A DNA stretch of 64,000 bases from positions 449,008-513,007 of the forward strand of contig JAVLKG010000003.1 in assembly GCA_032128875.1 (NCBI GenBank), given 5' to 3'. The notes beneath the pieces are model-generated. The model saw nothing but the letters and a program-made list of their open reading frames with translations. It had not been told where the DNA came from and ran no database searches. The stretch comes from Candidatus Melainabacteria bacterium 17Bon1m (GTDB lineage Bacteria > Cyanobacteriota > Vampirovibrionia > Obscuribacterales > Obscuribacteraceae). Positions 1 through 64,000 of the stretch are shown one piece after another. Positions within the stretch are counted from its first letter, which is position 1; each line of letters opens with the position of its first letter. The translations under genes and the position numbers were made by a program.

Positions 1-2
1 GC

Positions 3-1040
3 TGGTACACCGACCCGGAAATGACGGAGCAGGAAATTCACAAGATCTTCCGCAAGACTTGGCAATATGTGGGACCGACTCAAAAGCTCAAAAACGTCGG
101 CGACTTTATCACTGGTTATGTCGGTGGAATTCCGGTGGTAGTGGTTCGCAACGACCAGGGACTTCAAGGATTCGTCAATGTTTGCCGCCATCGTCGCCAT
201 GAGGTCATGAAAGACTGCGGCAACGCGAAGATAATGCAGTGCCGCTACCACGCCTGGACTTATGATCTGTGCGGAGAATTGAAAGCCGCACCTCGCTCTG
301 ATCGCGAGCCGAATTTTTCAGTGTCGGACTATCCGCTTTTGCCAATCAAGGTAGAAACATTGGGTCCATGGGTGTTCGCAAATGCTGATGAAAACAGCAA
401 ACCGCTGGTAACTTATTTCGGGCCATTGCTGGACATTATTGCTGAATCCGGTATTGATTTGGATTCGCTCGAACTTTGGAGTCGCGACGAGTGGGATGCG
501 CGCGCCAACTGGAAGACGATGTTAGAAAATTATCTCGAGTGCTATCACTGTCCGGTCGCGCACCCTGGATTTAGCGCTGCGATTGATGTAGACCAAGATA
601 GTTACAAGCTTACGCCTTACGAATGGTTTTCCAGTCAAGTCGGTTATGTTCGCCAGTCAGCGTTGGAGGGCAGCGCGAAGGTCAAAACCTATGATGCAAA
701 AGGTTCTGTTAAACAAGCGCAGTATCATTTGCTCTGGCCGAATTTCACGATTAACATCAATCCCGGGTTTCCCAACCTCTCAATTGATGTTTGGTTGCCC
801 AATGGACCAAACACTGCCAAAGGTTTTTCAGAGCAGTATTTCGCCCCAAGTGTCGATAAGGCCTGGGCAGAAGAACTCATTCACTTCAATACTGAAGTCG
901 GTTTAGAAGATGACGTGCTGACGAATTCTGTGCAGCTCGGGTTGATCGGTGGCACGCCCAGCGTGGGGCGCTTCCTCACGAACAGCGAACATCTATGCAT
1001 TCACTTTCAAAAGCTCGTCGTCAATGCGATGTGCGAGTAG
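3..1040 (+). CDS. Rieske non-heme iron oxygenase alpha subunit (choline/carnitine monooxygenase-like); 5' end truncated by the window
   Basis: Rieske motifs CRH...CRYH; mononuclear Fe motif ENYLECYHCPVAH; the frame is open to the window edge (WYTDPE precedes the ATG at 21). Confidence 0.9.
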   Translation, partial: WYTDPEMTEQEIHKIFRKTWQYVGPTQKLKNVGDFITGYVGGIPVVVVRNDQGLQGFVNVCRHRRHEVMKDCGNAKIMQCRYHAWTYDLCGELKAAPRSDREPNFSVSDYPLLPIKVETLGPWVFANADENSKPLVTYFGPLLDIIAESGIDLDSLELWSRDEWDARANWKTMLENYLECYHCPVAHPGFSAAIDVDQDSYKLTPYEWFSSQVGYVRQSALEGSAKVKTYDAKGSVKQAQYHLLWPNFTININPGFPNLSIDVWLPNGPNTAKGFSEQYFAPSVDKAWAEELIHFNTEVGLEDDVLTNSVQLGLIGGTPSVGRFLTNSEHLCIHFQKLVVNAMCE

Positions 1041-1095
1041 CAGACTTTGATTTAGAGTGGGTTTAAAACTAGGAAACAAGGAAACTGGCAGCAGC

Positions 1096-3810
1096 ATGTT
1101 ACAGGTATACGACAGTCAGGAGACTCGCCGGCTTGAAGAAGATCGGCTAAGGCAGCGCAACTGGAAGCGTTGGGGTCCGTATCTGTCGAACCGGCAGTGG
1201 GGCACTGTCCGCGAAGACTATTCAGCGGGCGGGTCGTGCTGGGACTACTTCACTCACGATCATTCGCGCAGCCGCGCATACCGCTGGGGTGAAGACGGGC
1301 TGCTAGGCATCACTGATCGAGAGTGCCGCTTGTGCTTTTCACTCTCATTGTGGAATGGCAAAGATCCGATATTGAAAGAACGGCTTTTTGGACTGACTGG
1401 TCCCGAGGGTAATCACGGCGAAGACGTCAAGGAAAACTTTTACTACATAGATTCGACGATTACGCACTCGTACATGAAGGCGCTGTATAAGTACCCAGCC
1501 AACGAGTTTCCTTATGAACGGCTCGTCAAAGAGAATCGAAATCGCAGTCGCTCAATGCCAGAATTTGAGCTGTATGACACAGGCGTCTTCGACAATGACG
1601 AATACTTCGATGTTTTCGTCGAGTATGCCAAGAATACGCCAAACGACATACTCATAAAGGTTGTGATTAACAATCGTTCGTCAGAAGCGCGTCAGATTCA
1701 CTTCTTGCCGATGCTGTGGTTTCGCAACACTTGGAGTTTTGGATCCGCTTACGATCGTGTCACGACAAGACCTGGCATGAAATTTGAGAAGCCTGGATTG
1801 ATTTCCACCGAGCATGAAACACTCGGTAAGTTTTATTTCGCGTATCAAACACCACCCAATGCAAAGGCTGAGCCGAAGCCGCTTTTTACTGAGAATGAAA
1901 CGAATCACGAACGTCTTTTCGGACTGCCAAATTCGGTTCCTTATGTGAAGGATGCCTTTCACGAATATGTAGTCGGTAAAAAGGAAGATGCTGTAAATCC
2001 AGACCGCGTTGGCACGAAATTTGCACCGCACTATGTTTTGGAAATCGGTGCCAAGGATTCGTGCACAGTCAATCTGCGCCTGTTTTCAGAGTCCGAACAA
2101 CCGAGCGAGTTTTTTGGCGCAGAGTTCGACAAACTATTTTTGGTACGACTGGCCGAAGCCGACGATCTCTACTACAAAGATGGTGTCATCCACCCATCTT
2201 TAACCTCGGAAGAAAAGCTTGTGGCGCGCCAGGCTTATGCCGGACTTCTTTGGACGAAACAGTTTTATCACTACGTCATTCCGGACTGGCTTGATGGCGA
2301 TATGAGTCAGCCTGCTCCACCCGGACAGCGCAAAAGTGGACGGAATAAAGATTGGAAGCACGTCTACAACCGCGACATTATTTCTATGCCCGACAAGTGG
2401 GAATACCCTTGGTTTGCCGCCTGGGATCTGGCATTCCACATGATTCCGTTTTCCGATATGGATTCATACTTCGCCAAGGACCAAATGATTCTTCTCTTGC
2501 GCGAATGGTATATGCACCCTAACGGTCAGATTCCTGCGTATGAGTTCAATTTTGGTGACGTCAATCCGCCTGTTCATGCGTGGGCGGCGTGGCACATCTA
2601 TAAATCCGAGCGCTACACCGGTGTGCCTGATCGCGTCTTTCTTGAAAGTATTTTTCAGAAGCTGACGCTCAATTTCACATGGTGGGTGAATCGCAAAGAT
2701 TTGGAGGGAAACAATCTCTTTTCTGGCGGATTCTTAGGATTGGACAATATCGGTGCCTTTGACAGATCGCAAAAGCTGCCAACGGGCGGTGTTCTCGAGC
2801 AGGCTGACGGAACTGCCTGGATGGCATTTTTCTGTCTCAATATGTTCCGCATGGCGATGGAATTGGCACAGGAAAATCCTGTCTATGAAGACATGGCATC
2901 GAGATATTTTGAGCATTTTGTTTCCATCACAGACGCGATGAATTGCCTTGGCGGCAACGGACTCTGGCATGAAGAAGATGGCTTCTACTACGATCAAATT
3001 CACGTAGACGATCATTCCATGCCACTGAAGATACGCTCTCTGGTCGGACTTCTGCCACTGATTGCGGTGCATACATTCGATGAAAGTCAGCTTTCCTGTA
3101 TGCCGAATTTCTACAAGCGCATGGCGTGGTTTCTCACATACAGAGCGGATTTGTCGAAATCTATTTCCTATGCAGCAGAAGATCACGATGTACGCATTTT
3201 AGCGATTCCATCTAAAGAGAGATTGGAAAGATTGCTTGCATATCTTTTGGATGAGGAGGAGTTTCTTTCTCCATACGGCATACGCTCGCTGTCGAAATAT
3301 CACGAGAAGCATCCGTATTCGTTCTTCGCAGGCGGCAAGGAGCATCGAGTTGAGTATATGCCGGACGAAAGCGATACCGGCATGTTTGGTGGCAATTCGA
3401 ATTGGAGAGGACCGATTTGGTTTCCCCTTAACTATCTGATTGTCGAAGCTTTGCTGCGCTACTACCATTTTTATGGTGACTCTTTCCTCGTCGAATGTCC
3501 GACAGGCTCAGGCAATATGATGAATCTCGAGCAAGTTTCGCAGGAGATTGCTCGCCGCCTTTCATCAATATTTCTGCCCGATGAAAATGGTGTTCGCCCC
3601 TGCAATGGGCAGCAAACAAAATATGCGGATGACCCAAATTGGAGAAATTTGGTTCTCTTTTACGAATACTTCAACCCGGAGACAGGCAGGGGGCTGGGAG
3701 CCGACCACCAAACCGGATGGACCGCACTTGTCGCTGACCTGCTCGCACGCGAAAGATGGGATAAACTTGTCAACGGAACAAGGGTAGTTTTAGACGTTGC
3801 GCGATCTTGA
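1096..3810 (+). CDS. GH63/MGH1-like glucosidase
   Basis: Motifs WGPYLSNRQWGTVREDYS, MPDKWEYPWFAAWDLAFH, GGNSNWRGPIWFP and HQTGWT; ORF open from GTG 1057, with ATG 1096 the more likely start. Confidence 0.85.
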   Translation: MLQVYDSQETRRLEEDRLRQRNWKRWGPYLSNRQWGTVREDYSAGGSCWDYFTHDHSRSRAYRWGEDGLLGITDRECRLCFSLSLWNGKDPILKERLFGLTGPEGNHGEDVKENFYYIDSTITHSYMKALYKYPANEFPYERLVKENRNRSRSMPEFELYDTGVFDNDEYFDVFVEYAKNTPNDILIKVVINNRSSEARQIHFLPMLWFRNTWSFGSAYDRVTTRPGMKFEKPGLISTEHETLGKFYFAYQTPPNAKAEPKPLFTENETNHERLFGLPNSVPYVKDAFHEYVVGKKEDAVNPDRVGTKFAPHYVLEIGAKDSCTVNLRLFSESEQPSEFFGAEFDKLFLVRLAEADDLYYKDGVIHPSLTSEEKLVARQAYAGLLWTKQFYHYVIPDWLDGDMSQPAPPGQRKSGRNKDWKHVYNRDIISMPDKWEYPWFAAWDLAFHMIPFSDMDSYFAKDQMILLLREWYMHPNGQIPAYEFNFGDVNPPVHAWAAWHIYKSERYTGVPDRVFLESIFQKLTLNFTWWVNRKDLEGNNLFSGGFLGLDNIGAFDRSQKLPTGGVLEQADGTAWMAFFCLNMFRMAMELAQENPVYEDMASRYFEHFVSITDAMNCLGGNGLWHEEDGFYYDQIHVDDHSMPLKIRSLVGLLPLIAVHTFDESQLSCMPNFYKRMAWFLTYRADLSKSISYAAEDHDVRILAIPSKERLERLLAYLLDEEEFLSPYGIRSLSKYHEKHPYSFFAGGKEHRVEYMPDESDTGMFGGNSNWRGPIWFPLNYLIVEALLRYYHFYGDSFLVECPTGSGNMMNLEQVSQEIARRLSSIFLPDENGVRPCNGQQTKYADDPNWRNLVLFYEYFNPETGRGLGADHQTGWTALVADLLARERWDKLVNGTRVVLDVARS

Positions 3811-3874
3811 AATGCTAAACGGCATGCGGATCAGTTTTATAAACAAAAACCGAAGTGCGAGCCGATGGAATGTT

Positions 3875-5254
3875 ATGGCGCGTAAGGTCGCTGCCGTAGC
3901 ACTGAGTCTGCAAATTCTTTCTTGTTCCAGTGCTTTTGCACTGCAGCCTCTTGATGAAGAACGTCAAATCGATGCAATAACGAACCAGATATTGCACAAA
4001 GAAATTGATTTAGAACGATACTATCTGCAATACCGCGTCTATGGCACGAAAATTCCTAAGACCCAACGCATTCGCTTTGCTGCCGGTCAAATCGCCTCTG
4101 CTGCCGCTGGTTTGGCGTCTAGTATTTGGCTGGTCAAAATTTCCGGCGCCAATATTCATCACCCTGAAAAAATTACCGATGGTGAAAATCGTCGCGCTAT
4201 ACGAGTGGGAATTATCGCCATTCTGTTAGATGGCGCCAGCGTCGGGCTGGAGTTTGGCTCGAACGGCTGGACGGCCATGAAGAACATCATTTTGAAGAAA
4301 AGCCCCGGTGCTGCTGTCAAAGAAGTGATTAAGCGCGTACAGGAGATCGATGCTTTACGCGCTGAGAGAGACTCGCTTGTGGCGAAGTTTCCTGATTCTG
4401 AACTCGGTGGAGTGTATAGAGCAGAAGGTCGGGTGTTAAAGCACTTCCGTGATTGGTGCCTCTCTGAATTCGCGGATGTGTATTCCGATATCAAAGCACT
4501 TCAGTCCAGTTACAACGTTTACTATGCTCTCGACCTGGCCGCTGATGGTCTCTATTTGGCGTCATATTTGCTAGGCATGCAGTCATACAAAAGCGATCGA
4601 TTTACGAAGCCTTCTGTGATCACCGGCATTGTTGGCGATGGCATCGGTATCGCCAGCGCGCCTGCGAGTGGACGCTCATATTACGCGCTTGCGAAGTTTT
4701 GGCGCAATAGATTGAAAAAGAAGTTTCAAGAGTCTCTCATGGATGCGGAAGATGACGCTAAAGTGGCTATGGCTGACCTGAATCGAGAACTCTCGACCAA
4801 GGATATCTCTCTGCTGGAGGCTACACCTTCCGTCCAGAATCGCACCTCTGCGTATGCGCTTTGGTCGGCGCGTTACGACCGAAGTATCGACGAGAGCCTG
4901 GAAGATCTGCGCCACAACAATAAAGTTGCATTGCAGGGCGAGCTGACTGGTCCACTGATTTCAGGGACTTATTTGAATCAGGATATTTTGGGTATGGTCA
5001 GCCTCAGCGGCCGGCTGCGCAACCGCGATAGAGCGCAAAACAATCTTGCACTGGCCGGAGCAATCGGTTCTACCGCCGGTACTGGGTTTTCTTTGGGACT
5101 AACTACCTATTGGTTATATGATGATATTCGTCATCGAACAAGAATGAGAAAGAAAGGTGAGCTGCCTGAGCAGATTTTGGCTAGACGATTGAAAACTCTC
5201 GATGAACTCGATTCGATGTTGATTTCGTCGAATAAGCCGCAGCCTATTCAATGA
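3875..5254 (+). CDS. Hypothetical exported/membrane protein
   Basis: Long ORF (open from 3797); signal-peptide-like MARKVAAVALSLQILSCSSAFA; several Gly/Ala-rich hydrophobic segments; overlaps the next gene (ATGA). Confidence 0.75.
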   Translation: MARKVAAVALSLQILSCSSAFALQPLDEERQIDAITNQILHKEIDLERYYLQYRVYGTKIPKTQRIRFAAGQIASAAAGLASSIWLVKISGANIHHPEKITDGENRRAIRVGIIAILLDGASVGLEFGSNGWTAMKNIILKKSPGAAVKEVIKRVQEIDALRAERDSLVAKFPDSELGGVYRAEGRVLKHFRDWCLSEFADVYSDIKALQSSYNVYYALDLAADGLYLASYLLGMQSYKSDRFTKPSVITGIVGDGIGIASAPASGRSYYALAKFWRNRLKKKFQESLMDAEDDAKVAMADLNRELSTKDISLLEATPSVQNRTSAYALWSARYDRSIDESLEDLRHNNKVALQGELTGPLISGTYLNQDILGMVSLSGRLRNRDRAQNNLALAGAIGSTAGTGFSLGLTTYWLYDDIRHRTRMRKKGELPEQILARRLKTLDELDSMLISSNKPQPIQ

Positions 5255-6273
5255 AACAGTCTGAATCAATGAGTGATAATTTTCTGAAATCGGAGCGCCT
5301 CCATTTTCGGCGGTGGCGCGCGGATGATCTGGAACTCGCCTGGAGCCTTTGGGGAGACCCAGAAGTAACAAAGCTCTTCAGCAGAGAACCTCTAACACGT
5401 GGGTCGGTGGAGATGCGCTTGGCGCAAGAGATAGAACAGGGAAACAAGTACGGAATTCAATACTGGCCGCTCTTCACTCCTGATGGCAATTTCGTCGGCT
5501 GCTGCGGTTTGAGACCGAAAACTGAGAGCGCCGTGGAAATTGGTTTTCACCTCCTGCCGAAACATTGGGGAAAGGGTTATGCAACTGAGGCTGCAAGAGC
5601 GGTTATAGATCATGCGTTTTCAACCTTGAAGATAGAAAGTTTGTTCGCTGGTCATCATCCGGATAACAAATCCTCGCGAAGCGCTCTGCGCAAACTAGGT
5701 TTTATCGGTGCTCCGGCGGAGTTTTACGAACCAACAGGATTGCATCATCCATCGTACTTGCTATACAAGGAAGATAAACCTTGTCGATTGCGTCTTGCTC
5801 AACAAGCTGACTCATATGCTCTAGCTGCTGTTCATCACGATTCGCTGAAGGGAACATTTGACGAGCTTGTACCTGCATATGCAAACTCGAGATGTCTGGA
5901 TGATTTTGAACATCTGTGGAGCGGGAGGTTCGATGATCCGCTTTGCGTGACGAGTGCGCTTGTGCGCGGCGAACAGATTGTTGGTCTTGTGTCGGCATCT
6001 GCGCCACGTGACGATGATTCCGATGGTACATTCGGCGAAGTCGGACGTATTTATCTGCACCCATCTGTTTGGCAGAAGGGGCATGGCGCTGCGCTTCTTG
6101 CTTGGTGCGAAGAAGAGCTTGCGAGGAAGGGTTATGTTATGTCCAAGCTTTGGGTCTTCGAAGTCAACGAGCGTGCACGACGTTTTTACGAAAAGAACGG
6201 ATACCGTTTGGACGGCAAGACGAAAGAAGAGTTCGCAACACGCTTGCTCCGCTACGAAAAGAAATTATTGTAG
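5251..6273 (+). CDS. Tandem GNAT N-acetyltransferase (RimJ/RimL-like domain plus GNAT domain)
   Basis: Two acetyl-CoA motifs: HWGKGYATEAA...N..S..ALRKLGF and VWQKGHGAALL...NERARRFYEKNGY. Confidence 0.88.
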   Translation: MKQSESMSDNFLKSERLHFRRWRADDLELAWSLWGDPEVTKLFSREPLTRGSVEMRLAQEIEQGNKYGIQYWPLFTPDGNFVGCCGLRPKTESAVEIGFHLLPKHWGKGYATEAARAVIDHAFSTLKIESLFAGHHPDNKSSRSALRKLGFIGAPAEFYEPTGLHHPSYLLYKEDKPCRLRLAQQADSYALAAVHHDSLKGTFDELVPAYANSRCLDDFEHLWSGRFDDPLCVTSALVRGEQIVGLVSASAPRDDDSDGTFGEVGRIYLHPSVWQKGHGAALLAWCEEELARKGYVMSKLWVFEVNERARRFYEKNGYRLDGKTKEEFATRLLRYEKKLL

Positions 6274-6294
6274 GGGCGACGCCATGCGTCGCCC
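6270..6294 (+). repeat. GTAG-family REP-like palindrome, probably also the terminator between convergent genes
   Basis: GTAG followed by GGGCGACGC-CAT-GCGTCGCCC (9-bp perfect stem), then GGTTTTT. Confidence 0.6.
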
Positions 6295-6322
6295 GGTTTT
6301 TATGACGATCGTTTGAAAACTA

Positions 6323-7003
6323 CTAGCGTTTTGAATTCAGGCGATAACCTTCTTTCGAAAGGTTTTCAATCACGGTTCCTTCTACGTCGCCGATTTTCTT
6401 TCTGACACGCTTAATCGCAGAGCGGACAGCTTCTTCCGACGACTCACCATCGCCGCCCCATGCGCGCTGCGCAAGAGCTTCGTAACTAAATACGTCATCC
6501 GGATGCTGCATCATAAATTCGAGCAGCGCAAAATCTTTTGGTGAAAGATGCACGTTCATCCCGTCAACAGTTAGCTTTCTGCTTGCTGATGAAAGTTCTA
6601 AATTCCGCACTTGGATGGTGACATCGCCTTCCGGAAAATCGTAGCTGCGACGCAGAAGCGCACGCAATCTTGCTGAAAGCTCGGTCAGGTGAAAAGGTTT
6701 GCTCAAATAATCATCGGCACCCATATCGAGTCCCGATTCTTTGTCGGACAAACCGCCGCGACCCGTAAGCATTAAGACAGGTGTTCTGCCGCCACTTGAG
6801 CGATAGTTCTTGAGCACATCCAAGCCGGACATCTTCGGCAAATTCCAATCAAGCATGATTAAGTCATATTTGAAAGATGACAGCCGAAAGTTAGCTTCCG
6901 CGCCATCTCCGGCATGCTCGACTGTGTATCCCTCGTGCTCGAGGAAATCACTCATCGTGCTCGTCAGGTCGATATCGTCTTCAACCAGTAGAATTTTCGC
7001 CAT
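6323..7003 (-). CDS. OmpR-family response regulator
   Basis: MAKILLVEDD, LDWNLP (phosphoacceptor Asp), GADDYLSKPF and a winged-helix C-terminus; ORF open from 7036. Confidence 0.93.
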   Translation of the reverse strand: MAKILLVEDDIDLTSTMSDFLEHEGYTVEHAGDGAEANFRLSSFKYDLIMLDWNLPKMSGLDVLKNYRSSGGRTPVLMLTGRGGLSDKESGLDMGADDYLSKPFHLTELSARLRALLRRSYDFPEGDVTIQVRNLELSSASRKLTVDGMNVHLSPKDFALLEFMMQHPDDVFSYEALAQRAWGGDGESSEEAVRSAIKRVRKKIGDVEGTVIENLSKEGYRLNSKR

Positions 7004-7091
7004 GGCAACCGCTTGTTTTATCTGTGCTTGATACAAGTTGCATCATAGTACCGGGCTCCCTCCAATTTATCTACCCGGGCTAATTGCCGCA

Positions 7092-7763
7092 CTAATCTGG
7101 AAAGAATCCGTAGCCGTGCCCGTGTACGTTGCGCACCACATCATTCTCATTTTCTGCCGCCAGTTTTTGCCGCAAACGTTTGACGCATGACCGAATCGCC
7201 ATATCCGTAGATTCCGAATCTGTCGGCCAGACTCTATTGAGCAAAGTGTCTGGAGAGAAAAGCTCGCGAGGGTGTTTCATCAGGAATTCGAGCAATGCCA
7301 ATTCTTTCGGCAACAGCGGAACCTTCTTATTGCCGATACGAAGCACGCCTGCTTTTCTGTCCAGCTCGAAGCGGTCGTGCTTGGGATTGTCGTCTTGCAC
7401 GTGCGGGCGCCGCAGGAGCGCCGAAATACGTGCGGTCAGCTCGCGTGCGTGGAAAGGCTTGGTCAGGTAGTCATCGGCTCCGGTGTCGAAGCCGGTTACC
7501 TTGTCGGCAATGTCTGATCTGCCTGTGAGCATGAGAATGGGCGATGTGCCCCCGGCATTCCGGTACTCCTTGAGAATGTCAATTCCCTTGCAACCAGGCA
7601 ATTCCCAGTCGAGAATAATGATGTCGTAGTCGTAAGTCTTCACGCGCGTGCGGGCGTCGGTGCCGTCGTTGACGACTTCGCACTGGTGTTTTTCTCTGGT
7701 TAGCCACCCCTGGATGATTTCTGCAAGGGCGGTATCGTCTTCTACGAGTAGTATTTTGGCCAT
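7092..7763 (-). CDS. OmpR-family response regulator
   Basis: MAKILLVEDD, LDWELP, GADDYLTKPF and C-terminal VRNVHGHGY. Confidence 0.93.
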   Translation of the reverse strand: MAKILLVEDDTALAEIIQGWLTREKHQCEVVNDGTDARTRVKTYDYDIIILDWELPGCKGIDILKEYRNAGGTSPILMLTGRSDIADKVTGFDTGADDYLTKPFHARELTARISALLRRPHVQDDNPKHDRFELDRKAGVLRIGNKKVPLLPKELALLEFLMKHPRELFSPDTLLNRVWPTDSESTDMAIRSCVKRLRQKLAAENENDVVRNVHGHGYGFFPD

Positions 7764-7800
7764 GGCAAGAGGTTCAATTAGCTATCAAATGATAGCTTAC

Positions 7801-9582
7801 TCAAGCCTCGTCGGTATTGAGGATAAACCAGAAAGTGCTGCCCTTACCTTCCTCTGAATCCACGCCGATTTGCCCGTCGTGGGCTTCTACAATCGCTTTG
7901 CAGATGGATAGTCCGAGCCCGAAGCCTTGTTTTCTGCCATCAGTGCCGCCGACCTGACGAAAGCGATCGAAGACAAATTTCAAATCTTCTGCGGCTATTC
8001 CGACGCCCTCATCCTTGATGCACACTTTGCAAGTGTCGCCATTTTTCTGAAGTGAGATTTTGATTGTTGATTTGGCTGGTGAGAATTTGACCGCATTGGT
8101 CAGAATGTTGGTTGCCACTTGCATCATTCTGGATTTGTCTATGTTGGCGAAGACTTCGTCAAGATCCGCTTTCAATTCGATGTCTTTGGGAATTGCCAGG
8201 GCTTCCACCTGTGCCATGCTGTTGCGCAGGAGTTCCGCCAAATCCGTCTTGTTGCGGTCGAGCGAAATGGTGCCGGCATCCAAGCGTTCCATTTCAAGAA
8301 GGCTGTTAGCTAAGGTGAGCATCTCTTGTGCAGAACCTTTCGCACGCTTTACTGATTTTAAAAGATTGGGTGGCATTTGGTCGCCCATTTCGATTTCCAA
8401 CCAATCAAGGACCATTTGAACGGATGTAAGCGGAGTGCGCAAGTCGTGATTGACCATGGCGAAGAAGTCAGACTTGATGCGCTCTAGCTCTTTGCGTTCG
8501 CTGATGTCCTGTACAATGCAGTAGAGTGAGCTTTCTTCTTTTGACCAGGAAACGCTCCACGACGCGTCCACCAATGCGCCATCTTTGCGTTTGATTTTTG
8601 TCTCTGTGCGAAACTCAGTGTCAGAGCCAATCACCTGCGAAAGTTCTGCACCAAATTTCTCTTTGTATTCATCGGCGATGAGTTCAACTACGCGCCGCGC
8701 TAAAAATTCTTCGCTCGAATATCCCCAGATTTTTTCCGTTGCCGGATTGACGCTGGTAAAGCTGAGACCAGCATCGAGAGAGCAAATCGCCTCTGCCGCG
8801 TTTTCCAGCATGGCTCGTTCGTGTTTGCGTAAAATTTCAATTGCTTCGTGCATCTGGTGATAAACTAAATCGATTTCGGCTAATTCATCGCCGCCTCTGA
8901 TCGGTGCAAGAGGCGCAAGTCCAGCAGACATTCGGCGGGTGTTGTCCATCAGAATGTCGAGGCGTTTTTTGAAATTGACGTTTACGTAGACTGCGGCTGT
9001 TATTGCGATGCCGACGATGAGTAAAAGCAGACTGCACAGAATTCTGACAGACAGCTCGTTGTTTTCGGTGAGCTGCCGTTGTAATTCAGTTTCGTTGGAA
9101 TTCTCTTGTCGAACAACATCGTTGACGAGCGAGTAGAATTTATTGATTCTGGCGCGGCTTCGGACAATTAATTGCATGGCGCCCATCTTGTCGCCTTCGT
9201 AATATCGGCTGCGCAATTGATCGAAATCTTCCTGCACGCCGTAGATAGTTCGCGTCAGTTGAAGCCACTGTGATTGCTTTGTTTTTGTGTGTGACGAAAG
9301 TTCTTCAATGACTTTTACTTCAGCGGCTGTGCGAAAGTTGAGTTCGCGAATTTTGCTGTCGTCTTTCGGAATCAGTCCTGCAAATTGTAAGAACATCATT
9401 TGTGTTCTTTCCAGGTGCATGGAAAGCAGAGCATTGATGTGCCCGACCATTGTGCGCGATTCAATGAGTTGAACGCGTGCGTCTTCCGATTGCGTGAATG
9501 TATGCAGCAGCCAGCCCACTAAGCCGACTTCCAGGACGACCGGTGCGGCTACGAGAATTAATATCTGTTTGGTAAGTTTGAT
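7801..9582 (-). CDS. Membrane sensor histidine kinase (periplasmic domain, HAMP, PAS, HisKA, HATPase); probable ATC start
   Basis: H-box VNHDLRTPLTS, N-box NILTNAVKF, G-boxes DEGVGI and GFGLGL; PAS-like segment. The called start GTG 9519 cuts the first TM helix; the frame is open 21 codons further, to ATC 9582. Confidence 0.9.
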   Translation of the reverse strand: MKLTKQILILVAAPVVLEVGLVGWLLHTFTQSEDARVQLIESRTMVGHINALLSMHLERTQMMFLQFAGLIPKDDSKIRELNFRTAAEVKVIEELSSHTKTKQSQWLQLTRTIYGVQEDFDQLRSRYYEGDKMGAMQLIVRSRARINKFYSLVNDVVRQENSNETELQRQLTENNELSVRILCSLLLLIVGIAITAAVYVNVNFKKRLDILMDNTRRMSAGLAPLAPIRGGDELAEIDLVYHQMHEAIEILRKHERAMLENAAEAICSLDAGLSFTSVNPATEKIWGYSSEEFLARRVVELIADEYKEKFGAELSQVIGSDTEFRTETKIKRKDGALVDASWSVSWSKEESSLYCIVQDISERKELERIKSDFFAMVNHDLRTPLTSVQMVLDWLEIEMGDQMPPNLLKSVKRAKGSAQEMLTLANSLLEMERLDAGTISLDRNKTDLAELLRNSMAQVEALAIPKDIELKADLDEVFANIDKSRMMQVATNILTNAVKFSPAKSTIKISLQKNGDTCKVCIKDEGVGIAAEDLKFVFDRFRQVGGTDGRKQGFGLGLSICKAIVEAHDGQIGVDSEEGKGSTFWFILNTDEA

Positions 9583-9622
9583 AGAGTTTCAGCCTTCAAA
9601 AGCAACCTTTGAAACCTGAATT

Positions 9623-9631
9623 AGTATAGCA
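9623..9631 (-). promoter_or_regulatory. Putative extended -10 promoter of the kinase/regulator operon
   Basis: TG-C-TATACT on the minus strand, about 40 nt upstream of the proposed ATC start. Confidence 0.4.
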
Positions 9632-9653
9632 ATGCAACGCCAGCATGCAGCAA

Positions 9654-9680
9654 AGGCGACCCCCGGTTTAGTGGTCGCCT
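9654..9680 (-). terminator. Hairpin, possible weak intrinsic terminator
   Basis: AGGCGACC/GGTCGCCT 8-bp stem downstream of the small minus-strand ORF; only a short U tract. Confidence 0.35.
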
Positions 9681-9712
9681 GCGCTGTGGTCCTTCTCCAA
9701 AAGGTTTTTTCG

Positions 9713-9919
9713 CTAAATCCTCCTGGTTCTGGGAGGATTCAGTTGGCTGATGAATCGATCGAAGCGCCGTTGCAGTGCAAACAGCTCGGCGCTCGTGATC
9801 GGTTCACGCGATCGCGACTCAACTTGCACCGGCATTCTACGGATAGTTTTTTCCGGCACAAACTGGAAGTCTGCGATCCCCTGCACATGAGTATTCAAAC
9901 TGGCTGAGGGTTCAAACAT
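9713..9919 (-). CDS. Possible small hypothetical protein (68 aa)
   Basis: ATG start with GGAGA upstream; fills the gap between cmk and the kinase on the same strand; followed by a hairpin. Confidence 0.35.
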   Translation of the reverse strand: MFEPSASLNTHVQGIADFQFVPEKTIRRMPVQVESRSREPITSAELFALQRRFDRFISQLNPPRTRRI

Positions 9920-10029
9920 CGTCGTGCAAAGTCTCCAGCAGCAGGGAAGCGAGGGATGCTGAGAAGATAACTCTGCAGTTTGGTCAAAAGTTGGGCATTA
10001 ATATTAAACGGCTAAGTACCGTTCGCGCT

Positions 10030-10755
10030 CTATATAAGTTCGCGGCGTGAGCGCTCTTGAACTTTAGTGTTCGTGCAAAGAGAGAGGATTTTGTCGACAA
10101 CTTCGGCAATAGACATTCCGTCGGTGACAATTTCGTGGGCGTCGAGTGCTTTCTTGAGTGGCGCAATTTCTCTTGTGGAATCACGCTTATCGCGCTCGAT
10201 CATTTCCTGAAGGACAGTATCGTATGCGACACTTTCGCCGCGCGCTTCAAATTCGCGCATCCTGCGTTTGGCTCTTTCGGCGGCGGACGCTGTCAGGAAA
10301 ATTTTGACCTCGGCGTTCGGAAGCACCACTGTGCCTATGTCCCGCCCGTCCAGCACAACGCCACCATTTTGTGCCAGTCGTCTTTGCTGCGCTACCAGCG
10401 AGTCTCTGACGGGTCCTATTGTTGAAATCGGGCTGACCATAAGGCTCACCTCACGAGAGCGAATCTCGTAAGTAATATCTTCTTCGTCCAGGAAGACCTT
10501 CAGAAGCGGCGTGCCATCTGCATTCGTCGAGGGCACAAGATCGATTTTTGCTTGAGCCACTGCTTGCGCTATTTCTTCAGGCTCTTCCATGCTCAACCCT
10601 TTTCGCAAGGCCAGCACTGTTGCGGCTCGGTACATTGCGCCGGTGTCTAAATACAAATAGCCGAGTTTTTTCGCCGCCAGCTTGGCGACGGTGGATTTGC
10701 CGGCGCCTGCCGGACCATCAATAGCTACTTTCAACGCCTGCGCGGTCTCAATCAT
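10030..10755 (-). CDS. cmk: Cytidylate kinase
   Basis: AIDGPAGAGKST, YLDTGAMYRA, VLDGRDIGTVVLP and ERDKRDSTR..APL. Confidence 0.97.
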   Translation of the reverse strand: MIETAQALKVAIDGPAGAGKSTVAKLAAKKLGYLYLDTGAMYRAATVLALRKGLSMEEPEEIAQAVAQAKIDLVPSTNADGTPLLKVFLDEEDITYEIRSREVSLMVSPISTIGPVRDSLVAQQRRLAQNGGVVLDGRDIGTVVLPNAEVKIFLTASAAERAKRRMREFEARGESVAYDTVLQEMIERDKRDSTREIAPLKKALDAHEIVTDGMSIAEVVDKILSLCTNTKVQERSRRELI

Positions 10756-10767
10756 GTGTGGAGAATA

Positions 10768-11523
10768 TCACTTGATGAAATAAAGCGCGACTCCAATTGC
10801 AACGACCACAAGCGCAAGTATGGCTGCCGCAATAATCGTCATTTGTGAATTGGCTTCTTCCGGTTTGTCTTTGGAGAGGTATTCGGATTGTCTGAGTGCC
10901 GGCGAGCCAGTCAATGTTTTCCTGGGATTGCGGCTCTGTACGGCATTTTGTACATCTTCTGCGCTGACCACGCCGGGCGGATAAGATTCGTTGTCGATGA
11001 GCGGTTGCATGAGTGCCCATGCCGCTTTGTCCGGAATTTTGTGGGTGCCGGAGAGAACCATTGGTGGAGGAATCGGCTCTTCTTCGTCTTCGTCTTGCAA
11101 TGCAGGCAATTCACCCAGTGTGAAGTCCTGCCCGAAGACCTTGTCCAGAAGCGCTCTTTCGTCAAAGAGCTTAGCCGGAGAGTCAGGAAGGTGTGGCATC
11201 GTCTTCACAAGCTGATCGATTTCAATATGAAGATTGGGCTGCAATTCAATGGAATCGCCTGGCTTTGCATTGAGCAGGGCGAAGTTTCCCTCGTCTATCG
11301 AAAGCAGTAGCCTGAGTGCGGAGTAGCCTGTTTCAAAACTGTCGATGACTGAAGCAGCTGTCACGTATTTGCCGCCGTCTATTGCAATTTTGCCGTTCAA
11401 TCCGTCGCGTTGCCTGTTGATTCGCAAGATCTTGAGACCTGGCGCAGGAAGCGCTTTTATGCGCAGCAAAACATCCTTCATCGCAACCTGATCTGACAAT
11501 CGACCTTCGAATATCAGATCCAC
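10768..11523 (-). CDS. DUF4388/PATAN-like N-terminal domain protein with C-terminal TM anchor
   Basis: N-terminal pattern FEGRLS...DVL...LRI...GKIAIDGG...TGYSALRLLLSIDEGNF; acidic/Pro linker; C-terminal hydrophobic helix. Confidence 0.65.
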   Translation of the reverse strand: MDLIFEGRLSDQVAMKDVLLRIKALPAPGLKILRINRQRDGLNGKIAIDGGKYVTAASVIDSFETGYSALRLLLSIDEGNFALLNAKPGDSIELQPNLHIEIDQLVKTMPHLPDSPAKLFDERALLDKVFGQDFTLGELPALQDEDEEEPIPPPMVLSGTHKIPDKAAWALMQPLIDNESYPPGVVSAEDVQNAVQSRNPRKTLTGSPALRQSEYLSKDKPEEANSQMTIIAAAILALVVVAIGVALYFIK

Positions 11524-11588
11524 GACGATGCCATCCTTCTATCTGTCCTCAGCGCATCTAGCGCTTTATTTTGTGCTGGCGATTTGTC

Positions 11589-11930
11589 TTATTGGGTTTT
11601 TGGCTCTTTGCGGGTCAAGAAACCTTTTAGCCATTCTGCAAAGGAGATTCCTTTGGCAGATGAAGCTGCGGTCTGCTGTGCCTCGGAAAGGGATGAACCA
11701 TTGGCGACCAGATGAATGATTTTCGCTACTTCATCGTCTTCTGGAAATCGACCAAGTTTGCTCTTGGAATAAATGAGCACACCCTTGTCTTCAATTTCGA
11801 ATACGCCGCCGCTTGATTTAACAAGCTCTGATTCTTCGGAAAATTGACTTTCTAATTCCGCTGCCAACCTGACAGCTCTAGCTTGATAGCCTCAAGCTCC
11901 ACAGTAAGTGATCTTGAATCTCTTTGCCAT
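11589..11930 (-). CDS. SelW/SelT/SelH (Rdx family) selenoprotein, 113 aa, Sec at codon 13
   Basis: AGGAGG RBS then ATG 11930; reads MAKRFKITYCGA-U(TGA 11894-11892)-GYQARAVRLAAEL...SSGGVFEI...LIYSK...GRFP. CxxU, GxFEI and GRFP are Rdx hallmarks; a SECIS-like hairpin follows the UGA. Confidence 0.92.
11860..11876 (-). promoter_or_regulatory. Bacterial SECIS-like stem-loop
   Basis: GCUGUCA-GGU-UGGCAGC begins 15 nt after the UGA; G-containing apical loop resembling the CAGGU apex of the E. coli fdhF SECIS. Confidence 0.7.
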
Positions 11931-12054
11931 AAACCCTCCTTGATTCCAGTTGTGTCTGTTCGGACACCATCATGTTATCTTACCGCCCTTGAAACGGACG
12001 TGTAAGAAAAGCCATCTAACAGTTGAAGACTATGCTGTTTGAAACTGGTTCCAA

Positions 12055-12849
12055 CTATGGAAAGCGGCGGAACAAGCGTTTCCACCAAGGCAAACTCAAA
12101 TACGCCTCGTACTGCTGTTTGAAGGCGACCATCTCGCGTTGAGCGCTGATCAGCTCATCCTTGAGCATTTGATTGTTGTGCTGGTTGGTTTCAAGCAGGC
12201 GCATCGAATTAGTCATTTCGTTGAGCATGCGGAGGTCTTCAACGTGCTGGCGCGTCTCATCTGCGAGGGCTTTGTGCACTTTGACCAGCTCTTTGAGCAA
12301 TTGCTCGACTTCCTCGGAGCGGTCGATAATGATGGTTTGATTCTCGAGCCCGTCTTCTGAGGGCTTCACCACAAATGCTTCTTTCGGCTTGCTGTTAGGC
12401 AGAGCAAGATTCAACGCTTCTTCCAGTAAATTTGGTATCAAGTCGTCACCTTCTGTTTCTCTTGCCTGTTCTTCGTCTTTCGAGCGATGTCTGACCTTAA
12501 AACTGTCGGGCGGTATAACCCGCCACTCATCATTGCCGTCGATGCGTATTTTCTTTGCTATCCAGCCATCCGGGAGCTTGTTGCCCCAGCGACCCAGGAT
12601 GCTGCGTTCGAGTGCTCGCACGGAGCGTCCTAAAAGTGAAGAGGCTTCTTTGATGGTGAGCGCCGGGCGTGCCAGCTCTTCTTCCGTCATTAAGTCAGAA
12701 ATTGATTCCGAGTCACCGTATACTTCGCATTCATCGAATTCATCGCATGCCTTAGCTTCTTCTGATCGCGTCTCAGGCTCGCTTTTCAGATTGATTTCCT
12801 GTTCGATTTCCGCGGGTGCTTTTGTTTCCAGCTCGGTAGTTTCGACCAT
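12055..12849 (-). CDS. HTH (MerR/Xis-like) plus coiled-coil protein with a WWKRLF tail
   Basis: LTIKEASSLLGRSVRALER HTH-like motif; C-terminal coiled coil; amphipathic LPWWKRLFRRFP; GAGGG RBS before ATG 12849 (ORF open from 12861). Confidence 0.7.
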   Translation of the reverse strand: MVETTELETKAPAEIEQEINLKSEPETRSEEAKACDEFDECEVYGDSESISDLMTEEELARPALTIKEASSLLGRSVRALERSILGRWGNKLPDGWIAKKIRIDGNDEWRVIPPDSFKVRHRSKDEEQARETEGDDLIPNLLEEALNLALPNSKPKEAFVVKPSEDGLENQTIIIDRSEEVEQLLKELVKVHKALADETRQHVEDLRMLNEMTNSMRLLETNQHNNQMLKDELISAQREMVAFKQQYEAYLSLPWWKRLFRRFP

Positions 12850-13045
12850 CTTCGCCCTCAAATCTTCTCAACAGCAAGTTTTGCCGCATTTCGCCTTGAA
12901 TTCGAAATGCAAGTTGCCGGACCTTATTTTAGCCCCTTTGTCATGAGGAGCGGCTCTCTATGAAGCGCATCTGTATAGAAAGTTTCTCATGAGAAAACCT
13001 GCAAGAGCCCACGGCTTTGGCAATTGTGCTTCCCGCGGGAGGCGT

Positions 13046-13079
13046 AAAACCAAAGGGAGGCGGATCAACCACCTCCCTT
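13046..13079 (-). terminator. Intrinsic terminator of the SOD gene
   Basis: Minus strand AAGGGAGGTGG-TTGAT-CCGCCTCCCTT followed by TGGTTTT. Confidence 0.75.
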
Positions 13080-13121
13080 CAATGTCTTTTAGCTCTGAGA
13101 GCCGGTTTTCAAAGATTGGAT

Positions 13122-13736
13122 CTACTTGATCAATCTTGATTCAACAGCAGCCCAGTCGATGTTGCTGAAGAATGCCTCGATGTATTTTGGTCTTTCTGCC
13201 GGTTTGTAATCGAGCAAGAAAGCGTGCTCCCAGGCATCCATTACGAGGATCGGCTTGAATCCGGCAATGTTGCCTTCTTCGTGCAACGTTACCCAATGGT
13301 TGGAAAGCACTTTGGTGTCTGGATCTTGGAACAAGATTGCCCAGCCCACTCCGCGCATCGCGCCTACTTTCATGAAGTCGTTTTTCCAAACTTCGTAAGA
13401 AGAATAGGTGTCGCAGATTGCTTTGCCGATTGCACTGCTTTCTTTTGGTTCGTCGGAGCCACCGGACTTGAGGTTGCCGAAATAGTATTCGTGCAAAACT
13501 TTGCCGTTGTATTCGAAGCCGTAACGACGCTTCAATTCAGCGTATTCCGGAGTGCCGCTCTTGCCGGCTTCGGTCAGTTCAATGACTTTCTCATTGAGGG
13601 TATTGGTGTTGGTTACATAACCACCGTACAAGGCAAAGTGAATTTCCAATGTCTTGTCCGAGATGCCATTCAAATTCTTGAGATGGGAGAAGTCTTTCTT
13701 CTCGTATGTTTTGTATTGAATTTTTGTTCCTTGCAT
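13122..13736 (-). CDS. sod: Fe/Mn superoxide dismutase
   Basis: Metal ligands in LEIHF, VLHEYYF and MDAWEHA; GVGWA; YIEAFFSNIDW; AGGAG RBS. Confidence 0.93.
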   Translation of the reverse strand: MQGTKIQYKTYEKKDFSHLKNLNGISDKTLEIHFALYGGYVTNTNTLNEKVIELTEAGKSGTPEYAELKRRYGFEYNGKVLHEYYFGNLKSGGSDEPKESSAIGKAICDTYSSYEVWKNDFMKVGAMRGVGWAILFQDPDTKVLSNHWVTLHEEGNIAGFKPILVMDAWEHAFLLDYKPAERPKYIEAFFSNIDWAAVESRLIK

Positions 13737-14002
13737 CGCGCTCTCCTATGCAACACAGTAAGACCATGAAGGTCTCGTGGACATCTGTCTCTCGTGGCTG
13801 TCATTCATACCATAAATCCTTTTTCAAGAAGGACGATTGTTCATTAAACAGCAGGTTTTCGCAACCAAAACCTACTTTTCGGCTGGTTTTTGTACCGCGG
13901 GAAGCCCAGTAATAATGCGATTTTCAGCGTTGCGCGCATTCTAAATTTAGAACGGCACCATATGTGGTGTCGCTGAATGTCTGTCGTTTTTGCTTCTGAA
14001 AC

Positions 14003-15754
14003 TTAAGGAACCAGGTCGGCAAGACGTTTGCGTGGCTTCTGCCCTTCGTCGCCCTGGGCTGCCTCAGGCGGCGCTTCATGAGGTTGTGCTGCTTGAACCG
14101 GCTGTCCTGTTGCGGGATCGATTTGCTGCTGCATCTGTTGGGCTGCTGCTGCTTGTTCTTCCGGAGTCGGAGCAGCCGGCGCCGGAGGTGGCGGTGGCGG
14201 CATAAATCCTTCCGGTGGTCCTGCTGTTGCTGCTTCGGCTGCAGGAGCCGGTTGAGCTGCTTGCTGCACATCGGCAACCTGTTGCTCGTAAGCGTGTTGC
14301 ATTTGTTCGTAAGCTTGCTGCTGCGGCGCCGGTGCAGCTTGTTCGTAAGCCTGCTGTTGCATCTGCTGAATTTGTTGCTGCTGCTCTGCCAATTGCTCTG
14401 GTGTCAGGTGCAACTCGGCGGGTGTAACCGGAGGCAATTGAGCTGTGGCATTTGGATCGACTGTAGCGTGAGAATAACCATCGGCAGCCGAGGCCATATC
14501 GACAACCGCCGCTGCCAACGTGCTGCCTGTGCCTGTACCTGCGGCGCTTTGAGACGTGTAGCTGTTGTATGGTTGATTCAAAAACCAGCCCATTTGAGCA
14601 AAAGCATCTTCAAGCGAAATTTGATTGGTAATGCAATAGTTGAGAGCAACGATCGCTTGCTCGACACTAACTACTCCCTTAGCCATGAAATCATTTAAGG
14701 CAAGCGATACACCCATTTCAAACTCACCGATTGCGCCCACTTTGTGCAGCATCAATCCCATGATTTGAGCGTCCCGGGTGCCGTTTCGCACAGCTTCTTC
14801 AATTTGCTGTGGCGAAATTCTTCCCGCCAGTTGCAAGAATTGATAGAGCGGAACAGTTTCAACAACCGGCTCTTTCTGCGGTTCTTGGGCTCTTATGACT
14901 TCTTCGATTGTGGTGCCGCCACTGGCCACCATGTTCAAAACCAGCGCTGCTTGATCGCCGATTAACGAACCGGCCGCGACCATCCTCTGCAATTCGAGAG
15001 CATTGTTGAGAATGTGTTCGTTGATGGCGCCTTGTGCGATAAGTATCTGTCCGAGCGGTTGTTCTTGCACCAGACCCATCTCGACATAGTCCATCAAATT
15101 GGTGTCCGGCATGATGCCAGCTTTGACAAGCAATTCACCCAATCGGATTGTATTGTGCAGCGGCAATTGCAAGCCTGTTTCGGCAAGCGATTGTTCCAGA
15201 GGAATATGGCGTTCGCGCGCCGCTCTGAGACCTTGCAGTGCTTGTTCGCGGGTAATTTTGTGGTCGCGCACCAATACCTGCGCGTTCAAGGCAGCAGAAA
15301 GCAAAGGCTCGACCACTGCTCCGGTCAGAAGCAAAATACGACCGAGTGGCAATCCGCTCTGGGTAGACTGCGCCAATGCCTGGTCGAGAACTTCCTTGGT
15401 AATCATTTCGGCTTCGACAATCAATTCGCCCAATTTGTTGGTGGGCTGACTTTGCTGCACTTCCAATCCGAGTTGTCGGAAGGCGTCTTCGAGCGCCATC
15501 TCTTCTTTGCCGACAATTGCCAGCGCTTGAAGCACTGTCTCTAAACTTATGACACCGTCTTTGAGCAGGGATTGAGCCTGGACTGCGGCTCTCAATTGAC
15601 CGTCGGAGAGAAAACCCGACATAATCAAAACGCGTCCCACCGGCAGGGATTGATGCTTGGCGATTTGCATCGCTTCACGTAGTTCTTCCGGTCTGAGGAG
15701 GCCAGCCTGAGTCAACAGATCGCCCAGACGAACTCCACCTGCTTCACTTGTCAT
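14003..15754 (-). CDS. Multi-MshEN (GSPII_N-like) repeat protein with a Q/A/P-rich tail
   Basis: Tandem motifs RLGDLLTQAG...PVGRVLIMSG, KLGELIVEAE...PLGRILLLTG, RLGELLVKAG...PLGQILIAQG and a degenerate fourth; no ATPase domain. Confidence 0.8.
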   Translation of the reverse strand: MTSEAGGVRLGDLLTQAGLLRPEELREAMQIAKHQSLPVGRVLIMSGFLSDGQLRAAVQAQSLLKDGVISLETVLQALAIVGKEEMALEDAFRQLGLEVQQSQPTNKLGELIVEAEMITKEVLDQALAQSTQSGLPLGRILLLTGAVVEPLLSAALNAQVLVRDHKITREQALQGLRAARERHIPLEQSLAETGLQLPLHNTIRLGELLVKAGIMPDTNLMDYVEMGLVQEQPLGQILIAQGAINEHILNNALELQRMVAAGSLIGDQAALVLNMVASGGTTIEEVIRAQEPQKEPVVETVPLYQFLQLAGRISPQQIEEAVRNGTRDAQIMGLMLHKVGAIGEFEMGVSLALNDFMAKGVVSVEQAIVALNYCITNQISLEDAFAQMGWFLNQPYNSYTSQSAAGTGTGSTLAAAVVDMASAADGYSHATVDPNATAQLPPVTPAELHLTPEQLAEQQQQIQQMQQQAYEQAAPAPQQQAYEQMQHAYEQQVADVQQAAQPAPAAEAATAGPPEGFMPPPPPPAPAAPTPEEQAAAAQQMQQQIDPATGQPVQAAQPHEAPPEAAQGDEGQKPRKRLADLVP

Positions 15755-15948
15755 CGAAGTTACCTACTCCATAGTCTTTGTAGATTCTAAAGCAAAATCT
15801 TTCATATCTTTATGCATTCTGCCCGTTGGCAGCGCATCTTAATTTCTGCGGTCGCAAAGAGAGAGTAAAACTCCCGCCTTTGCAAAGATGCAAAAATGCC
15901 GGCAGAGCCGTAAAGTCCTGCTGTGCTTAATTTTTCACTCTTGGGATA

Positions 15949-16827
15949 CTAAACTGCGTCCGGAGTCAGACGTGGTTCCATATCGGTCAACTTTTCGAGG
16001 GCTGCGACCGGACCTTCGATGTTTTCCAGTGCTGCCGCTCGACGATTTTTATCAGAATCTGACGCTAAGACACCGCCGGAGAGCAATTCCTGATTCTTGG
16101 GCAAACGAACGTCTTTTGCCAAACCAAGTGCCTTCATCAGGAGAATTGCGTACCAGGAGATGTCGAACTCTCTCCAGCTTAATCCGTGGCGGGCTGACTG
16201 AGGGAAGGCATGGTGGTTGTTGTGCCATCCTTCGCCGCAGGCTAACAAACCTACCCACCAGACATTGCGGCTGGCATCGGCCGTTTCGAAGTTGCGGTAC
16301 CCGAATTGCGGAATGTGGCAAACGGAATTGACCAAAAATGCGGCAATAAAAATGGTTGCGGCCCCCAGCAGGTTGGCAACAAGGGCGACAGGGCCAAGGA
16401 GAGCCAGGATTAAGAGACGAAAAACCACACAGACTGAGAGGCAAATCAGCCACTGGGTCTTGGGATTGGACGGATCCAGGGCGCGATAGACCGGGTCTCT
16501 CAAAAGGTCAGGAACGACGACAGGGAACTGTTCTTTGGGGGTTTTATATTCCGGAGAAAACAGCCAACCTGCAAAAGAATGCCAAAAACCGTTGCGAGGG
16601 GAGTGAGGATCGCCCTCTTTGTCGGTCAGTTTGTGATGCACTCGATGAGTTGCCACCCAGGCTATCGGCGAACCTTCAAAACAGAGGTAGCCGCCCGAGA
16701 CGATGAAATATTCCAAAAATCTCGGAATTTTGATGGCACGGTGTGAGAGAAGTCGGTGATAGCCGATAGTGATGCCAAGACCGTGATAAAGCCATGACGC
16801 GACAAAAACTGTCAGGAAAAGAAGCAT
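15949..16827 (-). CDS. Delta-9 acyl-lipid/acyl-CoA fatty acid desaturase (DesC/OLE1-like)
   Basis: His boxes GYHRLLSH, HRVHH and GEGWHNNHH; GDPHSP; NSVCH. Confidence 0.93.
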   Translation of the reverse strand: MLLFLTVFVASWLYHGLGITIGYHRLLSHRAIKIPRFLEYFIVSGGYLCFEGSPIAWVATHRVHHKLTDKEGDPHSPRNGFWHSFAGWLFSPEYKTPKEQFPVVVPDLLRDPVYRALDPSNPKTQWLICLSVCVVFRLLILALLGPVALVANLLGAATIFIAAFLVNSVCHIPQFGYRNFETADASRNVWWVGLLACGEGWHNNHHAFPQSARHGLSWREFDISWYAILLMKALGLAKDVRLPKNQELLSGGVLASDSDKNRRAAALENIEGPVAALEKLTDMEPRLTPDAV

Positions 16828-17060
16828 GGGTATACTCGCAGGATCCTAAGCCCGGCAACCATCTTGGGGAAGAAACCAAAATCGCCGGACCGCCTGTAGT
16901 TTAACTCCGATGTCCCTCTATTTAAAGTGCATGACATCTGTGAGTTTGGTCACGGGCGAGTTAATTGCGCTTGTTGTAAGTAAGACTTTTGGCTGTGGTA
17001 TCAAATATGGTGCACAGAACTTTGTCGTTGTTTTTAACCATAATCTTCAAAAATATCTCT

Positions 17061-17092
17061 AAAAACGAGACCAGGCGCTCGAAAGCGCCTGG
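17061..17092 (-). terminator. Intrinsic terminator with UUCG tetraloop
   Basis: CCAGGCGCT-TTCG-AGCGCCTGG followed by TCTCGTTTTT on the minus strand. Confidence 0.7.
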
Positions 17093-17230
17093 CGAATTTC
17101 TCATGGTTCCTTAGAACCTCACCATCTTGGTGTTATGGTGCCCCCGTGGGGGCGGTTTTCAACTAGGTTGTGTTCAATTGTCAAAGACGCTTGCTCTAAG
17201 GATGTCCTCCGGGAGCGAAGTTCTGACTCT
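17061..17230 (-). ncRNA. Candidate structured ncRNA or leader RNA (5' end approximate)
   Basis: Long-range 10-bp helix, several internal hairpins, boxA-like GCGTCTTTGACAATT and a terminal UUCG hairpin with U tract. Confidence 0.45.
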
Positions 17231-17507
17231 TTCATAATGCCCTTGAAAATGCGCAATCTAACCTCTTTCTCGCGCAAATTTGAAAGATCTTTTGTTTTTG
17301 TAGCGCAGGCAACAATGTCGCTTTGAATTTTGTTATTGGCAAAACAAAATTCCGGAAAAATCAATATCACTCGATGTGGTATCACGCGCCAATCGCAGTG
17401 GGATGGTAACGCGGCACCGTATATGGTGCGGATATGCGCCGGCTTGGTCGAGTTAGCTCCTGTATCCAATCACTGAATTTTGTCAGCGTATCTAAGAAGT
17501 GAATAAA

Positions 17508-18053
17508 TCAGTGAATCAATTTGAGCGTGGGCATTTTTTTAGCTGCTATTTGCGAGCTGTCTTCGTCCGTGCAAGGCGGCTCTGTCATAAGCCTGGTGAT
17601 TGATTTTGCCAGCTCTAGCCGATTGTTTTCTTTGTAAGTGACATACCGCTCTTCCAGGCGTCCGTCTTTGAACAGTAGGACAGCGGGCACTTCCGGCACG
17701 TCATACTTGTAACTCAGTCCCAGATTCTTGTTCAAGTCGAGCCTGACGTAATCGACCTTTCCGCCAAATTTCGATACTAACTCGATAATCGATTTGGCTG
17801 CCGGATCGCAAGCAGGACAAGTGGGCAGCGAAAATTCGACCAAAACAATTCCTCGTCTTGCCAGCACGCGCGTACGAAACTTCAATTCCTGCTCGTTCTT
17901 CAAAGTGCGAGCAAGGTGTTCGTTTTGTTCGGCTTTATTGCCCAGAGGCACATAAGTGCCCAGCTGATCTGCGCCGATTTGTGCTGCGCACGGCAAAACG
18001 TTAGTGCAGGCAAGCAGCAAGATTGATACGCATCTAGCGAAAGGCAAATTCAT
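17508..18053 (-). CDS. Exported thioredoxin-family protein
   Basis: VLVEFSLPTCPAC active-site motif; cis-Pro region VPEVPAVLLFKDG; signal-peptide-like N-terminus. Confidence 0.85.
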   Translation of the reverse strand: MNLPFARCVSILLLACTNVLPCAAQIGADQLGTYVPLGNKAEQNEHLARTLKNEQELKFRTRVLARRGIVLVEFSLPTCPACDPAAKSIIELVSKFGGKVDYVRLDLNKNLGLSYKYDVPEVPAVLLFKDGRLEERYVTYKENNRLELAKSITRLMTEPPCTDEDSSQIAAKKMPTLKLIH

Positions 18054-18281
18054 ATGAACCAATCGGTCGGTCGGTGTTTAGTTTACCGTGTGAATATGTC
18101 GGCTTCTTCACGAAGGGCCCCCTCGAAGTCGCGACCAGGTCGCCCCAAAACGCAAGCTGGACAAGCTTCAAGGGAAAGCTCGCTTAGTTAATCTCTCTTG
18201 CTCAGATCTACATAGTGGATATACGTATGTACTTTTGATGAAGCGAATGTTATATCCATCTCAATATCGAGGACTGCTGCC

Positions 18282-19520
18282 GTGCAAAGACGCATGTCTG
18301 GACAGAATCTTGGACCCGAATCGGGACTTAAGCCGGGAATGGGCATGGGTTTGAAGCTGGAATTGGATCATGTCATTGTTTCTCTAAAGAAACGGATCCT
18401 GATTCCAGGTCTTATTCTTGTCGGCGTTTTGATCTGGTTCAGCCTTTGTAGAGCCTTTTATGAGAGCTACTGGACAGGCACCGTCCATCGCGTTCAAACC
18501 GTCGACTTCAATCTTTTGCACCACACGCTGCCGAGTACTCTTTCGCAGCTGATTGTTTCCGGTCGCGACGACCAAATTCAGCGTGTGCTGGATTCAACCT
18601 ATGGACTCTTTGGGCTGGTGATTACCGACCCGACGGGCAATTCTATTCTTTATCAAACGGACAAGGTCTACCGCCGTAAGTCCTGGCAGAAGCGCCTTAG
18701 CCCGGAGAATCTCAAGACAGAGACTGAGCCTTACGACCTGCTTACGGACCCGCCGCCCATCAGTGCTGCTTACGAGCACAAATCGCCCAGATCTTCTGGC
18801 GCCGTGAAAGTGGAAGGCGAAAGTCGGCCAAGTCGTGTGCTGGGCCGTATCTATTACATGCGTTCTTACCCGCCAACATTGCTTGAAGATTTGAATAACT
18901 TCCTGACCACTGGATTCTGGGAATTGTCCGGCTCCAAGCGCGGTTATCTCTTCATCACTTTGTCATCGATTTTCTTCTGCCTGGTTGTCGTGCTGCTCAT
19001 CTGGTTGAGGCGTCGCGGCATCGAGTTGAAAGAGAAGGAACTCGAGCATATTCAAAAAGAGCTTGAAATCAGACAGCGCGCTCTTGCTCATTTATCGGGC
19101 GAGCTGGCCAATCAGAAGACCAGAAAAGCTTGGTTGGAAAAAGAAGCCGAACAATCATATAAACGTGCGCTCGGACTAAAACAATCTCTGGAGCGTCTGA
19201 GAGATTCACTGGCATTGGTCAGTGGGCAGCAAATTACAGTCCAGCAGGCGGAAAACCTTGATCCGCATCAAATGGTGAAGGTGCGCCCTCCCGTGCATCC
19301 GCCCAGCGCTTTGCTAGAGGAAATTGAACTGTTGATTCCGGCGCTTTCCGACAATGCCAAGGCGCTCCGCTCACAAGCAGGTTTGTTGCAAGACTATTGT
19401 CAGATTCTCGAGAACCGACAGGTTGAGATGCACCAGCTCGTGGAAAACGCTTACAACAGAGCGCAACAAGTTTCCGATCGATTTATTGACATGCGTCCTG
19501 GCACGACCGTTAACAACTGA
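18282..19520 (+). CDS. Hypothetical membrane protein (TM, periplasmic domain, TM, coiled coil)
   Basis: Two TM helices flank an extracytoplasmic domain (RVQTVDFNLLHHTLP); cytoplasmic coiled coil; the true start may be a downstream ATG (about 18339). Confidence 0.75.
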   Translation: MQRRMSGQNLGPESGLKPGMGMGLKLELDHVIVSLKKRILIPGLILVGVLIWFSLCRAFYESYWTGTVHRVQTVDFNLLHHTLPSTLSQLIVSGRDDQIQRVLDSTYGLFGLVITDPTGNSILYQTDKVYRRKSWQKRLSPENLKTETEPYDLLTDPPPISAAYEHKSPRSSGAVKVEGESRPSRVLGRIYYMRSYPPTLLEDLNNFLTTGFWELSGSKRGYLFITLSSIFFCLVVVLLIWLRRRGIELKEKELEHIQKELEIRQRALAHLSGELANQKTRKAWLEKEAEQSYKRALGLKQSLERLRDSLALVSGQQITVQQAENLDPHQMVKVRPPVHPPSALLEEIELLIPALSDNAKALRSQAGLLQDYCQILENRQVEMHQLVENAYNRAQQVSDRFIDMRPGTTVNN

Positions 19521-19769
19521 GCACGGCGGGCAATTAAATACTGTAACCGCGTATGTCTCTTGATTTCGTGTTGTTGCTTAGTATTTGGCTGACTATAAGT
19601 AGGCCATGATAAGCTAATGGCTGTGGGACTAACGCCGCCCGCATCCCGTGATTATATAAGTGGGATGGGTAGGTGATTTAGCATGTAGCCCGCGCAATGC
19701 GAGCTTTTTCTGGCCGACTCGTTTTAGAGTCCCGGAAGAACCCTGGAGTATCTGGAGCAAGAGGAAATA

Positions 19770-22700
19770 ATGAAACCAGCCTCCGGTAAGAAACTGACGC
19801 TGTCGCTGAATTCCTTGCAGGAATCGAGCAGCGAGCCCGTCTATCGCCGTGGTGTGCAGTACTATCGCCGCAAAAAGGTTCTTAAGTACGAAGAGACCGA
19901 GGGCGGTCAGAAGATTGATGCTCTCGTCATTGGCTCGGAGCCGCAGCCGTATAAGGTTCATGTCGAGATCGAGTCGGAAGAAGTTTTCAAAGCCGAATGC
20001 TCCTGCCCATATTTCGAAGAAGTCTGCAAGCACTCAGTGGCAGTTATTCTTACGCATATTGCTCGTGGCAATCCCGGCATAAGATTTGATCTGGCGGAAA
20101 ACGACAGAGGGCGCGACAATCAGCAAGAGCGGGCGCCGAAAGCTAAAGATATGCTCGATGACGCCAAGGGCGCCGAGCCTGATCCTGATGATCAGCGCCA
20201 TCAACTAGGCGTTTTGGTTTTGGAAAAACCACTTGCTTTGATCGTCGGAACCGTGCCGCAAGAGAAGCAAGGCAAGGTCAACATTCTCAAAGTGCCACCG
20301 GAGTTTTTGAATGTTCTCGAGCCCGAGTCCAGAATTTATCGGCTCACAAAATATTTGACTCAATTGCCTCAGACCACCAAGGGCATTGCCGGTGGGCATC
20401 GCATTCCTCGCGGCGATGAAGGCACCGTAATCGGACATTTGAGCCTGTGCAGCAAGCTAGTTAACACCGCAGACGGCAGCGAAGTAAGTTTTTCAAACAA
20501 AGTAATCAAGCCGCTTGCCGTCCTTTCCGAGACGGAAAGTGGTGAGCTGCTGTTGAAACTGGAAGCACGCGACGAAGAAGGCAATTCGCTTGAGCATCCG
20601 GTGTTTTTCCTTGGGCAAAGCAGCTGGGTAATGTCCAAGCATACGTTTTACAGTATTGATTTAAGCGCTATCCATCGGCTTTTCCAATTCTTTGACGCAC
20701 ACGGTCAAATGACGGTGAAGTTGGAAATTGTTCCGAAATTTCTGGCTGTGGATTTGCCGATTTTGCAAAAACGCATGGACGTGCGTCTTGACGAGACCAC
20801 CGCACCGTTTCCTGTTGCTGTCACCGATGCACCTCGCGTCGTTATCAAGCTCGGCGAGCGCAAAGGTGTCCCGACAACTGCGATCGGCAGTGGCCCTAAT
20901 GATGTGTCGCTCGAAGTTTCGCTGTCGTTTGGATATGGCGCGCTTGTTTTGCCTTCGCGTGATGAGACAAGTGCGGTAGAGGCCGAACTCTATACCCGTA
21001 CGATGTCGGAGACCGGACAGAGCGTTTGGGTGAAGCGCCAATGGGAGTTGGAGCACCAGGTGCGCCGCTTCCTGAGCAACTTGCAGCCCACTCGCACGAT
21101 TGCGGATCGTTTCTTCTTTGCTGACGAAGCAGCGCTGGATGCTCTCTATTACTTGTCCTCCGAGCAGTGTGCGGAGTGGGAAGTCGCCGGCATTGACGCG
21201 CTGAAAAATTACAAGGTCCGCAAAGAGCCGCTTAAGCTCAAAGCGAAGCTGTCACTTAAGAAAGACTCTTTCAAGTTCGATTTCGATCTCGATTGCTCTT
21301 CCAATGGCGAAGCAATTCCCTTTCCGCTCGTTATCGAGTCACTTTTCCGCAACCGCAATTACCTTAAGTTGTCTTCCGGCGAATGCGTCAGATTGCCGAT
21401 GACGACACTTTTGAGCCTGCTCAAAACCATCGGTCAGAGCAAAGATACATCGCGACCGCTTTACCAGGCGTTGCCGATTGCGCACGCACTCGAAACGCAT
21501 GAAATTGAAATCGATGCGGATCAAGGTTTCCAAAACTTTCTGCAGAAGATTCACAATTTCAGAGAGCTTGAAGGAATTGAGCTTCCTGAGTCGTTTGATG
21601 GTGAGTTGCGAACGTATCAGAAGGAAGGCTTCAACTGGCTTTCCTTCCTGCGTGAATACGGACTTGCTGGAATTCTCGCTGATGACATGGGTCTCGGTAA
21701 AACTGTTCAAGCACTTGCGCTGCTTCTCGATCACCACAAAGACGGCAAAAAGAAAATGCCATCAATTGTGGTGGCGCCAACTTCTGTTGTGTACAACTGG
21801 TTGAGCGAGGCAGAACGCTTCACGCCCAAACTCAAAAAGGCACTTTTCCTTGGTCGCGATCGGGGCGAACTTTTGAAGACCCTTCAAAAGGACAATGCCA
21901 AAAAGCCGGATGTGATCTTCACCACATACGGTATCATCCGTCGAGATTATGAAACGCTGAAAGATTTGCAGTTCGAGTTTCTCATCCTCGACGAAGCGCA
22001 GAACATCAAAAATCCGGAATCGGTTGGTGCGATTGCAGCGAAGAGCTTGAAGTCCTTCCACCGATTGGCACTTTCCGGTACGCCTGTAGAGAACAGACTG
22101 AAAGAACTCTGGTCTCTGTTCGACTTCTTGATGCCGGATTTCTTGAGTACCTACAAAGATTTCAACGAAACTTTCGAGCGCCCGATCGAAGCAGGTTTGG
22201 ATGGCGCCGGACAAAAACTCCGGAAGATCGTTCACCCATTTATTTTGAGAAGGCTGAAGAGCCAGGTCGAGAAGGAACTTCCGGATCGTACCGATATCAT
22301 TCATCTTTGCGAACTGGAAGACGATCAGCGTTCGCTCTATCTCGACGTTTTGGACGAATGCCGTCAGAAGGTTTTCAACGAGATTGCTTCTCGTGGCATC
22401 AAACGTTCGCAGATTTCCGTGCTCGCGGCGTTGCTTAGACTTCGTCAGGTATGTTGCGACCCACGTTTGCTCAAGAATCGCGGTGATGCTCCTGCAGCTG
22501 CGTCTGCGAAGCTCTCTGCATTCATCGCCATGATCGACGAAATCATCGATGAAGGTCACAAAATTCTTGTCTTCAGTCAATTCGTCGAAATGCTCACTCT
22601 CATTCGTGCCGAACTGGAGAAAGCTGGTATCGATTATGCGTACATCGATGGTCAGACGCCGGCGAAAGAGCGTCTTGATCGCGTTAATAACTTCAACGCC

Positions 22701-23018
22701 GATCCCAAGCTGCCGATATTTCTTATCAGCTTGAAGGCCGGTGGTACCGGTCTCAACCTGACTGGCGCCGATTACGTTATCCACTACGACCCATGGTGGA
22801 ACCCTGCGGTCGAAAATCAGGCTACCGACCGGGCGCACCGTATCGGTCAGACAAGGCATGTATTCAACTACAAGCTGATCACGCGCGGAACAGTAGAAGA
22901 GAAAATCCTTGCCCTGCAGAAGAAGAAGAAAGAACTCGCAGAGCTTGTTATGGGTGGCGACGAAAGCGTGGCTAAAGAACTCACGAAAGAAGATCTCGAA
23001 TACCTCTTCTCGTTCTAA
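19770..23018 (+). CDS. SWIM zinc finger plus SNF2-family helicase/ATPase
   Basis: SWIM CSCPYFEEVCKH; LADDMGLGKT; LDEAQ; SGTPVEN; LISLKAGGTGLNLTGAD; QATDRAHRIGQ; GAGG RBS. Confidence 0.96.
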   Translation: MKPASGKKLTLSLNSLQESSSEPVYRRGVQYYRRKKVLKYEETEGGQKIDALVIGSEPQPYKVHVEIESEEVFKAECSCPYFEEVCKHSVAVILTHIARGNPGIRFDLAENDRGRDNQQERAPKAKDMLDDAKGAEPDPDDQRHQLGVLVLEKPLALIVGTVPQEKQGKVNILKVPPEFLNVLEPESRIYRLTKYLTQLPQTTKGIAGGHRIPRGDEGTVIGHLSLCSKLVNTADGSEVSFSNKVIKPLAVLSETESGELLLKLEARDEEGNSLEHPVFFLGQSSWVMSKHTFYSIDLSAIHRLFQFFDAHGQMTVKLEIVPKFLAVDLPILQKRMDVRLDETTAPFPVAVTDAPRVVIKLGERKGVPTTAIGSGPNDVSLEVSLSFGYGALVLPSRDETSAVEAELYTRTMSETGQSVWVKRQWELEHQVRRFLSNLQPTRTIADRFFFADEAALDALYYLSSEQCAEWEVAGIDALKNYKVRKEPLKLKAKLSLKKDSFKFDFDLDCSSNGEAIPFPLVIESLFRNRNYLKLSSGECVRLPMTTLLSLLKTIGQSKDTSRPLYQALPIAHALETHEIEIDADQGFQNFLQKIHNFRELEGIELPESFDGELRTYQKEGFNWLSFLREYGLAGILADDMGLGKTVQALALLLDHHKDGKKKMPSIVVAPTSVVYNWLSEAERFTPKLKKALFLGRDRGELLKTLQKDNAKKPDVIFTTYGIIRRDYETLKDLQFEFLILDEAQNIKNPESVGAIAAKSLKSFHRLALSGTPVENRLKELWSLFDFLMPDFLSTYKDFNETFERPIEAGLDGAGQKLRKIVHPFILRRLKSQVEKELPDRTDIIHLCELEDDQRSLYLDVLDECRQKVFNEIASRGIKRSQISVLAALLRLRQVCCDPRLLKNRGDAPAAASAKLSAFIAMIDEIIDEGHKILVFSQFVEMLTLIRAELEKAGIDYAYIDGQTPAKERLDRVNNFNADPKLPIFLISLKAGGTGLNLTGADYVIHYDPWWNPAVENQATDRAHRIGQTRHVFNYKLITRGTVEEKILALQKKKKELAELVMGGDESVAKELTKEDLEYLFSF

Positions 23019-23270
23019 GTTTCTTAAAGGTAAAAAATAGACTTACCGCGATCTCAAGACTTTATTAAATGTCGGGATTTTAGCGGTTTAGAGCATTATC
23101 GGCGTTACCCTCTCGCGGGGGACGGGAATATTTAACTTGACATCATGCGGCCTATCGCCGAAATACCGGCGAAATGACCAGTAAATAAGCCGTCCTGCAA
23201 AGAACGGCCACAAGGTCAAAATTAGAGTCATGTGCTGAACTCCTGCAACGTGCCTGGAGGCGTTCTTATT

Positions 23271-23903
23271 ATGCGTAAATCAAAACTCCAAAGACGGAGC
23301 CAAACCGGCAGTATTGCTGAGTTTGCACCTGTCTTATTTATTTTCTTCATGATGATTCTATTTCCGCTCATTAACTTGATCGGTTATGGAACTGCCTGCG
23401 CTACGGTTCAATTTATTGGGACCAACTGTGCCACAGCCGCTCAAAATGCTGCTAGCTATAACGACGCATTGAGCGCAGTCGAAAACATGGCTAAAGGCTT
23501 AACAAGCTCTGGGTTTGGCAAGTTTGCCAATCTAAGTCCCACAGGTGGTTATAAGAACTGCGGCGTCGATCTCTATGTGATTGAAATCGACTATTCAAAT
23601 AACAATCGCCAGACATTCGGACCGAATACCGAATTGCCGCATGCTTACGATTCAAGCAAAATCTACGAATATCAGGCTCGTTGCAATTTCCAAATCAATC
23701 CGTTTTTGAACCTTTCAGGAGTGCCGGGAATAGGAAGCGTTCCGATCATTGGCAAGCCGAGTGCAATGGCATCTAATGCGTGCCGCAGCGCAGAGCATCC
23801 GGAAGGACTCAGCTCGATTGCTGTTGCTGCACCGCCTCTTCCAATCGTAACTCCGCCTCCTCCCCCGCCAACGACGACAGGACCCGTTTTTATCTTCCCG
23901 TAG
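23271..23903 (+). CDS. TadE-like pseudopilin with a Pro-rich tail
   Basis: GGAGG RBS; basic leader then GSIAEFAPVLFIFF hydrophobic pilin-like helix. Confidence 0.65.
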   Translation: MRKSKLQRRSQTGSIAEFAPVLFIFFMMILFPLINLIGYGTACATVQFIGTNCATAAQNAASYNDALSAVENMAKGLTSSGFGKFANLSPTGGYKNCGVDLYVIEIDYSNNNRQTFGPNTELPHAYDSSKIYEYQARCNFQINPFLNLSGVPGIGSVPIIGKPSAMASNACRSAEHPEGLSSIAVAAPPLPIVTPPPPPPTTTGPVFIFP

Positions 23904-23975
23904 GAAGAAACGGCTCTTTCATCATGACTTTAGTTTCTGACCAGCCTGTTCGCATAATCAGGCTGGTCAGTCTAT

Positions 23976-24890
23976 TTATGGGAGTTTTAAGGTTGCGCCG
24001 GGAGATGCTGCAGTGATCGATACACTCATTGGTGCATTTAATTGTTCGCCACCAGTGCTTACCTTCGTCGTTGAAATCATTTGAACTGCTGATGGCAGGA
24101 ACTTACATTTCGTAAAATCGTTGCCTGCTTCAGGTCCCGCAGTCATGAGCTTTCGGAATACACTATTGGAAGTAAGTCTTGCCGGAGAAATTGTGTTCTT
24201 TGCCGACGCTGGCAAGGAGCAAAAGTCGAATTTCAAGTCGTCGTCTGGTGCAGGCAGTTTTGCATTAATGTTGGGAAGATAGACGAAGCTTTTGGGTGTA
24301 ATGTATTTCTCTTGAGAATCGAATTCTCTCAAGTCCGGCAGTCCTTCAGCTGAAGTGAGATTTGTAAGGACGCCATCGATGTAGCCTGCATCAACGGTCT
24401 TTACTTTCATCGCTCCGGCAGTCACTCCGGGTAACTTCAGCTCATTTCCACTGGCAGAAGTCTCTGCGATTTGATTCGCACTTTTTTGCAAGTCTTTCAT
24501 GATTAGGACTGTTAGCTCTTTGCGCTCGTCTTCAATTAGGCGAGCTGATTGTCTTGCTTCATCGAGCAGCTGTAATGCAATCGGTTTCATTCGCTGGTGG
24601 TGCGCAATTGCTTCATCAAGCGCTGACCTGGAAGAGAATACGAGTTCTCTAGAAAACTCAGTCATGTTGTTCATTTGACCGACCCAGTCGTCTTTGTTTA
24701 TGGCATTTGCCATCTCAAGTGAAAGATTCTCGACCTGGCTCTGTGTGCGTTTTTGAGACATCATCATCATCGATACAACGATTCCGATTCCCAGCACTCC
24801 GACTACTATTACGATTACAAGGACGACAACCATCAACATGTTTCCGCGTCGATTTCGTTGACTCGCTGTAGGTGATTTTGACGTAGACAT
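23976..24890 (-). CDS. TadG-like pilus assembly protein
   Basis: RRG|NMLMVVVLVIVIVVGVLGIG prepilin-like N-terminus followed by a helical segment. Confidence 0.55.
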   Translation of the reverse strand: MSTSKSPTASQRNRRGNMLMVVVLVIVIVVGVLGIGIVVSMMMMSQKRTQSQVENLSLEMANAINKDDWVGQMNNMTEFSRELVFSSRSALDEAIAHHQRMKPIALQLLDEARQSARLIEDERKELTVLIMKDLQKSANQIAETSASGNELKLPGVTAGAMKVKTVDAGYIDGVLTNLTSAEGLPDLREFDSQEKYITPKSFVYLPNINAKLPAPDDDLKFDFCSLPASAKNTISPARLTSNSVFRKLMTAGPEAGNDFTKCKFLPSAVQMISTTKVSTGGEQLNAPMSVSITAASPGATLKLP

Positions 24891-24892
24891 AA

Positions 24893-25525
24893 TTAGAATC
24901 CGTAATTCATGTATTGCTGGCGGCCCGCTGGTTCGGAGCGTATGCTCAGAGTTGCAAGACTTGGAGAAAATTGCCCGGGGACGGCGGTAAAATTCCGAAA
25001 TCCGTGTTTTTGCATACCCTGGATAAAGAGATCAAATGAGTCCTTCGGCACCACAATTGATCTCAGCGGCATCTTGTTGAGATACAAATCGAGATAGATT
25101 CGTATCGTGGCATTCACTGCAGCGCTAATTTCTTCCTGGTTTGAAGAACTACTTGTTGTAATCCTTATAGTTCCTGTCGTCCCGGGTTTCAGGACCAGCT
25201 GTTTATACCGTCGCAAACCAAGTGCACGGGAGTGACTGTAATACAGGTGTTCGTACAGCGTCTCAGGAATTGCCGCGTCAGGTTCAGCACCGCGTTTTTG
25301 CAATTCCCTATCCACATCGCTGGGATCGAGTACGTTTTGCTCAAAATAGATTGATGATCTTATTAGCGGACTTAACTTGGAGTTCGGATAGTTCAAGCAT
25401 GGCTCGACCACCTTGGTCATTATCTGCACCACCCAATCTGCAGTGCCCGCTTTTGCCGGATCTCCCAGCACAAAAAAGACACTCAATACAAGTGCGAGAA
25501 TTCGTAGCATCCGATAGCGAAACAT
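24893..25525 (-). CDS. Hypothetical exported protein
   Basis: Signal peptide ending PAKA; abuts the downstream gene (2-nt gap). Confidence 0.7.
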   Translation of the reverse strand: MFRYRMLRILALVLSVFFVLGDPAKAGTADWVVQIMTKVVEPCLNYPNSKLSPLIRSSIYFEQNVLDPSDVDRELQKRGAEPDAAIPETLYEHLYYSHSRALGLRRYKQLVLKPGTTGTIRITTSSSSNQEEISAAVNATIRIYLDLYLNKMPLRSIVVPKDSFDLFIQGMQKHGFRNFTAVPGQFSPSLATLSIRSEPAGRQQYMNYGF

Positions 25526-25622
25526 GTTTTTGCGAAATCTCTTTGGATTTGCGTGTAGAGTCTACACGAGTTTAGAGAGTTGCAACCGCAGTTTCAAGCT
25601 GCCGAGAGGTTTGGTCGGGTGC

Positions 25623-26900
25623 TTACCACCAGCCGAAAAGCAATGTGTACACGACTGCGCGGTTGTAATTTGGAATTTTGTAGCCCTGTGGAGTGGTGTC
25701 GCAAGTCTGGTACAGAATGTTATCGAGTCTCACCGCGTTGGTCCACGGAACGAAGCTCTGTAGGAAGGCGATGCCAGCGGCCCAGTACGGACCAGACAAG
25801 GATGTTCCACTTGCGTTCATGATGGCAGCCGGCGTTCCGGTGACAACGGAAATGTTGGTGCCGGGTGCGCCAGCTTTAAAAGGACCGGTATTAGAAAAGG
25901 CTGCTACTTGATTGTTTTCATCGTAGGCCTGAACACGTCTCAAATATTGTTCTGGAGTTGGGTCGACCAAACCGCTGTTTCCGGAACCGTTAACAATCAA
26001 ATCGCCTCGTTTACGTGCAGCTTTTGCAATTTCTTGAATGACTGCAGAACCGTTAAAGGTGGGAAGTGTCGGGTTATTGATACTTACGTTGATGACGCCG
26101 GGACCGCCCCTGAGATTTTGATTGTCGACACACCAAGTCATAGCGCGTAAAACGTCCATCGTGTCGATTGACGCACCGTCATTGGAAATTCGGCAGCAAG
26201 TAACTTTGACTGGCAAGTTGTGGGAGGAAGCACCGGAAATGAATGTGGAATTGTGAGTTCTGGCTGCCATGATTGAAGATACAGCTGTCCCGTGAACCCC
26301 TGAATCAAAAGGAGTTTCAGCTGTTCCGGTGGCGCCGCCAGCGAAATTGTACTGGCGAATATTGGTCATTTCTTCGCCTTCGGTGATCAGGTTATTACCT
26401 GAGTCGATGAGCGTTACGCGGGCCGGACCGCGTTGACCGATGCCGAGCAACTTAAGGGTGCAACGTGCATCATTCCAGTTCATCGCGGAGAGCGCCCACT
26501 GATCAGGGTATTCTGGATCATTTGGAACGCAACTGGGCCTGGGAGGCCAATTGAAGAAGCCAATTAGCCTGGATTGAAAAGTTGCCTCAGTAGACAAAAT
26601 ATTCGGGTCGACTTGCCCGTTGAATTTAGCAATGGCGCCGTTCACGTCGCCATTGTTGGGGCGGACCTGCAAGATGGAGAAGCCGCCGGTCACACAAGGA
26701 ACCTCGCTCAATATCGTGCAACCAGCATCGGTGAGCGATTTCTTTGCGGAAGCAACGTCCCCGCCTGCTTGTGTGCAGACCAATACAGTGTCATTGGCCG
26801 CCTCTGCGCTCGGCATTAATGGAAATGCGCTCAACAGCAGAACCGCTGATACCTTAATGGCGGTTTGTCTAACTCTCTTCCACGAATTTGCATTCAACAT
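25623..26900 (-). CDS. Secreted S8 (subtilisin-like) serine peptidase
   Basis: Catalytic triad IDSG, HGTAVS and SGTSLSGP; oxyanion SGN; NDPEYPDQW; signal peptide AEA and propeptide. Confidence 0.9.
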   Translation of the reverse strand: MLNANSWKRVRQTAIKVSAVLLLSAFPLMPSAEAANDTVLVCTQAGGDVASAKKSLTDAGCTILSEVPCVTGGFSILQVRPNNGDVNGAIAKFNGQVDPNILSTEATFQSRLIGFFNWPPRPSCVPNDPEYPDQWALSAMNWNDARCTLKLLGIGQRGPARVTLIDSGNNLITEGEEMTNIRQYNFAGGATGTAETPFDSGVHGTAVSSIMAARTHNSTFISGASSHNLPVKVTCCRISNDGASIDTMDVLRAMTWCVDNQNLRGGPGVINVSINNPTLPTFNGSAVIQEIAKAARKRGDLIVNGSGNSGLVDPTPEQYLRRVQAYDENNQVAAFSNTGPFKAGAPGTNISVVTGTPAAIMNASGTSLSGPYWAAGIAFLQSFVPWTNAVRLDNILYQTCDTTPQGYKIPNYNRAVVYTLLFGWW

Positions 26901-27340
26901 GATCTGCTACTCCGCATAGGCTTCGCGTTTCCGCTAGGCTACTTCGCCGCGTTAGGAACTGGTTTCAAAAAGCCAAAGTACAAGTACTTTGTGACTGACC
27001 GGGGTCAGACCGCTCTTCGATTTTCGTGCCAAATGTTAGTAACTGAGGAGACTTAGCGGTTCAAAACGCTAATGTGGAATCTTGTCCGCAACTCTCCACG
27101 TAAAACGATTTTAGAACGTCACGGGAGAGTCATCAAGATACTGAGTTTCGGCACGGCTGACAGGTAAGGTTATTACCTATAAGCGACTATGCCCATGCAA
27201 AATGAGGCGGTATCGGTTTTGTACCGAAAAGAGGAACATCAATTTTCGATTTAATATCCAATCCGTGAGGATCGGATTTAACCCATTATTCGCTGAATTA
27301 ATGTGGGAATAAGGTCAGTAGCCTCAAACGTGCCAATTCT

Positions 27341-30172
27341 ATGCAAAAGCCGAGACACAATGTTGATTTAGCTAAAACCGCGGAAGAGATTCGGTTGACC
27401 ACTGGATTGGACGAACCTACTCAGCAAGAAATTCTTGTGTCTGCGAAAGCCGAGCAAACTACCAGACAGGAGTTTCGAGTCAGTACTCAAACTGACATGG
27501 AAGCAGGTTTGGAGAGTGGTTACAGCTCTGACCGCATGTTTGATTCGCTCATCGATACTCAGACCGGTACATCAACGCAAACTGAATCACATACTGATAC
27601 TCAATCAGACACGCGTCATAAAACGGCGTCTGGCGAGTTGTCCTCACTTGAAAAACACCACGACCCTGATGGGACTATGGGTTGCAATACCTGCCAAGGT
27701 GATCTGGTAGAGGCGATTGCCGATGAATGTCGAATAAATGTAGGCGACGTTATCGCATCGCGCTATGAGATAAAGCAATATCTTGGCGAGGGCGGTATGA
27801 GTGCTGTCTATGCGGCCACCGATAAGGTGATTAAGCGCGACGTGGCGTTGAAGATTTTGCATCGCGATTTGTTGGTTCGCGGCAAAGGGTCTTTGTTGAG
27901 ATTCCAGCGTGAAGCTCAAGCGCTTGGAAATTTAGACCATCCGAACATAGTAAAGATCCATCATTTCGACGCTGACGAGAATGCGCAGCCGTACATAGTT
28001 ATGGATATCGTCAATGGCGAGTCTTTAGCAAGACGTCTGGTGAAAGAGCCAGAGGCTGTAAAAATTACCGATATCATCGATATCTTTGTGCAGGTTTGCG
28101 ACGCGCTGGCTCATGCGCATCAGCGAGGCGTTGTACACAGAGATTTGAAGCCGAGCAATATTATGGTAGTCGGCAATCAGGTCAAAGTACTCGATTTCGG
28201 CATTGCGAAGTTGATGAGTGAAGACAGTGACCAAGAATTGCAACTCACTCGCACCGGTGAGGTGTTTGGAAGCCCGCTCTATATGAGCCCTGAGCAGTGT
28301 CGTGGTTTGAAGCTGGACTTCCGCTCGGACATATATTCAATCGGCTGCGTCATGTACGAAGCCTTTACAGGAAATCCTCCCTTCACGGGAAACTCGCACA
28401 TCGACACGATGCTTAAGCATGTAAATGATTTGCCTGCTTCGGTCGTGTCTTCTATGTGTGACGCTCGCTATGCAGAAAAAGTTGATGCTATCTTGCTTCG
28501 ATGCATGGCGAAGAATCCTAACGCCCGCTTCCAGTCTATGGAAGAAGTTAAGGACGCTCTGCTTGAACTTGAGCGTGATACGAAAGGTCCGCTAGAACAA
28601 TTAAAACGAAAGCTCGAGCTAATTAAACTGAGGATTGGCGCTCAGGGCAAGTTTACTAAGAAGATGATCGCAGCGTACTGTGCGGCAGGCCTTGTATTTA
28701 CTGGACTTGGAACGATAGCGGTTGTGCAACACAACAACTCTGAGCAGCACTATACCTTTAAGAATGTGAGCATTGACCAGTGGAAAGAGTTGAATGAGCA
28801 AGGGCAAACTGATTTTAATTCCGGACGGTTTACGAAGGCTCATGAAATTTTTTCTGCAGAAACCGAGATGGCGAAGCGACTCGGAAACAAACAGTTGAAA
28901 CTAGCAAGTCATAGCGAACAGTTAGATGTTTTCAACGCTCAGCTAGTTCTTAACCCGCAACTAAGTCAAGACAGCAAATTTCAAAAAGACAGAGCGCAGG
29001 TTATTCAAGCAATTAGAGATTTGCATAAGGAAGAGAACGCAGATATCGCTTCGTTGAAAAAAGACCTTCTAAATACTGCTTCGCTATCAAAGACGGAACA
29101 AAAGAGTGTTGCGGATAGAGCTGTCGATTTCGGATCGCTATTGAGTGAACACGGTCGTCACAAGGAAAGCATCGACCTGCTGAAGCAAGCGGTGACTATT
29201 GCGGAAAAAAGTGGCGATAAGATTGTCATGGCTAAGGCATATTTCAATCTCGGTCGTGCATACACAAGCAACCACAATCCTGCCGAGGCCTTGGCCGAGT
29301 TTTCGAAGTCGCTAGCGATAAGAGAACAATTACTCAACAAGAATGATGTTGACCTGGCGCGTTCGTTAGTCGGCGTGGCAAGCGCTTCTCCTCTGGATGT
29401 TGCCCGTCCTATGCTGGAACGTGCTCGTTCTATTTGTGCCGTAGCCTTTAGCCAAACCAGTCACCAAGTTGGTTGGGCTGACATGCTTCTAGCCTGGAAT
29501 TATTACGATGCGAAGCAGTTTACGGCTGCAAAACAAAAGGCTGATTCTGCAATATCTATTTGTAAGGCTGCGATCGAAACTCAGCTATCAATGGAAGAGC
29601 AATTTCGTGCAAAGCAAACCTTGGTTCGAGCCTTCAACCTGCGCGCTCTGTCCAACAGGGAATTGCTGCGAGCCGACTTGAAAAAGGGTGGAAAAATTGC
29701 CGACAAGGACGCGAGGGAGGCAGCGATAAGCGCGGATTTTGCACAAGCGCTTCAATACGCTCAGGAATTGAATCCCAAACCAAACGCGCGCGAAATCGAT
29801 TTGCTAACTGCGTACTTATTGTATGAGAATGCTCTCGCTCTCAAGCAAGAGTATGAGCTGGCAATGTCGAAAACTGGTAATTCACCAAATGATGAGACCG
29901 GTAAGCCGGCTTTGTTGAATCAAGCAAAATACAAACTCGCAAGAGCGCTGGCGATTAACGAACGCCTTCCATCTGGAGATTCCATTGCAAGCGCTGCCAG
30001 TCACTACCGTGTTCTTGCCAGTATAGACCGCGCTTTAAGTGATTTGCCTGCGGCTGAGCGATCACTAAAATTGGCTAAGGCAAACAGCGATCGTGCGTAT
30101 GGCGCCAACAGTCCGCTGAGCATTTCGATCCAGCAAGACCTCGACGCAGTTCTTCGGGATTCCGGGAAGTAG
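27341..30172 (+). CDS. Hanks-type Ser/Thr protein kinase with TM and TPR region
   Basis: LGEGGMSAVY, VALK, HRDLKPSN, DFG and GSPLYMSPEQ; hydrophobic helix then TPR-like helices. Confidence 0.95.
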   Translation: MQKPRHNVDLAKTAEEIRLTTGLDEPTQQEILVSAKAEQTTRQEFRVSTQTDMEAGLESGYSSDRMFDSLIDTQTGTSTQTESHTDTQSDTRHKTASGELSSLEKHHDPDGTMGCNTCQGDLVEAIADECRINVGDVIASRYEIKQYLGEGGMSAVYAATDKVIKRDVALKILHRDLLVRGKGSLLRFQREAQALGNLDHPNIVKIHHFDADENAQPYIVMDIVNGESLARRLVKEPEAVKITDIIDIFVQVCDALAHAHQRGVVHRDLKPSNIMVVGNQVKVLDFGIAKLMSEDSDQELQLTRTGEVFGSPLYMSPEQCRGLKLDFRSDIYSIGCVMYEAFTGNPPFTGNSHIDTMLKHVNDLPASVVSSMCDARYAEKVDAILLRCMAKNPNARFQSMEEVKDALLELERDTKGPLEQLKRKLELIKLRIGAQGKFTKKMIAAYCAAGLVFTGLGTIAVVQHNNSEQHYTFKNVSIDQWKELNEQGQTDFNSGRFTKAHEIFSAETEMAKRLGNKQLKLASHSEQLDVFNAQLVLNPQLSQDSKFQKDRAQVIQAIRDLHKEENADIASLKKDLLNTASLSKTEQKSVADRAVDFGSLLSEHGRHKESIDLLKQAVTIAEKSGDKIVMAKAYFNLGRAYTSNHNPAEALAEFSKSLAIREQLLNKNDVDLARSLVGVASASPLDVARPMLERARSICAVAFSQTSHQVGWADMLLAWNYYDAKQFTAAKQKADSAISICKAAIETQLSMEEQFRAKQTLVRAFNLRALSNRELLRADLKKGGKIADKDAREAAISADFAQALQYAQELNPKPNAREIDLLTAYLLYENALALKQEYELAMSKTGNSPNDETGKPALLNQAKYKLARALAINERLPSGDSIASAASHYRVLASIDRALSDLPAAERSLKLAKANSDRAYGANSPLSISIQQDLDAVLRDSGK

Positions 30173-30185
30173 TAAACTTGATTCT

Positions 30186-32090
30186 CTACTGTGCTAACTT
30201 CTCTTCGGAGAAGAAGGCAAGCTGTTCTTGTACATTCTCGCAATTCGGATCCAGCGCGAGAGAATTTTTGCTTGTCTGAATATTGTTACTCATCGCCGCC
30301 TTTTGAATTGCGGCGAAGTTAGGGTGCTCGGTCGGTACGTCGTTAAACCAGAAGAGTGGAACGCCTCTGTCGATTAGCTGTTCCTGTAATATGCGAACGC
30401 GATCCTTGTAACTTGCAAACTGGCTCGGCGCGATGTTGTTTTTCAAAGAAAGTACTGCGAGTGTCCCTTGCGCCTCTCCGATTGACCATTCGATAGGGTG
30501 AAGTCTGTATGAACCGTTTGTGACGTGTGTTGTTCCGATGTTTTTGCACGCAGGCAAAAGGTTGGTTGCGTCTTTGGGAATGAGCGCACCGAGCGGAATT
30601 TGGAATGGTTTCGTGTGTTGAGTCGCGCCCGGAACGTCTTGTTCTCCATGAATGTCCACAGGGTATCGACCAATTCCTACAGAGTCCGAGAACAAACAAG
30701 CACGCGCACCAGGATTTGTCGCAACTACAATTTCCTCTTCTACAATTGTGTGTTGTCCAACGATGCGGCGCGACTCTCGGATGTATGGGTATTTTGAAAG
30801 ACCGTCTTCTGACCCGAGGACATCCGTTCGTAAGTAAAACTCCGGATAGCCGAAGCCACCATCGTCTCGGGGTGCTTCTGTCTGTAACCAGTACAGAAAG
30901 CCTAGACTGAGCGCTTTTCCGAGTGCGAGTCGTTCTGCTTGTGTGTTTGCGTCTATATCAATAATGTTTTGCATCCGCAAGTCGTTGCTGTTCCAATTGA
31001 TCATCGCAACGTCGAATGGATGTTCATCAGATTCAAACAGTTTTGAGGATATTAGCCGGCGATATTCCCAGAAAGGCAGCTTCTCGATGCGCAGGTTTTC
31101 GCCTTCACCGCTGAGCTTGCAGGTGAACATTGGATAGCCTTCGAGCGAGAATTTCCCTGACGCGTTGAACTCATCGTAATGAGGCGGTTTTGCAATTACG
31201 TTTTTAGTGCCTGGTCTGTGTTCAATGACGAATGGATATGTGAAGTCTTGAACATTCTCAGGGCGTGCCTTTTCCGGTGCATGTGCTTCGCCGGTCTGGT
31301 CCTTTGATTCGGCGCCACTTCGGTACTGCATCCCAGCCATCGGGAGCAAGTCTCCTAGTTCTGTTGCATCGATGACAATTTTTGCCCTGATTTCCGTGCA
31401 AGTCTTTCTCTCGAAATCGTAAATGACTATCGATGTGACTCTCTTTTGCGAAGATGTTGATGTAGTGTCGTTTTCTTCGACGTTTGCGTAAATGGCTTTG
31501 GTTCTCAATTTGATTGCTAGCTGTTGACGTTTTTCATACGGCGAAAGAAGTTTCTCAATCTCATCAACCGCAAATTTAGGTTCAAACGCAAGCCAGCTCA
31601 CCCAGCAATCGCCAGGATTTAGCCAAGGTTCTGCTGCGGCCCATTCAACTAATTTGAAATCTCTTTTGTAGCGAGCACGAATGTCATTTCTGAATTGTTG
31701 ATAGCTTCTGGCTGCACCGCTAATTTCGACTAGGTGGTTCTCATCTAAGGCTGATACGCCCTGTGAAGTCATTTGACCGCCAAGCCAGTCTGTTTCTTCC
31801 GTGAGGATTACTAGCGGTTTTTTCTCAGGAGAAAAACTCAGCTCATCCGCGGCTCTTAGTGCGGAGAGTGCTGCAGAAACTCCGCCCATTCCTCCGCCGA
31901 CGATGAGAATGTCGCATTCAATATGTTCAATTTGAGTTTCGTCGACCTCAACTGTAATTACCGCGCTGCGCGGTGTTTCTACATTGACCTTCAAAGGGTC
32001 AACGATTGAAAAAACTTTTTGAGCTGAATTTGTTTTGTTCGGCAAGAGTTGACACCAGTCGAAATCCTCACAAATTCTATCTTCTTGCAA
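30186..32090 (-). CDS. FAD-dependent oxidoreductase
   Basis: IVGGGMGG; EETDWLGGQMTSQGV; IDATELGDL; YIRESRRI; NGSYRLHPIEW. Confidence 0.9.
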   Translation of the reverse strand: MQEDRICEDFDWCQLLPNKTNSAQKVFSIVDPLKVNVETPRSAVITVEVDETQIEHIECDILIVGGGMGGVSAALSALRAADELSFSPEKKPLVILTEETDWLGGQMTSQGVSALDENHLVEISGAARSYQQFRNDIRARYKRDFKLVEWAAAEPWLNPGDCWVSWLAFEPKFAVDEIEKLLSPYEKRQQLAIKLRTKAIYANVEENDTTSTSSQKRVTSIVIYDFERKTCTEIRAKIVIDATELGDLLPMAGMQYRSGAESKDQTGEAHAPEKARPENVQDFTYPFVIEHRPGTKNVIAKPPHYDEFNASGKFSLEGYPMFTCKLSGEGENLRIEKLPFWEYRRLISSKLFESDEHPFDVAMINWNSNDLRMQNIIDIDANTQAERLALGKALSLGFLYWLQTEAPRDDGGFGYPEFYLRTDVLGSEDGLSKYPYIRESRRIVGQHTIVEEEIVVATNPGARACLFSDSVGIGRYPVDIHGEQDVPGATQHTKPFQIPLGALIPKDATNLLPACKNIGTTHVTNGSYRLHPIEWSIGEAQGTLAVLSLKNNIAPSQFASYKDRVRILQEQLIDRGVPLFWFNDVPTEHPNFAAIQKAAMSNNIQTSKNSLALDPNCENVQEQLAFFSEEKLAQ

Positions 32091-32107
32091 ACGTTTTCAA
32101 CCAACGC

Positions 32108-32138
32108 AAAAGCAGGGCGGATGCCCGCCGCCCTGCTT
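32108..32138 (-). terminator. Intrinsic terminator of the Spy/CpxP-like gene
   Basis: AAGCAGGGCGG/CCGCCCTGCTT 11-bp stem ending in TTTT on the minus strand. Confidence 0.7.
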
Positions 32139-32198
32139 GCTCCTGCGTAAGGAAGCCTGGGGCAGCTTCCATGTCGCTCGGTTAAAACGAGATGTACT

Positions 32199-32633
32199 TT
32201 AGTGGTCTAATCCAAAACCATTTGCAATGCCAAACAATCCGCGAATCTTATTGAGTTTCATCTTCGCGCGTTGTTCTGGCGTAAGAATCTTCGCGAAAGC
32301 GATTAGATGCTCAACGAGTACGTCTGTTAGCTCTGATTTCTTGCCCCGAATTTCATCGGTGATGTTCCAAACCTGCTTTTCGTCAATTGTTGGCTTAGCC
32401 AACTCTTTGAAGAGTCGCTTATATAGATCGACGATATCGACTTTTCCGTGCCCGAACTTACTAAAGGCTTGTCCCTTGAGTTCTGCGAGTTTTTCCAATT
32501 GATCGTCTGTCAGATCAATACCGGAGAAAGGCGAGCCACAACTGTGACCGCCAAAAGGTCCGTGCATTCCGCCGTGCATGCCGGCAAACTTGCCAAACAT
32601 GCCCTGGGGTCCACAATTTCCAAATCCGAACAT
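32199..32633 (-). CDS. Spy/CpxP (LTxxQ) family protein lacking an obvious signal peptide
   Basis: Two LTxxQ motifs (LTDDQ and LTPEQR); Gly/Met/His-rich N-terminus; AGGAGG RBS. Confidence 0.8.
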   Translation of the reverse strand: MFGFGNCGPQGMFGKFAGMHGGMHGPFGGHSCGSPFSGIDLTDDQLEKLAELKGQAFSKFGHGKVDIVDLYKRLFKELAKPTIDEKQVWNITDEIRGKKSELTDVLVEHLIAFAKILTPEQRAKMKLNKIRGLFGIANGFGLDH

Positions 32634-32693
32634 AAAACCTCCTATCGTCAGGGCGAAAAGCCCTGCCGCTCGTATAATTTGAAGGAATATCCA

Positions 32694-32735
32694 AAAACTG
32701 ACTATCAGTATAAAATTATACCGTCAGTCGGTTTT
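32694..32735. promoter_or_regulatory. Double TetR-type operator
   Basis: 42-bp imperfect inverted repeat (16 of 20 arm positions match); each arm is itself palindromic (ACTGA-CTA-TCAGT and ACCG-TCAGT-CGGT); lies between divergent genes. Confidence 0.75.
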
Positions 32736-32754
32736 GTGTCAAGGCGATCAAAAA

Positions 32755-33384
32755 TTGGGACGAAGAGAAGAAAAACGAGAAGCAACCAGGCAGGAAATAC
32801 TGACTGCGGCGAGGTCTATGTTCCAGGAGAAGGGGTATGACGCGACGTCGGTCGATGACCTCGTGCTTGCTGCGAATGTAGCCAAGGGGACGTTTTACTA
32901 TCATTTCAACTCGAAGGATGAGCTGCTGCATGCTTTGCAGGAGATGGTCATTGATGAGTTTGCCACCCAAGCGCGCACAAAGTTGACTGAGGGGGTCTCT
33001 CCATTAAAGGTACTGTCAGAGTTCGTCTCGGAAATGGCTAAATGGAACGAAGCTAACTCAGACCTGTCACGCGCTGTATTTGCAGAGAAGTTCACGCGCT
33101 TTTCGCAGGGGCATGGTGGACACGGCAGTCATGGCAGCCACGGTAATCATTGCTCTGTAGAAGAGAAGAAGCGGAAATTCGTAAATTTAATTGCGGAGCT
33201 GATCGCGCTTGCGCAGAAGGCAGGCGAGATCCGAACGGATGTAGAAGCTGATGATTTGGTTCGAGTGATCTTGCCGCCAATTATGTTTACGACTGCAACG
33301 TGGTTGTTCAATCCTGAAGGCTCGCTGTCAGAGCGCTTAGAACGCAGTCTCAAGCTTGTTTTGGAAGGCGTCCGTCCTCAGTAA
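32755..33384 (+). CDS. TetR/AcrR family transcriptional regulator with a His-rich insert
   Basis: GYDATSVDDLVLAANVAKGTFYYHFNSKDEL HTH; AQKAGEIR; likely TTG start at 32755 after AAGG (ORF open from 32734). Confidence 0.93.
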   Translation: MGRREEKREATRQEILTAARSMFQEKGYDATSVDDLVLAANVAKGTFYYHFNSKDELLHALQEMVIDEFATQARTKLTEGVSPLKVLSEFVSEMAKWNEANSDLSRAVFAEKFTRFSQGHGGHGSHGSHGNHCSVEEKKRKFVNLIAELIALAQKAGEIRTDVEADDLVRVILPPIMFTTATWLFNPEGSLSERLERSLKLVLEGVRPQ

Positions 33385-33521
33385 ATGATGAGCGCCATTA
33401 CACCAACATGGCTTGAAAAGCCTGATATCCTATGGGCGAAGTTGCCGGGCGCTCAGTGAGCCTTTGGCAAATGGCGGCACACTCTTGTGTAGTGCCTGAA
33501 CACATTTTGTGGGGCAAGAAT

Positions 33522-34121
33522 ATGAACGGTAATAATCTCGACGTCAACTATGATTTGCTCAGTGCGGACATAATCAAGCGCGCTGAAAAAATTGCGCTCA
33601 TTCTTATGGATGTTGATGGAGTGATGACTGATGGCACGCTCTATTACTTGCCTGGTGCGAACGGCGAAGCTGTTGAATTCAAAGGTTTCAACTCGCATGA
33701 TGGTTTGGGATTACACTTCTGTCACGCTGCAGGTATCAAGACTGGCGTGATTAGTGGAAGAGATTCTTTTGCGACGACTGAACGTGCGCGCATGCTCAAG
33801 ATGACATACGTGTATCAGGGACATTTGAAGAAGGTACCGTCCTTCGAAGAGATCCTTCAAGATGCACAACTGCCCAATGAAGCAGTTGCATTTATTGGTG
33901 ATGATTTTACTGATGTACCTTTGTTCAACCGTGTCGGACTTGCGTGTGCAGTAGCAAATGCTAGGCCGGAAGTTAAGGAGCAAGCACACTACGTTACTGC
34001 TCAGAGCGGTGGAAACGGTGCGGTTCGAGAAGTGGTCGAGATAGTTTTGAAAGCGCGTGGCTTTTGGCCACCTATTCTCAAACAGTACGAATTGATCGAA
34101 GCGGCGAAAGTAACCACTTAA
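33522..34121 (+). CDS. kdsC: KDO 8-phosphate phosphatase (HAD family)
   Basis: DVDGVMTDG, FNSHDGLG, ISGR, IGDDFTD and GGNGAVRE; ORF open from 33432. Confidence 0.9.
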   Translation: MNGNNLDVNYDLLSADIIKRAEKIALILMDVDGVMTDGTLYYLPGANGEAVEFKGFNSHDGLGLHFCHAAGIKTGVISGRDSFATTERARMLKMTYVYQGHLKKVPSFEEILQDAQLPNEAVAFIGDDFTDVPLFNRVGLACAVANARPEVKEQAHYVTAQSGGNGAVREVVEIVLKARGFWPPILKQYELIEAAKVTT

Positions 34122-34371
34122 TTCTTGAATCAACGGAATTTTCTTTGTTCTGTTCGACTTCGTTCATTTGAATCAGTTGCGCTCACATTGTGCCTGTATT
34201 CTATATATTGATTGGTTTGTCACTGAGCGTTGCTCCTTGTGACTGAGAACGCGTGCCTGGGTGGACTCTTCGAAAAAGTTTCGAACTTAAGGAAAAACTC
34301 AGCGGAAAAATTGAACTCTTTTTCTCTTGGTTTCGTCTTTAAAGTTAGAAGCAACTTTTTGGAGAGTTTTT

Positions 34372-35178
34372 ATGAATAAGGTGACTTTGATGAGCTTTTC
34401 GCTCGCTCTTATCACCGGCTCAATAGTCGGCATTTTGCAACCCGCTGAAGCAAAGAATTGGGGCACGGGAGTGAATGGAAGGCAAGCAAGGCAACACTCG
34501 CGTATCAACAATGGAATCGGCAACGGTTCTCTGACTGGTCGCGAAGCGCGCCGCTTGAATATGCAACAAAGAGCTTTGAACAAGCAGGAGCAGTTCTATC
34601 GTTCGACTGGCGGCGGTCTCAATAATTGGGAGCGCAACAAGCTCGAAAGAGGGCAAAATCAGCTAAGCCACAATATCTACAATCAAAAGCATGATGGACA
34701 AGATAGAAATCCGGGTCCCGGTAATGGTTGGGGCAACCCTCCAGGTCATGGTATCGGCAACCCACCCGGAACAAGTTGGGGCAACCCACCAGGACGCGGT
34801 CCCTGGAATCCACCCGGCACCAACTGGGGCAACCCGCCAGGTGTTGGATATGGCAATCCACCCGGCACTAGCTGGGGTAATCCGCCAGGAGTTGGATATG
34901 GCAATCCACCCGGTACCAACTGGGGCAATTACAAAGGCGTGAATGCACGTCAGGAAAATCAGCAAGAGCGACTAACCAACGGATTGCAAAATGGCTCGCT
35001 CACACAAAAAGAATATGATCGCTTGCAAAAGCAGCAGAGTGGCCTCGCCAACTTGGAAGCGAAATATCGTGATTCCGGCAATGGACTCAATCCATATGAA
35101 AGAGCGCGGTTAGATGCCGCTCAAGATTCACTCAGCCGCAACATCAACCGGCAAGCGCACGACGGTCAGCATAATTAG
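34372..35178 (+). CDS. Secreted protein with two duplicated helical domains joined by GNPPG repeats
   Basis: GGAGAG RBS; signal peptide ending AEA; duplicated GVNxRQ...NGSLT..E..RL...HDGQ domains. Confidence 0.85.
   Translation: MNKVTLMSFSLALITGSIVGILQPAEAKNWGTGVNGRQARQHSRINNGIGNGSLTGREARRLNMQQRALNKQEQFYRSTGGGLNNWERNKLERGQNQLSHNIYNQKHDGQDRNPGPGNGWGNPPGHGIGNPPGTSWGNPPGRGPWNPPGTNWGNPPGVGYGNPPGTSWGNPPGVGYGNPPGTNWGNYKGVNARQENQQERLTNGLQNGSLTQKEYDRLQKQQSGLANLEAKYRDSGNGLNPYERARLDAAQDSLSRNINRQAHDGQHN
34732..34929 (+). repeat. Coding tandem repeat, 24-nt unit in about 8 copies (GNPPGxxx)
   Basis: GNPPGHGI GNPPGTSW GNPPGRGP WNPPGTNW GNPPGVGY GNPPGTSW GNPPGVGY GNPPGTNW GN. Confidence 0.9.
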
Positions 35179-35252
35179 CCCCTCTAACTAACAGCCGTCG
35201 TTCGTGCGAACGTGAAATTCAACCTCGAGAATTTCGCGTTGGCGATAGATTT

Positions 35253-35289
35253 GGGCGCGCTCCACCCCGAAGAAAGAGCGCGCTCTTTT
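35253..35289 (+). terminator. Hairpin plus T tract between convergent genes
   Basis: GGGCGCGCTC...GAGCGCGCTC followed by TTTT; a second hairpin (AACGTGAAATTC/GAATTTCGCGTT) lies at 35209-35240. Confidence 0.55.
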
Positions 35290-35325
35290 CTATCACCAAT
35301 TACTGTTTAAGCCATGTCCAAGTGG

Positions 35326-37536
35326 TTAAGCAGCGGCATTGAATCTGAATTGCATCTTCAGTTCTGGTTTATAACCGCTGGAGAAGCTTACAGTTTCTGG
35401 TTTCACTTTATTGTTAGCGAGTGCCGCGTCGCGAGTGGCTCTGAGTGCTGTGTTTACTGCGAAGCTTGTTCTTGCCTCGTTGCGAGCGCCTTCCAATGAA
35501 GCCATAACCCCAGCAAGTCTTGCCCTTACGGCATCATTGCCAGAGAATAATTGCATCAATGCTCCGACTTGCGAAATACTGCCTTCGAGCTGGGCGATGA
35601 GATCGAGGCTGATCAAGCCGCTTGCGGCTTTCGCTTTTGCCGCTTCGGCTACAGCTTCGGCGTTGCGCAGTACAGTAGCTGCTTGCTTGATTTGCTGTTC
35701 TTGAATGTCTGCTGCCAATTTTGCATTGTTTCCAACAGTCACTTCGCCACTTGCATGGAAAACAGTGCCGTCTGCAAAACTGACATTGCCTTGCAAATCA
35801 AAGTGTGTTCCATCAGCCATTTTGACTTCGAGTTGATGGCTCACGAAATCGCCGGTTGACTTGAGTGTTGTGCCGAGCTTATCGGTGTGGACTTCAGGCG
35901 TGTCAACTTCTTCTTTGACGGCGTTGACGGTTGCCTTATTGTTTCCTTCGCCGATTGTAACTTCATTAGTAAGTGGGTTGACGACTGATACCGGTCTGTC
36001 CGGTATCTTCAGTGACAGCCCACCTCGACCGGCTATCAGTGCCGTGTTGTCCTGGGTGGTTACGTTGATGCTGCCATCATTTCCTTTTTCGAATGTGACA
36101 CCATTGCGTGTGAATTTGTTTTCGTTTGCCCAAGTCTTGAGTACTCCCAACATCTCGCGCGCTTGCGATTCAATCTGTTTGCCGGTTGAGCCATCGAGAA
36201 TCTCTTGCGGGGCTTTTCCAGCTTCGATAATGAAGTATTTGTCGTTGGCATTTTTCCAGATTTTTTCGCCGGTGGGCAGTTCAAAAAAAGCATTGCCGTC
36301 TGTTTGCAAAACAGTAAACGAGCCATCTTTGTCGCGCATGAAGATGCCGTCTTCAGCGGCTCCTAAGACTAACCCGGATGCATTTCTATCGGCTTTGCGA
36401 TTGGATCGCCATTGCTTGAGTCTTTCGCAAATCTTGCCGTCCGGACCGGTAAATCTGATAATTTCGTCGTTGCCTTTGAAGTCGGTTACTTTGTCTTTAT
36501 CGATCGTTTGAATCAGGTTGTTCGAGCGATCGTATACGTTGTAAGTGTGCGTGCCGATAACTCTTTCGACCTTAAAACCGTTTGCAACATCCCAGACTTG
36601 CTTGTTGTCTACGACACGATAACCTTTGCCCTTTTCCGTCACTTCGACTTCGCCTGTGCTGCGATTGGCGCGAACTTCTGTTTGATGTTTGGCGCCAAAT
36701 GCGCGAAAGCTTTGTTCTTTTGCATTGAAATCTACGACGTTGCCTTCCTTATCATCGTGTGTCACTTTGTCTTGCCCGACTTTGACTTCAGCTTCTACAG
36801 CTGCTTGCTTGCCTGATTCCTGAGTGTGCGATGCTCTCATTGTGATGCCGTCGCCATCAATGGTTGCTTGCGGTAGCGAAGTGTTGTCTTTGCTGTCGTT
36901 GAAAATTCGATTCCACTGATCTTGGTCGACATGAGCAGTGAGTTCGTTGTTTTTTTCGCTGTGGAAAGAACCGTTGTCGTTCTGCGTTGCGGGCAGCGCG
37001 CTAAGAAGTCTGTCCGTATTTATAGAAGGGTTGGCGGAAGTCGAAGTCTTAGAGTCCGCACTCTGCTTCAACGCTGATGCCCAGGCGGAGTCTTCCAGTA
37101 CTGAGGTAATGCTTTTGCTTTTGTCTAGGATTTGAACTCTGTCGCCGGTTTCTTTGTTTTGGTAAGTGTTGTTGCCTAAGCTGATCAATTTAGATGCGAC
37201 AACAGCGCCACCGGCCACCGGGCTGAGCATCGCCGCGTAGGTGCCGAGAGCGCTGGTCATTTCGGTCGTTTTCTTCCAGGCGTATGCAACCTTGTCTGTC
37301 AAAGATGAATTGACACCTTGGACTGTGGTTGAAAGGGATGCCGGCTTAGGGGCTTCCTTGACGGCGCTCGAGATGAGCGGGCTGGCAATTACTTCGGCGG
37401 TTTTTACAACTGCATCTTTGGCAGCTTCGACGGCTTCTCCAACCATTTTCTTGCCGGCTTCGGCTTTCTCCGACGCCCAGTTGAGCGCGTCAGACAAACC
37501 CATGCGAATGTTATCGCCGAATCCCACAATATTCAC
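35326..37536 (-). CDS. Large hypothetical protein (736 aa)
   Basis: Long ORF with Ala-rich helical termini and a central region of short beta-strand/Asp-Gly turns; no family recognised. Confidence 0.8.
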   Translation of the reverse strand: MNIVGFGDNIRMGLSDALNWASEKAEAGKKMVGEAVEAAKDAVVKTAEVIASPLISSAVKEAPKPASLSTTVQGVNSSLTDKVAYAWKKTTEMTSALGTYAAMLSPVAGGAVVASKLISLGNNTYQNKETGDRVQILDKSKSITSVLEDSAWASALKQSADSKTSTSANPSINTDRLLSALPATQNDNGSFHSEKNNELTAHVDQDQWNRIFNDSKDNTSLPQATIDGDGITMRASHTQESGKQAAVEAEVKVGQDKVTHDDKEGNVVDFNAKEQSFRAFGAKHQTEVRANRSTGEVEVTEKGKGYRVVDNKQVWDVANGFKVERVIGTHTYNVYDRSNNLIQTIDKDKVTDFKGNDEIIRFTGPDGKICERLKQWRSNRKADRNASGLVLGAAEDGIFMRDKDGSFTVLQTDGNAFFELPTGEKIWKNANDKYFIIEAGKAPQEILDGSTGKQIESQAREMLGVLKTWANENKFTRNGVTFEKGNDGSINVTTQDNTALIAGRGGLSLKIPDRPVSVVNPLTNEVTIGEGNNKATVNAVKEEVDTPEVHTDKLGTTLKSTGDFVSHQLEVKMADGTHFDLQGNVSFADGTVFHASGEVTVGNNAKLAADIQEQQIKQAATVLRNAEAVAEAAKAKAASGLISLDLIAQLEGSISQVGALMQLFSGNDAVRARLAGVMASLEGARNEARTSFAVNTALRATRDAALANNKVKPETVSFSSGYKPELKMQFRFNAAA

Positions 37537-37734
37537 TTCCGTAAGCCATTCCAGTCTGTATATATGCGGCTGGCTGGCGTTCTGGACAAGATTCGACGAT
37601 TTTTGGGGAAACTTTGAGAGCGGCTAAAAGGTCTTGCGCTGGTCCTTCGGTTTTTGTGCCTGTTTACCTTTCGGGGCTTTAGGGCGATCGGATTTTGGCT
37701 GGTTATACTAAGGTTAGAGGAAATTAGGATTTGT

Positions 37735-38853
37735 ATGGCTGAGAAAGACCATAAGACTCACACTTCAGAGGCGCTGATCGGCAATTACCCTGGTCGGTAT
37801 TGGCATGAGCTGGAGGAAGGCAAAATATTCTGCGACCTTTGCCCTCGCGCTTGCGTGTTGAAGGAAGGTGATCGCGGCTTTTGCTTCGTTCGGCAGAATG
37901 TTGACGGAAAGATGATTTTGACCACATATGGTCGAAGCACTGGCTTTTGCATTGATCCAATTGAGAAAAAGCCGCTCAATCATTTTCTTCCAGGCTCTAG
38001 CGTGCTGTCTTTTGGAACCGCCGGATGCAACCTGGGCTGTCAGTTTTGTCAGAACTGGTCAATTAGCAAATCTAGAGAAATTGAGCAGCTGAGTGAGATT
38101 GCGACTCCGGAAGACATAGCTCAAGCTGCATTGCGGATGGGTTGTAAGAGTGTCGCATTCACTTATAACGATCCGGTGATTTGGGCCGAGTATGCAATTG
38201 ACACCGCAAAAGCCTGTCATAAACTGGGTTTGAAGGCAGTCGCTGTCACCGCTGGATACATCACACCGCAGGCTAGACCGGAGTTTTATTCCGTAATGGA
38301 CGCCGCCAACGTAGACCTGAAGGCGTTTACATCGCAGTTTTACAAGCGTCTTTGTTTGTCCGAACTGGAGCCTGTAATGGACACTCTCGTTTGGCTAAAG
38401 AAGGAAAGTGACGTCTGGTTTGAGATAACGAATCTCATGATTCCCGACGAGAATGACGGCGATGACGAGATAGAGCGAATGTGTGATTGGATTTTGAAGA
38501 ATGTCGGTGATGATGTGCCAGTCCATTTCACGGCTTTCCATCCGGATTTTCGACTGACTAAGCCTTCGAGCACTCCTGAGAAGACTCTTCGACGCGCCCG
38601 TGACCAAGCCCTGAAAGCGGGAATCAAGTACGTCTATACCGGAAATGTCAATGACGCGAAGCGTCAGAGCACCTACTGCCCGAACTGCCAAGAACTACTC
38701 ATCAAGCGCGATTGGTACGAACTTGGAACTTACAAAATGAAGGGAAATCGCTGCGGCAAGTGCGACCATGTTATTGCAGGCGTATTTGAAGAGGACAAAG
38801 GAAACTGGGGACGCAAGAGATTGCCCGTGTTCATTGAGCGCCAAAGCTCATAG
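37735..38853 (+). CDS. amrS: AmmeMemoRadiSam system radical SAM enzyme
   Basis: CDLCPRAC; DPIEKKPLNHFLPG; CNLGCQFC (CxxxCxxC); AFTYNDP; NVDLKAF; FTAFHPD; TYCPNC. Confidence 0.92.
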   Translation: MAEKDHKTHTSEALIGNYPGRYWHELEEGKIFCDLCPRACVLKEGDRGFCFVRQNVDGKMILTTYGRSTGFCIDPIEKKPLNHFLPGSSVLSFGTAGCNLGCQFCQNWSISKSREIEQLSEIATPEDIAQAALRMGCKSVAFTYNDPVIWAEYAIDTAKACHKLGLKAVAVTAGYITPQARPEFYSVMDAANVDLKAFTSQFYKRLCLSELEPVMDTLVWLKKESDVWFEITNLMIPDENDGDDEIERMCDWILKNVGDDVPVHFTAFHPDFRLTKPSSTPEKTLRRARDQALKAGIKYVYTGNVNDAKRQSTYCPNCQELLIKRDWYELGTYKMKGNRCGKCDHVIAGVFEEDKGNWGRKRLPVFIERQSS

Positions 38854-38996
38854 GTTCTGTAATTTCAGCCGGGAAACTTTTCGGTGCCAAGGATCTTTGT
38901 TGGTCTTGATGTCTTCACATCCGGGCTGAAAAGTCTACAATCGTAAGGGCGATGAATTCATCGTATGCAGATCTAAGGGGCGCAGAGAGGGAAGCC

Positions 38997-39542
38997 ATGT
39001 CTGGACGGCGGTTGAATAAAAACCTATCTCGCACCGGCATTGCAGCATTTGCGCTTGTTTTATTTACTCAACTATTGCCGCTGTCTTGCAATGGGGCGTT
39101 TGCTGACGAGGCGGTAAGCCCGGACACTCCGGTGTCTTCAGACGGAGCCGTTTCTCCGGTGATGTCGCCTTCCGCCTCGTCTGGTAGTTCGGCGCCATCG
39201 GTTGGTACAGGTGCCTCAGACCGCTCCTCCGCCAGCTCCTCCGCCAGCTCCTCTGGCAGTACCTCCACCAGTTCATCAAGCAGTGCGTCCGACAGCTCGA
39301 GTGTTGATAACGCCCCTGGCGCCGTTTCACCCGCTTCTACCGGCGCAGAAATCGGTTCTCAAGTAAGCTCGCAAGTAAAGACAGTAAAAACAACTGTCCG
39401 TTACGAGCAAGAAAAGAGGGATAGGTTATTTGTCGATGCCACTTTCATTGCAGTGGCCCTTATTCTCTGTGTTATTGCCTTCCTTCTGTTTATGAGTTTG
39501 CCGAAACAATCCAAAAAGACCGGCAATGATAATGTTCAATAG
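38997..39542 (+). CDS. Ser-rich exported protein with a C-terminal TM anchor
   Basis: Signal peptide (AFA), low-complexity Ser/Ala/Pro body with a 12-nt tandem repeat, C-terminal TM helix and basic tail. Confidence 0.7.
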   Translation: MSGRRLNKNLSRTGIAAFALVLFTQLLPLSCNGAFADEAVSPDTPVSSDGAVSPVMSPSASSGSSAPSVGTGASDRSSASSSASSSGSTSTSSSSSASDSSSVDNAPGAVSPASTGAEIGSQVSSQVKTVKTTVRYEQEKRDRLFVDATFIAVALILCVIAFLLFMSLPKQSKKTGNDNVQ

Positions 39543-39573
39543 GAAATGTAAACGCTGAGGTCGGTGTCGAAAA

Positions 39574-39759
39574 ATGGATATTGGAAGCCGAATCATGTGT
39601 TTTGTACTGGGTCTCACCTTCCTGGGCGGCGGGCTCATTTTCGTCAAGCAATCTTTGGAAGCAAAGAATCTGATAGAATCCGTCCTGTTTTCTCTGATGG
39701 GCGTTATGGCTGGGCTCTTCCTTATTGTCACCGCCATAATGGGACCACCTGATATTTAG
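39574..39759 (+). CDS. Small two-TM membrane protein
   Basis: 61 aa with two hydrophobic helices; GAGG upstream; co-oriented in the gene run. Confidence 0.6.
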   Translation: MDIGSRIMCFVLGLTFLGGGLIFVKQSLEAKNLIESVLFSLMGVMAGLFLIVTAIMGPPDI

Positions 39760-39801
39760 GTTGCATCAGAAAACTCGTGATACATGCCTGGGAGGCTTTT
39801 C

Positions 39802-40431
39802 ATGCGTCGTTCAATTTTGGTCGCCGTTGCTGCGTGCGGGATTATGATGGTTGCTGGTTCTTCTGCTTTTTGCGCCGAAAAGAAAGGTGAAGAAGGAAGA
39901 GAAGGAAACTGGACTAAAGGAGCACAAGGTGCACCGTCCATAGAGGCAGCTCAGAAAGCAGTTGAGAAAGATCCGAAAAGTGCAATTGCGCACAATGACT
40001 TGGGTTGGGCTTACAGACAAAACAACAAGCACAAAGAAGCAGAAGCAGAATTGCGCGAAGCGCTAAAGCTTGATCCTGCACTTTCATATGCTCATTCAAA
40101 TTTGTCTGTTGTTTTGCTCGACCAGGGAAAAGTTGGAGAAGCTGTTGAAGAAGGAAAGACATCAACGCAGCTCGATGGAAAACAACCAATCTTTCGTGTT
40201 GTATACGGCAACGCACTGCAAGCCGTGCCGGACAATAAAGCCGCAATCGAACAGTACAAAGCTGCGATTTCGCTGAGACCTGACTACGAAAACGCCTTCT
40301 ACAATCTTGGTCGTGCTTACCTTGCCGACGGACAAACTACCGAAGCGAAAGTGGCTTTCAGCCAAGCTCTCGAACTCGACAAAGATGACGAACGTGTACT
40401 CAAAGCACTTGATCAGTTGCTCGATAAGTAG
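39802..40431 (+). CDS. Exported TPR protein
   Basis: GGAGG RBS, signal peptide, TPR motifs AHNDLG, AHSNLS and AFYNLG. Confidence 0.88.
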   Translation: MRRSILVAVAACGIMMVAGSSAFCAEKKGEEGREGNWTKGAQGAPSIEAAQKAVEKDPKSAIAHNDLGWAYRQNNKHKEAEAELREALKLDPALSYAHSNLSVVLLDQGKVGEAVEEGKTSTQLDGKQPIFRVVYGNALQAVPDNKAAIEQYKAAISLRPDYENAFYNLGRAYLADGQTTEAKVAFSQALELDKDDERVLKALDQLLDK

Positions 40432-40439
40432 GAGTTGAT

Positions 40440-40778
40440 ATGCAATTTGTCTTGATTGGTCGGGACGGTGATGATGCTGATGCGCTTTCTCGCAGAATGG
40501 CGGCTCGCGAAGCTCATCTTGCTGGATGCGCGGCACTAAGAGAGAGAGGTGTGCTGCTTTATGCAGCAGCATTGCTGAGCGACGACGAACAGCAAAAGAT
40601 GGTCGGCTCTATGTTGGTAATGGACTGGCCTTCACGCGCGGATCTTGATGCTTGGCTCAAAGAAGAGCCTTATATCAAGGGCGATGTTTGGAGAAAAGTC
40701 GAGATCAATCCGTGCAAGTTGGCTCCGGGATTTGCTGGACTAGTTCCGACAGCGACGAAGGAACACGTAGTTCACTAA
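40440..40778 (+). CDS. YciI family protein
   Basis: RRMAAREAHL, MVGSMLV and WLKEEPYIKGDVW; AGGAG RBS. Confidence 0.88.
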   Translation: MQFVLIGRDGDDADALSRRMAAREAHLAGCAALRERGVLLYAAALLSDDEQQKMVGSMLVMDWPSRADLDAWLKEEPYIKGDVWRKVEINPCKLAPGFAGLVPTATKEHVVH

Positions 40779-40843
40779 ATCGAGCGGCGGGAAGAAAGTC
40801 GAGCTATTCAGACCGTCCGCCGGTAACTAACAACTATTAATGC

Positions 40844-40873
40844 GAAAGGGAGGCTGTTGCCCCCCTTTCTTTT
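40844..40873 (+). terminator. Intrinsic terminator
   Basis: GAAAGGGAGGC-TGTT-GCCCCCCTTTC followed by TTTT. Confidence 0.65.
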
Positions 40874-40933
40874 GCCCTCGTTAAAAAGTGTTTTTTGATC
40901 TGAAGTTAGCCGCGGCAATCGCCTGGCTGAGTT

Positions 40934-43645
40934 CTATTTGTTCTCCTTCACTTGTTTTACGAACTTGAGTTTTGCCAGCTCTTCCAATTTGTCTGGAGAG
41001 ATTTTGCCGACTACTTTGGTTCTTTCTTGGAGCATCAATTCAAACCCAAGTTTCTTCAACGCTTTGATGTTCTCCGGCGAATCGCTCGTGAGCTGGATCT
41101 CGATAGTGATTTTGCCGTCTTGGACGTGGATTTTGAGACCAGACGCTGTTTTGACCTTCTCAGAACTGGCGACAAGCTTTTGAAGTTGTGCAGAGAGTTT
41201 TGCAATTGCTTCATTCGCTTTTGCCGCTGGCTCTGCTTTCTTTTCGTCCTGTTTATTGTTACCCTCGGCCGGTCTCGTTGCTGTGACTGAGTCTCCTTCT
41301 CCTTTGTCTGCCACTAGTTTGTTTGCTTCTTTAGCAGGTGGAGGTGGTATCAGCCCTCCAGCGATTGAAGGGGACGGACTCGCCATTGGTTTCGGCATTG
41401 CATTTAGCGTTCTGCCCATGACCGGAGTCGAAGTAGCGCTTTGTGCAAACTGTGCGTATGCACGTCCGTCGAAAGATGCGCCTTGGGATTGTCTTGATGC
41501 CATTCTGCGTTTGGCGCGTGCAATGCCTCCATATCCACCTCCACCTCCCGCAATGCCGAAGGATGCTGGTGCCCCTGCCAGCGGTGCTCCCGGCATAGCG
41601 GCTTGCTCGATTGTTTCTTCGCGTGATACTCCTTCTGGTACTTCCACTGGGACGGTAACTGTTCTTGCAGCACCACCCTTGGTGACAATTTTTTCTTCCA
41701 CTGCGACGAAGGAAGTGTACTGCGTCATGATGTGATGGTCGAGTGCTACTTTGACAATCTCGTCCTTCAGCTCTTTATTGATCGAACCGTTTTGTGCACC
41801 TTGCCAGTCTTCGCTCATCAGGCGATCGACTTTTGCTCGCGCCCAAACAGATCCAATTGATTCACTTCCTCCTGCATTTTCTGGGAAGTTAACTTTGATT
41901 TTCTCTAGATATGGCTTTCCACCGCTAAACCCTGAGATTGAAATTGTTCCAGCGCCGGGCTTGATGTAGCGACCTTTTATGTATAGCGGCTTTTCAGCCC
42001 AAACATCGGATACTTCATGTGGAAATACTTCCTTGGCCTGGACGCCGTCGAATGTGAGCTTGATGTCCGTGAGGACTGGCGATGAAATTCTGTCGTAGAA
42101 TTTCTTTCCAACCTCGTTGCCGGAGCTGTTTAGTAGCACATATTCTGATTCTCCGCCGCCTTCTTTTGCCATCGCATCGATGAGGAATCGGTTGACACCG
42201 TTGCCTGTGCCAAAGGAAAACCATCTTGATTTGCCTCTGAGCTTTTTGATCATGCCTAGAATTTCCATGTCGTTGCCGACATAGCCATCGGTCATGAAAG
42301 TGACGATACGAAGACGATTTGCATCTGCTGGAGTTTTACATGCCGCTTCAACTGCAGGTGCCATCCATGTGCCACCATTTGCACTCAAGCTGTTTATATA
42401 GTGAATCGCCTGTTTCTTCATTTCGGGAGAAACTTTCATCGGCTTCGCAAACATCGGTCGCGCATCATTGCTGAAGGCAATGATTTGGAAAGTGTCTTCT
42501 TTATTCATGTGCTCGATGATATAGCGCATCGTCTCTTTCGCTTTATCGAGAGGCGGACCGCTCTGTGAGCCTGAACAGTCAATCACGAAGATCATCTCTT
42601 TTGGCTGAATTTGTTCTGGAGTGGCGCGCTTGGGCGGCATCACCATAACCGTGAAATATCCGTCTGCTGTCTTGCTTGGCTTGTAAGTGAGATAGCCGCT
42701 CTTAATTTGATCGCTTGCGACATCCCAAGAGAGTACGAAGTCTTTGTTTGGGATTGTGTTTTTGTTTGTCAAACTGATTTTTGCCGTTTGGGCATTAGGC
42801 TGATTGGTTGTCACTTCATGCAAGGTAGAACGAATTGCCTGGATCGGTACGCCCGAATCAATGTTTACGTCAATCGAAATATCATGTCCTGCGCGTTCGC
42901 CTTTTGCGGCAACCGGCGGACTGATTTTTGATGCGTCAGGCACCGAAGTCGTGTCGTGCACTCGTCCCGTTCCGCTCTTGCCGACTGGATTTCCGGGCAT
43001 AAAACGTGGTCCTACCACTGTCGGAAATGCGAAAGTGTAGCGACCTGATTCGTAAGGCAAAAGGTCTACATACTGAAGAGTCACTTCAATCTGATTACCA
43101 GGAAGAATATTCGCAACTGACTGCGTAAAGATATTTGGTCGTTCCTGGTCGAGCAGCGCAGCGACCTGTCCATGCGCTTTGGCATTGTCATAAATTTCTT
43201 TCGCTTCTTCGCGTTTTTTGATCGTACCTTTTATGACGCGTTCTCCGACCTTCATTCTCATGTCGTCTACTGCGCCTGTTTCTGAAAGAGGAAATGTGTA
43301 AACCGCTTCAATCTTGTCTTTAAACGGATTCTCGAATACTTGTTTAACTGTCACTCGCGCGACATAACCTGAGACATTCGCGGTCACACTAGTATGTTTG
43401 AGTGGGCATTGACCAAGTTTTTTTCCCGACCCAAGCATTGCTAAAAGTGTGCCTGAGCCATCGCCTTTAAATTGATTGCTTTGGGTTTCTCTATTCTGCT
43501 TTGCAGTTGCTGCTCGCCCTGGAATTGCCGCTCCAATTAATGGCGAGGCTGCTTGTTGAGCGTTCACGATCAGCGGCAAAGATGTACTGAGCACACTTGC
43601 AATTGCTGTCGGAACGAGAATGGCACCCGCTAAGAAGGACTTCAT
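40934..43645 (-). CDS. Exported VIT plus vWA domain protein (inter-alpha-trypsin inhibitor-like)
   Basis: VIT domain (VKQVFENP..IEAVYTFPL, ALLDQERPNIF); vWA MIDAS DCSGS...GGT...TDG; YTSFVAVE; GAGG RBS. Confidence 0.92.
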   Translation of the reverse strand: MKSFLAGAILVPTAIASVLSTSLPLIVNAQQAASPLIGAAIPGRAATAKQNRETQSNQFKGDGSGTLLAMLGSGKKLGQCPLKHTSVTANVSGYVARVTVKQVFENPFKDKIEAVYTFPLSETGAVDDMRMKVGERVIKGTIKKREEAKEIYDNAKAHGQVAALLDQERPNIFTQSVANILPGNQIEVTLQYVDLLPYESGRYTFAFPTVVGPRFMPGNPVGKSGTGRVHDTTSVPDASKISPPVAAKGERAGHDISIDVNIDSGVPIQAIRSTLHEVTTNQPNAQTAKISLTNKNTIPNKDFVLSWDVASDQIKSGYLTYKPSKTADGYFTVMVMPPKRATPEQIQPKEMIFVIDCSGSQSGPPLDKAKETMRYIIEHMNKEDTFQIIAFSNDARPMFAKPMKVSPEMKKQAIHYINSLSANGGTWMAPAVEAACKTPADANRLRIVTFMTDGYVGNDMEILGMIKKLRGKSRWFSFGTGNGVNRFLIDAMAKEGGGESEYVLLNSSGNEVGKKFYDRISSPVLTDIKLTFDGVQAKEVFPHEVSDVWAEKPLYIKGRYIKPGAGTISISGFSGGKPYLEKIKVNFPENAGGSESIGSVWARAKVDRLMSEDWQGAQNGSINKELKDEIVKVALDHHIMTQYTSFVAVEEKIVTKGGAARTVTVPVEVPEGVSREETIEQAAMPGAPLAGAPASFGIAGGGGGYGGIARAKRRMASRQSQGASFDGRAYAQFAQSATSTPVMGRTLNAMPKPMASPSPSIAGGLIPPPPAKEANKLVADKGEGDSVTATRPAEGNNKQDEKKAEPAAKANEAIAKLSAQLQKLVASSEKVKTASGLKIHVQDGKITIEIQLTSDSPENIKALKKLGFELMLQERTKVVGKISPDKLEELAKLKFVKQVKENK

Positions 43646-43808
43646 GGTTTATTTCCTCGTTATTTCCTGCCTGCCGCACGTCACATAGCACGAGCGTAAC
43701 CGGCCGCAAGGAGCGGATGTATAGGGTTTCTCCTAGAGCGCCCATGGGACGAGACCTGAACCTTGTATACTACTTTCCTCTAATCGCCACTGGAGGCATG
43801 TTTTCAGT

Positions 43809-45401
43809 ATGTTGAAGCGCAAGAAGTGTTTGCTCGTATTGAGTGCATTCAGCATGTGTTTCCCTTTGATTGCCCAGACCTCCGTTTACTCGATGAGCCT
43901 CGAGCGAATTCCTCTTGAATTTCAAAATGCGGAATTGAAAGAGATGGTTGGTATGCAAAAGCCGTTCACACCTTGTGTAACGGAAGAGATGTTAGAGAAG
44001 GTTACGCGTGAGCTAGCTATGCACGGAACCCTTGCTCTCAGGCGCTATTCCAGTGGTGGTCATTCAGCCGTGACTGTTCATGAACCACGCTCGTTAGAGT
44101 CGGCGATTGACGGCATGTTGATCATGCATTGGGATCGCGACAATATGATGCAGGTACTTGCAGAGTATCAACTAGCGCAGAATGATTCGCTTCGAAGCGA
44201 ATTGAAAGTGGCAAAAGGCGCATGGTTTCTCGGACTTCTTGCTTCGCTGAAACATCACTATAATTACTACAAGAGATTTACCGATATTATTGACGGAAAA
44301 GCTGGGGCGCACGACTTCAGTAAACGGCCCCATATCCGTTACAACCCGATTAATCTGCAGGAAGTTCAAGATCCTTGGGGGCACGCTCAAAATGACGCTC
44401 TCGGCTATCTGCTCTTTATGACTTTCTACGCTGCCGATCAGGGGAGGTTGAATGTTGCGGAAAAAACAGTTGCAGAAAACGCTGACGGAAAACAGCCGAA
44501 ACGACAATTGTCTCAAGAAGCATCTCATCGTTTAGGTGTGCTTGTTCCGCTCTTTTTTGAGAAGATTGAAGTGTGGAAGGATTTTGATTTTGGTGCATGG
44601 GAAGACAAAAAGGCCGAGCACGCTTCGTCTATTGGCTGCGCTCTTGCGGGTTTGCGCCAAGAGAAAAAGTTTGTTGATAAATACGGCTCACTGACTGAGA
44701 AAATCGACGGTAAAGACTACACGGTTACTAGCAAATTGCTGGCTAAACTGATCGCGCAATGCGAAGAAAGTTTGGCCAGAATTTTGCCGAACGAATTTGT
44801 CAATTCTGATCCTGAAGACAAACGTGCAGATGCAAGTAGAGACAGGAAGGCTGATTCAGCGCTTATTAACGCGCTCTTTCTCGGCGCTGTTGCTGAAGAG
44901 CAGTTGGTGAGCGAAAAGATGACTGCGGAAATTCTAGATGTGACTGCAAATCAACTTTGTCGCCCGATTGGTTTTGCGCGTTATCCTCTCGATATTTGGG
45001 ATGGCAGGACAGACCGACGCGATCTCAAAGAAAACGAGGAAGCTCAATGGTCCCACGTCGCACCGATGATGTCGGTTATTTACGGTGACTTGTATCTGCG
45101 CACAAAAAAACAATCGTACTTTGAATCGCAAGACTTTTTCTTTCGACGCAGTCTCACGACTGTGAACAAGCGCTGGAGAATTCCTGAAGCTTACATTGTC
45201 GACCCGATGACTCGCCAGTGGATTTCTGATGCCAATGAACCGCTTGCCTGGGCGCAGTCTGTGGAAATCATGGCAATACTTGCTATGAAGCGAAGTCTTG
45301 CCGAACGTCATGCAATGAAACCGGCCGACCAGGGAGTGAAACCTGTTGAACGGGCACAAAAGCCAGTCGAGCCTTCCGATAAAGTTGTGGCGCCTAAGTA
45401 A
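43809..45401 (+). CDS. GH15-like / phosphorylase kinase regulatory-subunit family protein
   Basis: WGHAQNDALG, DFGAWE, HASSIGCALAGL, GFARYPLD, EAQW, IPEAY and PLAWAQS; GGAGG RBS. Confidence 0.75.
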   Translation: MLKRKKCLLVLSAFSMCFPLIAQTSVYSMSLERIPLEFQNAELKEMVGMQKPFTPCVTEEMLEKVTRELAMHGTLALRRYSSGGHSAVTVHEPRSLESAIDGMLIMHWDRDNMMQVLAEYQLAQNDSLRSELKVAKGAWFLGLLASLKHHYNYYKRFTDIIDGKAGAHDFSKRPHIRYNPINLQEVQDPWGHAQNDALGYLLFMTFYAADQGRLNVAEKTVAENADGKQPKRQLSQEASHRLGVLVPLFFEKIEVWKDFDFGAWEDKKAEHASSIGCALAGLRQEKKFVDKYGSLTEKIDGKDYTVTSKLLAKLIAQCEESLARILPNEFVNSDPEDKRADASRDRKADSALINALFLGAVAEEQLVSEKMTAEILDVTANQLCRPIGFARYPLDIWDGRTDRRDLKENEEAQWSHVAPMMSVIYGDLYLRTKKQSYFESQDFFFRRSLTTVNKRWRIPEAYIVDPMTRQWISDANEPLAWAQSVEIMAILAMKRSLAERHAMKPADQGVKPVERAQKPVEPSDKVVAPK

Positions 45402-45448
45402 TTAAGTAGTTTGGGAATAGATATAGGGTTACTGTCGGAAACCCTCAT

Positions 45449-48178
45449 TTGAGTAAGAAGCCCCATAAAAAGCATAAAGAAGAGGAGCCTGCGAAGCTTT
45501 CTGAGGTATCGCCGGATTCTGGCGCGCAGGGAGAATTGAATGAACCTCAATCGCAAGCGGCTGCCCGTAAAACATCGCAGGAGGCAGCCGATGACCAGAC
45601 GGTGAAGATCTCCACGGGCTCGGATCCGCATCGAACACTGGACGATGCGAAGACCCATGTTGCTGATAAGGTCCCATTAAAAGAGCAGCTAAACAAGCCG
45701 GACGGTCTGGTCGGCACGATTATTGCCGACCATTTTCGTATCGATAAGCGTCTCGCCGAAGGAGGAATGAGCGCCGTTTATAAGGCTCGCGACCTGGCTC
45801 TGGGGCGTGATGTGGCGATAAAGGTTTTGCTGCCGGGGCGTCATTTTACTGAGGAAAGTCTGATTCGATTTCAGCGGGAAGCCAAGGCCGTCGGCATTCT
45901 CAACCATCCGAATATTGTCAATGTGTACGAAATGAACACTTTTGCGGAAGGCGAACCGTACATCGCGATGGAGTTTGTCGATGGGCAGACCCTTTTCCAG
46001 CAAGTACAAGGCACCAGTGGTTTGCCCGTGGATTCCGCCATAGACATCATCCGCCAGTGTGCCGGTGCCCTTGCTTACGCTCATAAACAGGGGATCGTTC
46101 ACCGCGACATCAAATCGGGAAACATTATGCTCGCTCGTGCTGCACAAGGAGGCTGGCAGCCAAAACTGGTCGATTTTGGTATTGCGCGTGCGCTGGAAGA
46201 AGACGCGATTAATCTGACCCGCACCGGCGAGGTTTTTGGAAGCCCTCGCTACATGAGCCCGGAGCAATGCCGTGGAGAGAAGATTGACGCACGCACTGAT
46301 ATTTATTCGCTCGGGTGTGCGTTCTACGAAGCGCTAACGGGCGAGGTTCCATTTCGCGGTGCGACCGCTTTAGACACGATGCGCATGCACAATGATGATC
46401 AACCTGTGCCGCCGTCCGTTGCTCGAAAAGGCATGCCACTTGGTGCTGAGCTGGATCGCATTATTCTCAAATGTTTAGCAAAGGATCGCAACCATCGGTA
46501 CCAGACAGCAGAAGCGTTAGAGCAAGACCTTTTCACTTTAGCCAGGCAGAAGAGAAGCAGTCTTGCCTCCGTGGTAGCGGGAGCCATGCGTAAGCTGCCG
46601 TTTTCTAAGAAAGCTAGTAAAGCGTTTGGCACCAAAATGTTTGCCGCTTATTTTTTGGTAAGTGCTGCGCTTTTGATTTGGGTTGCTTCAAGTCAGTCAC
46701 ATCGCTTGTTCGAATATTTGTGGTCCGATTTCAATTACAAGGGGCAGAAAGCCTTTGATGCAGGAGACTATAAGAAAGCGGAAGAAAACTTTCTAAACGC
46801 TCTCAAGATCGCAGAGACTTTCCCGGTCAATGATAAATCGCTGCATCTTGCATTCAGCCTTTCCGACCTGACTGAATTGAGCACTGCGAAGGGAGATGAA
46901 GAAGCCCACAAAGCTTGGTCTGCTCGTCGCAAGACGGAGGCTGCAAAGGCGCTTGGTGATGTGGGCAATTATCGCGGGCAGCAAATCAAGTTGTGCAACA
47001 CCTCTCTAGAAAAGTTTGCCGCCGATGTGAAAGACGAGAGCATCGATAAGGAAGAGATGAGATTGCGTGCCAAGCAAGTCCTCGAGAAATTCAACGAGTT
47101 GTGCACGTTGTTGGATTTTGAGCAGTCGACGGAAGCTACTTTTGCATTGATGAATCAAGCGATTGAGGTGACAGCGCCGTATCTGGACAGAACCAGTCCA
47201 GAATATGTAGACGCAATAGTCAATCGTACTTGGCTTGCCTACTGCTCTAACTCCGTCGAGACTCGGGCACTCGTTGTAGATGCAGAAAAGCAACTTCGTG
47301 CCTCTAAAGGCATGATACCGTCTCTTAGGGCGCGTAACTTCAGCTCCCTTAGCCAGGTGTATTTAGCCCTTGGCGATAGGGACAGTGCTAGAAGATGCAG
47401 TGAAGAATCACTTGCGATATTGCGAGCCAATTCTGAACTAGAGACTGACACGGCCGTGCTTGCTTTGCTTGTTCGCGCACGCCTGGAGGATGAGACCAGG
47501 CACCCCGACACTGCTGATTTCTTTTTCAATCAGGCCAAGTTCGAAATGGAAAAGCAAGAGAGCCGAAATCCCGCGCTGGTTTTGCGGTATTTGGAAATAC
47601 GCCTCTATCTACTTTCTAGCCGTGGTGCAACTCTCCATGCGTTGCAAGAGTGCCAGGCGATTCTCGAACACGAGGAGAGAAAGCCCAGTTCAAGAAGACT
47701 ATTAGGACGCGCTTTGAATGCAACAGGGACGCTTTGCGGATGGTTGGGCCGAGAAACTGATTGTATTCATTTGCTCGAACGCGCGCACGCTGTAGCGGCT
47801 AACAACTCGGAATTCGCACTCTCTGCCGGTTCATTGGATATGATTGGAGAAGTGCTTGGAGCTCGTAAAAAATACAACGATGCCATCCCTTATTTTCGGC
47901 GGGCTCGCGATCTGTATTACTCTCAGCGCGATCTTTATCCAGGCTCAGTAGTCGCGACCTCGAACAATTTGTCTTTGCTGTTGATGAAACAAGGAAAGTA
48001 CGCTGAGGCGATTCAAGTTTTACACAAGGCAGAGCCGTCTGTGAGTGCGCCCACGTTCGGGGCGCCAAAGTTTAAGCAGGTCCTCTATGAAAGGCTCGCC
48101 ATTCTTTCCGAGAAGACCGGTGATAAGGCGGCGGCAGAGCGCTACAGAAAGCTATTCACTGAGAGTTTGAACCGGTGA
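45449..48178 (+). CDS. Hanks-type Ser/Thr protein kinase with TM and TPR region
   Basis: EGGMSAVY, VAIK, HRDIKSGN, DFG and GSPRYMSPEQ; TM helix; TPR-like helices. Confidence 0.95.
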   Translation: MSKKPHKKHKEEEPAKLSEVSPDSGAQGELNEPQSQAAARKTSQEAADDQTVKISTGSDPHRTLDDAKTHVADKVPLKEQLNKPDGLVGTIIADHFRIDKRLAEGGMSAVYKARDLALGRDVAIKVLLPGRHFTEESLIRFQREAKAVGILNHPNIVNVYEMNTFAEGEPYIAMEFVDGQTLFQQVQGTSGLPVDSAIDIIRQCAGALAYAHKQGIVHRDIKSGNIMLARAAQGGWQPKLVDFGIARALEEDAINLTRTGEVFGSPRYMSPEQCRGEKIDARTDIYSLGCAFYEALTGEVPFRGATALDTMRMHNDDQPVPPSVARKGMPLGAELDRIILKCLAKDRNHRYQTAEALEQDLFTLARQKRSSLASVVAGAMRKLPFSKKASKAFGTKMFAAYFLVSAALLIWVASSQSHRLFEYLWSDFNYKGQKAFDAGDYKKAEENFLNALKIAETFPVNDKSLHLAFSLSDLTELSTAKGDEEAHKAWSARRKTEAAKALGDVGNYRGQQIKLCNTSLEKFAADVKDESIDKEEMRLRAKQVLEKFNELCTLLDFEQSTEATFALMNQAIEVTAPYLDRTSPEYVDAIVNRTWLAYCSNSVETRALVVDAEKQLRASKGMIPSLRARNFSSLSQVYLALGDRDSARRCSEESLAILRANSELETDTAVLALLVRARLEDETRHPDTADFFFNQAKFEMEKQESRNPALVLRYLEIRLYLLSSRGATLHALQECQAILEHEERKPSSRRLLGRALNATGTLCGWLGRETDCIHLLERAHAVAANNSEFALSAGSLDMIGEVLGARKKYNDAIPYFRRARDLYYSQRDLYPGSVVATSNNLSLLLMKQGKYAEAIQVLHKAEPSVSAPTFGAPKFKQVLYERLAILSEKTGDKAAAERYRKLFTESLNR

Positions 48179-48293
48179 TGAATTAAATTTCCTCTCTGGC
48201 AACCGATATCCCAATAAGGCATTCTAAGTATTTCTTCAGATGCGGTGCAGGATTACTTTCACCGTTCTGGGTTGCCTGAGAGCGAATAATCGA

Positions 48294-50078
48294 ATGGTCA
48301 TGCAGCTACAACGCCCGGTTGAAAACGCGGTCGTACCAAATTCTGAAGCCTTGGTGCTCGAACGAAATGACGGTTCGCCAAAGCTCGACGTTCTCACCTC
48401 CCTTCGCTTCTTCGCTGCGGCAAGTGTCTTCTTTCTTCACGCGCAGTCCATGGGTTTGGCTCATGTAGTGCCTGCCGGACCAGCGCATGTCTCTCTCTCT
48501 CATGGAGTTAGTTTCTTCTTCGCCCTTTCGGGATTTCTTTTGGCGTACCGATATCAAAATTTTGAAACGAAAAAATCGGTCATAGAGTACTTTGGCAACC
48601 GCATCGGTCGAATATTTCCCCTGTACTACCTGACTGCGATACCGTTTCTGGTTGTGCCGCAGCTTGCCTGTTTTACTCCTCGGCCCTGGGAGGATATTCC
48701 TCGTTATCTACTCGCCATCCAAGCTTGGCAGAGAGATCCGAATGCCGCTTGCTGCGTAAATCCAGTGGGGCAAAGCGTTTCGATTGAGATGTTTTTCTAT
48801 GCGTTTTTTCCACTCCTGTTTTTGTTCAAACGACGAAATCTGGCGTGGTTGTGCAGCACTCTGATTGTCGTTTTTTTCGTATCGCCCCACTTCATCATGG
48901 CGGCCGGTACATGTTTGAGCTACAGCCCGGTGTCGGGGCTAGTATTTTTTCTTGCAGGAATTGTTGGTCATGAGTGCTTCTCATACTGGAGAAAGCAAGT
49001 TCAACACCATCGGCTTCAAAGTGCTTTGCAAGGTTGGTTATTCACGACTGCTGAGGCTGTTGCTCTTGGTGTATGTATAGTGCTTTCATATTGGAATTCA
49101 ACGACCACGAGCAACGAAATTTTGCTATGCGGCAATCGAGTGTTGTTTTCTCTTTTTCTCTATGTCAGTTTGGCTTGCTCATTTGGAGCAATGATTTCGA
49201 TATTTGCATTCGGGCGCGGTGCAATCAGCAATTGTCTAAAAAGCCCGGTACTTGTCGGTTTGGGCGAAGCTAGTTATGCGCTGTTTCTAGTTCATTACGC
49301 CATACTCTTTCTGTTTAGGCCTTGGAGTCTTTCGCTTCAGCCTTCCAGTGCGCACAATCTATGTTGGCCTATACTGGCTCTGTGCATTACAATTTCGCTG
49401 CTTCTACATAAGTTGGTTGAAGCGCCATTGCGGAAAACAATTTCGGATTTGGTTCGTGAAAGCTTAATGAGTCGGCAAAGCGCACAGTCTTCATCAAAAG
49501 TACAACCAGTAGTTGGACAATCGACTGCACTAACCGCTGGTGAATATGTCAGAGAGTTAGGCGTGCGTTTCTTTCTGCCTGCCTTAGTAATTTCAACTAT
49601 CAACTTTTGGTTTCCACCGATCAAAGCATTTTATTTGTCGGTTGTTACGCCGCCAGCGCAGGAAGTTTGGAAGAAGATAGAACAGCCAGAAATTGCCGGC
49701 ACCAATAATGTTCGCTTTGGTGAGTCTGTCGTTCTTCTCGCTGCCAAGGCGGTCCCAAATGCCAAAGGTGTCTCTCTGCATACTCTGTGGAAAGCTCGTA
49801 CAAACATAAATGATCAAGTCGGTTTTCTGGCTACGCACCTGGTGGACAAGACCGGAAAAATTGTTCGCAACCTCGATCATCAGCTCGTACCAGCTGGAAC
49901 CTTCATTGCCAGAGATTCCTGCTGGGAGGATGTGGTGGAACTTCCATCGTTGGCGGGTGTGGATACATGCGGGCTGGCTTTGTATTATCCACAGAAGCAA
50001 ATCTGTGATGTCGTACAAGGTGGAAGAACTGACTTTGGCGGGCGTCGTCTCTTGGTGACGATTAGCCGGACTCCCTAA
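48294..50078 (+). CDS. Acyltransferase-3 (OafA-like O-acyltransferase) with an extra C-terminal soluble domain
   Basis: LTSLRFFAA..VFFLH, GVSFFFALSGF, RIGRIFP, SIEMFFY and LGEASYALFLVH; ORF open from 48240. Confidence 0.88.
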   Translation: MVMQLQRPVENAVVPNSEALVLERNDGSPKLDVLTSLRFFAAASVFFLHAQSMGLAHVVPAGPAHVSLSHGVSFFFALSGFLLAYRYQNFETKKSVIEYFGNRIGRIFPLYYLTAIPFLVVPQLACFTPRPWEDIPRYLLAIQAWQRDPNAACCVNPVGQSVSIEMFFYAFFPLLFLFKRRNLAWLCSTLIVVFFVSPHFIMAAGTCLSYSPVSGLVFFLAGIVGHECFSYWRKQVQHHRLQSALQGWLFTTAEAVALGVCIVLSYWNSTTTSNEILLCGNRVLFSLFLYVSLACSFGAMISIFAFGRGAISNCLKSPVLVGLGEASYALFLVHYAILFLFRPWSLSLQPSSAHNLCWPILALCITISLLLHKLVEAPLRKTISDLVRESLMSRQSAQSSSKVQPVVGQSTALTAGEYVRELGVRFFLPALVISTINFWFPPIKAFYLSVVTPPAQEVWKKIEQPEIAGTNNVRFGESVVLLAAKAVPNAKGVSLHTLWKARTNINDQVGFLATHLVDKTGKIVRNLDHQLVPAGTFIARDSCWEDVVELPSLAGVDTCGLALYYPQKQICDVVQGGRTDFGGRRLLVTISRTP

Positions 50079-52741
50079 TCAAAATAGACTTGTATTTCGT
50101 CAAGTCGCTTTTTGACAGACTCTTGTGAATGTCGAGCTTTTACCAGCGCGTGTGCTGCCACCGCTTTCTTGTGAGCGATATTTGTATTATCGAGCGCGAA
50201 CTGGACTGCTTTTGCGTGTGCATCAATGTCGTCGAAGTTTTCAATGAGCCAGCCTGTTTGGTCAGTGACAAACTCTGTAATTCCACCCACTGCTGGAGCC
50301 ACAAGTGGCAATCCGCAAGCTGCTGCTTCCAGCAATACAATTGGAATGCCATCGCTTGAGGTTGTGTATAAAAATACGCTGACATTTGTTTTGTCGATGG
50401 AATCAAAACTTGGATAGGCGCCGAAATATCGAATGTTTGGTGTTTCGTTTAGACCTTTTAGAAAAACATCGGTGTCCGATTGAGTTCCTGTTTCGGCTGA
50501 TCCATAGACCAAAAATTCAACTTGCGGAAGTTTCTTTGCCACCTCGATAAGGATGTCGGGTCGCTTAGTATCTACCAGGCGGCTTGCCCAAAGAACTTGT
50601 TTGCCGGTGCGTGCTTCGGGAACCCCATACTTGTCGAGCAAAGGTTCAAGATTGAGCGAAGAGTTATAGCAGCACTCCGTAGTTTTATCCGGCAGTCGCC
50701 TTTCATCCAACATGCTGATTGCCAGGTCTTTCAATTTTTGATTGTCTGTGATTACACAATGAGCCCAATTCGTCGGTCCACAGTGAGGAACCTCATTGAG
50801 AGGCGCCGGTCCACCGGGAATGTATGCCTCATATCCAAACAAGAAATTGACGAACAAACTTTTTTGCTCCAGCATGTCGCGATATCTAACCGCGGAATAC
50901 AAATAACTGTATGCGTTTGAGCAGTATGTAACCTTTGGACGTTTTTCCATTATGAATGCCGTAACCAGCATTCCGCGGTCATTGAAATCGAGATCTGCAA
51001 GTTTTATCACATCGATGTAGCGAGTTCCCTCGGGAAGCCAATCTATGCACGTGTTTTCTTCGTATTCGGTAAACAGAATTAACAGGTTTTCTTTGCCGAG
51101 TTTTTCCTGAAGGTATTGAATGTAATTGCAAGCAGCCCTTTCGGCACCGCCGCGAACAAGACCGGGAATGAGGAAAAGATGCGTGAACTGCTTGGACGAT
51201 AGGTCCAGAAGTTTATGAAAAGCAATAGAGAGCACATCTTCTTTAGCATTTAATTTAGCTGAAATCGCTGCGCGGGAAAAGGGCTGTTGGACAGTGGAAA
51301 CACTCGCGCGCACCTTTTGATCCAGAAGCAGATAATGAGCTAGAGGACCGCCGTGAGTTTTTTCCGACTCCGGGTATTGCTCGAGATAATGCCGTATGTC
51401 AAAAAACGGATGTGTGCTGCCATTTATAGACAAGGGGTTACGCGCATAGTGCGTGAGCAAATTCAGTCCTTTCTCGACAGCCTCTTGATTCTGTGCTGCG
51501 AACCAGTCGACCTGGAAGAGACTGTTTGGAGCCAAATTCGCCGCTTCGCCGTACTTTATGTAATGAAGGAGAGCATGCCTTTTGATGTCTTTCAAATATG
51601 GCGCTTGCTTCAAATATAAATCAGGATCGAATAACGGATGCGGACTCGTAAACTTGCCTGACTCGGAATGCAGGCAGTGTGCGAGGGGATCTGGCGTAGC
51701 AATAACTCTCTCTTCGTCAGGGAGTTGACGCAAATAATACTGAGCATCAAATAGAGGATGCACGTGTGCCTTCAGATTGTCCTTTTGCAGCAAATAGTGC
51801 AGCAGAGGATTGGTCTGTGTAAGGCGCAAATGCAAATTGTGCTGGAGATAATATTCTGAGTCGAATAAGTCGTTTGGTGCAAACCTGCCTGTATAGCCCC
51901 ACAGAAGAAAATGTTCTAAAGGCGTACAACTCGCCTGTCTTGCTTCTTGATACTTGTGCAAGTAATCGAGCGTATTGAAGTATGGATGTGGATCGAGCGA
52001 CCTGCTTGCTTGCGTGACATAGTGTCGCAACGGATTGGTTTTTGCAAAGGCATCGCGTCCTTCGCCACTCTTTTCCATGTAGAAAGACGCATCAAACAAA
52101 GGATGCGGGTTGTACGCTTCCTTGCCCGTCGAGCGAATATAGTGCAAAAGTGGTGCTACGTCTTCGGGACAGTCGAGATCTGGATTTGACGTTAGGAAAT
52201 AGGTCACGTCAAACAATCTGTGAGGACTGAGTTTTTGTCCTTTTGCCAGATAGTGACCAATTGGTCCGAAGGGAAAATACTGCGCTTCTGGCGCCTGAGC
52301 TAAATAATAGTGAAGGTCGAAAAGTCCACTGTCTGCTATTTCTTCGATTTTGGAATCGAATGCTTCTCCGGACTTGCGATTGATATTTCCATTCTGAACA
52401 TAACTTTCAGCCGTGACGTATTGAAATACGTGCGGAAGACGAACTCTAAAGTATGCCCACGCGCAAAGAGTTGCTGGAAAGGCCAAAGCGCGTTTTACCC
52501 AGACGTTTTTTAGCGCGGCTGAACAAACAGGCTTTAGAGCGCTGGCTCCAGTGGCATCCAGCAGTCGGCTTAAACCTATGAAAGGACGTGTCAGGGTGCG
52601 CAGGTCCGCATGAATCTGATCGAGTTCTTTTCGAACGCTTTGATATTCGAAAAGCAACAGCTCGTATTTTGATTTCGCCGGCAGCGTTTCTTCTTCTTGC
52701 CCGTCAGCAACAGGCGTGGATGATGTTGTCTCTTGGTTCAT
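50075..52741 (-). CDS. GT4-family glycosyltransferase with N-terminal FDxxYY/HY repeats
   Basis: RGGAER, WASRL..TKRP and DGIPIVLLEAAACGLPLVAPAVGGITE; nine N-terminal repeats. Confidence 0.88.
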   Translation of the reverse strand: MNQETTSSTPVADGQEEETLPAKSKYELLLFEYQSVRKELDQIHADLRTLTRPFIGLSRLLDATGASALKPVCSAALKNVWVKRALAFPATLCAWAYFRVRLPHVFQYVTAESYVQNGNINRKSGEAFDSKIEEIADSGLFDLHYYLAQAPEAQYFPFGPIGHYLAKGQKLSPHRLFDVTYFLTSNPDLDCPEDVAPLLHYIRSTGKEAYNPHPLFDASFYMEKSGEGRDAFAKTNPLRHYVTQASRSLDPHPYFNTLDYLHKYQEARQASCTPLEHFLLWGYTGRFAPNDLFDSEYYLQHNLHLRLTQTNPLLHYLLQKDNLKAHVHPLFDAQYYLRQLPDEERVIATPDPLAHCLHSESGKFTSPHPLFDPDLYLKQAPYLKDIKRHALLHYIKYGEAANLAPNSLFQVDWFAAQNQEAVEKGLNLLTHYARNPLSINGSTHPFFDIRHYLEQYPESEKTHGGPLAHYLLLDQKVRASVSTVQQPFSRAAISAKLNAKEDVLSIAFHKLLDLSSKQFTHLFLIPGLVRGGAERAACNYIQYLQEKLGKENLLILFTEYEENTCIDWLPEGTRYIDVIKLADLDFNDRGMLVTAFIMEKRPKVTYCSNAYSYLYSAVRYRDMLEQKSLFVNFLFGYEAYIPGGPAPLNEVPHCGPTNWAHCVITDNQKLKDLAISMLDERRLPDKTTECCYNSSLNLEPLLDKYGVPEARTGKQVLWASRLVDTKRPDILIEVAKKLPQVEFLVYGSAETGTQSDTDVFLKGLNETPNIRYFGAYPSFDSIDKTNVSVFLYTTSSDGIPIVLLEAAACGLPLVAPAVGGITEFVTDQTGWLIENFDDIDAHAKAVQFALDNTNIAHKKAVAAHALVKARHSQESVKKRLDEIQVYFD
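51318..52327 (-). repeat. Nine degenerate ~38-aa protein repeats
   Basis: Consensus LFDxxYYLxxxP...PLxHY...xPHP, visible in the translation. Confidence 0.8.
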
Positions 52742-52826
52742 CTTTTTGAGAATGTTTGGCTCACGATGATGAGAATACCAACCAAATAATTGCAGTAATA
52801 GTGAATGAACTTAAGCAAAATTTCCT

Positions 52827-53852
52827 TTGCCAGCCAATTCTTACCGGTTTGGACTCCTGAATTTTGCATTACAATCGGCTCTGCCTTCACCGCCCCCTGA
52901 CGCAAAAGTGCCAAAACGTCCGCTGGTAACCGTTGTTACACCCACATTCAATCGCGAAGCCTTGCTTGGCGAAACGATTGAATCAATTTTGAACCAGGAT
53001 TTTGGAGAGTTTGAATATATTGTTATCGATGATGGGTCGACAGACGAAACGGCAAAATTGGTAACTAAATTCGGCGACAGAATCAAATACGTCTACCAAG
53101 AGAATCAGGGTGAGCGTGCGGCTGTAAACGCTGGCTGGGCAATGGCGTCCGGCGACTACTTTGCCATGGTGAGTTCTGATGACTTGATGCGCCCGAAATG
53201 GCTGTCCACTTGTATTGACTTTATGGAGGCAAATCCGCAAATTTTGGCAGCTTACCCTGACTGGACGATTATCGATAAATTGTCACAGCCGGTGCAGGAT
53301 GTAACTACATTCGACTATTCTATGAAGAATATGATCTCCTGGTTTCACGCATTTCCCGGTCCAGGAGCCATAATTCGGCGTTCTGCTGTGCAGCAATTCG
53401 TCCCTCTGCGAGAACAGAATTTGGTTTATTGTTCCGACATGTTGATGTGGTTTCGTCTGGCCTTGCACGGGGAATTTGCTCGCGTTCCACAGCTTCTTGC
53501 TACCTGGAGGCAGCATGGAGAATCGATAACCGTGAAAGGTTGCACTCTGGACAGAGCAAACGAGCTTGTCAGGATGGCTGGTAAATTTTTCCTAACCCCT
53601 GGGCTTTCGAATGAAGTTCTAGAGCTGAAGCCGCATAGCCTGGGCCGCGCATATGCTGTTGCGGCGGTCTTGACGAAGGATTCGCATCCGTATTGGTCGT
53701 TTTACTTCAGTCAGCGCATGGAAGCGCTTAAATGTTGGGATGAGGAGAATTTGCCGCTTGGGATTCGCATGGGAAAATTTGTCGACTTAAAAGGGTTGTT
53801 GCAGCGCAACATTTTTGTACGCTCAGATTGTCCGCACTTTCACAAAATCTAA
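52827..53852 (+). CDS. GT2-family glycosyltransferase
   Basis: VTVVTPTFN, IESILNQ, IDDGSTD, ENQG and SSDD. Confidence 0.92.
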   Translation: MPANSYRFGLLNFALQSALPSPPPDAKVPKRPLVTVVTPTFNREALLGETIESILNQDFGEFEYIVIDDGSTDETAKLVTKFGDRIKYVYQENQGERAAVNAGWAMASGDYFAMVSSDDLMRPKWLSTCIDFMEANPQILAAYPDWTIIDKLSQPVQDVTTFDYSMKNMISWFHAFPGPGAIIRRSAVQQFVPLREQNLVYCSDMLMWFRLALHGEFARVPQLLATWRQHGESITVKGCTLDRANELVRMAGKFFLTPGLSNEVLELKPHSLGRAYAVAAVLTKDSHPYWSFYFSQRMEALKCWDEENLPLGIRMGKFVDLKGLLQRNIFVRSDCPHFHKI

Positions 53853-53948
53853 ACTAAAACTTCCGTCAGCCGGGTACTTGAGAAAAACTAGACACAAAGC
53901 GTGTTTCTTTCGATAGTATTGAGCTTCTTTCAATCAAAAGCTAACCGA

Positions 53949-55052
53949 ATGGAAATTCTCATCACCGGCGGTACAGGGTTCGTCAGCTCTCACCTTGTTG
54001 CAGCGCTCTTAAAGGCTGGACATCGTGTGACAAGCTTTTCGCGTTCTGGCGAATTTGCATATTCGCTCTGTGACGATGCTCCGGTAGAAAACTTGCGCAT
54101 CGTTTGCGGTGATATTTCTAATCGATTGCTGCTTGCCGATTTAATGAAGGACGCTGAGGTCCTCATTCATAACGCTAGTGCAGTCGGCGCTCAAGGTATT
54201 CTTCGATCAAGCGATGAATACATTGACACCAATATTGGTGGCACTACCGGACTGTCGGAAATTTTGGCGAATAGTCCTCACAAGATCAAACATGTAATTC
54301 TCGGATCTTCTATCAGCGTCTATGGTGAAGGGAGTTACAATTGCGAAAAGTGTGGGTTGGTGCGTCCTGCTGTAAGGCGACGCAATAGTTGGAACAGTGA
54401 TGCTGGATGGAATCCGTCCTGCCCTAGTTGCCATGGCGTTGTTACTCCGACCGACACTAGAGAGGACGCCGCCAGAAACGGAGAGCATCTCTACGCGACG
54501 ACTAAAAAGTGCCAGGAAGATTTGCTTTCTTTGGCTGCAAACAGCGCTGAAATTCCGTTGACGATTTTTCGCTATGCAACTATTTACGGACCGGGTCAAA
54601 GACAGCGAAATCCATACATGCAAATGTTGGCAAAAATAGCGGACGGCAAGTCACCGGAAATCTCAGAAGACGGAAAACAGACTCGCGACTTTGTCTATGT
54701 TAGCGACGTTGTTGCTGTAAATTTATTGGCTCTGGAATCAACGTCTGCTTCTGTTCGTGTATTCAACATCGGCTCCGACCGCCCTACTTGCCTGAGAGAC
54801 TTTGTCTGTAATTTTTCCACTACGTGGGCGCGACTCAATGCAAGCGATGTGGTTGAACCGGTTGTGATGGAAACTCTCACTCCTGGGGACATTCGACATT
54901 GTAATGTTAATAGCAACTTGGCTGCAGAAGCGCTGGGATATCGCGCGCAAGTTTCGATGCAAGAGGGAATCGAACGGTTGTTGTCTTGGTACTCATCGCA
55001 AATCGATTCTGGCGCCGAGGCAATAACCTCGATGTTGAAGGTTCATAGGTAG
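53949..55052 (+). CDS. NAD-dependent sugar-nucleotide epimerase/dehydratase with a CxxC...CxxC insert
   Basis: ILITGGTGFV, SSISVYGEG, YATTK, IYGPGQ, TRDFVYV and GDIRH; CEKC and CPSC. Confidence 0.9.
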   Translation: MEILITGGTGFVSSHLVAALLKAGHRVTSFSRSGEFAYSLCDDAPVENLRIVCGDISNRLLLADLMKDAEVLIHNASAVGAQGILRSSDEYIDTNIGGTTGLSEILANSPHKIKHVILGSSISVYGEGSYNCEKCGLVRPAVRRRNSWNSDAGWNPSCPSCHGVVTPTDTREDAARNGEHLYATTKKCQEDLLSLAANSAEIPLTIFRYATIYGPGQRQRNPYMQMLAKIADGKSPEISEDGKQTRDFVYVSDVVAVNLLALESTSASVRVFNIGSDRPTCLRDFVCNFSTTWARLNASDVVEPVVMETLTPGDIRHCNVNSNLAAEALGYRAQVSMQEGIERLLSWYSSQIDSGAEAITSMLKVHR

Positions 55053-55067
55053 AGTGAAACTATTAGT

Positions 55068-56123
55068 ATGACTACTTCAACAATTGGCAAAGACGAACTG
55101 AAGAATGAGGGGGCAGAGCCCACATTTATATCTTCTTCTGAGGATAAATCTGCGCCTGTCGATCGCAATCGTGTGCTTGCTACAAGATTCACTTATGCTT
55201 TTACTCTCGTCGTTTCAATTCTCTTTCTCGTCAAATCCTCTGACAAGGCGTTTCTTGATGAGTGTGTTCGAATTTGCCAGAACATTCCAAATGTGGTGCA
55301 AGTCACTTGCGGCACAGAGCTAATCTTCAGCCCACTGTTCTTTATGGCATTGGGAATAACTTATGTTCTGGAAAAGTATATTCCGGCTCGCGAAGGTGGA
55401 GGAACATTCTCCCGCACTGCTTATTTAGATTCACAGTGGGCTGTTCCAAAGTTCTTGATATTCAGCAGCAGCTGGCTTTTGTACATTGCATTGCTGCGTG
55501 CTTTCTACAATCAGTATCTCGGATTTTTAACTATTCACGCTGTCGATAGTTGGCCGGAGTGGGCGAAGTTGGCAGTTGGTTTTGTTTGGACTGATTTCTT
55601 GAGATATATTTCGCACTACGCAAGACACAAGATTCAGACGTTTTGGACATTTCATGCTGTTCATCACAGTCAGAAAAATCTGAATTTCTTTACTGAATGG
55701 CGCAGCCACATCTTCGATGATGTCCTCAAATACACAATTGAAGCCATCCCACTTTTTATGCTTGACCAAAGTTTTGTTCAAGTCTTGTTTCTTAATAGAG
55801 CAATGTATTGGTACTCAGCGATTTATCACGGTAATATTCGCAGTAATTATGGTTGGCTTAAACATTTTCTGGTAACTCCTCAATACCATAGGTTGCACCA
55901 TTCAATACATCCGCATCATCGTGATTGCAATTTCGGTCTGGTTTTGACGGTGTGGGATCGAATGTTTGGAACCATGTACAAGAATCTCGACGAATTTCCA
56001 GGCACTGGAACAGAAGATGAATTCTTTCCCTACGATGAGGAAGAATCATCCAAAAGCTACTACTCGAGAACATTCTTCGAGCAGTTCTTCTATCCATTTA
56101 AGCTCCCAAGGATTCGTTCCTGA
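55068..56123 (+). CDS. Sterol desaturase / fatty acid hydroxylase family protein
   Basis: His boxes SHYARH, FHAVHHS, YHGN and HRLHHS; NFG..LTVWDRMFGT. Confidence 0.9.
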   Translation: MTTSTIGKDELKNEGAEPTFISSSEDKSAPVDRNRVLATRFTYAFTLVVSILFLVKSSDKAFLDECVRICQNIPNVVQVTCGTELIFSPLFFMALGITYVLEKYIPAREGGGTFSRTAYLDSQWAVPKFLIFSSSWLLYIALLRAFYNQYLGFLTIHAVDSWPEWAKLAVGFVWTDFLRYISHYARHKIQTFWTFHAVHHSQKNLNFFTEWRSHIFDDVLKYTIEAIPLFMLDQSFVQVLFLNRAMYWYSAIYHGNIRSNYGWLKHFLVTPQYHRLHHSIHPHHRDCNFGLVLTVWDRMFGTMYKNLDEFPGTGTEDEFFPYDEEESSKSYYSRTFFEQFFYPFKLPRIRS

Positions 56124-56142
56124 GGGGAGGCAAGTTATTTCG

Positions 56143-57915
56143 GTGACGATGCTACTTCAGGAAAAGCAACTTCTTAAAGATGACCGTGCAGACGGGTTTT
56201 CAGCAACTGTCGCGGAGTCTGATTCGAAGCACCCTGCTTCAGAACTCAGAAACCTTGATGCACTTACTTCGTTGCGGTTTTTTGCAGCCCTATTTGTTTT
56301 CCTGGCTCATGCGCACACAAGTGGTCTTCTCCACCTTGTTGCGACAAAGCGGGAGATGCATGCTTTCAGCGAGTCAGTTTGTTTTTTCTTCGTGCTCTCG
56401 GGTTTTGTACTTGCATACCGCTATAGAAATATGGATGGTTGGAAGAGTGTGTTGCAGTATTTTGGCAATAGACTGGCGCGCATCGCCCCGCTCTACTATT
56501 TGGCGGGTTTGACTTGCTTGGCCGTGCCGTGTCTTCTTCACTTTGCTGTGCCATCCAACGTATCTTTGTTTGCTTATCTATTCGCTTTGCAGGATTGGTT
56601 TACCACTGCTGAGGTTGGTTGGTTTATAAATCCACCGGCGCACAGTGTTTCTTCAGAAACCTTCTTCTATTTTGTCTTTCCATTACTGTTTTTGTTTGGC
56701 AGAGGGCGCCTAGCTATAACCGCATGCGCAGTCGTAGTCGCAGTGACGCTGACCTATCACTTCTGCGGTTTGAGCAGCAATCCGAAGAGTATGCAACCAA
56801 TTCTTGGTCTTGCATTCTTTTCCGGTGGCGTAGCGGTATTCGAATTGTATAAGCAGTTTGGAAATTCTCTGCGCCAGTTTGCTCACAAAGGTTTGCTGCC
56901 CCGATGCCTTTTCACTGTCGCGGAAATTGCTGTGCTGTTCTTTTGTGCCGATGTTGCCCTGCGCGTAGTTAACCAAGATTATTGGTTGATGGGACGCATA
57001 TTCTCTGGTGGTCCGCTTTTTGAATTGGCAACCTTGGCGGCTTTTGCTGCCTGCACCTTCGTTTTTGCGCTGGAAGCCGGTGCGGTAAGTCGAATTCTCA
57101 AAACGAGACCCCTGGTGGCTCTTGGTCATGCTTCTTATGCGCTGTTTTTGACGCACTACAGCATCATAATCTTGTTTAACTTGCTTCTAAAACCGCATTG
57201 TCCGCCACACTTGCAGGCACTGCTCGGGTGGCCTTGTCTGGCAGTTTCAATCGTTTTATCTCTATTCTTACGCCGGCATATTGAAGAACCATGCAGAGAG
57301 TTGCTGTCTGAGCTGACATTCAATTGGTTGAATGCGCGCTCGGAAAACCTCATCCGAACAAAAATGCCGTATTCGACAATTTGGAGAGGTCTATGTATTC
57401 ATTTATTTCTGCCCGCAATTGTTGTTCTATCGATTCTTCCTTGCTCTCAATTGTTATCTCACTGGTCTGCAGTGTTCAATACCAAAAATCAGTACCAACA
57501 GTGGAAATCGCTTAAACAGCCAATTGTCACTGGTAGTGCAAATATTCAGTTTGGAGATGAGGTCGAACTTCTCGGCGCGAAGATTGTTGCGGAAGAAGGC
57601 AAAACTTATTTGAAGACGATCTGGACATTGCGTCAAGACGTGAAACAGGAAGTTGGATTTTTAGCGACACATTTATTGGATTCGCGCAGGCAAATTGTGA
57701 AAAACCTCGATCATCCTCTTCTGCCGAGCGTATCCTCTACTTCTAAAGAGTCTATCTGGCAAGATGTCGTTGAAATTCCTCGTTTGCCTAATGTACGTGA
57801 ATTGGGGTTGGCTTTGTACGATCCAAAGGTAAAAATATGTGCTCCTGTTAAGGGTGGAAATACCGACTGGAACGGTCGTCGACTTGTAATTCCATTGAAT
57901 GAAACATTGAAATAA
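56143..57915 (+). CDS. Acyltransferase-3, paralogue of 48294-50078
   Basis: LTSLRFFAALFVFLAH, FFFVLSGF, RLARIAP and LGHASYALFLTH; same C-terminal domain; GGGAGG RBS before GTG 56143 / ATG 56149. Confidence 0.88.
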   Translation: MTMLLQEKQLLKDDRADGFSATVAESDSKHPASELRNLDALTSLRFFAALFVFLAHAHTSGLLHLVATKREMHAFSESVCFFFVLSGFVLAYRYRNMDGWKSVLQYFGNRLARIAPLYYLAGLTCLAVPCLLHFAVPSNVSLFAYLFALQDWFTTAEVGWFINPPAHSVSSETFFYFVFPLLFLFGRGRLAITACAVVVAVTLTYHFCGLSSNPKSMQPILGLAFFSGGVAVFELYKQFGNSLRQFAHKGLLPRCLFTVAEIAVLFFCADVALRVVNQDYWLMGRIFSGGPLFELATLAAFAACTFVFALEAGAVSRILKTRPLVALGHASYALFLTHYSIIILFNLLLKPHCPPHLQALLGWPCLAVSIVLSLFLRRHIEEPCRELLSELTFNWLNARSENLIRTKMPYSTIWRGLCIHLFLPAIVVLSILPCSQLLSHWSAVFNTKNQYQQWKSLKQPIVTGSANIQFGDEVELLGAKIVAEEGKTYLKTIWTLRQDVKQEVGFLATHLLDSRRQIVKNLDHPLLPSVSSTSKESIWQDVVEIPRLPNVRELGLALYDPKVKICAPVKGGNTDWNGRRLVIPLNETLK

Positions 57916-57960
57916 AGGAAACCCGTGCTGTTCCAACCACGGCAGCACGGGTCCCTTTTT
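57913..57960. terminator. Probable bidirectional intrinsic terminator
   Basis: ACCCGTGCTG/CAGCACGGGT 10-bp stem (57921-57952) with an A-rich left flank and TTTTT right flank, between convergent genes. Confidence 0.75.
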
Positions 57961-57974
57961 CAAAGCAACTTTTG

Positions 57975-59306
57975 CTATTTGGTTAGAACGACCAGTTGCT
58001 TATCTACACTTTTGGAATTGTCATTTTCGAACTGCGCTTCCTCGGTTGAGCCCTTGAGAGCTGAGGTCGATGCTGCACCGCCAGAGATGGTCATCAGAAC
58101 TTGGTCGAAATAGCCGGTTCCGACTTCTCTTTGATGGCGAACTGCAGTATATCCGAGGGGTTGCGATGCGAACTCTTCTTCTTGCAATTCGACATAAGCA
58201 GGCATGCCTTCGCGGGCGTAGCCGTGAGCGAGGTTGAACATGCTCATGTTTGTTGCGTGCCAGCCGGCAAGAGTAATGAACTGATACTTGTATCCGAGGT
58301 CGCCCAGCGTTTCGTTGAACTTGGCAATTGTTTTGTCGTCCAGGTTTTGCTTCCAGTTAAATGATGGGGAGCAATTGTAGGCGAGCAGTTTGCCGGGGAA
58401 TTTTTCGTGAATTGCAGCTGCGAATTCTTTTGCTTCTCCGAGGTCTGGTTTTGATGATTCGTACCAGACGAGATCCGCATAAGGCGCGTAAGCTAGGCCT
58501 CGTGCAATGGTAGTCTCGATGCCATTTTTAACTTGGTAGTAGCCTTCAAGAGTGCGCTTGCCTTGGATGAATTTTTGATCGACCGGGTCGATGTCTGATG
58601 TGAGAAGGGTGGCATCGAGTGCGTCAGTTCTAGCTACGATGATGGTCGGAACATCGAGCACGTCAGCAGCTAATCTAGCAGCTGTGAGAGTTCGCACGAA
58701 CTGGGAAGTGGGCACTAATACTTTGCCGCCGAGGTGTCCGCACTTCTTCTCTGAAGCTAATTGGTCTTCGAAGTGAACTCCCGAAGCACCAGCTTCGATC
58801 ATGCTCTTCATTAGTTCAAAAGCGTGAACGGGACCACCGAATCCTGCTTCTGCATCAGCCATGATAGGGACGAACCAGTTGCGCTCCGAGTTGCCTTCCG
58901 CTGATTCGATTTGGTCTGCACGCAACAATGCGCTGTTCAGGCGCTTTACCAATTCAGGAACACTGTTGGACGGATAGAGGCTTTGATCCGGGTAGGTCTG
59001 TTTGGAAACGTTTGCATCAGCGGCAACTTGCCAGCCGCTGAGATAGATGGACTTCAAACCGGCTTTGACCATTTGCACTGCTTGTGAGCCGTTCATGGCA
59101 CCAAGGGCAACGATGTGGTGTTCATTGTTCAGCAAATTCCAAAAGTGGCGAGCGCCCACTTTTGCAAGCGTGTGCTCGATGTCGATTGATGGGCGTAGTT
59201 TTACAACATCCAGAGCAGAGTAGTTTCTCGTAATCCCATGCCAGCGGGGGTTCGTCTGCCAGGCATCGTTCAGTTTGAGAGCTTGCTCTGCTTTGGATTG
59301 TTGCAT
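57975..59306 (-). CDS. aceA: Isocitrate lyase
   Basis: [50 protein letters not shown] and HQREVG; ATG 59306 fits the GAGGA RBS (alternative start 59312). Confidence 0.98.
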
Positions 59307-59408
59307 CTTCATATCCTCGGAGTGTGTGGGAAGAATAGTTGGAACTTTTTTGCGTGCGCTATGTGCACGGTTTGGATTCTGCGTTTGGGTGCGGCAATGC
59401 GCCCTGAC

Positions 59409-60992
59409 TTAATTTTCTAAAAACGCGTATGCTGGGATGGTCAGAAAATCTTTGAACTCTTTGTTCAAAACTAAATCATCGAGAATCTTTTCTGCATCGG
59501 CGAAACGGTGTCCATCAAAGACTGCCAGCTTCGCAAGATGTTCTTGCTTTAGTTCTTGGTACAGACTTTCAGTAACTGGGTTGCCGTCGTCCATTTTTGT
59601 TTCTAAAGAAATCCACTGCCAGAGTTGAGCGCGTGAAATTTCGGCAGTTGCCGCATCTTCCATCAAGTTGTGGATGCCCGCCGCGCCGATGCCTCGCAGC
59701 CACGACTCGATGTACTGCAGACCTACATCGATGTTGCTCGATACTCCTTGTCGAGTCACCTTTGCGCCCTCGATTTTTGTGTTCAACAAATCCTTTGCGG
59801 AGGTTTCGAAATCGGATCTCAAATTGTGCTTTTGATTCATTCTGTCGCCGAGAGCATCGTCAAACACAGAGCGGGCGACTGGCACGAGGTCGGGGTGTGC
59901 GACCCAGGTGCCGTCGAAGCCATCGCCGGCTTCACGGGTTTTGTCCTCGGTGACTTTTGCGAATGCTTGTGCGTTTATTTCAGCATCTTTTCTGCTTGGT
60001 ATAAAGGCTGCCATTCCTCCGATTGCATGCGCGCCGCGTTTGTGGCAGGTTTTTACCAGTAGTTGTGCATAGGCTCTCATAAATGGAACCGCCATCGTGA
60101 CTTGCGAGCGATCCGGCAAGACGAAGTCTTTGTGTTGTCTGGTTTTTTTGATCAAACTAAAGATGTAGTCCCAGCGCCCCGCGTTCAGCGCTGCTGCGTG
60201 GTCTCTGAGTTCGTACAAGATCTCTTCCATCTCGAACGCCGCGAGAATGGTCTCGATAAGAACGGTGGCGCGGATGATACCACGAGGAATATTGAGATGG
60301 TTTTGAGCGAAGATAAAAACGTCATTCCAAAGCCGGGCTTCCAAGTGACTTTCCAGTTTCGGCAAATAAAAGTATGGTCCGCTGCCACCTTTAATCAGTT
60401 CTTCTGCGTTGTGGAAGAAGTAAAGACCGAAATCGAATAGAGAAGCTGAGCAAGGCTTGCCGTTGATTTCTAAATGTTCTTCCACCAGATGCCAGCCGCG
60501 CGGACGAATAACGAGCGTGGCGATCTGTTCGTTCAATTTATATTCTTTCCCTTCCGGGCTTGTGAAGGAAAGTCTTCTGCGAACAGCATCTATGCAATTG
60601 GCTTGACCGTCGATCACGTTGTGCCAGGTGGGCGAGAGGGCATCTTCAAAGTCGGCCATGAAGACCTTGGCGCCGGAGTTGAGAGCGTTGATCATCATCT
60701 TGCGCTCTACCGGACCGGTGATTTCCACGCGCCGATCTCTGAGATCCAGCGCTGCCGGACCAACTTGCCATTCGCTATCGCGAATCTCTTGAGTTTCGGG
60801 CAGAAAGTTAGGCAGAACACCGCTGTTGATGGCCTTCTGCCTTTCTGCCCTCATTTGAAGCAATTCTTCGCGCCTTGCGTTGAAGCGCTCGTGGAGCGCG
60901 GCGAGAAATTTCTTTGCTTCCGGAGTGAGGATTCTCTCAACTGTTTCAGTCGTTGCGCCTATGACTTTTATGTTTTCCATAAGTACTGCCAT
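59409..60992 (-). CDS. aceB: Malate synthase A
   Basis: [50 protein letters not shown] and [18 protein letters not shown]. Confidence 0.98.
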
Positions 60993-61124
60993 CCTTCTGC
61001 TCCTTTATAAGGAATAAGTGTCGCGGATGTTGTGGCTGCTGCACCTATTCAAATGGGTGCGATTTTGTTGGCTGCATCCATTTTTATTGGATGGAACAGT
61101 CAACGGCGCCGACCTGTTTATATA

Positions 61125-61153
61125 TTGATATATTGATCGAAGAGAATCAATAC
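61125..61153. promoter_or_regulatory. Operator-like element, copy 1
   Basis: TTGATATATTGAT-cgaagaga-ATCAATAC; contains the perfect palindrome TATTGAT-N8-ATCAATA. Confidence 0.7.
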
Positions 61154-61268
61154 ATCATTTTATTAATTTCTCCTTTTTGCCCTTTGCTGGAAGGTGGGCA
61201 AAAACCAAAAAAGCCTCTGAGCTGCCTTATTTCCCCCCCCAATTTCGGTGATTACTTGATAGGATTAC

Positions 61269-61297
61269 TTGATATATTGACCAGCACAGATCAATAC
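61269..61297. promoter_or_regulatory. Operator-like element, copy 2
   Basis: TTGATATATTGAC-cagcacag-ATCAATAC; same arms and spacer length as copy 1; overlaps the second of two GATTACTTGATA direct repeats (61250-61274). Confidence 0.7.
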
Positions 61298-61329
61298 GTA
61301 ACTACGTCCTGTTGATAAGGGGGTATTCC

Positions 61330-62421
61330 ATGGTCGAGTCGACTGTGATCAAAAGCGGCCTGGACGGCGTCGTTGTAGCCGAGACAGGCATTTCTGAAGT
61401 CGAGGGACAACGTGGTCGGCTGATTATCAAGGGTTTTGACGCGGAGGACCTGGGGTTTTCGCATACATTTGAAGAGACCTGCGCCCTCCTTTGGTCATCG
61501 AAGGAAGATGGAGCCGAGCTGACCAAGCTTTTCGGGCAGGCCCGCGTTGACGCATACGAGATGAGCAAGGATATTCTGCCCGCCCTCTTGCGCGAGCATC
61601 CGATGGATTCTCTGCGTACAGCGACCAGTCTTTTAACCAGCGGCACCCAGGTCGACAGCAAGGAATATGCTCGCATCACCGCAGCTATTGGCGTTTTTGC
61701 AGCCAACTTCTCGCGCATGAGCCGTAAGTTGAAGCCGATCGCTCCAGATCCGAAGCTGACGCATGCAGCCGATTTTCTAAGAATGATCACGGACGAAACT
61801 CCGTCTAAAGCCGAAATCGCGGGCATGGACACATATTTGACCACCGTTTCGGACCACGGCATGAACGCATCGACATTCACTGCCCGTGTTGTCGCCTCCA
61901 CCGAATCGGACAACGTAAGCTGCATCGTTGCTGCCATCGGCGCTCTCAAAGGCCCCCTCCACGGCGGGGCTCCCGGTCCGGTTTTGGATATGCTCAATGA
62001 AATCGGCAGCCCGGAAAATGCCGAGAAGTGGATAGCGACTCAGCTTGATAATTGCAAGCGCATCATGGGCATGGGTCATCGCATCTATACGGTGCGCGAC
62101 CCTCGTGCTGCTATCTTCGAACAAGCAATCAGAAAGCTCGAGGAAGCTGGACTCAAGGCATCTCGCCTTACTCTGGCAAGAGCTGTCGAAAGCACTGCCG
62201 AGCGCCTTTTGGCTGAGCGCCATCCGGAAAAGCCACTCAAAGCAAACGTCGAATTCTATACCGCGGTATTGCTGGATTCACTTAAGCTGCCGAGCAATAT
62301 TTTCTCGTCCACATTTGCAGTCGGTCGCGCCGCCGGGTGGTTTGCTCACATTGCCGAGCAACGCGCACTGGGGCGTTTGATTCGTCCCGCATCCAAGTAC
62401 ACTGGTGCATACCCCAGATAG
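61330..62421 (+). CDS. Citrate synthase (short, dimeric type)
   Basis: GLDGVVVAET, DHGMNASTFTAR, GPLHGGA, MGMGHRIY, RDPR, NVEFY and LIRP; AAGGGG RBS. Confidence 0.92.
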   Translation: MVESTVIKSGLDGVVVAETGISEVEGQRGRLIIKGFDAEDLGFSHTFEETCALLWSSKEDGAELTKLFGQARVDAYEMSKDILPALLREHPMDSLRTATSLLTSGTQVDSKEYARITAAIGVFAANFSRMSRKLKPIAPDPKLTHAADFLRMITDETPSKAEIAGMDTYLTTVSDHGMNASTFTARVVASTESDNVSCIVAAIGALKGPLHGGAPGPVLDMLNEIGSPENAEKWIATQLDNCKRIMGMGHRIYTVRDPRAAIFEQAIRKLEEAGLKASRLTLARAVESTAERLLAERHPEKPLKANVEFYTAVLLDSLKLPSNIFSSTFAVGRAAGWFAHIAEQRALGRLIRPASKYTGAYPR

Positions 62422-62433
62422 AAATTCGGCAGC

Positions 62434-63690
62434 ATGCAAGAAAACAATCCAAAAGATCTGCACGATCCCGAAGATAAGCTTCTGACAGGCAGCCAAGCTG
62501 CAGAGTTCTTAGGCGTCAAATCGGCTACCCTGTACGCCTATGCCAGCCGCGGCATGATTGAGAGTCAACCGGCGAAAAATGCGCGGGAAAGAACCTATCG
62601 CTTGAGCGATTTGATTCGTTTGCGCCAGTCGTCACGCGGATTTAAGTCGCCGAAGGATCAGGAGCCGGCGGTTTGGACCGGACCTGTAATCAAGTCGGCG
62701 ATTACTGAAATTCGCGAAGATGGGCACTACTATCGTGGTCAGAGTGCACTTGAATTGGCTCGTTCCGACAAGCCTTTTGAGAGTGTGGTCGATTTGTTAT
62801 GGGAAACGGGCGCGACTAACACCAGTCAGTGGAAGCGGATGAAACCGCTTCAGCTGCCGAAGGAATTGCGTCCGCTTGCTTCAAAAGACGCGGACTTTCT
62901 GGATCTGTTGAAGTTGATGTTGGTAAGCGCGGAAATGAGCGATCCTGTTTCGCGCAAACTTTTAGCTACGGATATTTTTGAGACAGCGCGCCGCTTGATT
63001 GTCACTATGTCTATGAACCTTGGATTGCCGACAAAGCGCGATAAGTACTTGCCGGATGGTCCGTTTCCTATCGCGCAAACGTTGCTGCACGCATTGACAG
63101 GCAATAAATCGCGAGAAAAAGCGCAAGCTATTAATTCGGCGCTCGTGCTTTGTGCCGATCATGAATTGAACGCCTCGGCGCTTGCTGCGCGTATCGCAGC
63201 TTCCTGCGATGCATCTTTGTATTCTTGTGTTGAGTCCGCGCTCGGTGCATTCAGCGGAAGTTTGCATGGTTCTGCCAGTAGGAGAGCTGAAGATATTGTC
63301 ACCACTTCGCTCAAATTCAAAGCAGTTGCGGCCTGGCTAAAAGACTACTTGCGCCAGTTTGAAACGATCCCAGGGTTTGGCACGGATCTTTATGCCGAAG
63401 GTGATCCGCGTGCAAAACATTTGATCGCTTGCGCTCAAGAAGTTTCCAGCAAAAACACGCATTTGAAACGTCTTCTCGAGATCGTTGAATGCGTGCGTGA
63501 TCAACTGGGTTTGGAACCAAACCTTGATGTTGGTCTGGCGGCAATTTCTTACGCACTCGCATTGCCTGCCGGGGCCGGCTCTACAATATTTGCCGTAAGC
63601 CGCTCATCAGGCTGGATTGCGCATGCGATCGAGCAGCGAATGTACGGCGGCGTGATCAGACCGCGCGCTCGGTACATCGGCAAGAGCTAG
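62434..63690 (+). CDS. HTH (MerR/Xis-like) fused to a citrate-synthase-like domain; candidate regulator
   Basis: N-terminal LTGSQAAEFLGVKSATLYAYASRG; CS-like ADHELNAS, GSLHG, GDPRA, NLD and IRPR; GFGT replaces GFGH. Confidence 0.85.
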   Translation: MQENNPKDLHDPEDKLLTGSQAAEFLGVKSATLYAYASRGMIESQPAKNARERTYRLSDLIRLRQSSRGFKSPKDQEPAVWTGPVIKSAITEIREDGHYYRGQSALELARSDKPFESVVDLLWETGATNTSQWKRMKPLQLPKELRPLASKDADFLDLLKLMLVSAEMSDPVSRKLLATDIFETARRLIVTMSMNLGLPTKRDKYLPDGPFPIAQTLLHALTGNKSREKAQAINSALVLCADHELNASALAARIAASCDASLYSCVESALGAFSGSLHGSASRRAEDIVTTSLKFKAVAAWLKDYLRQFETIPGFGTDLYAEGDPRAKHLIACAQEVSSKNTHLKRLLEIVECVRDQLGLEPNLDVGLAAISYALALPAGAGSTIFAVSRSSGWIAHAIEQRMYGGVIRPRARYIGKS

Positions 63691-63712
63691 TTGCTGCCCA
63701 AATAGAAGTCCT

Positions 63713-64000
63713 TCATTCTGCGGTGTTGGAAAAGTCTTTGAAAAAAATCAGAGGCTGCTGAGTCTTTTCATCGATAATTGGTTTGCCTGTGAATCCCATG
63801 CACCACGCGGCTAGATAATCCCTGTTGTGTTTCACGACTATCGCTCCGGGAGTCTCTTTCTGTGGGTTCAGTTTTACATTGTTCAAGCTCAAGACAAACG
63901 ATGAGGAGAGATAAGGATCTTCCTCAATGAGGATTTTGCAAAGCTCAGTTGGCGGAGTACCAGCATTAATCAATTCTTGCCGGAGCTCTTTTGATACCAG
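63713..64000 (-). CDS. Hypothetical protein, C-terminal part (truncated by the window)
   Basis: Frame open from the window edge to the stop at 63713; convergent with the preceding gene. Confidence 0.55.
   Translation of the reverse strand: MVSKELRQELINAGTPPTELCKILIEEDPYLSSSFVLSLNNVKLNPQKETPGAIVVKHNRDYLAAWCMGFTGKPIIDEKTQQPLIFFKDFSNTAE

Follow-up and report, generated by a model that had tools for sequence, protein, structure and literature searches.

Does the short minus-strand frame at 11589-11930 encode a selenoprotein whose active site is lost in annotation, or is it a gene disabled by a stop codon near its start? The window, by which we mean the whole stretch of DNA analysed here, is 64,000 nt of contig JAVLKG010000003.1 (positions 449,008 to 513,007) from assembly GCA_032128875.1 of Candidatus Melainabacteria bacterium 17Bon1m. 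A sequence-only reading had proposed that the frame is a SelW/Rdx gene starting upstream of its annotated start, that an in-frame TGA occupies the last position of its redox motif, that a stem-loop lies 15 nt past this TGA, and that the organism decodes selenocysteine (Sec). On the evidence below, we are highly confident that this is a real selenoprotein gene in which UGA codon 13 is decoded as Sec through a downstream SECIS.

The list of open reading frames made with table 11 starts SelW at a TTG (11867-11865), which gives a product of 92 aa. The proposed upstream start held up when we examined it. An ATG stands at 11930-11928, it is the first start codon downstream of the upstream in-frame stop, and AGGAGG, which we read from the sequence as a Shine-Dalgarno element, lies 4 nt before it at 11940-11935. 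Among genus-level orthologues GGAGG is retained (their upstream translations read ..QGGFMA..). From the ATG the frame reads MAKRFKITYCGA (12 codons), a TGA as codon 13 (11894-11892), and GYQARAVRLAAEL..., with 100 codons after the TGA before the stop, TAA, at 11591-11589. Translated with TGA as U, the full gene (11589-11930, minus strand) has 113 codons plus the TAA, and the TGA is indeed the last position of the motif, C10-G-A-U13.

A scan of 11300-12300 found no sigma-70-type promoter. The neighbours are also on the minus strand: a 268-aa protein upstream (12055-12861) and a 251-aa protein with a hydrophobic C-terminus downstream (10768-11523), neither of which matches a Pfam family, and beyond these a cytidylate kinase gene (10030-10755; PF02224, 243.9 bits). 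In at least three other genomes a neighbour also adjoins SelW, the upstream one at loci L037 and L047 and the downstream one at L039. The upstream neighbour has a conserved terminal motif, ...PWWKR.F.

The assignment to the Rdx/SelW family is clear from the profiles. The 113-aa protein, with TGA read as U, scores 68.8 bits against Pfam Rdx (PF10262; cut-off 22.6) over residues 6-72 and 58.8 bits against NCBIfam TIGR02174, CXXU_selWTH (cut-off 34.2). The top-scoring NCBIfam model is NF041051, SelTWH_Campy, which is matched at residues 6-72 over nearly the whole profile; the score of 82.9 bits is below the equivalog cut-off of 88, so SelW falls outside that equivalog. In the orthologue alignment C10 of the N-terminal CxxU motif is invariant and position 13 is nearly invariant, and in the GGxFE[IV] segment (GGVFEIE at residues 41-47) F44 is invariant and G42, E45 and E47 are nearly so. 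The Rdx domain, placed by Pfam, NCBIfam and structure-profile matches, occupies 11715-11915 on the minus strand. It is followed by a C-terminal extension of about 40 aa (..SFAEWLKGFL.., 11592-11714, minus strand) that is peculiar to a long form of the protein and is missing from the 74-76-aa short forms and from homologues of the Desulfomonilaceae type. The short forms also occur in the window's own family (f1), and among the families searched with the SelW query the long-tailed form was found only there.

A profile of the family matches eight solved Rdx-type chains, which include 2p0g, Atu0228 (2fa8), a chain titled 'SelT/selW/selH selenoprotein domain' (2obk), mouse selenoprotein W (2npb) and MIEN1 (2ljk). 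From these profile matches, the fold is expected to be thioredoxin-like, and membership in the family suggests a redox role, most likely that of a thiol-dependent oxidoreductase. The matches to mammalian selenoprotein W (E 8.9e-6) and MIEN1/C17orf37 (E 2.7e-11) cover the Rdx core and align the CxxC/U position; the partners reported for those proteins need not hold for the bacterial one. In eukaryotes SelW depends on a SECIS in the 3'-UTR and on other factors, unlike the bacterial arrangement. With bacterial SelW-like selenoproteins (TIGR02174/PF10262) our protein shares the N-terminal CxxU, the GGxFE segment and a SECIS directly 3' of the UGA within the coding sequence; it differs from them in the extra C-terminal tail of about 40 residues and in its host, a non-photosynthetic branch of the cyanobacterial phylum. 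SelW-like proteins are listed as a bacterial selenoprotein family in the available part of Zhang et al. 2006 (PMC1794560). The protein is an additional member of this already known selenoprotein family.

These profile matches bear on another account of the locus, in which the true product is the annotated 92-aa protein from TTG 11867 and the upstream ATG and TGA are irrelevant. Gene callers give that form almost throughout the public databases: there are 32 SelW relatives in the protein database, most of them in the truncated form, at 91-96 aa and 81% coverage of the query (some carry JGI names such as 'selT/selW/selH-like putative selenoprotein' or 'predicted Rdx family selenoprotein'). However, a protein starting at this TTG would have neither the first strand nor the CxxU centre, even though the Rdx profile match begins at residue 6. 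The 12 codons upstream of the TGA show conservation at the protein level and are preceded by an AGGAGG of their own, forms with Cys at the motif position read straight through, and the TTG itself falls within a conserved hairpin (described below). We consider it very unlikely that the 92-aa protein is the true product.

We next consider how the UGA codon behaves in relatives. We searched 61 genomes, including the window's own, with the SelW protein, reading through stops and counting them. Matches were found in 30 of the 61, all in f1 (29 of the 36 other f1 genomes, versus none of the 24 genomes from eight other families). The 38 match rows comprise 30 with one TGA, 6 with no TGA and 2 with extra stops. 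We fetched 30 loci, of which 26 close the TYCxx- motif with TGA and three with TGC (CTSC, CTEC and CHSC); the remaining one has lost this codon (CANS). A wider scan of genome contigs gave 80 named loci, in which the codon is TGA in 63, TGT in eight and TGC in seven, with two loci missed by the motif pattern; a Cys codon is therefore found at the motif position in 15 of the 80. These genomes are kin and are not independent samples.

The TGA could in principle be a nonsense allele or a sequencing error that inactivates a former Cys-type Rdx gene. The Cys forms in related genomes fit this account, and another Sec gene in the same genome, encoding MsrA, is in fact interrupted. Against it stands the recurrence of TGA at the same codon in most of the named and fetched loci. 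Conservation of the peptide 5' of the TGA (RFKITYCGA) persists to identities as low as about 45%, which is not expected if it were untranslated. Codon 11892-11894 is also covered by contigs from four public runs (two RNA libraries and two DNA runs from other studies), and none has another letter there. Nearby differences, at 11844, 11901, 11907 and 11916, are all synonymous third-position changes, and one relative has an in-frame 3-nt deletion 5' of the TGA in the public-run contigs. The RNA-library data that span SelW are contigs only, and one of them is 17.7 kb long and possibly reflects DNA carry-over, so they do not establish transcription. The homologues carry either Sec or Cys at position 13, and we saw no independent inactivating lesions in relatives but a conserved upstream peptide instead. 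We regard the chance that this is a pseudogene or a sequencing error as close to negligible.

The third element is the hairpin. The stem-loop that had been proposed is where it was said to be: GCUGUCA-GGU-UGGCAGC at 11876-11860 on the minus strand, with 7 bp and an apical GGU loop at 11869-11867. The spacing from the A of the UGA to the first base of the hairpin is exactly 15 nt. On its own the sequence has only a slight folding advantage over chance (z = -1.97; 9 of 200 shuffles did as well or better), and we take the hairpin to be beyond chance because of comparative evidence and not because of this fold. Across the 26 Sec forms it is the sole structure that RNAalifold predicts. Of its cells, 92.3% are paired; shifting the 3' partners by 1-3 columns lowers this to 15.9-58.2%. 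The covariation score of 0.195 (versus 0.118 +/- 0.016) was reached by none of 500 shuffles. In one pair the third positions of two Ala codons face each other, as UA in 15 sequences, CG in 4, UG in 3, AU in 1 and GC in 1, with no pairing in 2. Five of the seven pairs barely vary because the encoded peptide is conserved. Within the stem, the Val and Leu codons have third positions (third-codon positions 36 and 42) that are the same in 26 of 26 sequences, compared with an entropy of 0.5-2.0 bits at other third positions.

The hairpin also follows the UGA across the 80 named loci. All seven pairs are kept in 38 of the 63 TGA forms, six in 22 and five in three, so that 60 of 63 TGA forms keep at least six pairs; none of the 15 Cys forms does, as these have 2-5 pairs. 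Among the fetched loci, the Cys form CHSC at L048 (genome G036) has a partial hairpin that still folds at the old SECIS place. We found no Rfam family for the hairpin: the only match within 11750-12000 is to an unrelated family (E 1.6), and the missing match is no argument against a bacterial SECIS. Another hairpin (AGCUUGA/UCAAGCU) takes in the UGA. Only 62.1% of its cells are paired and its distribution is limited to the genus, and we rejected it as a conserved element.

In the E. coli fdhF type of SECIS, the hairpin lies directly 3' of the UGA in the open reading frame, with its loop usually about 20-25 nt from the UGA. Our hairpin shares this position and has G and U in a small apical loop, and it differs in having no bulged base in the stem and a loop of 3 nt; that SelB binds it is a prediction.

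A recoded UGA requires a genome that can decode it. The window's genome totals 7.55 Mb over 35 contigs, at 93% completeness. All four components that would be looked for, selA, selB, selC and selD, are present above curated cut-offs. The selA gene (contig C10, 157642-159087; profile match) scores 496.8 bits. The full-length selB (contig C3, 941733-943661; profile match) scores 285.8 bits over model positions 3-579 of 581, with the C-terminal part included. The selD gene scores 370.2 bits and has no in-frame stop, and tRNA-Sec scores 67.5 bits and is called by ARAGORN as tRNA-SeC with anticodon TCA. Adjoining selA there is also a second SelB-like frame of 406 aa (contig C10, 154225-155121, minus strand; 198.6 bits, below the cut-off). 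It matches selB positions 1-277 only and so is without the SECIS-binding C-terminal part.

The machinery and the TGA form of SelW go together among relatives. Among the genomes covered by both our SelW search and our selA survey, selA was found in 12 of the 13 with TGA-form SelW (the exception is 82% complete) and in none of the four that have no TGA form (91-96% complete). Since these genomes are kin, we treat this co-occurrence as a pattern and not as a statistical test. Two of the four have no SelW at all, and the others are G036, with the Cys form CHSC, and G029 (locus L052), with CANS, in which the second redox residue is lost.

It is also conceivable that the whole genome reads UGA as Trp or Gly, or that the codon is read through with an amino acid other than Sec, for example Cys. 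Codes with such reassignments exist in other bacteria, and Cys insertion at UGA through the Sec pathway under selenium scarcity is known from other systems. But TGA is an ordinary stop in this genome, terminating 510 of 2120 long ORFs, and six SelW orthologues end on it as well. The complete Sec machinery and the retention of the hairpin in TGA forms only also argue against a reassigned codon. We give these possibilities, taken together, only a slight chance.

With decoding as Sec as the preferred reading, the gene would be expressed as follows. Ribosomes would start at ATG 11930 and, at the UGA, the hairpin 15 nt further on would recruit SelB bound to Sec-tRNA(Sec). Selenocysteine would be inserted at codon 13, and translation would run on to the TAA at 11589. 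In the finished protein, the C10-x-x-U13 centre would alternate between selenolate/thiol and selenenylsulfide states, with thiols or disulfides as substrates. We infer the contact between SelB and the SECIS, and the presence of selenium at position 13, from the established bacterial mechanism. The earlier proposal that this organism decodes Sec is thus supported by the machinery, the conserved UGA and the SECIS, from which incorporation at this site would follow.

If the genome decodes Sec, SelW need not be the only gene that uses it. We scanned the window's genome for frames that continue through a TGA. The first thresholds gave 71 candidates, 11 of them with a hairpin, and missed SelW, our positive control. 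Once the thresholds had been relaxed far enough to recover SelW, there were 657 candidates, of which 167 have a hairpin. A single gene thus set the thresholds of the scan, which is not exhaustive. From this list we picked candidates by eye and examined seven further, of which two were unsupported. The first (contig C7, 72071-74041) looks like two adjacent genes, with DAGK and acyltransferase domains on either side of the TGA, and the second (contig C18, 73197-74105) has no family match. We also searched the window's genome for an FdhA-type selenoprotein; nothing exceeded the cut-off, and none of the matches contained a TGA.

Judged from their sequences, there appear to be at least five further UGA-Sec genes in the genome. 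In these, a hairpin of 7-9 bp with a G/U-rich loop starts 20-28 nt after the U of the UGA. One encodes a Sec-type MsrA with the motif G-U-FWG (contig C1, 605104-605580), which matches PMSR at 104.4 bits with the U inside the match. Among relatives a TGA occurs in 13 of 71 MsrA match rows, beside the usual Cys forms. This is the interrupted gene mentioned above: a perfect tandem duplication of 46 nt (L137, 950-995 and 996-1041) disrupts the reading frame, which stays open for 196 aa in the closest relative. The duplication could be a recent mutation or an assembly artefact.

Two more are paralogues of an unnamed secreted family, 431 aa (contig C11, 87512-88807; L140) and 356 aa (contig C4, 97536-98606; L139), with the motif ...HMLGxIDGxT-U-SAxNSLRA... 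and a 6-bp hairpin, GAGAGC-loop-GCUCUC, after the UGA. Neither Pfam nor NCBIfam has a match to this family. In a search of 41 genomes it was found in 20 of 24 from f1 and 3 of 3 from family f2, with 2-4 copies per genome. There is one TGA in 52 of the 57 match rows, and the other five do not cover the site. The database holds 201 relatives. Among the 120 listed, all are unnamed or 'hypothetical protein', have no Pfam domain and are truncated calls, with query coverage of 80% or less. The family may represent selenoproteins that have yet to be described. The remaining two are also predicted to be secreted and are weakly thioredoxin-like. One, of 371 aa (GIW-U-PGK; contig C6, 339794-340909; L138), has a weak Thioredoxin_7 match (20.8 bits, below the cut-off), and a TGA is present in its own copy and in eight relatives. 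The other, of 447 aa (RFC-U-TNA; contig C6, 272795-274138; L141), is a candidate Sec gene with weak matches of DsbH type and VPGUxxT type.

We then asked how far the trait extends beyond this genome. The sequence-only reading had guessed a Vampirovibrionia host, and the closest relatives of SelW fit this. Among the 57 nearest named loci, the record titles of 40 read Candidatus Melainabacteria, Obscuribacterales, Obscuribacteraceae or Obscuribacter, and the best match is 99% identical. The other labels are 'cyanobacteria' (six), 'bacterium' (five) and six that are discordant (Planktothrix, Oculatellaceae, Proteobacteria, Bryobacterales, Chloroflexota and Flavobacterium). In the remaining 23 named loci, 19 are labelled Desulfomonilaceae, Desulfomonile, Syntrophaceae or deltaproteobacteria and are Sec forms of 76-79 aa. 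These forms, from metagenome-assembled genomes, are the nearest relatives outside the lineage, and they have the hairpin at the same place.

In a sample of 201 genomes from the class, selA was above the cut-off in 44, including 39 of 47 in f1, 2 of 2 in f2 and 2 of 2 in a further family, f3. It was found in none of the 149 sampled genomes of eight families, which are mostly of 1.6-3 Mb. In a sample of 401 genomes from the phylum, selA was found in 24, one of them the window's own genome. Outside the class it was found in five families (7 of 8, 4 of 6, 7 of 8, 4 of 10 and 1 of 1 genomes, or 23 of 33). A photosystem reaction-centre gene (Photo_RC, PF00124) is present in 164 of the 401 genomes and in none of the 33 from these five families, and selA was found in none of the 177 phylum-sample genomes from families that hold Photo_RC. 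The reading had also assumed that oxygenic Cyanobacteria generally lack the Sec trait. This count agrees with that premise, as does the accessible portion of Zhang et al. 2006 (PMC1794560), which is consistent with no Sec trait in oxygenic cyanobacteria and does not decide between loss and a lack of sequenced examples.

Our broadest reading is a tentative one, to which we give somewhat less than even weight. It holds that the branches of the cyanobacterial phylum that do not photosynthesise decode Sec as a standing trait, namely the window's family and order, one more family of the class, and five families outside the class. Neither the oxygenic lineage nor the small-genome, gut-type families would have it. 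The lineage studied here would have a private selenoproteome, made up of the long-tailed SelW and the unnamed secreted family in which every site-covering copy has the UGA.

In the part of Peng et al. 2016 (PMC5029168) that is available, Cyanobacteria are mentioned for orphan SelD only. A 2022 proteome survey (PMC9529120), in its accessible content, has one 'Candidatus melainabacteria' GenBank protein with Sec and no other cyanobacterial proteome. BSepDB 2026 (PMC13326102) analysed 64,762 genomes and has at least 18 Vampirovibrionia rows in its genome list; the terms Cyanobacteri-, Melainabacteria, SelW and Rdx are absent from its main text. The Sec trait of the lineage may already be recorded in the per-genome results on the BSepDB website. 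Our full-text literature searches found no paper on selenocysteine or selenoproteins in Melainabacteria, Vampirovibrionia, Obscuribacter, Sericytochromatia or Cyanobacteriota. Sec is under-reported for this lineage.

For this organism and its relatives, the result is that UGA is decoded in two ways, as stop and as Sec, and that public annotation misses the second. Most SelW copies in the databases are truncated, with the active site missing. Genomes of this group require selenoprotein-aware annotation, given that one pass through a single genome yielded at least five additional candidate UGA-Sec genes. The surprise is the host lineage and its other Sec genes rather than SelW itself. In the samples we searched, the Sec trait lies inside the cyanobacterial phylum in non-photosynthetic branches only, and this contrast within one phylum offers a concrete comparison for why oxygenic cyanobacteria manage without selenoproteins.

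Follow-up and report, generated by a model that had tools for sequence, protein, structure and literature searches.

A candidate glyoxylate-shunt regulator in Obscuribacterales that combines a MerR/excisionase-type helix-turn-helix with a citrate synthase fold

Described systems and the layout of the aceBA locus

Control of the glyoxylate-shunt genes aceBA involves IclR and AceK in Escherichia coli and RamB in Corynebacterium and Mycobacterium. In another group of regulators, the enzyme-fold sensors or “trigger enzymes” (MocR/GabR/PdxR, PutA, BirA, and NadR), a complete enzyme fold that senses a metabolite is attached to a DNA-binding domain, and the regulator is often encoded divergently from the operon that it controls. 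Bacillus subtilis offers a further pairing (citA-citR), that of a minor citrate synthase with a divergently encoded LysR regulator. A citrate synthase family protein of Caulobacter, CitA, has a catalysis-independent regulatory role according to the title of the study that describes it (10.1101/799742). The accessible part of that source also presents a paralogue, CitC (CCNA_03758), which is encoded beside citB and failed to complement a gltA mutant of E. coli. For CitA, this part reports no DNA-binding domain, which distinguishes it from the protein considered here; the study does not use the term helix-turn-helix (HTH).

We analyzed a 64-kb stretch of DNA (hereafter, the window) from a member of the Obscuribacterales. 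Open reading frames and profile matches bear out the gene order proposed by the sequence-only reading, in which aceB-aceA are divergent from a citrate synthase gene and a gene for an HTH-citrate-synthase fusion (Table 1). AceB has the domains MS_N, MS_TIM-barrel, and MS_C; a 96-bp gap separates its gene from aceA, which lies downstream in the same orientation. As for IclR/AceK and RamB, the target would be a glyoxylate-shunt operon and the logic one of two-carbon supply versus four-carbon acids, but those protein families are unrelated to the fusion and none was found in this genome. Specifically, AceK (PF06315), IclR_C (PF01614), and ScfRs (PF09856, presumably the domain carried by RamB and PrpR) gave no match in a search of the whole genome (93% complete), in line with the lack of an IclR/RamB-type regulator or aceK first noted for the locus. 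The general design would be that of the enzyme-fold sensors and trigger enzymes, but with a citrate synthase fold as the proposed sensor and a DNA-binding domain of the MerR/excisionase type.

Table 1. Features of the aceBA locus, in positions of the window.
Feature	Position	Strand	Basis or remark
aceA, isocitrate lyase, 445 aa	57975..59312	-	NF011645 744.9 bits (cut-off 562); PF00463
aceB, malate synthase A, 527 aa	59409..60992	-	TIGR01344 765.4 bits (cut-off 594.5)
Putative divergent intergenic control region, 337 bp	60993..61329	.	gap between aceB and citrate synthase
Putative operator site 1, TTGATATATTGAT-N8-ATCAATACATCAT	61125..61158	.	core TATTGATCGAAGAGAATCAATA at 61131-61152, 14/14
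Putative operator site 2, TTGATATATTGAC-N8-ATCAATACGTAAC	61269..61302	.	core TATTGACCAGCACAGATCAATA at 61275-61296, 13/14
CitA-type citrate synthase	61330..62421	+	NF009005 375.5 bits (cut-off 332)
HTH-citrate-synthase fusion, 418 aa, proposed regulator	62434..63690	+	starts 12 bp past the citrate synthase stop codon
MerR/excisionase-type winged HTH, residues 16-66	62479..62631	+	HTH_17 and MerR profiles
Citrate-synthase-fold domain, proposed sensor, residues 84-411	62683..63666	+	PF00285 (Citrate_synt) 199.8 bits
Thr317 codon, position of the second catalytic His	63382..63384	+	alignment to 3tqg and 6s6f

The limits given for the intergenic gap assume ATG 61330 as the start codon of the citrate synthase gene. 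A GGGGG ribosome-binding stretch precedes this codon; an alternative TTG at 61312 appears in the list of open reading frames. In this citrate synthase, Glu replaces the catalytic Asp of most citrate synthases (NVEFY). Its closest solved relative (E 1.8e-72) is 2c6x, “citrate synthase 1”, which likewise has NVEFY and which we take to be CitA of B. subtilis. The locus resembles citA-citR in this respect and in pairing a non-housekeeping citrate synthase with a dedicated neighboring regulator, but the regulator proposed here is citrate-synthase-derived and not of the LysR family. Two more citrate synthase genes are present in the genome (C2:791529 and C5:137656). Three runs labeled RNA-Seq carry the whole region in contigs of 30-60 kb, as does the DNA run of the same sample; thus, they behave like DNA and are uninformative on transcript ends and levels.

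The two domains of the fusion protein

The N-terminal HTH of the window's fusion, taken alone, matches HTH_17 weakly (24.1 bits, below the 27-bit Pfam cut-off) and MerR with an E-value of about 0.009. The assignment is backed by its relatives, which at E ≤ 0.01 match HTH_17 in 51/51 and MerR in 49/51 cases (MerR_1: 30/51). An ATLYAYxSRG stretch is nearly invariant across phyla, and seven residues are invariant in 35 sequences from several phyla (L26, L33, Y34, Y36, S38, R39, and Y55). Comparison of the N-terminal profile with solved structures placed SoxR (2zhg) first (E 0.0096), followed by TipA (2vz4) and by 6amk and 6ama; the last two were deposited as “putative DNA-binding protein” and we take them to be BldC. 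The type of winged HTH is thus shared with these members of the MerR family, but in the fusion a citrate synthase fold takes the place of the effector domain. Because this fold begins at residue 84, after a linker of ~17 residues in which Pfam names nothing, there is no visible room for the long dimerization helix of MerR proteins. The fusion therefore appears to have neither the coiled-coil dimerization helix nor the small effector domain that characterize the MerR type.

The citrate synthase domain falls below the cut-off of 21 out of 21 NCBIfam citrate and 2-methylcitrate synthase models listed, the best being TIGR01800 (174 versus 421.3). Around residue 317 the fusion reads GFG-T-DLY and the neighboring citrate synthase GMG-H-RIY. 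The first catalytic His (278) and the Asp (365) are retained, leaving the His-His-Asp set incomplete. All 20 Obscuribacterales fusions have Thr in place of the second His, with the other substrate-site residues that were checked retained, whereas the full set is present in 58/58 aligned fusions of other phyla. The term “pseudo-enzyme”, used in the sequence-only reading, is therefore apt for the Obscuribacterales clade, where the alignment supports a catalytically crippled protein, and does not fit the fusions of other phyla. Active-site residues are highly conserved among 112 relatives (DHE-His in 112, LHG-His in 110, Asp in 111, DPR-Arg in 112, and RP-Arg in 112); conserved residues are taken as putatively oxaloacetate- or citrate-binding by reference to the numbering of pig citrate synthase.

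Such conservation would also be expected if the fusion were a working enzyme, that is, a citrate, 2-methylcitrate, or related acyl-CoA/2-oxoacid synthase with an HTH that serves self-regulation only (a “trigger enzyme”), and if aceBA were controlled otherwise. The complete triads of other phyla and the family-wide substrate-site residues agree with this explanation, as does a palindrome close to the fusion's own start in most distant loci (see below). However, the uniform Thr of the Obscuribacterales clade, the scores far below the NCBIfam cut-offs, and the three other citrate synthase genes already present in the genome speak against it, as does an operator that is kept at aceBA in a genome with a remote fusion gene (see below). 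Overall, we consider a working enzyme of this kind unlikely.

Palindromes in the intergenic region and their distribution

The gap between aceB and the citrate synthase gene contains two copies of the palindrome TATTGAY-N8-ATCAATA, in agreement with the two copies reported from the sequence alone. The core of site 1 is 138 bp from the aceB start codon, and that of site 2 lies 33 bp ahead of the ATG of the citrate synthase gene. With their extended arms, the putative operators comprise three or four half-sites and not a single dyad. These two palindromes are the only matches to at least 12 of the 14 half-site bases in the window, and exact TATTGAY-N8-RTCAATA occurs in the 7.55-Mb genome only as the two gap copies. 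Allowing one mismatch added four sites genome-wide, versus two for a reversed control pattern. Three of the four are inside open reading frames and one is upstream of a gene for a TPR-repeat protein; in this search for a regulon, the four look like chance matches.

Within the Obscuribacterales, a core matching at least 12/14 was found in the corresponding gap of 20/20 loci. The spacer varies and the half-sites are constant. Matches at this limit number 27 in 7,721 gap positions, whereas the remaining 315,946 positions of these loci contain two (both just 12/14). A second site of at least 12/14 is also present in the closest relatives (L001 and L002) and in three further loci (L003, L009, and L011). 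The gene linkage that the sequence-only reading called for surveying is conserved: aceA adjoins the fusion gene in 19/20 loci, in eight of these without an intervening citrate synthase gene. At one locus, L012, the genes for the citrate synthase and the fusion are present, and there is no aceA within 8 kb.

We also examined 151 genomes sampled from the class. The fusion occurs in 12, all of which encode aceA, and the pair lies within ~4.5 kb in 11 of the 12; no sampled genome has the fusion without aceA. The reverse combination, aceA without the fusion, was found in six genomes from other families of the class and in two of the same family (G062 and G096). Thus, the fusion is not a general requirement for aceBA control. 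At the aceBA loci of fusion-less genomes, 0/4 had a site of at least 13/14, and among the gaps to which a looser limit was applied the best match was 12/14 with different spacing. In one genome (G088) the fusion gene is 1 Mb from aceBA, and aceB retains a 14/14 operator with extended arms (L111:9174).

In more distant bacteria, exact TTGAT-N5-9-ATCAA was found between -250 and +60 of the fusion start in 43/59 other loci, whatever the neighboring gene. Its density is 45 matches in 18,088 nt near fusion starts versus six in 827,576 nt elsewhere. The dyad adjoins the fusion gene in Pseudomonadota, Chloroflexota, Acidobacteriota, Bacteroidota, Myxococcota, and Deinococcus, including a copy of the fusion on a Deinococcus plasmid, and in most distant loci it is within ~70 bp of the fusion's own start. 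For the pDrdI copy of Deinococcus wulumuqiensis (fusion WP_114673293.1), the putative operator is located in a 68-bp gap. The exact palindrome is missing in 16 of the 59 loci, and none was found at the Ralstonia solanacearum copy.

Could the palindromes be operators of a different, unlinked regulator, with the fusion binding elsewhere or not at all? Their half-sites are AT-rich and resemble a -35 hexamer, and a consensus scan called no sigma-70-like promoter in the gap (60993-61329), both of which leave some room for this explanation. It is nevertheless very improbable, given that the dyad accompanies the fusion gene across phyla irrespective of the partner gene, that the dyad is missing at aceBA of fusion-less genomes, and that the recognition-helix stretch is nearly invariant across the same phyla.

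The palindromes also bear on whether the fusion is a classical MerR-type activator that, on ligand binding, untwists a promoter with a 19-20-bp spacer. The MerR matches of 49/51 relatives and the ranking of SoxR and TipA as best solved matches are in line with such an activator, and in three of 42 distant loci the dyad sits in a 19-bp spacer flanked by TTGTCA and, after it, TATATT. However, just these 3/42 loci fit this framing, the citrate synthase domain begins too soon after the HTH for a long dimerization helix to be visible, and each operator has several half-sites instead of a single dyad. We see only a slim chance that the fusion works in this way, and placement of the dyad between -35 and -10 was rejected as a model, since few distant loci fit and no promoter was called in the window's gap. 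BldC binds direct repeats, and the tandem half-site arrays of the fusion recall that behavior.

The fusion family and its proposed role

The window's fusion and those of other phyla form one clade (support 0.981), separate from both the neighboring and the housekeeping citrate synthases. It has the features that define this family, namely the ATLYAYxSRG HTH, the citrate synthase domain, a place in the fusion clade, and the upstream TTGAT-N5-9-ATCAA dyad. The profile of the DNA-binding domain retrieves 2,183 clusters (50% identity) at E ≤ 1e-10. In sister and more distant clades, the partner genes encode a CitA-type citrate synthase, prpB-prpC-like proteins, an HMGL-like enzyme, or a family III CoA-transferase; the tie between fusion and aceBA looks like a lineage-specific addition. 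The annotated records examined label the fusions “citrate synthase”, “citrate/2-methylcitrate synthase”, “citrate synthase family protein”, or “hypothetical protein”. A literature search found no description of this HTH-citrate-synthase regulator family or of a MerR/excisionase HTH combined with a citrate synthase, nor did it find one of aceBA control by such a regulator, in keeping with the sequence-only reading, which knew of none. The accessible parts of four sources (PMC9739823, 10.1101/799742, PMC2700814, and 10.1101/2022.08.25.505149) contain nothing on the family. In our reading, the fusions are a regulator family that has not been described before but whose general design, an enzyme-fold sensor joined to a DNA-binding domain, is known.

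For the window's fusion, the reading that we prefer, and consider probable, is that of a one-component transcription factor in which a MerR/excisionase-type winged HTH and a citrate-synthase-fold ligand sensor control the neighboring glyoxylate-shunt genes. The reading of a regulator and its operators is supported by the conserved gene order, by an operator that tracks the fusion across phyla, and by the operator that stays at aceBA in G088; the palindromes are thus supported as putative operators of the fusion. The earlier proposal that the fusion co-regulates both arms of the locus thus finds partial support, from comparative genomics, which favors a dedicated regulator with the palindromes as its operators.

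In the proposed mechanism, the fusion would act as a dimer or higher oligomer, like citrate synthases, and would bind TTGAT half-sites, arrayed as TTGATATATTGAT-N8-ATCAATACATCAA, at two positions within the gap; both DNA binding and oligomeric state are predictions from sequence. The two HTH domains of a dimer would have to reach half-sites 11-13 bp apart, and arrays with three or four half-sites may call for a tetramer. From the gap, the fusion would control the genes on either side, aceB-aceA in one direction and, in the other, the operon formed by the citrate synthase gene and the regulator gene itself. The signal may be a citrate-synthase-type ligand, with oxaloacetate or citrate the most likely candidates, possibly together with acyl-CoA. 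Citrate synthases undergo an open-to-closed domain movement, and ligand binding could drive such a movement in the fusion and so alter its binding to DNA.

A broader and more tentative proposal concerns the family as a whole. Most members retain the full catalytic set, and so could condense, or close around, both substrates and use that state as the signal. It is possible, though we would not put it higher, that the HTH-citrate-synthase proteins are a large, pan-bacterial group of undescribed regulators that use the citrate synthase reaction itself to sense the acyl-CoA/oxaloacetate node. Subclades would then be tuned to a CitA-type citrate synthase, the methylcitrate cycle, HMGL-like synthases, or CoA-transferases, and the Obscuribacterales branch would have lost the catalytic His, become a pure sensor, and been rewired to the glyoxylate shunt.

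To our knowledge, regulators of the glyoxylate shunt, namely IclR/AceK and RamB, have been described in just a few model bacteria. Since fusions of this family are annotated as citrate synthase, metabolic reconstructions may count a regulator as an enzyme of the TCA cycle. The predicted operator, TTGAT-N6-8-ATCAA, can be used for regulon prediction. As the family adjoins methylcitrate-cycle, citrate synthase, HMGL-like, and CoA-transferase genes in many phyla, work on one culturable carrier could open up a whole family of central-carbon regulators. In these non-photosynthetic relatives of cyanobacteria, an unrelated, enzyme-derived regulator appears to control the glyoxylate shunt.

Gene layout and palindromes of the aceBA divergon

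The window derives from a metagenome-assembled genome of Candidatus Melainabacteria (order Obscuribacterales; 7.55 Mb, 35 contigs, 93% complete). Open reading frames, curated-model scores and domain matches confirm the layout described in the sequence-only reading, with aceB-aceA divergent from genes for a citrate synthase and an HTH-citrate-synthase fusion protein, and two palindromes in the gap between them. The fusion gene begins twelve bases past the neighbouring citrate synthase gene; apart from the fusion, the genome has three citrate synthase genes, this one included. Like its closest solved relative, 2c6x ("citrate synthase 1"), the neighbouring enzyme carries the motif NVEFY, in which Glu occupies the position of the catalytic Asp of most citrate synthases. 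An envelope- or lipid-modification cluster sits upstream of the shunt genes.

Coordinates of features in the window and in other loci
Feature	Position	Strand	Remarks
Envelope or lipid modification cluster	window 50075-57915		GT4 and GT2 glycosyltransferases, NAD-dependent epimerase/dehydratase, fatty-acid hydroxylase (OlsE-like), acyltransferase_3
Hairpin, 12 bp, GC-rich, with T run	window 57921-57952		between convergent acyltransferase gene (end 57915) and aceA (end 57975); may be a terminator for both directions
aceA	window 57975-59312	-	scores above curated cut-off of equivalog model
aceB	window 59409-60992	-	scores above curated cut-off of equivalog model
Site 1 core	window 61131-61152		TATTGATCGAAGAGAATCAATA; 138 bp from aceB start
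Site 2 core	window 61275-61296		TATTGACCAGCACAGATCAATA; 33 bp from citrate synthase start
Citrate synthase, 363 aa	window 61330-62421	+	passes NF009005
HTH-citrate-synthase fusion, 418 aa	window 62434-63690	+	HTH residues 16-66, citrate synthase domain residues 84-411
AceB-AceA-like frame	L107 (G092:C8:5331-9593), 1-2772	+	single open frame of at least 923 aa
Relocated fusion gene and following genes	L110 (G088:C1:1038000-1052000), 1724-7531	-	then fatty acid desaturase, amine-oxidase-like flavoprotein, DUF1365 protein, same strand
Extended predicted operator upstream of aceB	L111:9174		perfect match
Fusion-family member	L118 (Ralstonia solanacearum megaplasmid CP049788.1), 5001-6284		annotated "hypothetical protein", start shortened
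Fusion module	L119 (Deinococcus wulumuqiensis pDrdI), 3628-6206		cultured strain

Both palindromes share the core TATTGAY-N8-ATCAATA, nested in a longer inverted repeat, TTGATATATTGAT-N8-ATCAATACATCAA, each arm of which holds two half-sites in tandem. They exceed chance expectation: no other site in the 64-kb window matches at least 12 of the 14 half-site bases, and the genome as a whole contains no further exact match; the four sites with one mismatch found elsewhere in it look like chance occurrences. A consensus scan of the 337-bp gap yielded no callable promoter.

Linkage of the fusion gene, the predicted operator and aceA

Among 80 fetched loci encoding relatives of the fusion, the 20 closest (57-100% identity, including one identical protein, L001) are all labelled Obscuribacterales, Melainabacteria or look-alikes. 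The synteny survey proposed with the sequence-only reading bears out the linkage, with aceA adjoining the fusion gene in 19 of these 20 loci. Eight have aceA-aceB divergent from citrate synthase and fusion, five have aceA-aceB divergent from the fusion alone, aceA alone is divergent from the fusion in three and from citrate synthase and fusion in three, and one has only citrate synthase and fusion. The core palindrome occurs at 12/14 or better in every one of the 20 gaps (27 matches in 7,721 gap positions, versus two weak ones in 315,946 other positions). Its half-sites are constant and its eight spacer bases freely variable across the gaps of the order, as is typical of sites bound by a protein.

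Approached from the aceA side, a sample of 151 genomes of the class contained aceA in 20 cases and the fusion in 12, all 12 with aceA and 11 with the two genes within about 4.5 kb. These genomes are mutually related, and the counts are thus not independent. The exception, genome G088, tells the most: fusion gene and aceBA are 1 Mb apart there, yet the region upstream of aceB carries a perfect extended predicted operator. No site of 13/14 or better was found at four aceBA loci of genomes lacking the fusion. Upstream of the relocated fusion gene itself there is only a half-site-like sequence. Eight genomes (two of the same family, six of other families) have aceA without the fusion, which is therefore one solution among several. 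In another genome, a frame with malate-synthase-like and isocitrate-lyase-like parts (L107) resembles a second, fused copy of AceB-AceA present in some relatives; similar long frames in G088:C5 and G051:C29 are interrupted by one stop.

The predicted operator accompanies the fusion gene whatever its partner and persists at aceBA after relocation of the regulator; these two patterns are the main reasons for reading the fusion as the operator-binding protein. The sequence-only reading had placed the divergon under a citrate-synthase-derived pseudo-enzyme transcription factor. Such a regulator of aceBA, with predicted DNA binding, is well supported by the comparative evidence; its ligand and mechanism we infer.

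The two domains of the fusion protein

Taken alone, the window fusion scores 24.1 bits against HTH_17, under the Pfam cut-off of 27. HTH_17 was detected in 51/51 and MerR in 49/51 of its relatives (36-87% identity; E<=0.01), and among solved structures a profile of the N-terminal region matches SoxR best (E 0.0096), with TipA and two small DNA-binding proteins of MerR-like type next. Searching with the HTH profile returned 2,183 clusters (50% identity) at E<=1e-10. Among 31 shorter matches tested, a citrate synthase domain begins in 25, a Peptidase_M48 domain is present in one, and five show nothing beyond the HTH. Two of the profile's matches, P0123 (270 aa) and P0235 (623 aa), consist of the same HTH_17/MerR-type domain repeated in tandem five and eight times, respectively, without a citrate synthase part.

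Alignment to solved 2-methylcitrate and citrate synthases and to 112 relatives indicates that the window fusion retains the DHE-His, LHG-His, Asp, DPR-Arg and RP-Arg, and has Thr at the GFG-His position. This Thr is found in 20/20 Obscuribacterales fusions, and His in 58/58 other aligned fusions. By analogy with pig citrate synthase, the retained residues would bind oxaloacetate or citrate, and the lost His would take part in catalysis. The Obscuribacterales fusions are thus probably a ligand-binding, non-catalytic form, and other members of the family may have kept substrate turnover.

The fusion family beyond the order

Full-text literature searches found no regulator of the HTH-citrate-synthase type, nor did they yield a description of the fusion family, its predicted operator or its link with the glyoxylate shunt. 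Annotated records and protein clusters label the fusions "citrate synthase", "citrate/2-methylcitrate synthase", "citrate synthase family protein" or "hypothetical protein". The fusion belongs to a known general kind, that of one-component regulators whose sensor is a repurposed enzyme fold. The closest paper (10.1101/799742) concerns Caulobacter CitA, a citrate synthase that acts in cell-cycle control independently of catalysis, and in this it resembles the regulatory role proposed for the fusion; the paralogue CitC, whose gene neighbours citB, failed to complement a gltA mutant of E. coli.

The remaining 59 aligned loci (33-39% identity) come from Pseudomonadota, Chloroflexota, Myxococcota, Acidobacteriota, Bacteroidota and other phyla. 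In 43 of them an exact TTGAT-N5-9-ATCAA lies at -250 to +60 of the fusion start (45 matches in 18,088 nt of that zone versus 6 in 827,576 nt elsewhere). All 42 sites with a 6- or 7-base spacer (L023-L080) have a third half-site before the dyad, [GA]TCAAT[CA]TTGAT-N6/7-ATCAA, in every case distal to the fusion gene and with TCAA invariant, a sequence pattern that suggests binding by more than one dimer. The unchanged half-site fits the ATLYAYxSRG stretch of the HTH, which is nearly invariant across phyla outside Obscuribacterales. At the Deinococcus locus, an HMGL-like gene ("pyruvate carboxyltransferase") is divergent from a fusion annotated "citrate/2-methylcitrate synthase", and the 68-bp gap separating them contains TTGATTGCTAAATCAA. 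The Ralstonia solanacearum locus has no exact dyad; there, genes for cupin, flavin oxidoreductase and fumarylacetoacetate-hydrolase-family proteins come after the fusion.

In a tree of the citrate synthase domain, the 78 fusions group in a single clade (support 0.981), separate from neighbouring citrate synthases, from prpC-like genes and from the other citrate synthases of the window's genome; two apparent intruders are duplicate entries of fusions. Subclades track the gene from which the fusion diverges. Fusions from Xanthomonadales are paired with prpB-prpC-like genes, those from Alphaproteobacteria, Myxococcota and others with a CitA-type citrate synthase, those from Chloroflexota and Bacteroidota with an HMGL-like protein, and those from Ralstonia, Paraburkholderia, Herbaspirillum and Hoeflea with a family III CoA-transferase; at two loci the partner is an MFS transporter. 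The near-site positions 277, 283 and 318 vary between these partner classes, which hints at different ligands. The sister of the Obscuribacterales clade is a Myxococcota clade with a citrate synthase partner, and the tree of neighbouring citrate synthases mirrors this, so that citrate synthase plus regulator seems to be the older module, which aceBA would have joined in the Obscuribacterales lineage.
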